Positions 1 to 64,000 of a stretch of DNA of 64,000 bases are shown here, piece after piece; position 1 is the first letter of the stretch; every line of letters begins with the position of its first letter. The stretch is from the NCBI GenBank assembly GCA_002269645.1, contig NIVC01000238.1:1-64000 (forward strand), in the 5' to 3' direction. This DNA is from Macrostomum lignano (Eukaryota). Below the pieces are notes generated by a model that was given only the letters and a program-made list of their open reading frames with translations, did no database searches and had not been told where the DNA came from. Both the position numbers and the translations under genes were made by a program.

Positions 1-936
1 TCGAGGTCGCAGGTGATGGCCTCTTCAGGAAGCTGATGCAAGGATTGCCAGAAGAAGCTGGTGAGTCGAAGATTCTGTTATCACTAGTGACTCTGAATGT
101 TAAATTAATTCGAGGTTCCTTAACTTTGAGGTCCTTTGTGATTGAGTGTTGCAAGAACCGTTGCGTAGCCCACTCATTATCGTGATGCTACCACTGGCAA
201 GCCTCTGCGAGTAGACTATATTCTGGCTCTGGCCCTTAGTCCTAAGCTGGAAGTCTCGCTGAGCTCCCAGCGACACCGACACAATGGTCGGGTCGTGGCC
301 TAACTCTGGTTCGTTGTCAGAGTGGCCATGGATGGCTACCGATCCATCTTTATAAAAGTTGATCAGGCACGAATTACCTAGTGGCAATCTAAGCTCGACG
401 TGAAGCCAAATGGCTAAGTGAGTGACGACTGGGTGCCAAGCGTCGTTGCACTCAATCTTAGTACCCCCGTAGGTGTACTCAAGCCCATACCAAACTATTT
501 TCCTGGCCTCAGGCTTGCCCTTGGTTAGATGGTGGATGAGTTTGGATAAATGTCTTCCATTAAAATATTTATTTAGCTTGGCTTCAGAAGATTTGAGCGC
601 ATTTGGCAGATATCTAATTTTGCAGTTAGTTAAAGGCTGGCCAGTTTTGTCATCTGTGAGGTCTGGTTCTGGTAGACTGAGTATCAATATTTTAGTTGCT
701 TTTCCTAAGTCTGCTAGTTTACTACTCTTGACAGGCTGGCTCTCACCATCGCTGGCCACATGAAGTTCTTCAGTCACTGTCTGCTGTTGCACACAAGTCG
801 GCGCATTGCTGGAGGACGCAGAACAGGACCTCTGGTCTGGACCGAAGGAGGACCGGTTGTTGGCCTTCTTGGTGCTGACTGGCGGCGAGTCAGTGTCTCT
901 AGAGGCACATCTTTTGCTATTGACTTCTACTTCCAT
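1..936 (-). pseudogene. LINE ORF1 (copy D), N-terminal AlkB/2OG-Fe(II) dioxygenase domain, 1-nt frameshift near 170
   Basis: NSCLINFYKDGSVAIHGHSDNEPELGHDPTIVSVSLGAQRDF and LASGSITIMSG; the shifted frame continues TQRFLQHSITKDLKVKEPRINLTFR (HxD...H...RxNLTFR). Confidence 0.85.
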
Positions 937-982
937 TGCAGATTGATGCTAGTACTAAGTGTTGACAAAATAAAGCCAAAAT
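1..982 (-). mobile_element. Non-LTR retrotransposon copy D (5' part; runs off the window start), AlkB-ORF1 family
   Basis: ORF1 N-terminus MEVEVNSKRCASRDTDSPP is close to copy A's MEIEINSKRCSRDTDSPP. AlkB motifs are present. Bounded by the shared junction motif at 983-999. Confidence 0.85.
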
Positions 983-999
983 TAATAAATGAAAACAAC
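983..999 (+). repeat. Junction/target motif copy 3 (TAATAAATGAAAACAAC; 15/17 match)
   Basis: Lies between the 3' tail of copy C and the 5' UTR of copy D; two mismatches to the copies at 6681 and 16995. Confidence 0.75.
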
Positions 1000-1911
1000 T
1001 TTTACTTTTTTTACTTTAATAAGTAGGGGCTAATATAATGTTGCCCTGCGCCTCAGCCCTTTGAAGGCCTCTTGCGCAACTTTATATTTTTACGCGTATG
1101 TTCGAATTATTAGAAGTTATAGTCGTCCAATTTAGGAAAAAAAAAAATCGAGGAGTATTTACATAAAACAAATATTTGGGGTAGCTATTAACAAATAATA
1201 CTAGTATAAAAAGGAACAAAAGATGAGGTCAAGTGTAAAACAAGAATTTGAGAGTTTGAGAAATAAACTAAAACGATCATTTTTTTATAAATTTAGGATT
1301 AAAAACAAAGAATAAAACACAAAGAAAATATTTGAGCAATATTGGACAAAATTAAAAGTTTTTTAGCAATATTGGAAAAAATGAGGTAAAACAGTTGGCA
1401 ATATTTTTAAAAAATATGATGTCTTAATAATTTGAATACAAAAATAATTGCATTGGATTAATACTTAGTCATCAATTAGAATACGCCTGCAGTAAAGGTT
1501 GGATTCTCCCGGAGAGAGGTGCTCGTGTCTATATTTTAATCAATTATTCCAAGGAATAATCAATATATAATGTCAAATCCTAATCAAACTAGTCGAGTCA
1601 AACTTTGTCCGTATAAATAGCTAACTGGACCCTACGGGGTGAATAACAGCTCACTCAGTCAGAGTTAAGGGCCTTTTGGTCCACCTGGTTTGGGGTTCCA
1701 GGTTTAAAACGTCCCGCCTGAGGGAGCTGTGGATAGAGAGGGCTATGCAGCCTAGCCAATGCTAGTACCCCTTGGAAGGCAGGCGATAACTTCGGGAGCC
1801 GTTCCGTCATACGGCAAAAAATTGCAATTATACAAAGGGAAGAGGGTCGACAGACCAAACTCCAACTGAAAAGCACAATATTTGTTTTATAGCCAGGAAT
1901 CTGGCTATAAA

Positions 1912-4302
1912 TTAGGCATTAAGTTTTTTCCTGAGCGCAGCTGTGACCGGGACTCGAAAGCCGGGTCTCAACCATTCTTTGGTGTCATCTTTGAATTTGT
2001 GAATACCACTAACGCTTTTTGAACCATTTTTCCCTAGGCTAAGTAGGCGATATTTGATCATGGGCATGTTGGTGACCAAGTGGATGTAAGAGTTTTTTAT
2101 GTAAGGCGGAGCATCAAGGGAGATGCGCAGAGCCTTGTTTTAGAGTACCTGAATTCTGTTGACTTGGAAGTCGGAAGATTAAGAAGGATGGAGCACCGTA
2201 AGTGATGGTACTTTCAATGAAAGACCTGTAGATCAGTCCTAGTCCGTGCTGGGAGATTCTTTTTGCCATTCTGGCTAACGCAGCAACCTTATTTGTGGTA
2301 GAACCAACGACCTTGTTAATATGAGATTTGTAGTTGAGTTGTTTGTCTAGGACCATTCCAAGAAAGGTGACAGTGTCATAATAACTAATTATGTTGTTCC
2401 CGAGTTTGATCAGGGGTTCACCCGGGCCTGTTTTGTTGCCATTTGCCTTAAAGAAGGAGATTGCTTTACTTTTAGAGGGATTAATAGTAATGCCAACGGC
2501 ATCAAGCCACCTTTTGAGTCGGATAAAGTAGTCATTGAGTATTTTAGCAGACATGCTAAGGTTTTTTCATAAAGCTTGCCTAAACAAGAGGTAAGGCTGA
2601 TAGGCCTATAGCTATCAATGAGGTTTTTAGGTTTATTTGGTTTGGGTATCATTTTGACAGTAGCCATTTTCCATCGCTTGGGAAGTATCCAAGGAGGAAG
2701 CTAGCATTAAAGATCTTTGCAAGGACTCTGATGGAGTCTGGACTCAGGCCAAATTTGAGGACAATGTTCGGAATCTTGTCAGGCCCGGGAGCCCCTCCTG
2801 CCCTGAGCTTCCTACTCTCCCAAAGAACATCCTGATCTATGATGTTGAGAATATCAGCTTCAATGTCTTTTTTGTCTGGATTATCAGGATCGGCATGGTC
2901 TTTATGATAGGTTAACGCAGCTAAGATGTTATGGGGTTTGTAGATCTCATGATCTTTTTGGGCCTCAATTCTCTTATAGAGCTGGGAGGATCTGTCTGGA
3001 CAGGGACGCATCTGAGCCTCAAGGAACTCCTTGAAGGCCTGTGCTTTCTCAGCTTCAGTTTCAGCAACAGAATCCTTGAGAACGATTGGGGGGTACGAGA
3101 TCGGTTTAGGACCTTCCCCCGTCATTTTTTTATATCAATCCAAAAAATTTTGGTTCATTTCGGTAGCTGGTTTTGGAAATTTTTTTGCATAACTTTTCAA
3201 ACTTCCTATATCTATGCATACGGATGGCGAGCCTGATCTCCTTAGCGGCTTGATTCGCCTGAATCATAAAATGGTCAATCCGGGTGTTTCTAAAGAGTTT
3301 TCTAAGTTTCCTCCTGTGTTTAATTTTTGCTATTATGTCTGGGGGGAGTTGTCCGCGGGGATCTCTGTTTGGGATCACCTCCTCAATCGTGTCGTGCAAG
3401 CCCTGGGTTAGCAGGTCTACAGCCCTATCTAATTCAGCTGGAGTGGCCAACCTGAGATAGTTGATTAGTTTATCACTGAGTTTGTCCTGGAGAACAGCCC
3501 TGAAGGTTTCCCAATCAGTGCTCCAGAAGCTTTTAGGGGGGGGTTCGAAATTTTACAGTTTGGGTCAAGGTAAACTTTTATGATGATGGGAAAGTGTCAC
3601 TATCCATGTCATCACCTATGGGAACCTCACTAGTGTGAGGACCAAGATTGGGGGAGCAAAGCCCCAAGTCCAGCTCATTAGCGGTGTGGGAGCCGCCACG
3701 ATTACACACTCTGCTGAATTCACCATAGTTATTTAATAAAATAGGGGGTTGGGGTGGTTTTCAAGCCAGTCAAAGAGCTGTCTGCCGGGGTAATTGTAAT
3801 TTGTGTCTCCACCTAGGGCAGAGTGGTTACAGTTGAAGTCCCCTATAACCAAAGTGGAGGAATTTGTGAAAAGATTTTTTAGAATGTCGCAGTTTAGCTT
3901 GGTAGGGTTAGGCGCCCTGTAGAAGAGGACTATATTAAGTTTGTTTAGCCTATTATGCTTTAAGAAAACCTCAAAGCTAATAAACTCATGGTTACTGTTA
4001 TCAAAATACTTTTTGACATTCATAATGTTTAGATTATTTTTGTAAGCAACTGCGAGGCCTCTTCTACAGTGAGGTTTATCAAATCTAAGGATGGCGTAGT
4101 CTTGGACAAAGAAAGGGTTTGTGTCAACTAAGCCAGTTTCAGAGAAAAGTCCTATGTCTAAGTCCTCATTTTTTAGCCACGAGATTATCTCATAGATTTT
4201 GTTGCTGAGCCCGTTGCAGTTCAGGTGTCCAATAATGAGGGAGTCCCGCACAACAGAGTGACTTTTAGTCTTAGTCGTAGAAGTATTACGAGGAGAGTTG
4301 AA
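1912..4302 (-). pseudogene. LINE ORF2 (copy C): APE endonuclease + RT with several frameshifts and an internal deletion of the RT core
   Basis: GHLNCNGL, LFSET, IGDFNCNH, YRPISLTSCLGKLYEK joined directly to MSAKILNDYF at ~2550, so QGGVLSP and FADD are missing (~460 bp by comparison with copy A). C-terminus PGFRVPVTAALRKKLNA*. Confidence 0.9.
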
Positions 4303-6390
4303 TTAATAGAGCAGAGCTAAGCAGACTATAGAAAGAGAGTTCAGGTTTCACCTCCGTTCGCTTGCACGACTTTGGTGTCCCCTGACTCAGCAACAGGCCC
4401 TCTTTGACACCTGAACACCCTAACGACTTCAGACACCACCCGGAAGACGATTGCCCCGCCTCCCAGGATGTGAACATCCGTCCTTGTTCAATGTTCATGA
4501 GTCGGTCGAGCGCCTGTAACACTACATCGAGCACATCTTCCCGAGAGAAAAAGCCCCTCTCACTTGGTCCTATTTGGTTAGTTGATTCAACTCCTGGATG
4601 CATCATGACCGGATTGGCTGGAGCAGTTGTTGGCGGCTCAAATGTGTTGATTGCATCAGACAGAGCATTCTGGTTGGCTGAGGCGACTGAGGCGGCGGCG
4701 GCAGCATTGGCAGATGAGGCGGGGAATGATGCTCGTTGGGCTTCGGCAGCTTTGGCAGCTCGGTTAGAGAAGGCTATTGGCCGAGAACCGGCTGCGGACG
4801 CATGGCATCTGCGTAGGAGATTGGCCCAGGGACGCCGAAGGTTTCCCCAAGGGTCTGGCTGTTTTCTGGCTTATGGGCTCTCAGCTGTTGTTGTTGCTTT
4901 CGGATTCGGTCATGTTCTTTGCGGTTGCCAATTCGTTAGCCTCTCGGACTTTAGAGCATTTGAATGAGAATGCCGGATGGTTTTCGCCGCAATTTGCACA
5001 CTTGAAGACTTGGTCTTTGGGGCAATCCATTGAGAAATGATTGCCAGCGCATTTGTTGCACCTATAGTTTGCTGTGCAGCGCGCCTCATGGTGACCGAGT
5101 CCTGAGCACCGCTTGCACTGGATAGCTCTGACGGGCGGGAGACTATTAGATTCTTCGCATCTATATTTCACAAATCCTAGGTAGATACCCTGTTGGATGC
5201 AGCTATCTACTACTCTTTGGCACTTGGTGAATAGCCTTACGAAGGGAGTCGGCTGGCCAGTCTGTTTGGAGATAATTCTAACTGCTCCATCTATTGAGAG
5301 TTGCTGGTCAGAGTCATTTAGGTGCTTGGCTAGACCGCTTACGTCGACCGCTAGCGGAACGTTACGGACAATGAAGGAGAGAACGTTCGGAGATTTGAGG
5401 GGGGCTCGAACCCTCGGCTGGTCATTAGCTTGGTGGACAGGTCTCTTAGCAGCAGTGCGCCTGGTGACTTCAAAGTCATTAATTGAGCTGATTTTCATTG
5501 GAGCTGTTAAGAGCGTATTGAAGTCCCTGGGATGCTCAGGGTGGACAATGTAGCCAGGTGAGTGGCACAGATCTTTAACTGATTTGATTCTTACGTTACG
5601 GAAATTAGTCTTTAGCAGCCACTCAAACTATATTGGATCATTTCCTTCCAGGGCGACTTCGAAGATGACTGGTGCAGATTTGGTCTGCCTGGACTGGCTA
5701 TTGTTGGCGCTGGATTTAATGCTGGATTGGCTAGCCCTTCTGATTTTCTCTAGGTTGACTCGCTCTTCTTCAGCTTTTCTACGAATAGAGTCTTGGTCAT
5801 CAAGGTCGCAAGAGATGACTGGCTGATCATCAGTGGGAGTGATGAGATCCTGCGACTGGCGAACGCAAGGGTTCAACGAGGGCGCTGGAGACTCGGAGAC
5901 CAGATTTTCAGAAGTCATTCGAAAGGTGAGATTAACGCGAATGTCTTTTACTTTAGGGTCTTTGTAGATGCTGTGCTCAAAATATTTCTGAGTGGCACCA
6001 CTCATTACCAACAAACTGCCAGACTCGAGAGGTTGCTTAAAAACAATGTTTTTGGACTGCTTGGATCTAATCTAATGGCTAATTCTCTTGTAGCTCCCAG
6101 CGAAATAGAGGCTATTGTCGGATTGGGGCCAAGTTCGGTCTCGTCATCAGCGTGCCAGGGGATGTTAACATGCCCCGATTCGTAAAAATTTACTAGGCCG
6201 GAGTTGAACAGTGGTAGCCCAAGTTCGACGTGGAGCCAGGTAACTAGCTTGGTTAACTCCGGGTACCAGGCCTCATTGGCTTCCAGACTACCACCGGAAT
6301 AGGTGTATGCCGGGCCGTACCAGACAATTTTTCTTTTTTTCTGGTCTACCATTAGTTAGATGGTGAAAGGCTTGCGGGAGGACATCTTTG
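4286..6390 (-). pseudogene. LINE ORF1 (copy C): AlkB domain + gag-like domain with 3 CCHC zinc knuckles, frameshifted
   Basis: FNSGLVNFYESGHVNIPWHADDETELGPNPTIASISLGATR; FEHSIYKDPKVKDIRVNLTFR; CKRCSGLGHHEARC, CNKCAGNHFSMDC, CANCGENHPAFSFKC. Confidence 0.9.
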
Positions 6391-6680
6391 ATGATCAAGC
6401 AGTCAAGCAGTCAAGCATCTTTGAAAGCGTTAAGTCTGGCGCTAAAAGCCGCTGTCTCGCACGAGCCGACGGCGCCGCCACCGAGCCAAGCCACCGAGCC
6501 GCCGCCGCCACCAAGAAGTAGGACCAGTACGCAGTGCGTAGCCGCTGACGCCGGTGCAGATAAAGACCGATGTAGGACCTGCACGTAGTGCGATGCTGCA
6601 GTAGAGCCGGAGAGCACCAGGAGATGTAGAGCAGGCAATGTAGAGCAGGCGGTGTTAAGCAAGCAAGTTGAGCAGGTACG

Positions 6681-6697
6681 GAATAAAGGAAAACAAC
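6681..6697 (+). repeat. Junction/target motif copy 2 (GAATAAAGGAAAACAAC), probable target-site duplication
   Basis: Identical to 16995-17011; directly abuts the (ATTC)n tail of copy B. Confidence 0.85.
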
Positions 6698-9600
6698 ATT
6701 CATTCATTCATTGTTGAGTATTCGGGCTTAAATAGGCCCGGCGCTTCAGCCTTTTCGGCTTTACGCACAATGTATTTGTAGGTTATCGAGTTTTTATTGA
6801 CATTCGATTTCAATATTTTGTTAAAAAGTGCATAAAATAAAACAAATAAAACAGTGTATCAGATAATATATAAAGTAGCAATCGAAGCAATAAAACAAAT
6901 CTGACTAAGGTGAATCGAAGATGAAGAGAACGAAGGCATTAGAACAAATCGAAAAAGGAAATTGTGAGGAGATGTAAAAACAAATTAAAACAGTAGAGAT
7001 GATTAAAACATGTACAGTTCAAAGTCGGGAGAGAGACAGAAGATGAAGCAGAGCACAAAGAGGCGAGGGGTATAGGCAAAGTTGCGTCAGTGTTATTGTA
7101 TATTGAATATTTGGCATATTGGCATTAAATATTTGGAATATGGCATAAAATGAAATAATTGTTAGTTGTACAATAAAATTGTATACATGTATTGTCATGA
7201 ATATTTTCTGGTGTAAAAAATTTTTATCACAGATTTATTTGAGATTTCATTTTTTTTTACAATTACATCAAGAGTTTGTTAGGTTTTATTCAATAATTGC
7301 TCTTGTTTGACAATACTGCTCACAGTTGAACCTAAGCACAGCATGGGTGCCACATTAGACATTTCTCAGACGGGCCACTGCAGGCATCCTGAACCCTCTC
7401 CTATCCCATTTCTTGGTGTCTAGGTCGAAGTTGTGTACTCCAGACATCTCGGTGTTTCTGTACCAGCGCTTGGCTAGATTCCAAATGCGCTCTTTGATCA
7501 TCGGCATTTTGGTGATGTAGTGTAAGTAACTAATTTTAGTGCACAGTGGAGCGTCTAGTGACGTTCTCAGCGCTTTGTTCTGTAGCAGCTGCAACTTGTT
7601 GAGTTGAGCATCCTTGAGGTGTATCAAGACTGGAGCGCCATAAATTATGCAGCTCTCAATATACATCCTATAAATCAGTCTAAGCCCCTGCTGGGAGATT
7701 TTGGTATTACTAGCAAGGCGCTGCAGCGCAAGGAGCTTGTTCTGCGCAGAATTAATTACCTTGATGAGATGAGGTTTATAGGTGAGCTGTTTATCAAGGA
7801 TAATTCCTAGAAAACGCACAGAGTCATAGTAAGGAATGGACTGATTGCCAAGCAGCAAGGGGGGCCTATCAGGTCCTGTCCGGTGATTGCCCAAGGGCTT
7901 GAAAAAAGAAATTGCTTTGCTCTTATTTGGGTTGATAATTATCCCAACCTCGTCTAACCAGATTTTGAGCTTCTTGAAGTAGGCATTTAGCAGCTTAGCA
8001 GAAAGTGATGAAGTTCTGGCGCTGGCCCAAACGGCCAGGTCATCTGCGTACTGACTAATGCGAACCTTTCTGTCAGCAGGAAGCGGAATTTTGTTGACAT
8101 AAACCAGGAAGAGGAGCGGCGAGAGGACACCTCCCTGGGGAACACCTGCCGCCGGGTTGAGGCTCTCACTCAGCCCCCCCCCCCCAACCTGGACCAGCAC
8201 TTCTCTGTCGTCAAGGTAGCTAGAAATGGACCTCATGAGGCTGTGAGGAAGATCACTGTCGAGAAGATCAAGGCGTAGCGAGTCATGCCAAACGCCGTCA
8301 AAGGCGCCCTTAACATCAAAAAAGACACCAAGGGTGTATTGCCCAAGCTGCAGCATTTTTAGAACGTCATCTGTGATCCTGACTATGTTGTCAAAGGTGC
8401 AGTGATCTTGGCGATATGCACATTGATCGGAACTAATAATGTTACGGTTTTCAAGAATGGTTCGAAAGTTTCTAGCGAGTATTTTTCATATAATTTTCCT
8501 AAGCAGGAAGTTAGGCAGATGGGGCGGTAGCTGTCAATTTGACCTTTGGGTTTGTCGGGTTTGGGAATCATCTTTATGATTCCCTTTTTCCAGGCTTTGG
8601 AAAGTACCCAAGCAGGGAGCAAGTATTGAACAGCTTAGTAAGCACCCTGATGGAGTTGGGGCTCAGGCCCTTCTTGAGGACGACATTGGGGATCTTATCG
8701 GGGCCTGGGGCTCCCCCGAGCCGAAGACTGCTTATAGCCATTGTAACATCTATGTTTATGATCTCAAGAAGGTCAGCCTCAGACACTTCTTGATTGTTGC
8801 CCTCAACAGCCTGGTTTTCTCTAAAGTAGGACAGAGCCTGAAAGATCCCCTCATGGGGCTTGAAGATTTCTCGCGATCGAGCATTGATGACTTTGTTATA
8901 GTACTCAGTCCAGGCTTAGGCTTGGGTTGCATTTGGTAGTCAAGAAAATATCTGAAAAGGTTCGCTTTTTCAGCCTCTGTTTCTGCAGTGGCGTCATTAT
9001 GCTTCAGTGTAGGGTAGATTATCCTTTTCTTGGCTTCGCCAGTCATCTTTTTCACGTCTTCCCAGAAGCGACGTGGTTCGTGACGATAACTATTTTTGGC
9101 TATCTTCATACTTTTTGTATCTGTGATTCTTGATAGCTACTCTGATATCTTTGGCCGCCTGATTGGCAAGAATCCTGAACGTATCGTCCCTAGTCTTCTT
9201 GAAGCATTTTCTAAGATGCCTCCTGTGCTTAATTTTTCTAACTATGTCCGGTGGGAGTTGCTCTCTAGGGTCTCTGTCAGGGACCACCTCATTGATGGTG
9301 TCAGTGATAGCCGAAGACAGATTGTCCACGACTTGGTCGATCTCTTCAGGGGTAGAGATATCAGATTTTAGAATTCTGATGTTGTCAAGCTTGTCCTGTA
9401 GCGAGAATCTGAAGGACTCCCAATCAGTCTTCCCGAAGCTTTTGAGCGGGAGCTTTGCCTTGTGGCAAGCGGGATCAATGGACAGAGATACAACTATGGG
9501 AAGATGGTCACTGTCTAGATCTTCACCCACGGAGACCTCACTGGAGAAGGGAGCAAGCCTGCTAGTGCACATAGCTAGGTCAATCACATTGCCTAGGTTT

Positions 9601-11003
9601 TTACCAGAGCGGTTATAGATCCGCGTGTAATCCCCGAACTTGTTGAGAACGACAGGGGGATCCGCATGCGAATCGAGCCAATCAAAAAGCTGCCTCCCAG
9701 GGTAATTTTGAGCACTATCACCACCAAGAAACCCATGCCTGCAGTTGAGATCTCCTAACAGAAGGGAGTATGGGGAGGATAGACACTGCTCAAGCAGATC
9801 CGTCTTAAGACAGTCGGGGAGCCCGGGGGCCCTATAGAACAGCGTGATATCAAACTTCCTGAAAGAGTTGCCAGGGAGATGCACTGAAAACTTGATATAC
9901 TCATGAGTTTGACTATCAAAATACTTTTTAACCCCGTCAATAATAAGATGACTCTTGTAAGCAATGGCAAGCCCGCGCCTGCAGTCTGGAACGTCTAGTC
10001 TCAGGATGGCGTATCCCTGTATGAAGAAATTATTGTCCTTGGTCAGACACGTCTCGGAAAAAAGGCCTATATCAATGTTTTCGTCTCGAACCCACCATAT
10101 AACCTCATGCAGCTTATTTGAAATCGTGTTACAGTTTAAATGCCCCACTTTCAGCGTAGTAGAGCAGTTGTTTACCCTCGAACCATTCTTGGTAACTGAG
10201 CTGTGACTGTTACTGTTACACACTGACATGCGCGCTCTTAAGTTTCAGGTAACAAGTAGTTCGGGGCCTGAAGGTGAACAGCTTACCATGCAGCTGCCCC
10301 ACCATCAGCTCCCTGACCCTGTAGCTCCGAGAGTGAGCCCAGGACCTCAATGACAACGTGGACTGCGAGTTCCCCCGCAGTCTGTGCGTCGCAGAGAAGC
10401 CCCGAGCCCATCTCCAGGATGCTACTCAAGGCCCTCATGGCCAGCCTGAGAATATCTGTTTGTGAGTAAATTTTTGAGCTACTGTTTTTGGTATGGTTAT
10501 AATTGGTGGCCGCATGATTTGGTTTGGCCCAACTCGCCTTCGGTCCGTAGGTCACCGGCTCGGTCTGGTTAACAGTCGATGCTGACCCCGCGCCTGAGGC
10601 CACCGCTGCAGGGGCTGTCGCCTGAGCCACTGCAGGGGCCAGGTACCGGGACGACCTCCGCGGAGGCCATCGCCTGGACCGCCGCGGGGTGGGATGCAGG
10701 CTCGGTTGCCGGGTCAACCGCTGCAGAGGCCATCGCCGAGACCGCCGCAGGGGGACCAGCCGGGCACGCGTTGTACATTGGAGGCAGTTGGCTTGTCACA
10801 GCTGATCGGCTTGCTGCTGCAGAGTAGGAGAACTGTTGCGGCCTCGGAAAGGCTTCTGGTAAGTTTTGCTGATAGCAGTCGTAGTCGTACTGTTGTCGTA
10901 GACTGTGCACCCTCTCGCGCTCCCTTTCAGTTGCCAGGCGATGTGCCCTAATAGCTACTGGGCATTTGTGAGAATACGACGTGTGCTCACCACTGCAGTT
11001 GGC
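6698..11003 (-). mobile_element. Non-LTR retrotransposon copy B (5'-truncated within ORF1), with (GAAT)n 3' tail
   Basis: Begins at the third zinc knuckle (ANCSGEHTSYSHKC at ~11003); ORF1 C-terminus 10283..10910; ORF2 7355..10229; 3' UTR; tail AATGAATGAATGAAT at 6698-6712. Confidence 0.9.
7355..10229 (-). pseudogene. LINE ORF2 (copy B): APE + RT, several frameshifts; no RNase H or C-terminal zinc finger seen
   Basis: GHLNCNTI, LFSETCL, LGDLNC, DSDHLPI, YRPICLTSCLGKLYEK, FFDVKGAFDGVWH, GVPQGGVLSPLLF, ISQYADDLAVW, LQLLQNKALR. Confidence 0.93.
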
Positions 11004-13642
11004 TTAAGGGAAGCCAGTAGATTGATGAGCACCGGAGCGCCGTAAGTCATTGTGCTTTCAATGTAAGATCTATAGATTAGGCGAAGAGCCAGTTGCGAAA
11101 TCCTGGAGTTCTTAGCTATCCTAGCTAGGGCAGCCATTTTGGCTGTCGAAGACCCAGCTACCTTGTCGATATGGGCCCTAAAGTTAAACTGTTTGTCAAG
11201 AACCATCCCTAGGAAGGTGACGGAATCATAGTACTTGATTTTGTCTTGTCCAAGCTTAATTGGAGGATCGTCTATACCTGTCTTGTTCCCATTAGCTTTG
11301 AAAAAGGAAATGGCTTTGCTTTTGGAGGGATTGATGACAATGCCCAAATTGTCAAGCCACTTTTTGAGGACAATAAAGTAGGAGTTAAGCCTTTTAGCGG
11401 ACATGGTAGATTTTCTGGCAGAGGCCCATACTGCTAAGTCGTCAGCGAACTGACTAAAGCGGACTTTGCTATCAGTGGGCTTAGGAATAGAGCTGGCGAA
11501 GATGATGAAGAGCAGGGGCGAGAGCACCCCACCCTGCGGGACACCCGCCGTCGGCTGAAAGACCCCGCCCCGGGCTCCGCCAACCACCAGCTCCACAGAT
11601 CTGTCATCCAGATAATTTGCTATAATGCGTGTCATGTTGTGCGGGATTTTACTTTTCCAGATTTTATATTTAAGGTAGTCCAGCCAGACTCCATCAAAGG
11701 CTCCTTTGATGATAAGAAGACCCCCAACGTGTACTGCCTCAACTGAAGCATTTTCAGCACATCGTCGGTGAGTCTTACTATATTGTCATATGTGCAGTGG
11801 TCGAATCTGTAGGCACATTGTTCCTCATTAATAATTCCTAGGTTTTCTAAGATAATCTTAAGGTTTCTAGCTAGAATCTTCTCATAAAGTTTGCCAACAC
11901 AGGAGGTTAGGCTGATGGGTCTATAGCTTTCCACGAGATTTTTGGATTTGTTTGGTTTAGGGATCATCTTAATGATGGCCTTTTTCCATTGTTTAGGGAA
12001 GTATCCTATGAGAAAACTAGAGTTGTAAATTTTTGCGAGCGCTCTGATGGAGTCTGGGCCGAGACAATATTTAAAACCATGTTAGGAATTCTATCCGGAC
12101 CGGGAGCTCCTCCTGACCTAAGTTTTCTGCTTTCCCAGAGCACGTCCTGGTCAGTAATGTTAAGGATATCGTTTTCGATATCTTCTTTATCTGGATTATC
12201 TGGGTTCGCGTGCTCTTTATGGTATGAAAGTGCCGCAATTATATTGTTATGGGTTTTGAAGATCTCATGATCTTTGTACTTACTGACATTTTCATAGATT
12301 AGCGAGTCGTGGTTGGGGTGAGATTGCATTTGATCTTTAAGAAAGTCGCTGAAGAATGAAGCTTTTTCTGCCTCAGTCTCGGCATGCGAATCTTTGTAGA
12401 CTAGAAGGGGATAGTTGATCATTTTGGACCTTTCTCCTGTCATCTTTTTGATGTCAATCCAAAATTTTTTGGGTTCCTTTTTGTAACTAGTTTTAGCAAT
12501 TTTGTGGCATAGATCCTCGAATTTCCTATATCTATGCATACGTATAGCATTTCGAATTTCTTTAGCTGCTTGATTGGCTTGAACCCTGAAGTCGTCTATT
12601 CTAGTTTTTTTGAATAATTTTCTAAGTTTCCTCCTATGCTTAATTTTGTTAATAATATCTGGGGGAAGCTGTTCCCTAGGGTCCCGGTTGGGTACAACAT
12701 CCTCAATGGTGTCATGAATGCACTGATTTAGCAGATCAACCGCTTTGTCTAGGTCCTCAGGTGTGGATAATCTGCGACTGAGAAGCTGTTGGTTGCTAAG
12801 TTTATCCTGAAGGGTCCCTCTAAAGGTTTCCCAGTCAGTGTTCCAAAAGCTTTTAGTGGGTTTTTTGCTCAGCTTACAGTTAGGATTTAAATAAATTTTA
12901 ATGATAATGGGGAGGTGGTCGCTATCTAGATCTTCTCCCACAATAACGTTGCTGGTATGTTTAATTAGCTCCGGGGAACAAATTCCTAGATCAAGCACGT
13001 TCCTAAGGACTAAGCCACTACGGTAGCTGACTCTGGTACAGTCCCCATAATCGTTAAGAATGGTTGGTGGGTTTGGATGCGAGTCAAGCCTATCAAACAG
13101 CTGCTTGCCAGGATAGTTAGTTTGGGAGTCACCACCGAGGGCTGGGTGGTTGCAGTTAAAGTCCCCGACAACTAAGGTCGAGGGATTAGAGAATAAATGA
13201 TCAAGAAGTTGGGTGTTAAGCCGTGTTGGAGTCGGGTTCCTGTAGAAGAGGACCACGTTAAATTGCTTAAGTTTGTTATTTTTAAGATGAACTTCAAAAC
13301 TGATAAGCTCGTGGTTGCAGTTGTCAAAATTTTTTTTTCAACATTCATAATTTCTAAATGATTTTTATAGACAACTGCAAGTCCTCTTCTACAGTTAGGG
13401 ACGTCAAACCGGAGCGTGGCGTACCCTGGTAAGTGAAATTTGTTTTTTTCTTCTAGGCATGTTTCAGAGAAAAGCCCAATGTCTAAGTCTTCTTTGTTGA
13501 TCCAGGATATTATCTCATAGAATTTGTTGCTAAGCCCGTTGCAGTTGAGATGTCCAATGTTCAGAGTGTCCCGCACAACAGACTGTTTACCCGGCCCATT
13601 ATTATCAGGGGAATTATTAGATGAGTTGAAATTTGATATCAA
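11004..13642 (-). pseudogene. LINE ORF2 (copy A): APE + RT, frameshifted, 3'-truncated
   Basis: LNIGHLNCNGL, VVGDFNCNH, DLDSDHLPI, YRPISLTSCVGKLYEK, GVPQGGVLSPLLF, FSQFADDLAVW. One frameshift sits in the T-run at ~13329-13338. Confidence 0.92.
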
Positions 13643-13673
13643 GTTAACGCTAAACGTAATTTAATTGTCAGGT

Positions 13674-16442
13674 TCAGGTTTCATCTCCGCCCGCTTGCGC
13701 GGCTTCGGTGTCCCCTGTCCCTGAATCAGGTCCCCTTCGATTCCTGAGTGCTGCCAGGACTTCAGTCACTGCCTGGATCGCGAGTTGCCCCGCTTCCCAT
13801 TCAGTGAGCATCTGCCCCGGATTAGTGCCCATGAGCCGAGTGAGTGCCTGAAGTACAACCTCGAGCACCCCCATCCGGGAGATTAGGCCCCTCTCACTTG
13901 ATTTGCGCGTGTCATTGGCGTTTTCAACTCCTAGATTGGGCGCGGCCACGGAGTCGGAGGCAACTGCCGGCAGCGTGGGCGGGTTGGCGGAGATTTGGAT
14001 TGCCGCCGGATTGGTCAGAGCAGTTCGATTCGCCGGCGCTTCGGCTGGTGGGGCATCGCTAGCGGCAGAGGCAGCGGCGGCGGCGGCAGCGGCGGCGGCA
14101 CGGTTGGAATACGCGATAGGACCCAGGATTGGCTTGATGAGTCCAGTTCGCATTGGTCGCATTGCGTCAGCGTAGGATAGCGGTCCTGGTACCCCAAAAG
14201 CCTCCCCTAGGGACCGACTACCAAAGATGTTCTGATTTTGTTTTTGTTTTGCTTCTTCTCTTTGTGCTCTGATTTTTTCGTGTGCTTTTCTAGTTGCAAT
14301 TTCGTTTGCTTCCTTGATTTTTTGACATTTAAATGAAAACTGCGGGTGCTCGCCCCCGCAGTTGGCGCATTCGAACTTGCGGTCCTTGGGGCAGTCGGCT
14401 GAGAAGTGCTCCCCTGCGCATTTGTTACATCTGTATACTGACGCAGTGCATTTATTCTCATGGTGCCCTAATCTTTGGCACTTCATGCACTGGATGGCTT
14501 TGACAGGTGGAAGATTAATCGACTCCTCGCACCTGAACCTGCTGAAGCCTAGATGGACGCCGTGCTCAATGCATCTCTCCATTGCGCCCTTACTCTTCGT
14601 GAAGAGGCGAACATGCGGTGATGGTTCACCTGTTGCCTTATAGATGATGCGCACGGCGCCATCAATCGGAATTTGCTGCTCTGACTCTACCAGGTGTTTG
14701 GCTAACTCTTTAGCGTCCACCGCAATGGGGACGTGCTTGACAATGAAACAGTACACCTGAGGAGATTTAAGAGGTGCACGCACCTGATCGTCCCCTTGTT
14801 TTACTGGCCTCTTGGCTGCCATGCGTCTTGTAATTTCAAATTCATTAATTTTGTTGGTTTTAAGTGGTGCTGTTAGTAATTTATTGTAATCCTTAGGATG
14901 TTCTCGAGTTACAATGTAGCCTGAGCTATGGTACAGATCTTTGACCGATTTAATTCTAATTTCAGGAAAGTTGTTTTTTAGAAACCATTCAAATTTTATG
15001 GGATCCTTGCCTTCATGCTCAATTTCGAAGATGACTGGAGCTGAGTTTTTAGGTTTTGAATTGTCATTAGTTCTTAGTTGATAGTTGCTGCTTGCAGTGT
15101 TAGGTTGGCTGGTTAGATTAGAGCTAAGTTGGCTAGTTTGGCTTTGAGTTTTAGGTTGATTTAGCTGATTATTTTGGCTAGTTTGGCTAGGTTGGCTATT
15201 GCAGGTTGTTTTAGTTTCAGTTTGTTGTTGCTGTTGTGTTGTTGTCGGCGGCGTCAAGTGGATGAGCGTTTGCTGTGAGTTGTCAGATGGCGGCTGCTGC
15301 GGCTGCATTTGCATGCTGGCTTGTTGCTGCAAGTTGTGCTTGCTAATGGTTGATTGCTGTTCGTGAGCAATTTGCATGTTGTTTTGTTGAGATATTTGAG
15401 TGGTTGGCTGCTGACTGCTAGGTTTGCGCCCCGTGCTACTGTTTGAACGCGATCTAATTCGTCTTAAATTTTCCGCTTCCAGCTCTGCCCGTCGGCGAAC
15501 CGAGTCTTCATCATCAAGATCGCAAGTGATGCTGTTGTCGACTGGTTGGATACAAGGATTTGCCTGGTCAGAGACAGGAAGTTCTTCCGGGATCCTAGCA
15601 TCGTGCGTAAGTCTAAACGTGAGGTTGACTCTGAGCTCTTTGACTTTGGGGTCTTTGAGGACCGCGTGTTGAAGGTGCGATTGTGTTGCACCGCTCATTA
15701 CCAGCAGCGAGCCACTGGCGAGTCTTTGAGACCATGCGATGTTAGTTGAGCCTTTGGGGCGCATGTGGAAGTCGCGCGTTGCGCCAATCGAGATGGATGC
15801 GATAGTCGGGTTAGGCCCTAACTCTACCTCGTCATCAGAGTGCCAGGGGATGTTGATCGATCCGTCTTTGTAGAAATTGATCAAACATGAGTTGAAGACG
15901 GGAAGCTGGTACTCGACTCTGAGCCAGGTGGCTAGGCTAGTGACAAGGGGATGCCAGTTGTCATTGGCACTAATTTTAGTACCACCATAGGTGTACTCTG
16001 GTCCAAACCAAACGATTTTCCGGGCTTCCGGTCTACCGTTGGTGTGGTGGTGAAAGGCTTTCGCCTGAATCTCGTCAACGAGAATTTTCAAAATTTGATT
16101 GTCGCAATTTTTTAGAGCCGATGGATGGTAACTAATGTTGCAATTATTTGGTAGATTGTATGATTTGCTGTCTGATTTGTCTGGTTTTGGTAGTCTAATA
16201 ATTGTTGTTACACCTTCAGCTTTCATGACTTCTAGACTACCCCTTTTAGAAGGAGGCAGCTCACCTTTTGAGGTACCAGGTGGAGTTTCTGGCAGTGGCG
16301 CGTTTGACGGAGACAGCATGGTTCGTTGTTCGGATCTGCGGACAGGGCCGGCAGAGTCTCGGTTGTTCACCTTCTTGGTCGACACCGTCGGCGGCGAGTC
16401 AGTGTCTCGTGAGCACCGTTTGCTATTAATTTCGATTTCCAT
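13674..16442 (-). CDS. LINE ORF1p (922 aa): AlkB (ALKBH2/3-like) dioxygenase + Q/S/T-rich linker + gag-like nucleic-acid-binding domain with 3 CCHC knuckles
   Basis: Uninterrupted ORF. WFGPEYTYGG, FNSCLINFYKDGSINIPWHSDDEVELGPNPTIASISIGATRDF, LASGSLLVMSGATQSHLQHAVLK, RVNLTFR; CMKCQRLGHHENKC, CNKCAGEHFSADC, CANCGGEHPQFSFKC. Confidence 0.93.
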   Translation of the reverse strand: MEIEINSKRCSRDTDSPPTVSTKKVNNRDSAGPVRRSEQRTMLSPSNAPLPETPPGTSKGELPPSKRGSLEVMKAEGVTTIIRLPKPDKSDSKSYNLPNNCNISYHPSALKNCDNQILKILVDEIQAKAFHHHTNGRPEARKIVWFGPEYTYGGTKISANDNWHPLVTSLATWLRVEYQLPVFNSCLINFYKDGSINIPWHSDDEVELGPNPTIASISIGATRDFHMRPKGSTNIAWSQRLASGSLLVMSGATQSHLQHAVLKDPKVKELRVNLTFRLTHDARIPEELPVSDQANPCIQPVDNSITCDLDDEDSVRRRAELEAENLRRIRSRSNSSTGRKPSSQQPTTQISQQNNMQIAHEQQSTISKHNLQQQASMQMQPQQPPSDNSQQTLIHLTPPTTTQQQQQTETKTTCNSQPSQTSQNNQLNQPKTQSQTSQLSSNLTSQPNTASSNYQLRTNDNSKPKNSAPVIFEIEHEGKDPIKFEWFLKNNFPEIRIKSVKDLYHSSGYIVTREHPKDYNKLLTAPLKTNKINEFEITRRMAAKRPVKQGDDQVRAPLKSPQVYCFIVKHVPIAVDAKELAKHLVESEQQIPIDGAVRIIYKATGEPSPHVRLFTKSKGAMERCIEHGVHLGFSRFRCEESINLPPVKAIQCMKCQRLGHHENKCTASVYRCNKCAGEHFSADCPKDRKFECANCGGEHPQFSFKCQKIKEANEIATRKAHEKIRAQREEAKQKQNQNIFGSRSLGEAFGVPGPLSYADAMRPMRTGLIKPILGPIAYSNRAAAAAAAAAASAASDAPPAEAPANRTALTNPAAIQISANPPTLPAVASDSVAAPNLGVENANDTRKSSERGLISRMGVLEVVLQALTRLMGTNPGQMLTEWEAGQLAIQAVTEVLAALRNRRGPDSGTGDTEAAQAGGDET

Positions 16443-16994
16443 AGGCCTTTAAAACAGTGGCCAAGATACAAGAAAAGTCCTTAAAACAAATTAAAACTTA
16501 AAACTTAAAACTGTATAAATAAAATTAAAACTTAAATAATACTACTTTAAGTAGACCTAGGTCGGCTAAATACAAGAGAATGTCCTTATTCTATTACGCT
16601 ACTGAAAAACCTAAACAGCAGCTTCCTGGCGCCTCGTTGCAGAAGTCGTGCGCCGCCGGCCGGCCGGTTGCAGACCGCTGGGCGAAGCCTGGCGCCGCCT
16701 GAAGCCGCAGCTGAGCCGCCGAGCCGCCGCCGCCGCCGAGCCGCCGAGCCGCCTGACCGAGCCGTCGAGCCGAGCCGCCAAAAGTCGCCGAGAGTCGCCG
16801 AGAGCCGAGAGCCGCCGAGAAGTGCCTGCTCGAAGAGCGATGCTGCAGCAGAAGCCGGTGCCGGACGCCAGGTAGGTGGCCACCCCAGATGCCAACTCGC
16901 AGTGAAGCAAGAGATACCCGAAGGCCCACACTGTGGATACCTGTAGTATCTCAATACTTTAAAGCTTGTTGGTTACCAAGGCAACCAGCAACCA

Positions 16995-17011
16995 GAATAA
17001 AGGAAAACAAC
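16995..17011 (+). repeat. Junction/target motif copy 1 (GAATAAAGGAAAACAAC), probable target-site duplication
   Basis: Identical to 6681-6697; marks the outer boundary of the array. Confidence 0.85.
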
Positions 17012-17278
17012 AAAGAACTTATCAATAATTATAAGAAAGCCGCAAATTTGCGATCTAACGCTACTATGAATATTTTCCCTGGCTTTAACTACTGACAGTA
17101 GGGCAAAAGCATATCTTCCCTACTACTCTAGTTTAACTTAAAAAGCCTCATTGAACGTTGATGAATACTGGAAATGGCTGAGCAGAGTGCTCTAGAATCA
17201 AATTTTAGGCAATTTGCGCATCAGTAAGTTTGGTTGCAACTCCAGCAGCAACAGCTTGGCTTCGCATATCTGACCTGA

Positions 17279-17800
17279 TTAAATTAGTTTTTCCCACTGG
17301 ATCCTCTTCCTCTTTTGCTTCTTTATCGCTGTCGCCTTGTTCTTCTTGATGATCTTCTTGATTTGTTTGTCAAGTTCGGGTGTATCCAAAAGACCTTCGG
17401 TAGGTGATCTGATAGGTTCGGGCTGTGGTCCGTGTACACTTTTCTCACGGTCTTGTGCCTCTGGTCTTTTCTTACCAGGAAACCGTCCAGTTCGTACCAT
17501 CTCTTCGTTTTTGGGTGTTTCCAAGTGCCCCCTACTTTTGCTTGAAGAAGGAGCTTGTCCATACCAGGTTCCACTCTTCCATCCACAGCATTAAATATAT
17601 TCCTTGTTCGTTAGCCGTTTGCATGTTGCATTTTCCTATGCAGGTGAACGGGGTTCCAGATTTCGGGTTCATTCTTGTATTGTTGCTTCCTACTGATGCA
17701 TTGAAGTCGCCCCCGATGAAAATGGCCTTCTTTTGTCCTACCTTTGTCATGAGTCTTTCGAGTTCATTCCGTATTTCTGAGGTTTTCTTGTCGTAGCCTT
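17279..17800 (-). pseudogene. Fragment of an RTE-like LINE APE endonuclease
   Basis: IFIGGDFNASVG, GTWKHPKTKRWYELDGFLVRK, SDHLPKV across two frames; a different family from the AlkB array. Confidence 0.7.
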
Positions 17801-17845
17801 CGACGCCTTTGACTGGTTGGTATACCGAGATTAGTATGCAGTCAC

Positions 17846-18741
17846 CTAATTCAATTGCCAGGCCAAAACTTTGGGCCAGTTTTGATGCCCCAAAACTCCA
17901 CTCAGACCGGCACTGCTGGTAATCTTCACCTTCTTCCGCCCGTGCTTTTGACGTCTGGATTGCATGATGGGACTGTCTTTGTCGGCAAAATTACCAACGA
18001 ATCGAAGTTCTTTGAACCGGCGAATAACCTTCGTACGCCAAAAGCTTGAGCTCCCATCCTGAGACCGGTCTTTTAAGCCACGATACGAGGTGATGATTGC
18101 CGTACAGATGTCCGTTAATTGGCTCGATGATAGGTACGGATTAGTTGGTGACAAATACTTCGAGGTGACGTCGTCGACAATAAACTTTAGGAACTTATTA
18201 ACAAATGCTGAGTTCAGCTTGAAATCCACACCCTTATCAGGGTGCATTCGAAGTTCGCAAAGAGCATCGCTAAGGAAATCCATACGAGGAAGCGAGTACA
18301 CCGCAGGCCACGCCATCAAAGTATCGGCTGGGGTTTGCTGGACTCGATTGGGTGTCACTAATACTGTCAGATCAGATGCTGCAGCTATGTTCACTGCATC
18401 CGGTGTCCGATCCACTTTAGACACAGTGGACGGTTCAGGCAGCAATTGACTAGGTGGCACTGGGACCAGTTCACCTTGAAGGAGAAAAAAAATTTCCCTC
18501 CTTCTTTAGCTACCTCCGCTATAATTTCGTCATCGTCGATTTCGAACCCGTCGGCTGTAACGATGCGCACGTTTTCAGCATCTTCTATGCCTAATTTAGT
18601 GCAGCCCTTAGTTCTTAATTCGGCGAGGGAGAGCCCAGATGCTGGTAACAGCTTCTTACTCTCCTCGTTGAAGTTGCAGATTCGAAGCTGAAATGAGAGT
18701 AGATTGAAACAACTCCAATCAGAATAGATCTGGTAAGACAT
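17846..18741 (-). pseudogene. Unknown protein with a CIDE-N/ubiquitin-like N-terminal domain, probably a DNA-transposon accessory ORF; frameshift in a T-run at ~18485-18493
   Basis: RIVTADGFEIDDDEII...LLQGE resembles CIDE-N; the downstream helical block ICTAIITSYRGLKD...FWRTKVIRRFKELR recalls TE-associated SAMD3-like proteins. Recognised by eye only. Confidence 0.45.
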
Positions 18742-19178
18742 ACTCAGTCAAAAAGTGGGGAGGGAAGTGCAAATAATAATTTACCTAGTGCCATTTTTTG
18801 TATTTTAATTTTTTTTTACTTTAAAGGTCTTACATAAACTTTAGAGTAAGATGGATGGATATGAATGGGCTTTAAACCTTTTTTATTTTTATTTTTGATG
18901 AATTGATAAGTCCAACATAGACTTAAGTACAAGATGATTTACTTGTAGGCTTTAACTTCAACTTCAAATGTCAACATTTTGACAGTACAGCAGAATTAAT
19001 ACATTTTAGGCAAGGAAATGATTCGAAAACCGGCATCCACTTTAATAGGTCTAGCCTAATCAAGAATGGGCAAGCCAATCTGTCATAAAAAGGTAATCGT
19101 TATAGAAATCAGGTAAAGTGGCTCGCTTGATGAAGAGTAGATAAATAAAGGTAAATATCAACATGAAGTATTATTTAA

Positions 19179-19223
19179 GTTGCCGATGCATTTCGTCCAT
19201 TTGCATTAGGACATCGTCAGGGT
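19179..19223 (-). ncRNA. Minimal type-I hammerhead ribozyme motif (minus strand copy)
   Basis: Reverse complement of the plus-strand motif. Confidence 0.7.
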
Positions 19224-19268
19224 CTTCAGGGTCAGGGTCAGGGTCTTTTTATTGAGCTGACCCTGAAG

Positions 19269-19313
19269 ACCCTGACGATGTCCTAATGCAAATGGACGAA
19301 ATGCATCGGCAAC
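19269..19313 (+). ncRNA. Minimal type-I hammerhead ribozyme motif (plus strand)
   Basis: CTGACGA-T-GTCC-taatgcaaat-GGAC-GAAA-TGCA-TC-GG: conserved core, 4-bp stem II, palindromic ATGCAT in place of stem III, AUC cleavage triplet. Confidence 0.7.
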
Positions 19314-19784
19314 TCAAATATGTTGATATTTACCTTTATTTATGTAATCGTTATACCTATAGACCAGAAATTTATTAAAATTGGAGAGCAAATTTCCTAG
19401 TGCTTGAGGCAAGGCAATCCTTGTATTTATTTGTAAGTTAGCAATAACCTTTATTTTACTATTGTTCTAGGGGAAACTCCTGTCCTAATATTTCACCGTG
19501 ACACCAAGTTGTAGACCTAGCTGCCTGTCTAATATCACTAAATGCCTACTTTAAATATTGTAAACTATGAATTTTTCTAGGAATTCCTAACTCACACGAT
19601 TTCTTAGAAACCTTGTGATAGCGTGTAGTGCCCGAGCGGTAAGACACTGTCTAATTCCCTAATTCAGTCCTTAAGTCTGGCGTTTTCCGAGGATCAAGGG
19701 TGTCCAGTGGTAACTAATCTACTTCCTAATCTCTAATCTCTTTAGCGCCTAATGTCTATTGTAGCCTGTACGGCTTTCTTAGGG

Positions 19785-19985
19785 TCTGTACGACCTCGAG
19801 ATTCTCCTTCTGGCCTCTATCCTGGGTCTTCACGACCTCTGGTGGATTTCCTATTCAGGTCCTAGTTTGGGTCTCCACGACCTCAAGTTTTCCTATTCAG
19901 ATCCTAGTTTGGGTCTCCACGACCTCAAGTTTCCTTACTCAGATCCCTAGCTCTTGGTCTCCACGACCTCAAGTTTCCCTATTCT
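19785..19985. repeat. ~41-bp tandem repeat, ~5 diverged copies (GGTCTCCACGACCTCAAGTTTTCCTATTCAGATCCTAGTTTG)
   Basis: GGTCTCCACGACCTC recurs at ~41-44 bp spacing. Confidence 0.8.
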
Positions 19986-21533
19986 CAAAGAAATAACGAG
20001 ATGAGTCTTAGCCAAATTTAATTTGTTCCACTAAGAGCTTCTCACAAACAGCAAGAACTGTCAAGAGCAAAATGCCAAACAAGAAAAGGTTATTTTATTT
20101 TAGAGTTGACCCGGATCCCTTTTATACTAAATTTTTGGGGAAGAAGGAATACATTAAAACAAAATTGATGAGTTAAAACAAATTTAGCAAGAATTAAAAC
20201 AAAAAGGGGATAGCATTTAAACAACTAAAGAAATTATTTGATTGGTTGAGAAATTGGTTCGCGCTTAACTACTGTTAGTATAAATTATAGATTAATTAAA
20301 TCCTGCCTCACTATACATATAATAGCCACACATTTACTTTTAATTTAATCATCTATAGAAGTCCATATTGGATAATATTTTAGAGTAGAAAATAGTTTCC
20401 CATTGAAAATAAGCAAAGGAACTGGTTGATGATTAAAATGATTTGTGGGCTCAATGAACATTATATTGTCACTTTCAACAGTACACAAGAAGCTATTGTT
20501 ATGGCAAGAAAATTTTGTCTTTACATTGTTGCAAACAAGAACCCATTTATTTGAAACTTGAATTATATGACATATTAAGGCTATAGAAATACCACTTGGT
20601 GTTAAAGTAGGCAAGCAAAACCGACTATCTTTTGAAGGAATTTTATAGATAAAACCTTGACATTTCAGCTCTTTAGTTGACAAACAAATTGTTCCAATTG
20701 AGTTGACATCTAAATTTAGTTTTTTACATAAGTCACTCTTTAATTTAATTTAATTTAAATTTAATGAGCTCATTAAATGTACTCGTACGTGCAATTATAA
20801 CGAAGATACCTGATTAAAATTGTAATTTCAATCAGCTCAATAGCTGCATGTACGCCCGTATATGTAGCAGAACAGCAGTTTCAGCTTTCTTATCGTCGTC
20901 CAGCGAATTTAAGCTTTCATCGTATATCTACATGTGTAATGCATGTAAAATTTTTACAATATGGATCAGGTCAGTTTACCGATTTACAGGTTTTTTCAAC
21001 AAATTTTTGGCTAATTCATCTATTCTTTTTTTCAGATATACAAACATGCATATAACGCTACTAAGAGTAAGTGAGCCGCAAATTTGCGGTATTTCTTTGA
21101 TTAAATGTCTCACATTGTTCCAAAGTTTTATTAACGAACTATACGACTATTCACTTTGACTAAATATCCTTTTCGTTGGACGAACGTTTTTGGCAGCTCG
21201 GTCATGTCTTAATTACTCGTAGTTAGTTTTTCACCATGAGCTTAAAAGCTTTTCTTTTCATTTTCGTTCTTCTAAAATTTACAAACGCAGACAGTAGCAA
21301 ACTTACGATAATACTGCGACTATCTAGGTAAGCTTCGAACCGAAGCCCCTTTATAATCCGAAAACAATGAAAACTAAACTTCAATGCTTTTGTCATTGTC
21401 CAATCAAATTTGGCCAATCAGCGAACCGCAAGCATTGCTAACGTGGACATAAAGTCGTAACTATAAAAACAGGAGCTGGGACTTGTTAAGAAGGTGTATT
21501 TTTTGTTGGAAATTTAATTTAAAAAATTCAATC

Positions 21534-22293
21534 ATGAATAGCCATTATCCTCTTATAATGCTGCTCTGTGTACCTCTTATTGTTAGAACAGCGACAACTC
21601 GAGTCATGTTCACCACTGCCAAAATGCGGAGCAACTTGGCTCCGGTTGCCATGGAGACTCTGACTATCATCGGCAGGCTGAAATGCGCCGAGCTGTGCAC
21701 TCTGAGATCTGACTGCTATGGCTTCAGCAGGCTGATGCAGGGTCTGTGCAGATTTTTCAACTTCAATGCTTTCCACAATGACGCCTGGATGAGCTCGGAT
21801 GTCTGCGATGTTTACACCGCCAGGAATGGTGAGTTTAAGAGCACGGTGCACATACATGTATGTCGCTATATATGCATGCAGTTGTGCTATACTTTGCATT
21901 CTAGATGCAGTGAAGCTGAGCTTCATCAGCTGCAACCAGAGCTCAGTCCAGATGGATGGAGTTTGCGAGAGAGCATTCGATGGCGATACGAACCAAGACT
22001 ACTATTATCGATCCTGCACCCACACGGCTGACGGTCAGCTGGGCTGGTGGGAGGCTCAGCTGTCCCGACCCGCCTTCGTCTCGCATGTCACAATCTACAA
22101 CCGTCAGGACTGCTGCAGCTACCGACTGAAAAAGCTGTCCCTGCAGGTCGACGGCTCTGAGTGCTACCGACTGAACACAGAGAAATTTTCCGTGGCCACC
22201 TTCCAGTGCAACGCCTTCGGCACCAAATTCGGAATATTCAGTTTGCTGGACAATTCAATCAACATCTGTGAAGCGGAGATCTTTGGATTTTGA
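21534..22293 (+). CDS. Secreted PAN/apple-like + F-type lectin (fucolectin) domain protein, 2 exons (21534-21828, 21905-22293)
   Basis: Hydrophobic N-terminus; CAELC...DCYGF...C PAN-like pattern; a GT-AG intron keeps the frame; canonical fucose-binding motif H-X26-R-X-D-X4-R (HT...RQDCCSYR) and ICEAEIFG end. Confidence 0.85.
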
Positions 22294-23184
22294 GTGCTTT
22301 TTAAAGCAGTAACATTTCAATATCGGTTTAAACAATATTTTACACATAACGACCAAATGGCGTAACTAAAACTTAAATGTAAAATAAATATTGGGCGGGT
22401 TTACTTTTAGTCCGCATATGGTCGAAGTTTCTCTAAAAATAGGATATATAATGCAGTAGGAAGCTCTTTCTATAATCCTCTTTTTGTGTTAATTTTACTA
22501 ATCTTAAAAATTCATTTTATTACATTTTTTCTTAAAATTTATCTATCAAAACCTGTTAATTTAGGAAATAAGAATTTTTTCGTCTCAAATTTTGAACTCT
22601 TAATTCATTTCGCTTTTTTGTCACTGCTTTTGTTGTCGTAACACAATTGCCATTCAATTTTTTATTATATTTTATTGCCTTTTTTAGTTAGTCCTATAGC
22701 TACTTTTACAAAGCTTATCGTGTAGCGTTTGACTGCAATTTTTAGCTTAGTTTCTTAGAATGGTGGCGCGTTTTCATTGTTAAAATCTTAAACTTTTTTT
22801 GTAGACAATAAAATATTTTCTTTTGACAGCTTCTCCGCTATCAATTTAAAACATCATAATAACTTTCATAGCCAGTTCACTGCACCTTAAAGATTAAGAG
22901 GAACTGGAATCAAAAAAGCATTTTTGCTTTTGGTTTTCCATCAAGGCATTGTCATATTGCGAGCTTACTCACATGTTCTATAAGAATACATATTGTTTGA
23001 CTGCAATTCAAACACTACACTTTTAGCTCCGAAATCCGAAATGCAATGACTAAGTGGTAAAATCACGCAGTTTCGTCAGTACTTTGGGGTTTTAGAGAGC
23101 AGGCACGAGCTTGCATAACCATCAGAAGCTCGCGCGCAATTTCATGGAGACTCACAAACATACGAGTAAACGAGCAATGGTAGA

Positions 23185-23267
23185 TTGTATAGTATGCAAC
23201 TGAGTTGAATAATGGCCAAAACTCGAGTGCCTATGGCCATTATTCAACGAAGTTGCATACTATACAA
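23185..23267. repeat. Palindrome, probable Crypton-type terminal structure
   Basis: TTGTATAGTATGCAACT..GTTGAATAATGGCCA / TGGCCATTATTCAAC..AGTTGCATACTATACAA. Confidence 0.6.
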
Positions 23268-24013
23268 GTGCATTGTATTTATACTTTCACTCAGCGCTCA
23301 ATCATTATTCCACACTTTTGCGGCCATTATTCCACACTTTTGTCGCTGTCATTACTCCACACTTTTTATCATGCTTCAATTGGCTGTTTTAAGAGTTGTT
23401 TTACCCATAGACGACTGAGTTGTGTGGCTTAGATTGACCATAGACAACACTGTGATGAGTGCTGATTTTGCTTGCGTCTTGCAAGAAATCAGGAAAGCGA
23501 GTAGTGAGAGAAAAAGCTATTTGTCTTGTCAAACAACTATGGCTGGTGCGTCTCGTCAAACAACCGCGCTTATTAATTGAAAAAATCTTCCTGTCGAAGA
23601 CTGAACGAACCGTGCGGCGCTACCTAGGAAGAAAACGTGACCATGCAGTCTTCAACGCCTCGACGGCTATAAGCGATGTCTCAAAGCGGCCAATCGATTC
23701 AGTCGAGCAGCCGACAGTCCCAAAGAATCCCAGCTTGGATACTGCGGTACCAAAGAAGCTCATCAGTCGCAAGCCAACTTAACCAAGACGTGCATCTTTC
23801 AAATGGTAAGTTCGGTAACTATACTTGAGCACCTGTATTTCTCTTTCATAGAAAACATTCAACATAGACCAACTCCTTTTGCAGTGCCAAATCATCAGGC
23901 TAAAGTGAAACTGCGGCTTTGAGAACTGTGCATGTTTCACTTTGGGTGACAAATTGATTTTTACATTGTCAAATTTCGACTACAAACTGATAAACTGCAC
24001 TAGCTGTGACATT

Positions 24014-26081
24014 TATTGTCCCATGACTGAGCGTGCGTTTTTTGTTCAAAAAGCGTGCATTAATCTTACAGTCTATGGCCCAACCCTATGCGGCGTAGCC
24101 AAAAAAGCGTGCAGATAATGAAAAAAGCGTGCAGATAATGAAAAAAGCGTGCAGATAATGAAAAAGCGTGCAGATAATAGCGTACAGCGCCACAAAAAAA
24201 CAGCAGTTTGCAAGCAACGTTTATTAAAACAAAGGGGAAAAACACAGCAGAATTTAACACCGATGCATAGAAACAAAAAGTCAGCAGTAAAACAGATGAC
24301 AGCAGAAAGGTCGACGAAGATCTTAGATGCGTCCAAACGTGCAGCTGGTGACGGGACCACTGAAATTAAATACAACCTGCGGTACAGGCCCAGTAGTATT
24401 GGTGGTTGGGGGCTCCGCGATCACACGAGCAGCAGGATCGTCCGTATTCGCCACGGCCCGTCGCGGGACCTTGCACGGAAGCGCCAAAACCTCCTTATCG
24501 ACGCAGGCCACCTGGTTCGCGTGCATCGCCGTGTTCAACGACGAGCACATGTCCTGCATCTCGCCAACGCGGCGTGACCCGAATCGAAGGTACCGCTCGA
24601 CAGAGGCCGTGGCCTTGTGCCCCGTGACCTTGCAAATGTCGGATACTGAATGGCCGGCCACGGAGAGCTCCTTGATGACGATGGACCAAACGCAGTGCGC
24701 AGTGTAGCGCCGGCTCAAGCTGGCTGCCTCGCAAATGCGTGGGAAGAGCTCGGCAAAGCCATTAATGCCAATAGGCTGCTTGGGCGAAAACCACGTCCCC
24801 TTCTCGAAACCACTAACCTTCGGCTTCAGGAAGAACGCCACGTCATCGGACGCCTTTTCGCCACAAGATGAAGAGCTAGGAATTGACGCACTTCTCTTCA
24901 GGAGGTAAAGTCGGAGGCACTCGACCGGGCACCTCACAGGAGACTCGGTCATCACAGCCTCCTTGACATTGTCGCTAGCGGCACGGCCCAAGTCCCTGGC
25001 GATATTCTTCACCCGCTTCTCTCGAAGGCGAACGATCTCGCGACCGTCGGGGGCCTTGTCGAACTCGAAGCTGTCCACCCGCAAATCCCTCAACCAATCT
25101 CGACCACGGGTGCCGAAGTAGAAGACGACGTTGTAGTACGTCTCATGCAGAAGGCGAGTGGGAGTGCTCTGGTCGAAGTAGTCACCCAGTTTCTGTAGGT
25201 CCGATGGCTCCATGGCCTGGAAGTGGTCCACGCGGCCACCGCGGGCAAAGAAAAGACGCCCACCGGCCTTCAGCATTTGATTTGCAGAGTAGAATCGACC
25301 ATCGGAAATGATGTTGATGCCCCGGTTCTTCATCAGGTAGCGGAACAAGGCAGCGCGAATGCACACGAGGCTGCTAGGAGCATACGGCTGGCCATCAGTC
25401 TTGCGAAGTGCCGTAAAAGTAGCGCAGGCCAACGCTCAGCTCCTCAGGTTGCGAGGTGTCCAAATCGACGCGCAGGTGCGGATACTTGGCCAAGAAATCG
25501 CGAAATTTCGCGACGTATTGAGCCTCATGCTTCTTAGACGATTTTACATCGGTCTCTTGCTCCAGCGCCCGGATTGATGCGTCAAGTTCGATCGAGGCCG
25601 TTCGTCGTCGTCGTTCAAATCAGGGATGGAGTCGAATAGGCGGTTCAGCTCCTCGTTGTCGTCCACACTAGTTGTTTGGAGACGTAACTGCTCGTCCACA
25701 AGCTTCTCAACGTCGGCCCACTCCAAATGGTGGGAGATCTCACCGGCCGTCATGCTGCTTCTCATGCCGTTAGGAAATAATGAATCCATATGGGGCCAAA
25801 CTCACGATCAGAAGCTTGTGCATAGCAAGAAATTGTTTATGGTCACTAAGAAAATGTCTATGGTAGGAACTCCTAGCTGCAGGAACAAAAAGCGTGCAGA
25901 TAATAAAGTACAGTGCTGTGACGAAGAATTTTTTCAACGCACGCTCAGTCATGGGACAATATGCCTACTACTAGGCTTACTCGTGCGATAATAGTCTATG
26001 GCACTCGTGCGCTTCGCGTACGTGCTTCGCTTCGCGCACTCGAGCCAAGACTATTATCGCACTCGAAAGCCTAGTAGTAAT
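24014..26081 (-). mobile_element. Crypton-type DNA transposon (tyrosine recombinase), decayed
   Basis: Perfect 26-bp inverted repeats at 24014-24039 and 25936-25961; AAAAAGCGTGCAGATAAT repeats at both ends; palindrome at 25964-26081; YR ORF inside. Confidence 0.8.
24323..25789 (-). pseudogene. Crypton tyrosine recombinase (DUF3504 / KCTD1-ZMYM-like), two frameshifts, catalytic HxxR changed to HxxW
   Basis: LRYFY/ALRKTDGQPYAPSSLVCIRAALFRYL, FYFGTRGR, RCPVECLRLYL, PIGIN, YTAHCVW, VTGHKATASVERY. Confidence 0.85.
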
Positions 26082-28153
26082 CTTACATTATGAACTCTTT
26101 TCGTGTAGCTGGTACTTTAGTTTTAATGATTTTCCTTTTAGTTCATTTACTTCTTGTTGTTCTGTATTTATTAACAAAAATACTGAGCGATGGATTTTTT
26201 CAATCCAAATGTCTATGGTACACATCAAAATTGATTCAAAACTGTGGAATAATGGCTAAAATATTTTGTTATTGCGTCTGGGTAAAAGTATAATTACAAT
26301 GACGAAAGTACATAGCGATTAAGTACATGCATACATAAAATGTAATTCTAGTCAGCACAGCAAAGTTGTAATGCTTCAGGGTCAGGAACTCCACTGGTTG
26401 AATCTGTCATATATTTTACCAGTAATCTAACTGCATAAATGATATGATTCTCGTACCCTGACAATCATTCAGTATCAACCTAACTGTACAGTTATGTTTA
26501 AGGCTACTTGTGTAAATCAATTTCGAACTTGTAACTTGTAACTTTGTCAGCTCGGCTTCTTTAAACTTTACGACATGCCAATGATCGCGCCAGTGTAAGG
26601 CGTTCCTATGAAACTGCGTGCTTTGGAAGGCACCAGCGAAGGGACAGCGAAACCAGACGACAGCGGGAATAGCGAAGACAAAAAAATACTGGCCTGTGCC
26701 CTTCAACCTAATTTTTCTATTTTTAACTTATTTTGTTTAGCCGCCATATAGAGAATTAAATCTATTAATCTATAAATCTATTAAAACTATCTAAATTGAG
26801 TTAACTTGAATAATAATAAGAGAGACGTGAGTCTGGCGCAGGGCCCAAACCGATTTATTTAGGGCATTTATTTTGGGCTTTGAGTGCAATTGGATTTAGA
26901 CGAAGAGGGGTGAAGTGCACGACTGAGGAAAGAGGCAAGAATGGAGAGCCAATCAGAAGCCAGGGGAGAGAGATACGAATAACAAAATTGAACCAGAGAC
27001 AGAGAGAAAACAGAATAAACAGAGACGAGTGAAGGTGAAATAGGAAATGCTTAAAAAATTCACGACACGCTTTAAACTCAACAAGGGACCGAACCGGAAT
27101 TTAGCGACTTATAGTTTAAGCAAAAAGGAAGTAAAATGAAAGGAAGCCACAACCGCGATGAAACAATGACCTGAATTTTTCATTGGTTTGTTTAACTCAA
27201 AGCTGGAGCGTCGTGTAATCTCTTTTTGTGTCTTTCAGAGCTGCATAGAGAACGACGAATTGTACCTGGAATCGGCGTCTTAGAAGGTTATAATGAGTGG
27301 CTAGACAATATTCAGGGGCAGTCTAAAGCACCTTCTTCATAGACAAGTCGACTCTTTTTGTCGACTTTAGTGGTCATACTGTGTTAGAAAAAGAAATCAA
27401 GTATTCCTTTTGATGGGGGACATGTCAAAAGCTACGGGAGACATGCCATTTCCTTGTCCCCCCACACCACCGTGTGACCCGTTGTGGAAATCAATAATTT
27501 TGCTTCAGGGTGCCAAAATATAAAGCGTTTTACTGGCCTCTAAAAGAAGTGTAAATGTTTATCACCAACAATTTTTTTGAATCTTGGCTTGAAGCTATAG
27601 CTTTTTTTAAATTAGTTTCAGTTTCTGCTGGATGTGTTCCGAACCGAATATCCTGACTTTGTAACAAGAATTGTCTCTAGAATAATGAATGTTTTTTTAG
27701 GTTTTGTAGAAAAATACAAAACAATTTTCAGGTTCTTCTTAAGCATTACGGATCTTAGTTAAAATATACTGCCGGCATATAATTGGCGCACTCGACAAGC
27801 TTGCTTCTTACTTGAAACCCCAGATAAGGGAGGTGTCATTTTGCTAAGACCGAGAAACAGCTGCGCACTCATATCTCGTACCCTCGTAGCTACTGCCAAG
27901 TATACCAAGTATGCCAAGTATCAAGCACCGGTGCATTTACCATGTGCAATGGAGTCGACAGTACGCAAACCGGGCAGTGTACACTCTAGCCTCTTTTTCT
28001 CTCTCTTATCTTGACTGTTTTTCCGTCGTTGCTTTATGCTCAACTTTTTTCTTTCTTTCTTACCGAAAATTTCATCCTCATCTTACACATAAAATGAATT
28101 GCAGTAGAGACAGAAGCGAAGCGACGCACAGAAAACAACATACGTCTTTCGAA

Positions 28154-30399
28154 ATGAAAACTGTAGCCAGTATTATTGCTGTGCTGTTGACGCTGTGTAG
28201 TCGACCTGGTAAGAAAAACATTTAGATTGCTGTTTTGCTTGATTAACAAGGAAACATAACAGCTTGTTAGCTGCGATTAGTCAAATTTAGTATTCCTTGT
28301 CTAATCTTTTGTGAGTGTAAAATTCAATAGACGGTTTTGAATCCTTAAATATTTGCTGCACATTTACTTATTTGAAGTACATTTTACCTTATGAGAGTTT
28401 ATCGATGCTTCAATGTGGAAATTTCTCCCTTCTGCCAAAAATCTGGAAGGGGCAAAGTAGCTAAACAGGGTAACGCGTGTGATTCTCGCGCTGTACGAAC
28501 TACATCAATTTTTGGACTTGTATTGTACCCAAACACCTAAATTCCCACCATGTAAACTCTGTCAGGGCTGTTTTACAAGGACCATGCATTATTGTTGGTT
28601 GTTGTGTTTAGTTGTCCGAAGAATAAGCATGATGGCAATTGTTTCCTCGTTGGCTGCGGGTCGAGCATAGCCTATATGAGCTAATCAGCGCTCAGAGCCC
28701 CCTGCACACTTGCGTATCAATCTAATAAACGCCAAAGGGGCTTCGTCAACTCTCAGTCGTATCTCTCTGCTTTAGTCTACACTTTTACTAACGTAAAGCC
28801 GACATTTTGACTTATTTTTAGCGTCGAGCAGCGAAGAGCCGAAGCTATTCGGAGTTCTGTCGCCAGCAGATCCACAGCAGTATATGCTGTTCTTCTCAAC
28901 CATGAGCGAGTATCAGAAGCTCGGTGCGACTCAGCTTGTGTACTTTCTAAGCATTGGTGGATCCGAAAAATATCAGCTATTTAATCCATCAGAGGTGATT
29001 AATTCTCACAAAATTCAGTAGTGCAGGTCTGTTTTCTAATAAATACACACGTTTTACGTCCTTAATTTGCACCGATTTTATCCTCAGGCCACCTGCATAG
29101 CCAGCTCCAGTTACTGCTACATGACGGGGAAACTGCCGTCAGACATTTCGCCCAAAGTGTGTCACATTGGAATCACGGTAAAAATGGACATTTATCGATT
29201 TTTTCATTTACACCATCAGTATAATTATAGCTTCAGTATTTTATCTTTTTTATAAATTTTTACAGCTTCGAATTAATCAGATCGACCACGACAGCTGCTT
29301 GGCGGATGTCTGTCCAAATATTCACTCTACTGACGAGTGCCAGCTTCGAGGTGAGACTCGAATTATTTGTCTTTTCACGTGGGTGGCTTGACCTTGTATT
29401 TACCTGTACCTCAGAATCCACATAAACCTCATAAACCCCTAGAACACATTTCATACATGAACACATTCAATCCTGCCGCAGATCCCACCCGATTGTTTAC
29501 AATCCACCTAACAGTCCAACCATCTACTAGTACTTCAAAATCCATCTCATCACTTAGAATCTGTCCAGATAAAGCACATTATTTCAGAATCCCAGCATGA
29601 AGGCGCAGAGTAGCCTAGTGCTAAAAACGTCTGAACCCGTGGTTTGACTGCGATTAAAAGACAGCCGCTGTACACCCTGTGTGAGCGTGTGCATGAGTGC
29701 GGGCCTGCGTACAGTATTGGTGCACTTGTATGTGCTCAGTTGAAATAGTTGGCGGCTGGTTTTTTCTAGTGCTCCCTAGAATTTATAATTGAACGTAGAA
29801 GAAAGCTGGTTTTTTTCAGCATCCATTTTCACTATTTCCTGCATGATTTGGCCACTTTCCCGTCTAGTGTTTTAGTAGTCCCTGGGTGCCCACAGCATTC
29901 CTGCAATTCATATTATTATCATCCCAGTATTCCGCCCAAATCCGCCCACACCCCTGCAGTGCACGCAGACACCAGGGAGTGCAGCCAGCAGCCCTGGCCC
30001 TTCGAGCCGTGTCCGTATCCCCCATCGGTCTCCGAGTTTCTGCCGAAGAGCCAGCAATACAACAAGAGCAGCAGCAAAAATTCAACTGAAATTAGAAAAG
30101 AAGCGCAAGACTCCAGCAAATCGCTTGTTCTAATAGGCAGTTTCAGCGTATTCTTTATAGCGATTGGGCTCACCATCGGACTGCTGATATCGGTTCTGAG
30201 ACGCCCACACGTGACGGTCTTGTACTTAATTGAGCCTTGCGACAGCGACTGGCAAAGACTGTTGAAGCCGCCACCCAAAAGACAGCTGGAGCGTATCAAG
30301 CGGATGCCAGGACATTCCTTCAGCTCTGTGGCAGCCGGCATTAAAGAGTTAAGCATGAGAAACTGGAAAACCGCTCCTGCACTGAGAACAGCTGATTAA
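28154..30399 (+). CDS. Uncharacterised type-I membrane protein (~280 aa), 5 exons: 28154-28208, 28822-28994, 29088-29177, 29266-29350, 29960-30399
   Basis: Signal peptide MKTVASIIAVLLTLC; all four GT-AG junctions keep the frame; Cys-rich ectodomain; TM helix LVLIGSFSVFFIAIGLTIGLLISVL followed by RR. Confidence 0.65.
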
Positions 30400-31751
30400 G
30401 GGATTTCAACTGCTGAATTTTCCTGTTTGACAGTTTATTGTTTGATAATCAGCTTTCCCTGTTTTAGACTCATCAGCTGTTTAGTATGCCAAATGACTAA
30501 ACGAATGTGCACTTTACTTGTCTCTGTTAGGCACACCGAGTGCTAGAGCGCACCCATAAACAGCGCTGTCCCATCTCGGTTGTCATGACTTTTGTGACCT
30601 CTTCTGCAGGGGAAGTAATACATTTTAGAACCTGCGAATCATCTCAAACGCACTTTTAGCGCTTTAATGGATCTAGACTATCGGGGCTACAAATCTTCTT
30701 TTATTGCTCCCGTGTGAGTTTTCTATTTGACTGATTTATTTTTATTGTCTTTGTATGCTATGGGTGCTGACAGAAAACATAAAAATATGAAAGCAATAGC
30801 TTAAGTAATATTAAAGTTAATTTGTGATTTATTCATTTTTTTGGATTTTTTGTTTTAACTGATCCAGCTAATTTATGGCACCTAAATGAGTAATAATTGA
30901 CATTGAGGCTCTTCACGGCAATCAATTCCAGAACCAGAATCGGTTCGGATTTCCAAGAAAAAAAGCAGTATAACTTTTTAACTTTGTTGAATGTTTGACT
31001 GCCTTAACAGCTTCACTTTGCACAATTTTTCACTTTCTTCTTGGCTATTGCCATCCAATAATCACAATTTCAAAGCACTAATATCCCTCTAGTTAGGAGA
31101 CAAAAATTTATACTTTACAAATTGGTTCTTGTTCTAGAACCAGAACAAGCAATATGAAGAGCCTCATTATTGATACTAGTCAATATATTCAAAATGACAA
31201 TAAGAATTTCACCGAAAAAATAACGAAAAGTCACAACTTGATTCGTAAAAAATACTGTAATATTCAACTTAGTCTTTGAAGTATAATAAATGAAAACTTT
31301 ATTTTGATATAGAAACTACTCGAAAAAAATCGCTTAGTAATTAAATTTTCAACAAAATAATTTTAACTTGTTTACACAGCTTTCAATTAACAAACGGAAA
31401 GTTTTCATAGCCAACACAGTACTGTACTCGTACTAAGACCCATTGTTACGGAAAGTCATAGCCCTTATTGATAGAATTTTAATTCATCAGCTCCTGCTTC
31501 CTTTGCTGGTTAAATGTCTACTTTTGCAGCCCAAAGACCACCCACTGGCAGCGAACTAATATAGTACTTTTATAGTATAGATCACACAATGGCTTCGGCA
31601 GTTTCAGCAAGTTAAATTTACACGTACATCTGAAGAATATAAAGCACGGAGTCAACTTTGTTTTAAAATTAATAAAGTTTCACCTCACACAGTAGCGGTT
31701 ACTTGTGAGTCTTGTCAGGTCAGTAGAAGTCCGCCGTCTTCTGCTCTTCAG

Positions 31752-44149
<12,398 letters not shown>

Positions 44150-47100
44150 GATTCATGAAGGATAAAAGCGATAACAAGTTTTTGTCTGATATGGTTATCA
44201 GTTGGGTTGTCAAAAAACTTTTGCTAAGCAAAAAACACACGAAAATTTAAAATCCTAGCTTTCTAAATCATACAGGATTGCTTATTCTCAACTTAATTCT
44301 TAACTATTGGTTAACCTGTAGTTTATTTGCATATTGTAGACTAAATCTGTGTTATTTAGTGACACAATTTAATTTAAAGTCTAAATTTTGTTACTTTTGT
44401 TATAGTTGGCAGCTATTTAGTGTCTCAATATTTAGGTTTTAAAAGATAAAAAAATGTTTTCTTAAAAGACAGCTATTTTTCTGCAAAACTATGACCTGTG
44501 GCAATTTAAATGCTCCAGTCTCTATGCAAAATTTAAAAGCTATACTCTTCCAGGGAAAATGCAAGTAATGTACAATTATAATAAAAAAGTATAATTTAAA
44601 AAAAAATAGACTAAATTTTAATTAATTTGTCAACACCATGCTTTTATTTTTTATTTTTTAGTTAAATGCATGCAGCAGATTTTCTAAAACTGATGTATCG
44701 TTACACTGAAATTAAACATTGAATAGAATCTTCGCCCTGCTTTTTCTGAGCCAAAAAAGTAAAAATTAAACTTGAAAATTTAATCACATTTTATAGTATA
44801 ACATAATGCAGTATTTAAGTTAAAAAATCATATAACTAATCTTAAGACTGTCCTACTTTTACGATATGCCCAGCTGGAGTCCTGGACAATACATTCAGTC
44901 GGTATAGGCGTTTTTAAAGAGTGGTAGCTTAAACCGATGTAATTTTAATATTACTGTGATTAATTTAATTCTGGACTCTGTATAGATAATAAAATTGGTT
45001 TATTTGTTGTTTTTAGTGAAGGAAACCTTTCGTGACGTCAAACTTCATAATTGGTAGCATATAGACGAAAATAATTATACAATGCATATATTTTCGAAGT
45101 AAATGAAAAAGTTAAAAAGGTCTTAGTTTCAGGAGTAACACAAATGTTATTGCATGAATTTTCGCAGTATTTTTACTGCTCTAATTTTTATCTTTTTGTA
45201 ACTTTTCACGGGTTTTTTAATAGGCTGAATTATCACAAAATTAGTTTTGGTTTGTTATACTGGGATCAAAACAACTAACGAAAAAAGTTATTATCGCGAT
45301 GCATTAATTCATATTGAATTGGATTCTTTCGACATTCTAGTATTTTAATAATTTTATATGTGCACGTACTGTATGTACCATGCATATGTACCTGAATATA
45401 TGATCTACAGGACATTACAACGAAGGACAAATGTATATATTTTATATGTACAAGTAAATGTAGTGGTTTATCGTCTAATCAGTTATAGTGGAGCCAGGGA
45501 CTCAAACAAATAATTTAAGTTGTCCTTGGCATGGTATAGAGCTACATGTAATAATGAAATCATTATTGCAAGCGTGCATTTAACGATATAAAAGAATGGG
45601 CTAGCTGCCAGGTGCCGTATTTTAAGGTACCCAAATATATTTAATTACTCCGCATAGTTACACTTAGGTGTGTATGGACATTTAGTCATTTAGTAGATAC
45701 TTGTGGTATGAGGCAGACTCAAGCACTGAGGAAGACTCAGGCACTGAGGCAGACTCAAGCAATCCCCAGACTGACTGTTCATCTTCATTTATCTATGCTT
45801 GTACCATGAGTATTTTATTCTTTATAATACACGCGATCGCCAAGAGAAACTTCAGATTGCTTGGCCAGACGAACACCACATTGGTGGCAGCGGTGGAAAG
45901 AGAAAAGCTACGCTCGCAACTAGAGGATGTACTATTAAGAAAATACCGTACAGGATGCCTCAGCACAGTTCTACAGCATTGGGCATTTCGATCCAGACGA
46001 AGATCCGCTCAACAATGCAGATAAGTAGAACGACTATGTGCAGGAATTCGAGCTGTTCATGGAAGTGCAAGGAATAGCTGACGAAAAAAAACAAGCAACA
46101 TTATTGCATCTAGCAGGGCCGAAAATCCGAAAGTTGTTACAAACCGTAAGCTATGAACAATTGGCTACGAGGCAACGAAGGAAGCGCTCAGCTCTCTATT
46201 CCAAGGTGCAATCAACAGCGTCCACAAAACTTACAAGCTGCATTCAGTTAGCCAGATAGAGAGAGAACCATTTAATTCCTTCAGTTCTACAGTCTGCATT
46301 ACAGTAAAAAGTGCAGCAAAGTACTGTAACTTGCACGTCGAGTAGAAGCCTGAAGGAAATGAGAGCACAGTAAAGCTCAGCTTCGAGGATCGTCTGCTAC
46401 GCAATCTGATATGTAAAGAACACGTCAAAGCCGCTAAGGGCTCTGCTGCTTAAGGAAGGCTGCTAAGGAAAGACTAGTAAGGTACGACTGGCCGTTGACT
46501 TACGAAATTTAAGCGAGGCAACGAAAAAGCTACAATTTCCTATCCCATCTCTGGATGATCAGCTCAAAAAAATGGGAGAAGCAAGCTGCTTCAGCCACAT
46601 TGATGGCAAGAAAATGTTCCATCAAATTGAACTGGACAGTGAATCTAGACATCTGACAACGTTCTCAACAGGAATCCCTAGACAACCGCTATACAGGTAC
46701 AAACGATTGCCGATGGGTCGGGTCAACTCGTCATTCTATCTTCAAGCCGACATGACAAAAGTTTTGGCTGGTTTACAAGGACTACTACATATTCAGGATG
46801 ATATAATTGTGTATGGGAAGGACGTCAAGGAGCACATCAACAGGCCAAAGCAGGTCTTAGCAAGGCTCGTGGAGAACGGCATGACCTCTGGAAAGTAAAA
46901 ATGCAAATTTGGAATGAGTAAAGCCACTTTATGGGATTTATTCTGACCGAGAAGGGAATAACCATCTCATATAGAACTGAAGCTATTCGAATGTTCAAAC
47001 CACCATGCAATACAAGTGAAGTTGAATCGTTCCTTGGTCTAGCACAATTTTTTGCTCGATTCGTACCAAACCTAGCAACCTTTTCAAAGCCTCTGAATGA

Positions 47101-48305
47101 CCTCACGAACCCGCACAACAAAGATACGTATGGATACGTAAGTGCAACGTTAGTTTTAGGTATCCATGCAACGTATGGGATACGTGTTTTTCGTGGTTGC
47201 AGTTACGTATCTATCTCGTTTCTGAAACGTTCCCAAGATACGTAACAGATACGTCGCATTTGGCGTCAAATGTGCAGGATATATAGCAGAAATTTTTGTG
47301 ATGAAAATTACCAGCTGCATTTGCGTATTTGCAACAATATCAAGACGCTCCGTGGATCGTAAAAAATATAATTTTTAGATCATAAGTATATAGCAGCACC
47401 CAATAGAAAAATAAACATTAATAAGATAGTCTTCAAAGAAATATTTTTTATACTGAATATAATGAGATAAACTTAATTTTTTTTGCTACTTTTGGTGTTA
47501 AAGGGTACCGTTATATTTATTTAATGTTTTTTATTCTTATATACATTAAAGTACTCAAATGCGTACAGGATGCAATAAGTGTCTTTTAAATCAACTAACA
47601 AAAATAAATTTTGAATAAAAAACAAAAGTGTTGCATTGATAAGGGCATTATTGATTAAGTGCATATTTTAAACAAGGAGTGGAAGTAAGGCTTACGAAAT
47701 AAGCAATGACGGGTAGCGGAGCTTAGCAATGACAGGGGACCAGTGACAAATTGAGAGAGTGGTAGACAACGAAAGGTGGGGATTGCTGCTGTCGTGCTGG
47801 CCTCTAGAGCAGTGCCGGCGGGCAGGGTCGGGACAGTTCTCTTTTGGCCAGTACGGTTGCCGGGCAGGACAATCACGAAAGGGGATGAGTCTTCCAGTAC
47901 AGTCCCGGGGCAAGATAAAAGCATGGGAGAAATCCATGGTCGCAATCGGCAGGCGTGAAGTGAGTCAAGAGTTTAAGGCGCGATTTAAAAGATTATATTT
48001 AAAAGAGTCGCAAATTGAGGTCATTGAGGCCACTCTCTCGCTCTCTGATTCGACACTGTTTCCGACACCGACACATGATCCATAATGTGAGAAGCGCATG
48101 ATAAGAGAGAAAAATGACGGTTCGGAGGGGGGGTAGTCGGTAGTTTCGCTCAGGGGAGGCTGTTAATCATGGCCTCCTGGTATGCGGTTACGAAATAGTG
48201 GACAGAATAGTGTAAAGAACAATAGTTGCACAACACAGCAACAGGTTAGGAGTCCAATAGAAGGGGGGTAATAACTGACATGATTGCATAATCGAGAAGG
48301 AACAA

Positions 48306-51300
48306 TCAATAATCGCTACCCTCCTCCCAATCGCTCGCCTCCCGATCGCTTGCCTCCCGATCGCTCGCCTCTCGATCGCTCGCCTCTCGATCGCTCGCCT
48401 CATGATCGCTCGCCTCATGATCGCTCGCCTCCCGATCGCTCGCCTCATGATCGCTCGCCTCTCGATCGCTCGCCTCCCGATCGCTCGCCACCCGATCGCT
48501 TGTCTCCTGATCACTTGCCTCACGACCGCTTGCCTCTTCCTGAACCTCCCCAGCAGCCCGCCTTTTCATTCTCTTGAGGACTTCACCAATGCAGCTACGC
48601 GGTTTATTGTTACCCAACTGTCGGCGGTAAACTTTAGATCCAACAAGAATATCTGAAAAGTTTTTTACATAAAGCCCAAATGTGAATCCTTAGTCCAGAA
48701 AGCTGCATTCAAATAGATTATTTCAAACTGGAATACTTACGAACAATGCTCTCGGCGACTGCAGGTGGCAATCTTTGCTTGCCCTTTCGGCCTTCCATAC
48801 TGAAGTGCTGAAGCACTGTCGGGGTGGCCGTACAGAGCAGCATCGTTGTAATTGCGTCGGTCAGCTTCGGGTGGGTCTCCGTCCGCAGAGCTAACTGCTG
48901 GAGCTGTTATAAGTACGAATCAATAAATTAAGTACAAGTTTCACAGATTTGAGGCCAGCATTTTAAAACTTACGAAGGCTGCCTTCACAGTAGGAACCTC
49001 ATCCACCTGCTTGACAAATTGCTTCAGTGCATCGAGAGAGCGCACTGGAAGATCTTGGAGGCTTGTCGGTGGCGCAACGCTTCTGCCTGAGCTTTTAATC
49101 GCCTCTTCCAAAGCGAGCTGACGCTCAATAATCATTTTCATCCACTCTGCAGTTTGTGTACATCAACGTATGTAAACACAAGGAGATTTTTTAAGCCATG
49201 AGTGAACTTCTTATAGCAGACTTACTTTCTAAATTCTTGCAGTGACAAGAAAAAGCAGGTGGAACTGGTTCGTGCTCGGCAGCGTCAGTTTCGCAGCCCC
49301 CGCTCGCGCCAGCCGAGTGCCGCACAGGTGTCTGATGCCGCCCCGATTTATCAGTGCAGTCCCGGCTTGTGCCAGACGAGTGCCGCACAGGTGTCTGATG
49401 CCGCCCCGATTTATCAGTGCAGTCCCGGCTTGTGCCAGACGAGTGCCGCACAGGTGTCTGATGCCGCCCCGATTTATCAGTGCAGTCCCGGCTTGTGCCA
49501 GACGAGTGCCGCACAGGTGTCTGATGCCGCCCCGATTTATCAGTGCAGTCCCGGCTTGTGCCAGACGAGTGCCGCACAGGTGTCTGATGCCGCCCCGATT
49601 TATCAGTGCAGTCCCGGCTTGTGCCAGACGAGTGCCGCACAGGTGTCTGATGCCGCCCCGATTTATCAGTGCAGTCCCGGCTTGTGCCAGACGAGTGCCG
49701 CACAGGTGTCTGATGCCGCCCCGATTTATCAGTGCAGTCCCGGCTTGTGCCAGACGAGTGCCGCACAGGTGTCTGATGCCGCCCCGATTTATCAGTGCAG
49801 TCCCGGCTTGTGCCAGACGATTGCCGCACAGGTGTCTGATGCCGCCCCGATTTATCAGTGCAGTCCCGGCTTGTGCCAGACGAGTGCCGCACAGGTGTCT
49901 GATGCCGCCCCGATTTATCAGTGCAGTCCCGGCTTGTGCCAGACGAGTGCCGCACAGGTGTCTGATGCCGCCCCGATTTATCAGTGCAGTCCCGGCTTGT
50001 GCCAGACGAGTGCCGCACAGGTGTCTGATGCCGCCCCGATTTATCAGTGCAGTCCCGGCTTGTGCCAGACGAGTGCCGCACAGGTGTCTGATGCCGCCCC
50101 GATTTATCAGTGCAGTCCCGGCTTGTGCCAGACGATTGCCGCACAGGTGTCTGATGCCGCCCCGATTTATCAGTGCAGTCCCGGCTTGTGCCAGACGAGT
50201 GCCGCACAGGTGTCTGATGCCGCCCCGATTTATCAGTGCAGTCCCGGCTTGTGCCAGACGAGTGCCGCACAGGTGTCTGATGCCGCCCCGATTTATCAGT
50301 GCAGTCCCGGCTTGTGCCAGACGAGTGCCGCACAGGTGTCTGATGCCGCCCCGATTTATCAGTGCAGTCCCGGCTTGTGCCAGACGAGTGCCGCACAGGT
50401 GTCTGATGCCGCCCCGATTTATCAGTGCAGTCCCGGCTTGTGCCAGACGAGTGCCGCACAGGTGTCTGATGCCGCCCCGATTTATCAGTGCAGTCCCGGC
50501 TTGTGCCAGACGAGTGCCGCACAGGTGTCTGATGCCGCCCCGATTTATCAGTGCAGTCCCGGCTTGTGCCAGACGAGTGCCGCACAGGTGTCTGATGCCG
50601 CCCCGATTTATCAGTGCAGTCCCGGCTTGTGCCAGACGAGTGCCGCACAGGTGTCTGATGCCGCCCCGATTTATCAGTGCAGTCCCGGCTTGTGCCAGAC
50701 GAGTGCCGCACAGGTGTCTGATGCCGCCCCGATTTATCAGTGCAGTCCCGGCTTGTGCCAGACGATTGCCGCACAGGTGTCTGATGCCGCCCCGATTTAT
50801 CAGTGCAGTCCCGGCTTGTGCCAGACGAGTGCCGCACAGGTGTCTGATGCCGCCCCGATTTATCAGTGCAGTCCCGGCTTGTGCCAGACGAGTGCCGCAC
50901 AGGTGTCTGATGCCGCCCCGATTTATCAGTGCAGTCCCGGCTTGTGCCAGACGATTGCCGCACAGGTGTCTGATGCCGCCCCGATTTATCAGTGCAGTCC
51001 CGGCTTGTGCCAGACGAGTGCCGCACAGGTGTCTGATGCCGCCCCGATTTATCAGTGCAGTCCCGGCTTGTGCCAGACGATTGCCGCACAGGTGTCTGAT
51101 GCCGCCCCGATTTATCAGTGCAGTCCCGGCTTGTGCCAGACGATTGCCGCACAGGTGTCTGATGCCGCCCCGATTTATCAGTGCAGTCCCGGCTTGTGCC
51201 AGACGAGTGCCGCACAGGTGTCTGATGCCGCCCCGATTTATCAGTGCAGTCCCGGCTTGTGCCAGACGAGTGCCGCACAGGTGTCTGATGCCGCCCCGAT

Positions 51301-52817
51301 TTATCAGTGCAGTCCCGGCTTGTGCCAGACGAGTGCCGCACAGGTGTCTGATGCCGCCCCGATTTATCAGTGCAGTCCCGGCTTGTGCCAGACGAGTGCC
51401 GCACAGGTGTCTGATGCCGCCCCGATTTATCAGTGCAGTCCCGGCTTGTGCCAGACGAGTGCCGCACAGGTGTCTGATGCCGCCCCGATTTATCAGTGCA
51501 GTCCCGGCTTGTGCCAGACGAGTGCCGCACAGGTGTCTGATGCCGCCCCGATTTATCAGTGCAGTCCCGGCTTGTGCCAGACGATTGCCGCACAGGTGTC
51601 TGATGCCGCCCCGATTTATCAGTGCAGTCCCGGCTTGTGCCAGACGAGTGCCGCACAGGTGTCTGATGCCGCCCCGATTTATCAGTGCAGTCCCGGCTTG
51701 TGCCAGACGAGTGCCGCACAGGTGTCTGATGCCGCCCCGATTTATCAGTGCAGTCCCGGCTTGTGCCAGACGAGTGCCGCACAGGTGTCTGATGCCGCCC
51801 CGATTTATCAGTGCAGTCCCGGCTTGTGCCAGACGAGTGCCGCACAGGTGTCTGATGCCGCCCCGATTTATCAGTGCAGTCCCGGCTTGTGCCAGACGAG
51901 TGCCGCACAGGTGTCTGATGCCGCCCCGATTTATCAGTGCAGTCCCGGCTTGTGCCAGACGAGTGCCGCACAGGTGTCTGATGCCGCCCCGATTTATCAG
52001 TGCAGTCCCGGCTTGTGCCAGACGAGTGCCGCACAGGTGTCTGATGCCGCCCCGATTTATCAGTGCAGTCCCGGCTTGTGCCAGACGAGTGCCGCACAGG
52101 TGTCTGATGCCGCCCCGATTTATCAGTGCAGTCCCGGCTTGTGCCAGACGAGTGCCGCACAGGTGTCTGATGCCGCCCCGATTTATCAGTGCAGTCCCGG
52201 CTCGTGCCAGACGATTGCCGCACAGGTGTCTGATGCCGCCCCGATTTATCAGTGCAGTCCCGGCTTGTGCCAGACGAGTGCCGCACAGGTGTCTGATGCC
52301 GCCCCGATTTATCAGTGCAGTCCCGGCTTGTGCCAGACGAGTGCCGCACAGGTGTCTGATGCCGCCCCGATTTATCAGTGCAGTCCCGGCTTGTGCCAGA
52401 CGAGTGCCGCACAGGCGTATGTTGCCGCCTTAATTCATCGGTGCAGTCCCCGCTGAAGCCAGCTACTGAAGGCGTAGCTACTGAAGGCGTAGCTACTGAA
52501 GGCGTAGCTACTGAAGGCGTAGCTACTGAAGGCGTCTGCCTTGGTTCATCCGCGTTGTTTTCGTACAAGCCAGACGAGTACAGCCCAGACGTCTGCTTGC
52601 AAGGGGCATAGCAACCTTTACTAGGGGGTGTTGGAAACTTAGCAGATTCTTTCTGCTTTGGTTTTTTCTTTTTCGGCTCGGCATCCAGACGCAAGTAGTC
52701 AACAGGTACGCGTCTTCTTTTGCTGTTGACATCTGTATCGGAGTAAGTTCCTTTAGATTTCGATTTCTTCATCCGATACAGCAAATATTCTAGATCATCT
52801 GAAACGTATAGCAGCAA
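48306..52817 (-). CDS. Multi-exon DUF4806-like transposon accessory protein with a ~50x21-aa repeat (approximate exons 52817-~49230, ~49150-48975, ~48903-48745, ~48652-48306)
   Basis: LPVRSLDALKQFVKQVDE and QHFSMEGRKGKQRL resemble DUF4806; GTAAGT donors; C-terminal EASDR repeats. The first intron boundary is uncertain. Confidence 0.6.
48325..48530. repeat. 15-bp tandem repeat (CGATCGCTCGCCTCC; codes EASDR)
   Basis: Direct reading. Confidence 0.9.
49312..52440. repeat. 63-bp tandem repeat, ~49-50 near-identical copies
   Basis: Unit GTGCCGCACAGGTGTCTGATGCCGCCCCGATTTATCAGTGCAGTCCCGGCTTGTGCCAGACGA; codes RHSSGTSRDCTDKSGRHQTPV on the minus strand. Confidence 0.97.
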
Positions 52818-53278
52818 AAATTTCGTTTCTTAACCGATTTTGCGAATTATATAAATACTTTCAAAAACTTGGACGTAAAAAAACAATAAAAATTTTACAC
52901 TTACCACTGACGCGCTGAACTGACAGAATTGTATGCGTTGTCCAATCGCTCTGGGGTGGCTCGGCCTTTCTTAACAGCCTAACGAATGCCGTTGGGTTCA
53001 TCGCGGAGACTTTTGGGGGGAGTTTGACCTCACTTTCGGTCATCCAGCTGGTCGAAACAATCATATCCCCATCTTCGAACTCACCAAACGACACACTCTG
53101 AAATCGACGCGACATCGCATTCATTAACAGCAAACTTGAAAGCGCAGTAAGCACAGCTCTGAGCTTAGAGCAGATCCGAAAAAAATCTGCGATTGATGAT
53201 GAAATTGTCGAGGCACTGGAATCAATAGTATCAGGAGGAACATGGAAAAAGCACAACAAACTATTTGCAGAAAGAAAT

Positions 53279-56200
53279 TGTTGTGCTTTTGGCTTTAGCC
53301 TTTAGCAATTGTCAGTCTAGCGGTCTGTTGACCTCTGACGCGTCTATTCTTTTATTTCATAACTCAAAGCATGGTTCAATCATCAACGCAGTCGCGTAAC
53401 AAAAATGTCTATGGCAAAGCCATCAACCCACAACACCCTCCCTCTTCTATAGGTAGGTTTACAATTATCACTCAGGTGCGATAAAAAATTCTAGTTTTCT
53501 TGGCCAAGCGTTCGCTTCGCCTGGGTGACGGCTTGGATTGAACTCCGGCCTCAGTCTGTTGCTGTTGTGTTCTCTCAGCTTGTTCTGTTCCCGGTAGTAT
53601 CTCAGTGTCTGTCGATGACGGACGCGTCTGTTGGCCGTCGTCACTTGGACCGTTGCCACCGGGCTTGGAATCCCCCATTTCCGTAGTTCCGTGAGCCACA
53701 ATACCTCACCGATTCGTAGTTGATCGAGGTGGGTCTTTAGATTTCGTCCAGTCTCTGTGGTGACGACTGCTCTGTTGCTGCCAAGCATTTTGGCGAATCT
53801 CACAGTTCGTGGCTCATGAAACCTCGATGCACGGTAGATGAGTGATTCTCCTGGGATCCACTTGGACTGAGTGCTGCTCTCCGAGAGGGGGAGTCTTATT
53901 TTTCTGCCTTTCAACAGCTCGGACGGTGATGCTTGCTGCTTCCCTTTGGCAGCTCTGTGGAACAGTAGAAATCTGTCAATACTTCTTTGGGATAAACCAT
54001 TGGTCTTGATTGTCTCTTTGACGGTTCGCACCATTCGCTCTGCAATGCCGTTGCTCTGTGGATGGTAGGCGGGCGTTGTGATGTGCGAACAGCCAATCTG
54101 GGTGAGCCAGCTGGTCACCGCTTCGCTCACAAAACTAGGGCCGTTGTCTGACACGAGACACTTGGGCACCCCCTGTTGTGAGAACAATCTTCTGGAAAAT
54201 GACTGGAACGTCTGGAAATGACTGTGTCGGCCTTCATGTCGCTCGTGATGAAGACTTCCGGGTCGCATGCGAGTGCGCATCCACAATGATGAGTAGGTAC
54301 TTGTCCTCTATCGGACCGGCAAAATCAATGTGCACTCGCTCCCAGGGGTTGTCAGGTTCTGGATTGCCTTCACTTTGGCTGGGTCCGGCTTGAGCTGATC
54401 TCCTTCCAATAAGTAGCCTAGATACTTGATCGAAGTCTTGCGGAATTCACTTTTCGCCGTGTTGATCTTCAATCCTTGCTGGTTTAGTCGATGCAATACT
54501 TCCGTCTCACGAACTGCCAATTGTTCTACGCCTTTGCCGCATATCAACATGTTGTCTACGTAGGCAATGACGCCAGGAATTCCTTGTAGGACTTGGCTAA
54601 TGTACCGCTGGAAGATCGCAGGTGCTGTTTTCACTCCGAACGGAAGCTTGTTGAAAGCGAACATCCCAAATGGTGTTGACATTACTGTCAGCTCTTTCGA
54701 AGCTTTATCTAATGAGATCTGGTGATAAGCTTTCTCTAGGTCCAGACGAGTGTATATCCGGCTGCCAGCAGCAGTTGCAATCACTTCGTCAGGTGCACGG
54801 GTCAGGTCAGGGGCATCGGATATGAATCGTTGATAAGATGAGAATTGATTGTCACCTTGTAGTCGGCGCAAAGTCTGAGCTTTCCAGAAAATTTCTTGAC
54901 CACGACAATTGGTGAGGCCCATTCACTGAACTTGACGGGCTTGATGGTGTCTTCTTCAAGCAACCGATCGATTTCATCCTTGACTCCCTGTCTGAGTGCG
55001 AAGGGTAGCGGCCTGGGTTTGCAATGAATTGGAGTGGTTCCTTCCTTGATCTTAAGAGTTACTGGTGGAAATTCGCATGACTGGGTTGCCGATGTGCAGC
55101 TGTTGTCTACAGCGTTTAGCGTGAAATTGAGCTTGTCTCGGCCAACCAGAACAAAGTTCCTCTGCGATTCCACAATGAAGAATGTGATTGGAATGAACTC
55201 GTCATTGTACTCCAACTCAGTGTCTTGTGTTCCAAAGACCTTCATCTGCGTATCAGCGTATGTTGTCAGAACAGTGTCTGTAGGTGTCAGCTTTGGACAA
55301 CCCAATCGTTTCCAGATCGTTTTTTGACATTACCGAAACTCCTGCTCCAGTATCGATTTGTGCGTTCACGCTAAGCATCGACCCGCTCGTGTGTCTGAGC
55401 CTAACAGGCACGGTGTAGCTATCAACAAGATGTCGAATGTGAAAACAATCCTCCTGTTCAGCTTCGCTTGCATCTACAAAGCTTGTGGTCCTTGGCCACA
55501 CTGCAACTCGCCTAAATTGACCAGATGCTGACGGGCTTTTGAAAGATTTTCGGCATTTGCCAAAACCAGTTGATTTCGTTTTGCAAACTGTTGCGAAGTG
55601 GTTTTGCATGCCACATTTGTTGCACGTTTTTCCTTTCGCAGGACACCCTCCATTGGAGCCATGCATTGTGCCACATCTGCCACACTTGGAGCTTGTAGAG
55701 TGGGAGCCTCTGGCCACCGATGCTGAAATTTTCATTACTTCAGAAGACTGCGGCTGACTGGTGCAACCCTTTAGTATTTGCGTTTGTGATAGGTTCTGGT
55801 GCGCCTCAGCGATGTTGATAGCTGTCTCAAACGTGAGAGTGCTGAAGTCCTGTTCCAATAATTTGCTGATGGCCACCTTGTCATTCGAACCGAATACAAG
55901 CTGATCTCTCAGTCTCATATCTCTGGATAGGCCAAACTGACACTTGTCTGCCTGCATGCAGAGTTGCTGTGCATACTCACGAATGCTCATTGATGCCGTG
56001 CGAGTGATATGCTGGAAATTGAATCTCTCAGCCATGACGAACGTCTTTGGTTCCAGGATGCTGGCCAGTAGTTTGGTCAGTTCATCGAAGCTCTTTTCTC
56101 TCGGCTTCTTGGGAGCGGCTCGATCTGCCAATGCGTCGTACAGCTTGGTGCTGAGCTTCATCAGCAGCAGCTTGTTTTTCGTGTCGTCCTGCCAGCCGTT

Positions 56201-56624
56201 GATTTCGCTGCACAGTGTGAATCGGTCCAACCACCTCTGGAAGTTCGAACTTTCATCGAGTTTTTCGATGTCAAATTGCTGTCCTCTCGATACTTGTGCG
56301 CTTGGGTTCTGCGCTGTCGCTGTTGCCGACTTTGTCGCTTGGACTGATTTCGACGAGATCGCAAGCGGTGGTGCTTTGTCGCTCGAAACCGTTTTACCAA
56401 CTCCTTTAGTTGGCGATGCTGGCGTACTTCCAGGCATTTTCGTAGCCTATGCTTGCCGACGCCACTGTTGTGCTTTTGATGGCTTTGCCATAGACATTTT
56501 TGTTACGCGACTGCGTTGATGATTGAACCATGCTATTGAGTTATGAAATAAAAGAATAGAAGCGTCAGAGGTCAACAGACCGCTAGACTGACAATTGCTA
56601 AAGGCTAAAGCCAAAAGCACAACA
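53279..56624 (-). mobile_element. Younger Ty3/Gypsy deletion derivative (inner) with inverted LTRs and GAAAT target-site duplication
   Basis: TSD GAAAT at 53274-53278 and 56625-56629; LTRs 53279-53435 and 56466-56624 are reverse complements; PPT 53436-53449; PBS-like TGGCGTCGGCAAGC at 56451-56464; gag/protease/RT/integrase motifs. Confidence 0.92.
53468..56437 (-). pseudogene. gag-pol of the inner Gypsy: gag with zinc knuckles, aspartic protease, RT (YVDN), integrase core; RNase H and integrase zinc finger deleted
   Basis: FVMAERFNF, CGRCG..H, CNKCGMQNHFATVC, IDTGAGVSVM, WASPIVVVKK, LDLEKAYHQ, LPFGVKTAPAIFQR, YVDN; KVKAIQ fused to PEPDNPWERVHIDFAGP at ~54365; LVSDNG, YHPQSNGIAERMV. Confidence 0.92.
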
Positions 56625-56629
56625 GAAAT

Positions 56630-57200
56630 AAACTGTCGGAGCAGAATCGAATTCTCCTGTACGAAGACCGCATTGTCCTGCCGAAGAGTCTGCGACAAAA
56701 AGCTCTGTTAATTGCCCATGAAGGACATCAAGGCATTTCCAAAGCCAAAGAACGACTGCGAAGTACCGTATTTTGGCCCGCTATAAGCAAAGACGTGGAG
56801 ATCTTTTGCAAGAAATGCAATATGTGCGTCCACACAACGAAAAAAGGAAGTCGGATCCCAATTGTGCCAACGGAATTTCCGGATAAGCCGTGGGACAAAG
56901 TGGCAATGGAATTTAAAGGACGACTTCCGAATGGTAGCAACCTGCTAGTTTTCATCGATTACCACTCGAGATTTCCTCTAGTGTTCATCATGAAGCGCAC
57001 AGAAGCGAGCGACGTAGTGCGAATTCTAAAGAAAGTGATTTCACTATTTGGACCAATGAAAGAAATCGTCTCAGACAACGGAACAAATATCTGTTGACGA
57101 ATACCTTAACAGACAAGGCGTAATTTACTCACGGATTATTCCGCGTCACCCAGCAGCAAATGGGGAGGTGGAAAGGTTCAATGAGACATTGAACAAAGTA
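56630..57200 (+). pseudogene. Integrase of the outer Gypsy (HHCC zinc finger + core), decayed
   Basis: RIVLPKSLRQKALLIAHEGHQGISKAKERLRSTVFWP...CKKCNMC...PWDKVAMEF...IDYHSRFP...VSDNG. Confidence 0.9.
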
Positions 57201-59159
57201 AACAGAAGGTCCAGAATTTTGAACGGATCAAGTTTTGAAGAGGAGTTGCAGACCACAGACTGTACTGAGGAGGCCAATTCGTTTCCCTAAAATGGACTGA
57301 TTTTACCAAAGGTGGAGGGATGTGGTATCCCCAGACTGACTGTTCATTTTCATTTATCTATGCTTGTATAGAGCATTTTAAACCACTTTAAGGCTCACTT
57401 TCAGGGAGGTTATTGACATAGTTTATTTTGCGGGATTAATCGATCACTTTCCCGGACATATTGCAAGGATTGTTGTATGTATCTAAATAAAAGAGGGCTT
57501 GTCTCTTCTCTTCCTTCGTGACTCGAGAAATTTCTTAATAAAATTTTGTCTATGGTAAGAATGTGGGGGCTTCGCCCTCACACCCCCAGCAGGGGCTTCT
57601 CCCCCACACCCCCATTCCCAACTTCAACCATAGACATACAAGTATGGCTCCGGGATTTATCTGAATACATTCCGCAAAATAAAAGTAGTTTAGCTCGAGG
57701 AATTCAAGTAAAATACCGACCGAAAAACCCATAGAATATCTTATACTTGTTCTTTATAATACACGCGACCGCCAAGAGAAACTTCAGATTGCTTGGCCAC
57801 ACGAACACCACAGTACTGTACTTCACTTACTGCATTTATAGGGAAGCTATAATAAACGTGCATTTTCACTATAGGGTAAAATGACTCCTGATCGCGAGAC
57901 TTGCCATTGTATAAGCCATCCCTTCTTTATCCCACCAACCGCATCTTATTTTACCGAAAAACATGCATTGCAATTGCATAGCAATTAAGGAAATGGATTT
58001 GGCGCTATTTTTTGCTGGATTGATCGCAAGAAAACCAAGGCCATCTAGGGACGAGCTGCATACATTTATTTGCATGGCTTGCAGCAGAAACAAGCCATTT
58101 CTACAATTATGCATACAAGCTATATTTTCCGGAATAAAACAAAAGAAGCCCAGAGCGTTTGATTTTTTGCTCCAATCTTTTCACCTAATTTGAATTTCTC
58201 TCACCCGACATGCATAGCTTTTATTTTTAATCGTTAACGTTAAAATTATCATCCCAGAGGCTCAGTTGTCATGGCGACGAAGCTGTGAAACAAAAATTCT
58301 GCTTCTCAAGACGCAGTCTATAGGGGGGTCTCCACACCCGCTGGCAACACGCGGCGCAAATATAGAATGTAGAAATATGAAAAATGTGCTTTCAATTTAT
58401 TTACCTACCTAATTTCTAGAAGAAGAAAAAGACAAGCTACAGAAAAGCGTATGCTATAATGTTTTTAAGATGCTAAGTTTAAAAAAAAGGATAACCTAAA
58501 TTGAAGCCTATAGAGTTAAAGATGCATCTAAGATCAGGTTGGGTAGAAAACATGCAAATCCTATATACTAAAAATGAGTTGTCTGTGGGTAGGTAGGTAG
58601 GTAGGTATGCGATAGATTTCAGAAAAAATGGCTCAACCGATTTTCTTCAAACTTGCACCATTCGATCAGAAATTTTCCTGGGACGGTACATGCATCTTGG
58701 CTAAGAAATTGCTCAATGATAAAGGGATTAAATATTCGAAAAACATGCTTTTTTGCAAAGGTCAAGCAGCTCTTTCGACCTAAAATTCATTGTAAGAATG
58801 CTAGAGAAATAAACTGACTGGCTGAATTCTGATTGTCATAAAGATTGCATCACAACAAGTTGAAAACAGTGCCGAAAAAATGCACACACGACTTGATTTA
58901 AATTGCGTAACCAATATTGCTAACTCAAATTGAGACTGATACTGGCTGACTGAGAAATTGATTATGTCATAACTTTTTACCCCAATTGACTTGCTGTAAG
59001 AATTGAATTATAAGGGCCACAATTCATGTTCTCCAATTGAAAAGAGATAGCCTATATACGAACAGACTGGACTGCCAACGTAGCGACCTGGGTTCGAATC
59101 TTAGTAGTGAAAAATAATTTTTTTATTAAAACACCTTGAAAACACGAAACTGCTAAACA

Positions 59160-62100
59160 TAAAAAATCACAATGTCAAACATAAAAGAGGCACCATGTCA
59201 AACATTACATGGGCACCATGTAAAACATATACGTGACTCTATGTCAAACATTAAAGAGCCACCATGTAAAACATAAAAGAGTCACCAATTCGAACATTAA
59301 AGAGCCACCACGTCGAACATTAAAGTGCCACCATGTCAAACGTAAAAGAGCCACCATTCCAAACATAAAAGAGCCACTATGTCGAACATTAAAGAGCCAC
59401 CATTTCGAACATAAAAGAGCCACCATTTCGAATATTAAAGAGCCACCATGAAGAAAATTAAAGAATCACCATATCGAACATAAAACAGCCACAATGTAGA
59501 ATATTAAAGAGCCACTATTTCGAACATTAAAGAGCCACTATGTCAAACATAAAAGAGCCACCATGTCGAACATTAAAGAGCCACCATATTTAGAATATTA
59601 AAGAGCCACCATATCAAACATTAAAGAGCCACTATGTCAAACGTAAAAGTGACTTTATGTCAAACATATCAGTGACTTTATGTCAAACATATCAGTGACT
59701 TTATGTCAAACATATAAGTGTTTTTATGTCAAACATTAAAGAACCACCATTTCGAACATTAAAGAGCCACCATTTCGAACATTAAAGAGCCACCATGTCA
59801 AACATAAATGAGCCACCATGTCAAACATAAAAGAGGCACCATGTTAACATAAAAGAGCCACCATGTCAAACATAAGAGAGCAACCATGTCAAGCATAAAA
59901 TCTACACAATTTCAAACGTAAAAGTATTGCCAGCCAATGCCAATTTTAAGTCATGCCAATTTTAAAGGAGCCACTATAAAGCTAAGGAAATTTTCGCACT
60001 AGCTACTTATTGTCCGGTGGATGCTTGCTATTTGGGGATACTTGCTATCTGGGGGGGGGGGGGGGTGCTTGCTATCTGGGGGATGCTTGCTATCTGGGAT
60101 GCTTGCTATCTGGGGGATGCTTGCTACCTGGTGTATGGTGGATGCTTGCTATCTGGGATGCTTGCTATCTGGGGGATGCTTGCTACCTGGTATCTGGGGA
60201 TGCTTGCTATCTGGGATGCTTGCTATCTGGGGGATGCTTGCTATCTAGGGGTGCTTGCTATCTGGGGGATGCTTGCTATCTGGGATGCTTGCTATCTGGG
60301 GGATGCTTGCTATCTGGGGGATGCTTGCTATCTGGGATGCTTGCTATCTGGAGGATGCTTGCTATCTGGGGGTGCTTGCTATCTGGGTGATGCTTGCTAT
60401 CTGGGGGATGCTTGCTATCTGGGGAATGCTTGCTATCTGGGGGATGCTTGCTATCTGGGGGATGCTTGCTATCTGGGGGGTACTTGCTATCTGGGGGATG
60501 CTTGTTATCTGGGGGATGCTTGCTATCTGGGGATGCTTGCTATCTGGGGGGTGCTTGTTATCTGGGGGATGCTTGCTATCTGGGGGGTGCTTGCTATCTG
60601 GGTGATGCTTGCTATCTGGGGGATGCTTTCTCTCTGGGTGATGCTTGCTGTCTTGGGATGATTTCTTTTTGCATTGCACTTCATTTGAGCAGTTTGTCGG
60701 TTTTCTTTGTGAAGGTTTTTTTGTATGTCGAATATTAAACAGCCACCATGTCAAACATAAAAGAGACACCATGACAAACATTAAAGAGCCACCACGTCAA
60801 ACATTAAAGAGCCACCACGTCAAACATTAAAGAGCCACCATGTCGAACATAAAAAGAGCCACTATGTCAAACAAACACGTGACTCCATCTCAAACATTAA
60901 AGAGCCACTATTTCAAACATAAAAGAGCTACCATGTCAGACATAAAAGAGCTACCATGTAAAATATACAAAAGCCTTCATGTCAAACATAAAACAGCCAC
61001 ATATACGTGACTTAATGTCAAACCTTAAGGAGCCACCATGTCGAACATTAAAGAGCCACCATGTCGAACATTAAAGAGCTACCATCTCAAACATAAAAGA
61101 GTCACCATGCCAAACATAAAAGAGCCACCATGTCAAACATAAAAGAGCCACCATTTTAAACATATACGTGACTCCATGTCAAACATTAAAGCGCCATCAT
61201 GTCAAACATATATGTGACTGCATGTCAAACATAGAAGAGCCACCATGTCAAACATAGAAGAGACACCATGTCAAACATAAAGAGCCACCATGTAAAATAT
61301 AAAAGAGCTACTATGTAAAATATAAAAGGGCCATCATGTCAAACATTTACGTGACTCAATGTCAAACATTAAAGAGCCACCATATCGAACATTAAAGAGC
61401 CACCATGTTAAACATAAAAGAGCCACCATGTCAAACATAGAAGAGACACCATGTCAAACATAGAAGAGACACCATGTCAAACATAAAGAGCCACCATGTA
61501 AAATATAAAAGAGCTACTATGTAAAATATAAAAGGGCCATCATGTCAAACATTTACGTGACTCAATGTCAAACATTAAAGAGCCACCATATCGAACATTA
61601 AAGAGCCACCATGTTAAACATAAAAGAGCCACCATGTCAAACATAGAAGAGACACCATGTCAAACATAGAAGAGACACCATGTCAAACATAAAGAGCCAC
61701 CATGTAAAATATAAAAGAGCTACTATGTAAAATATAAAAGGGCCATCATGTCAAACATTTACGTGACTCAATGTCAAACATTAAAGAGCCACCATATCGA
61801 ACATTAAAGAGCCACCATGTTAAACATAAAAGAGCCACCATGTCAAACATAGAAGAGACACCATGTCAAACATAGAAGAGACACCATGTCAAACATAAAG
61901 AGCCACCATGTAAAATATAAAAGAGCTACTATGTAAAATATAAAAGGGCCATCATGTCAAACATTTACGTGACTCAATGTCAAACATTAAAGAGCCACCA
62001 TATCGAACATTAAAGAGCCACCATGCCAAACATAAAAGAGCCACCATGTCAAACATATACGTGACTCCATGTCAAACATTAAAGCGCCATTATGTCAAAC

Positions 62101-62340
62101 ATATATGTGACTGCATGTCAAACATAAAAGAGCCACCATGTCAAACAACTAAGCTACCATGTCAAACAAAGAAGAGACACCATATCAAACATAGAAGAGC
62201 CACCATGTCAAACATAACAGAGACAACATTTCAAATGTAAAAGGGCCGCCATGGTAAACATAGAAGAGCCACTATGTCAACATTAAAGAGCCACCTTTTT
62301 AAACATAAAAGAGACACCGTTTCAAACATAAAAGAAGTGT
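59160..62340. repeat. ~22-23-bp A-rich satellite (AAAGAGCCACCATGTCAAACAT) in two blocks, 59160-59900 and 60740-62340
   Basis: Direct reading. Confidence 0.92.
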
Positions 62341-62750
62341 CATGCCAAACAAAATGGAGCCACTATAAATCTAAGGAAATATCTGCACTAGCTACTTTCT
62401 CTGGTGGATGCTTGCTATTTAAGGATGGATACTTGCTATCAAGGGGATGCTTGCTATTGGGAGATGCTTACTCTTGGGGGTGGAGGGTACTTGCTATCTA
62501 AGAGGGGGTTGCTAGATATCTATAAGGTCTCTTTGTATCCAGGTTAATGCTTGCTATCTGGGGTTGCTTGCGGTCTGGGGGATGCTTGCTATTTGGGGGG
62601 AGCTTGCTATCTGGGGGATGCTTGCTATCAGGGGTTGCTTGCAGTCTGGGGGATGCTTGCTATCTGGGGTTGCTTGCAGTCTGGGGGATGCTTGCTATTT
62701 GGGGATCGATGCTTGAATGCTGTCTGAGGATGCTTGCTGTCTTGGGATGT
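60020..62750. repeat. ~17-18-bp satellite (ATGCTTGCTATCTGGGGG) in two blocks, 60020-60660 and 62400-62750
   Basis: Direct reading. Confidence 0.92.
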
Positions 62751-62870
62751 TTTGTTTTTAGAGGGAATTTCTGTTGTTTTTTATGAAGGCTTTTTTTGCT
62801 GTCTATTTGTTATTTGTGAAGAACAAGGATTCTATCCAGATGTCCCCCATCGGGGGGCGAAGATTGCTAG

Positions 62871-64000
62871 TCCTATATACTAAAAATGGTCTGTCTGTGT
62901 CTATCTATCTATGTGATCGATTAGAGAAAAAATGGCTGGACCGATTTTGTTCGAACTTGCACTGTTCGATCAGAAATTTTCCCGTGACGGTACATGCATC
63001 GTGGCTAAGAAACTGCTCGATGCTAAAGGCATTAAATATTCGAAAAACATGCTTTTTTGCAAAGGTCAAGCAAACTTTTTGACTTGAAATGCATTGTAAG
63101 AATGCTAGAGAAAAAACTGACTGGTTGAATTCTGATTCTGAAATAGATTGCATCATAACTGAATTGTAACTCCGACTTGAATTGAAAATGCAGTGTGGAA
63201 GCGTAGCACCAGACTTGATTTAAATTGCGTAACCATATTGTTAACTGATACTGACTGACTGAGAAACTGATTATGTCATAACTGCTTCGTGTGATTTACT
63301 CTATGCTTGGATTTTAAAGTGTTGAATTATATAAGTGCAAAATTTGATGTTATCAAAACGATGAGAGCTAGCCTAGAGGTGAACAAACTGAACTGCTAAA
63401 TGCAGCGACGATGGTTCGAATTTTCATAGAGTATAATTTTTTTATTAAAGCTTTTCAACGTCAGGAAAACTAAAAGACTTTTTAAAAAGAAGCGTCATGT
63501 AAAAATCATAGAAGCGTCATTTACAAAATCATAGAAGCATCATTTTAAAAATCATAGAAGCGTCATGTAAACAATCATAGAAGCGTCATTTAAAAAATCA
63601 TAGAAGCGTCATTTAAAAAATCATAGAAGCGTCATGTAAACAATCATAGAAGCGTCATTTAAAAATCATAGAAGCGTCATGTAAAAATCATAGAAGCGTC
63701 ATGTAAAAATCATAGAAGCGTCATGAAAAAATCATAGAAGCGTCATGTAAAAAATCGTAGAAGCGTCATGTAAAAATCATAGAAGCGTCATTTAAAAAAT
63801 CATAGAAGCGTCATGTAAACAATCATAGAAGCGTCATGTAAAAAATCGTAGAAGCGTCATGTAAAAATCATAGAAGCGTCTTTTAAAAAATCATAGAAGC
63901 ATCATTTTAAAAATCATAGAAGCGTCATGTAAACAATCATAGAAGCGTCATTTAAAAAATCATAGAAGCGTCATTTAAAAAATCATAGAAGCGTCATGTA
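62871..64000 (+). mobile_element. Non-autonomous Helitron, unit 2 (5' part), fused head-to-tail to unit 1
   Basis: TCCTATATACTAAAAATG starts directly after CTAG; the first ~550 bp are homologous to 58559-59100. Confidence 0.75.
63485..64000. repeat. ~21-23-bp satellite (AAAATCATAGAAGCGTCATGT)
   Basis: Direct reading. Confidence 0.93.

What the first reader, a model, noticed from the sequence alone, without database searches (positions are those of the whole stretch)
13674..16442. LINE ORF1p fused to a catalytically intact AlkB (ALKBH2/3-type) demethylase-like domain
Seen: the 922-aa ORF1 of an APE-RT LINE starts with a 2OG-Fe(II) dioxygenase domain carrying HxD (WHSDDE), the distal His (LQHAV) and RxNLTFR, followed by a Q/S/T linker and a gag-like domain with three CCHC knuckles. 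Established: ALKBH2/3-type enzymes oxidatively remove m1A/m3C from DNA or RNA; these lesions block reverse transcriptases; some plant RNA viruses carry AlkB domains that repair their RNA. Inference: the element may package its own RNA/cDNA demethylase in the RNP, either to clear RT-blocking marks or to counter host methylation defence. I do not know of a characterised retrotransposon-borne AlkB, but I cannot verify novelty without a search.
Basis: partly seen in the sequence, partly recalled or inferred. Interest (0 to 1): 0.92.

Follow-up and report, generated by a model that had tools for sequence, protein, structure and literature searches.

The report
Flatworm LINE ORF1 carrying AlkB demethylase
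A family of jumping genes (LINE retrotransposons) in the flatworm Macrostomum lignano has built an apparently working ALKBH3-like nucleic-acid demethylase into its RNA-packaging protein, an arrangement I could not find described for this class of element, and it probably clears methylated bases that would stall reverse transcription.

Summary
Window 13674-16442 (minus strand) is a 922-aa ORF made of a disordered N-terminus, an AlkB domain (Pfam PF13532, E 1e-27), a Q/S/T linker, two RRMs, three CCHC knuckles and a tail. All Fe(II)/2-oxoglutarate residues are intact. The predicted fold is closest to human ALKBH3, then ALKBH2.

APE and RT remnants follow on the same strand, but this copy's ORF2 has three frameshifts and a truncated 3' end.

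The fusion is a family trait, not a one-off capture:
- Two more diverged AlkB-ORF1 copies lie in the window.
- Other Macrostomum lignano loci carry it.
- Contigs from independent sequencing runs carry it, and one has intact ORF1 and ORF2.
- Catalytic residues are conserved throughout. The AlkB domain is as conserved as the RRM and CCHC modules, and synonymous sites are saturated.

The host has its own, separate ALKBH3 gene. A related AlkB also sits upstream of a Penelope-like RT/GIY-YIG ORF in another sample.

The likely function is removal of m1A/m3C-type marks from the element's RNA or cDNA inside the RNP. This is inferred, not shown.

I found no description of an AlkB in a LINE or a Penelope-like element.

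The parts
13674..16442 (-). ORF1 of focal LINE copy 'D': 922 aa, uninterrupted, stop codon included
16443..17000 (-). Presumed 5' UTR of copy D, including a G+C-rich stretch at about 16620-16950. The upstream boundary is uncertain.
   Evidence: Sequence. A translation of a similar stretch forms the N-terminus of the M. lignano protein P0002.
16161..16442 (-). N-terminal S/P/K/R-rich, poorly conserved region (aa 1-94)
15588..16160 (-). AlkB (ALKBH3-like) Fe(II)/2OG dioxygenase domain, aa 95-285. The Pfam match covers aa 140-277, nt 15612-16025.
15828..15845 (-). WHSDDE: iron ligands H201 and D203, plus D204, the Asp that I recall (not tested here) contacting the substrate's exocyclic amine in AlkB, ALKBH2 and ALKBH3
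15660..15674 (-). LQHAV: distal iron ligand H259. The Trp that usually precedes it is replaced by Leu, a signature of the retroelement AlkB group.
15612..15632 (-). RVNLTFR: 2-oxoglutarate-binding motif (R271, N273, T275, R277)
15048..15455 (-). Q/S/T-rich low-complexity linker (aa 330-465). It is much shorter in window copy B and not conserved between subfamilies.
14826..15035 (-). RRM-like domain 1 (aa about 470-539)
14523..14753 (-). RRM-like domain 2 (aa about 564-640)
14325..14489 (-). Three CCHC zinc knuckles (aa 652-706)
13677..14321 (-). C-terminal tail: a helix, an Ala-rich stretch and a semi-conserved C-terminal segment
12513..13567 (-). ORF2 APE endonuclease remnant of copy D, with a frameshift near 13335-13340
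11018..11967 (-). ORF2 reverse-transcriptase remnant of copy D. Frameshifts lie near 12008-12084 and 11634. Similarity ends at about 11018, so the last ~85 codons are missing.
7355..11012 (-). Copy C: a 5'-truncated sister LINE with an ORF1 tail (from about aa 690 of ORF1), APE and RT, and no AlkB part. It abuts copy D's truncated 3' end.
1930..6398 (-). Copy B: a second AlkB-ORF1 LINE, decayed. AlkB 5721-6398 (WHADDE, EH, RVNLTFR; frameshifted), gag part 4344-5702, APE 3196-4287, RT 1930-2652.
1..936 (-). Copy A: the 5' part of a third AlkB-ORF1 LINE. Its ATG is at 936 and it runs off the window. HSD, LQH and RINLTFR are kept; there is one frameshift.

Best explanation
The ORF is the first protein (ORF1p) of a non-LTR retrotransposon lineage of the flatworm Macrostomum lignano. 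In this lineage an enzymatically competent ALKBH3-like Fe(II)/2-oxoglutarate dioxygenase is permanently fused, through a disordered linker, to a canonical type I ORF1p RNA-binding core of two RRMs and three CCHC knuckles.

ORF1p coats the RNA that encoded it, so the AlkB domain is held on the element's own ribonucleoprotein. The most likely role is oxidative removal of base methylations on the Watson-Crick face (1-methyladenine, 3-methylcytosine and similar) from the single-stranded template RNA, and possibly from the nascent cDNA or the nicked target strand. Target-primed reverse transcription by ORF2p would then not stall or misincorporate.

Shown here: the architecture, the fold, the intact active site, recurrence across diverged subfamilies, and purifying selection.
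Inferred: enzymatic activity, the substrate, and the benefit to retrotransposition.

The focal copy itself is a dead element with an intact ORF1 and a broken ORF2.
For: Fold and active site:
- Pfam PF13532 at E 1e-27.
- The AlphaFold model has pLDDT 89 and pTM 0.88. Its best structural matches are human ALKBH3 bound to 3mC ssDNA, then ALKBH2, at TM about 0.8.
- Sequence is closest to ALKBH3, the single-strand DNA/RNA enzyme.
- H201, D203, H259, R271, N273, T275 and R277 are kept in the focal copy and in nearly all other retroelement copies. P0127 and P0157 have Ser at N273, and the partial P0128 lacks the distal part.

Family trait:
- Copies A and B in the window are 55-65% identical.
- An M. 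lignano GenBank contig, L008, has AlkB-gag-APE-RT at 36% identity.
- Proteins P0123-P0126 (757-962 aa, 28-30% identical overall) come from independent runs and have the same layout.
- L001 has an intact 843-aa AlkB-ORF1 and an intact 948-aa APE-RT ORF2.

Selection:
- In the AlkB domain pN is 0.27-0.30 while pS is 0.76-0.82, which is saturated.
- The AlkB domain (43% mean identity) is as conserved as the RRMs (39%) and the knuckles (46%). The linker and tails are at 20-27%.

RNA tethering: the C-terminal half folds as tandem RRMs plus knuckles. This is type I ORF1p as defined in PMC4120745.

Precedent:
- Plant-virus AlkB domains repair m1A/m3C in viral RNA (PMC2553587).
- An orchid Gypsy element encodes an active AlkB demethylase (PMC9289625).
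- From my own knowledge, m1A and m3C block reverse transcriptases, and AlkB pre-treatment is used in the laboratory to let RTs read through them.
Against: - No activity, substrate or expression data exist.
- The focal copy cannot transpose on its own.
- The retroelement AlkBs have a shortened hairpin in the nucleotide-recognition lid and lack the near-universal Trp before the distal His. Substrate preference may therefore differ from ALKBH3.
- It is not known whether m1A/m3C occur on LINE RNA in flatworms at levels that matter.
- AlkB-less ORF1 relatives of normal size exist (P0130, P0132 and others), so the domain is not required for this ORF1 type to work.
Confidence: 0.6

Rival explanations
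1. Epitranscriptomic counter-defence or regulation. The domain erases a regulatory RNA mark (m6A, regulatory m1A or another) that the host uses to destabilise, sequester or silence the element's RNA. It would not be repairing RT-blocking lesions.
For: The characterised orchid Gypsy AlkB is an m6A demethylase and was interpreted this way (PMC9289625). The lid region and the residue before the distal His differ from canonical ALKBH3, which leaves room for a changed substrate.
Against: The domain is far closer to ALKBH3 and ALKBH2 (E 2e-26 and 1e-18) than to the m6A eraser ALKBH5 (E 0.02). The Asp after HxD (D204) is kept in most copies; from my own knowledge, not tested here, this residue reads the exocyclic amine of m1A/m3C.
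Confidence: 0.15
2. A DNA-directed role. The domain repairs 3-methylcytosine or 1-methyladenine in genomic or newly integrated element DNA, for example 3mC made as a by-product by host DNMTs that target transposons.
For: A review states that M. lignano retains DNMT1, DNMT3 and ALKB2, and that DNMTs generate 3mC as an off-target product (PMC9246332). ALKBH3 and ALKBH2 act on DNA (PDB entries listed).
Against: The domain is fused to an RNA-binding ORF1p, not to a DNA-targeting module. The host already has its own ALKBH3 (P0271) and reportedly ALKB2 for DNA repair. The methylation pattern of M. lignano is unknown (PMC9246332).
Confidence: 0.12
3. The AlkB fold is kept only as a nucleic-acid-binding or scaffolding module, with no catalysis.
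For: No activity data exist. Other ORF1p accessory domains have unclear roles.
Against: Every iron and 2OG ligand is conserved across subfamilies that are only 28-45% identical. A purely structural role would not require this.
Confidence: 0.05
4. An artefact or one-off event: a LINE inserted into, or was mis-assembled or mis-annotated with, a host AlkB gene, giving a chance chimeric ORF.
For: A UniProt gene model (P0267) does wrongly merge copy D's ORF1 with copy C's ORF1 tail. The region is a dense repeat cluster.
Against: The same continuous AlkB-linker-RRM-CCHC ORF occurs in three window copies, at other M. lignano loci and in independent assemblies. The host's own ALKBH3 is a different, multi-exon gene elsewhere.
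Confidence: 0.02

Closest known systems
Human ALKBH3 (and ALKBH2): AlkB-family Fe(II)/2OG dioxygenases that repair m1A/m3C
   Same: Same fold (TM about 0.8). Best sequence match is E 2e-26. The HxD...H triad, the RxNxTxR 2OG motif and the Asp after HxD are identical.
   Different: About 32% identity over the structure. The lid hairpin is shortened and the Trp before the distal His is lost. The domain is embedded in a retrotransposon ORF1p rather than a stand-alone host enzyme. It is not the host orthologue, which is P0271.
paALKBH5-like ORF of Phalaenopsis Ty3/Gypsy (Ogre/Tat) LTR retrotransposons (PMC9289625)
   Same: A retrotransposon-encoded AlkB-superfamily demethylase fixed in a lineage of elements. 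It was proposed to act on the element's own RNA.
   Different: The orchid case is ALKBH5-type (m6A), a separate extra ORF in a 25-kb plant LTR element, and a recent acquisition. Here the domain is ALKBH3-type, fused in-frame to the ORF1p RNA-binding core of an animal non-LTR element, and diversified into many subfamilies.
AlkB domains in replicase polyproteins of plant RNA viruses, mostly Flexiviridae (PMC2553587, PMC544882)
   Same: A selfish RNA-templated replicator carries an AlkB domain, which was shown to remove m1A/m3C from RNA. The logic is the same: protect the template genome.
   Different: Those are RNA viruses of plants, with the domain inside the replicase. Here the host is an animal, the element is a retrotransposon, and the domain is in the packaging protein.
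Type I ORF1p of Jockey-superfamily LINEs: one or two RRMs followed by three CCHC knuckles (classification in PMC4120745)
   Same: The C-terminal half of the ORF is two RRMs plus three knuckles with the classic spacings. It is followed by an APE-RT ORF2 without RNase H.
   Different: It has an N-terminal AlkB domain plus linker. The 2014 survey of ORF1 architectures lists RRM, CCHC, coiled coil, CTD, PHD and esterase, and does not mention AlkB or a dioxygenase.

Membership tests
AlkB family (ALKBH2/3 subgroup) of Fe(II)/2OG dioxygenases | Profile match above the curated threshold | tested here: met
   PF13532 at 97.9 bits against a cut-off of 31.2, E 1.1e-27
AlkB family (ALKBH2/3 subgroup) of Fe(II)/2OG dioxygenases | Double-stranded beta-helix fold with an AlkB-type nucleotide-recognition lid | tested here: met
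   The model has pLDDT 89. Foldseek top 25 hits are all ALKBH3 or ALKBH2, E 1e-18 to 5e-14, TM 0.69-0.81. The lid hairpin is shorter than in ALKBH3.
AlkB family (ALKBH2/3 subgroup) of Fe(II)/2OG dioxygenases | HxD...H iron triad and RxNxTxR 2-oxoglutarate motif | tested here: met
   H201, D203, H259, R271, N273, T275 and R277. These positions are invariant or nearly so in 256 aligned AlkB domains.
AlkB family (ALKBH2/3 subgroup) of Fe(II)/2OG dioxygenases | Closer to ALKBH2/3 than to other AlkB subfamilies | tested here: met
   phmmer against PDB: ALKBH3 2e-26, ALKBH2 1e-18, ALKBH5 0.02, nothing else better
AlkB family (ALKBH2/3 subgroup) of Fe(II)/2OG dioxygenases | Oxidative demethylation of m1A/m3C | not testable with these tools
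   Needs a biochemical assay
Host ALKBH3 orthologue (recent gene capture) | Near-identity to, or nesting within, the host's own ALKBH3 | tested here: not met
   The host gene is P0271/P0134: multi-exon, E 8e-50 to human ALKBH3. Against full-length ORF1 it gives only about 42% identity and E 7e-25. Retroelement AlkBs are equidistant from the eukaryotic ALKBH3 clade and from bacterial AlkBs.
Non-LTR (LINE) retrotransposon with type I ORF1p | ORF2 with APE endonuclease and reverse transcriptase downstream on the same strand | tested here: met
   Exo_endo_phos_2, Exo_endo_phos and RVT_1 in window copies. ORF2 is broken in the focal copy and intact in L001 at 948 aa.
Non-LTR (LINE) retrotransposon with type I ORF1p | ORF1p with RRM(s) immediately upstream of CCHC knuckle(s) | tested here: met
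   The model shows two beta-alpha-beta-beta-alpha-beta units. Foldseek hits are tandem-RRM proteins, E 2e-7. There are three knuckles.
Non-LTR (LINE) retrotransposon with type I ORF1p | Multiple diverged, often 5'-truncated genomic copies | tested here: met
   Four copies lie in window 1-17000, one of them 5'-truncated. Further M. lignano loci and proteins exist.
Non-LTR (LINE) retrotransposon with type I ORF1p | Defined 3' tail and target-site duplications | tested here: inconclusive
   No clear poly(A) or microsatellite tail or duplication was seen at the copy ends I inspected.
Non-LTR (LINE) retrotransposon with type I ORF1p | Assignment to a named clade (Jockey, CR1, L2 and so on) by RT phylogeny | not tested
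   No reference RT set was available. The architecture (2 RRM + 3 CCHC, APE-RT, no RNase H) fits the Jockey superfamily as described in PMC4120745.
Orchid Gypsy paALKBH5-like / m6A erasers | ALKBH5-type catalytic domain | tested here: not met
   ALKBH5 E 0.02 against ALKBH3 2e-26. Foldseek TM about 0.6 against 0.8.

The most novel reading that the evidence does not exclude
A single retroelement-specific AlkB lineage, marked by shared derived residues, has been passed between unrelated retroelement classes: LINE ORF1p and the upstream ORF of a Penelope-like RT/GIY-YIG element. It would persist because hosts, or the chemistry of the cell, deposit RT-blocking base methylations (m1A/m3C, possibly DNMT-derived 3mC) on retroelement nucleic acids. 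That would make base methylation of templates a previously unrecognised restriction layer against reverse transcription, and the AlkB domain its counter-defence.
Probability: 0.2. Interest if true: 0.85.

Novelty: new variant of a known kind. Interest (0 to 1): 0.7.

Why it matters
LINE ORF1 proteins are generally seen as RNA chaperones and packaging proteins. The only enzymatic accessory domain in the ORF1 surveys I could read is an esterase. A conserved nucleic-acid repair enzyme tethered to the template RNA would show that base methylation of the template limits target-primed reverse transcription in vivo. It would also show that retroelements can evolve their own eraser, independently of the plant LTR and plant-virus cases and using a different AlkB subfamily.

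The idea is directly testable with recombinant protein and HxD mutants. It mirrors the laboratory practice of treating RNA with AlkB before reverse transcription. If a host-imposed mark is involved, it could expose a new axis of host-transposon conflict.

There is also a practical point. Several 'Fe2OG dioxygenase domain-containing' or hypothetical proteins of M. lignano in UniProt and GenBank are LINE ORF1 products or chimeric models, not host repair genes.

Tried and rejected
- Exact-sequence look-ups of the window ORF1 and of P0001 in the contig index found nothing.
- A word-indexed protein search with the RRM-CCHC part alone returned a single weak hit. The exhaustive HMMER scan was what found the family.
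- The origin of the domain could not be resolved. The neighbour-joining tree of 256 AlkB domains groups all retroelement AlkBs together, next to a clade containing metazoan ALKBH3, but bootstrap support is 22% for the group and near zero for its position. Profile scores against eukaryotic ALKBH3 and named bacterial AlkB are equal. I therefore reject both 'recent host capture' and any firm claim of bacterial origin.
- dN/dS ratios cannot be given as numbers because synonymous sites are saturated.
- The 19-nt promoter-like motif upstream of copies A and B is not present upstream of copy D.
- Rfam found nothing in the window.
- blastn found no nucleotide similarity between the run-derived contigs and the M. 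lignano sequence I held. The species behind SRR31628392/394/403/434 and SRR19430222 remain unknown.
The 2015 M. lignano genome paper is not in the library. Repbase and Dfam could not be searched.
- I ran no further search on naming the LINE clade, because source names would not give a reliable clade.
Full report
**1. What is there**

The finding's coordinates hold a single uninterrupted ORF of 922 codons on the minus strand (16442 to 13674).

Pfam places a 2OG-FeII_Oxy_2 (AlkB-type) domain at aa 140-277, with E 1.1e-27 and 97.9 bits against a curated cut-off of 31.2.

A sequence search of all PDB chains gives human ALKBH3 as the best match (E 1.9e-26), then ALKBH2 (1.4e-18). ALKBH5 is marginal at 0.02. 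In that alignment WHSDDE, QH and RVNLTFR of the ORF align with the same motifs of ALKBH3.

In ORF numbering the iron ligands are H201, D203 and H259. The 2-oxoglutarate motif is R271, N273, T275, R277.

An AlphaFold2 model of aa 85-300, built on 73 homologues, is confident (mean pLDDT 89, pTM 0.88). Its 25 best structural matches in the PDB are all ALKBH3 or ALKBH2 (E down to 1e-18, TM about 0.8). E. coli AlkB, ALKBH5 and ALKBH6 lie far behind.

**2. The rest of ORF1**

- aa 330-465 are 54% Gln, Ser and Thr.
- A model of aa 455-735 (pLDDT 81) shows two beta-alpha-beta-beta-alpha-beta units, then the knuckles and a long helix.
- Foldseek matches the two units to tandem-RRM proteins such as Pub1, HuR and HuD, at E 2e-7 and below.
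- The three knuckles have the spacings CX2CX4HX4C, CX2CX3HX4C and CX2CX3HX6C.

One or two RRMs followed by three CCHC knuckles is the 'type I' ORF1p. It is the only ORF1 type found in the Jockey lineage, in the survey of Jockey-superfamily ORF1s (PMC4120745, read). That paper does not mention AlkB or a dioxygenase among ORF1 domains.

**3. The element and its neighbours**

ORF1 is followed on the same strand by APE (Exo_endo_phos_2, Exo_endo_phos) and RT (RVT_1) coding pieces.

In this copy, which I call D, ORF2 switches frame three times: near 13340, 12008-12084 and 11634. Its similarity to relatives stops at about 11018, roughly 85 codons before the end of ORF2. So the focal element is dead even though its ORF1 is open.

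The first 17 kb of the window hold four related LINE copies, all on the minus strand:

| Copy | Position | Content |
|---|---|---|
| A | 936 to window start | AlkB part of ORF1, 55% identical to D |
| B | about 6398-1930 | AlkB, gag part, APE, RT; decayed |
| C | about 11012-7355 | 5'-truncated inside ORF1, so no AlkB part |
| D | 16442 to about 11018 | Focal copy |

Copies A and B keep HSD/HAD, the distal His and R(I/V)NLTFR despite frameshifts.

**4. Source organism**

UniProt protein A0A1I8GKP7 of Macrostomum lignano (P0267) is 100% identical to window 16130-15330 and 99% identical to 10958-10668. The window therefore comes from this free-living flatworm. That gene model wrongly splices copy D's ORF1 to copy C's ORF1 tail.

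**5. Is the fusion a family trait?**

An exhaustive HMMER scan of 1.84 billion representative proteins with the full ORF1 found 11 proteins at E of 1e-30 or below. Several are M. lignano entries: P0121, P0001, P0002 and P0127.

Four others (P0123-P0126, 757-962 aa, 28-30% identical overall) come from assemblies of sequencing runs SRR31628392/394/403/434. They have the same order: AlkB, variable linker, RRMs, three knuckles, tail.

Their contigs show the expected downstream ORF2:
- L001 (9 kb) carries an open 843-aa AlkB-ORF1 and an open 948-aa ORF2 with APE and RVT_1.
- L003 and L005-L007 show the start of the APE.
- A GenBank M. lignano contig (L008, NIVC01002030.1) carries yet another subfamily, 36% identical, again AlkB, gag, APE, RT.
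- Further M. lignano 'hypothetical proteins' belong to it: PAA54533.1, PAA61448.1, PAA54534.1, PAA49615.1 and PAA54535.1.

**6. Selection**

- Between window copies, the AlkB domain has non-synonymous differences of 0.27-0.30 per site. Synonymous differences are 0.76-0.82, which is saturated.
- Across D and P0123-P0126, mean pairwise identity is 43% in the AlkB domain, 39% in the RRMs and 46% in the knuckles. It is only 20-27% in the linker and the two tails.
- All iron and 2OG ligands are kept in nearly all retroelement copies. P0127 and P0157 have Ser at N273, and the partial P0128 lacks the distal part.

The domain has been maintained as an enzyme for as long as the RNA-binding core has.

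**7. Origin**

The host has its own ALKBH3. P0271/P0134 is a multi-exon gene on another contig that matches human ALKBH3 at E 8e-50. Against the element's full-length ORF1 it gives only about 42% identity and E 7e-25.

In a neighbour-joining tree of 256 AlkB domains, all retroelement copies fall in one group, next to a clade containing metazoan ALKBH3. Bootstrap support is 22% for the group and negligible for its position. Profile scores against the eukaryotic clade and against named bacterial AlkBs are indistinguishable. The donor is unresolved.

What does support a common origin is a set of shared derived residues:
- a Pro before the xFNS motif (82% of retroelement copies against 0 of 244 others);
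- a Phe in NFY (82% against 7%);
- loss of the Trp that precedes the distal His in 212 of 244 other sequences.

**8. A second kind of retroelement**

One relative (P0270, 1012 aa, from SRR19430222) has the AlkB domain at about aa 530-665 and shares two of the three signature residues fully (the Pro and the Phe). At the third it has Tyr rather than the usual Trp or the Leu typical of the LINE copies.

It lies upstream of a 710-aa ORF with a weak RVT_1 match, a YIDD box and a weak GIY-YIG match. That ORF also has the N-V-I-Y-x-I-x-C-x-x-C...Y-V-G-Q-T pattern that I recognise from Penelope-like elements. The Pfam scores are below threshold and this is one contig, so it is a lead rather than a result. 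If it holds, the same AlkB lineage serves two unrelated retroelement classes.

**9. How it most likely works**

From my own knowledge, not tested here: ORF1 proteins bind the RNA that encoded them and travel with it to the target site. ALKBH3 acts on single-stranded DNA and RNA and removes 1-methyladenine and 3-methylcytosine; the PDB entries show it on 3mC ssDNA. These lesions sit on the Watson-Crick face and stop reverse transcriptases.

A demethylase tethered by a flexible linker to the RNA-coating protein would scan the template, and perhaps the nascent cDNA and the displaced target strand, and clear such blocks.

Precedents exist. Plant-virus AlkB domains repair m1A/m3C in RNA (PMC2553587). 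An orchid Ty3/Gypsy lineage encodes an active ALKBH5-like m6A demethylase (PMC9289625).

Alternatives are erasure of a regulatory mark, and repair of DNMT-derived 3mC in DNA. M. lignano is reported to keep DNMT1, DNMT3 and ALKB2 (PMC9246332). None of these can be separated without assays.

**10. Novelty**

Ten full-text searches found no AlkB in a LINE or Penelope-like element, and no description of these flatworm elements. Neither the ORF1 survey (PMC4120745) nor a review of retrotransposon accessory domains (PMC6338049, listed with zero occurrences of AlkB) mentions one.

The library lacks most subscription journals, Repbase and Dfam, so earlier mention cannot be excluded.

Retroelement- and virus-borne AlkB enzymes are already known, so I rate this a new variant of a known kind. 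The differences are the AlkB subfamily, the element class, the host kingdom and the in-frame fusion to ORF1p.

Noticed in passing
window 1-17000: Four related LINE copies lie head-to-tail on the minus strand. The 5'-truncated copy C begins (about 11012) exactly where copy D's ORF2 similarity ends (about 11018). This suggests either insertion of C into D's 3' region or a deletion or recombination between copies. D's missing 3' end is not elsewhere in the window.
   Followed up: partly
window 1043-1061 and 6736-6754 (minus strand): A 19-nt motif, AARGGCTGARGCGCMGGGC, occurs upstream of the ORF1 starts of copies A and B only. It is followed by a TATA-like TATTTAAGCCC / TATATTAGCCCC. Chance would give 0.06 matches. 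It is a candidate internal promoter and is absent upstream of copy D.
   Followed up: partly
window 16130-15330 and 10958-10668: The UniProt M. lignano gene model A0A1I8GKP7 (P0267) joins the ORF1 of copy D to the ORF1 tail of copy C. Several 'Fe2OG dioxygenase domain-containing' or hypothetical M. lignano proteins are LINE ORF1 fragments rather than host genes.
   Followed up: yes
L004 2120-5158 and 5266-7398: A 1012-aa ORF with a related AlkB domain lies upstream of an ORF with RT and GIY-YIG features. It is a probable Penelope-like element carrying the same AlkB lineage. It rests on one contig from an unidentified organism (SRR19430222).
   Followed up: partly
L001 4346-4717; L002 3167-3538; L006 3269-3643; L007 3177-3551: A 123-124-aa ORF with no Pfam match sits between ORF1 and ORF2 in the run-derived elements. 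The window copies have only about 30 nt between the two ORFs.
   Followed up: no
L009 8001-11068: The host's own ALKBH3 orthologue (P0271) has an N-terminal extension of about 290 aa before the catalytic domain. A 263-aa form (P0134) is in the same protein cluster.
   Followed up: no
window 18391-18741 (-) and 21799-22293 (+): Likely host gene exons lie next to the LINE cluster: a CIDE-N domain (E 7e-8) and an F5/8 type C / NedA-like galactose-binding domain (E 7e-12).
   Followed up: partly
window 33992-64000: The right half of the window is dominated by micro- and minisatellites. Examples are (TCTG)n over 1.7 kb at 36050-37761, a 63-bp unit repeated 50 times at 99% identity at 49293-52454, and 18-23-bp arrays at 59155-62335 and 63488-64000.
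   Followed up: no
P0148 (811 aa, metagenome/run assemblies): A protein combines PRP39-type HAT/TPR repeats with a C-terminal ALKBH3-like domain. It falls in the eukaryotic ALKBH3 clade. This is a different AlkB fusion, unrelated to retroelements.
   Followed up: no
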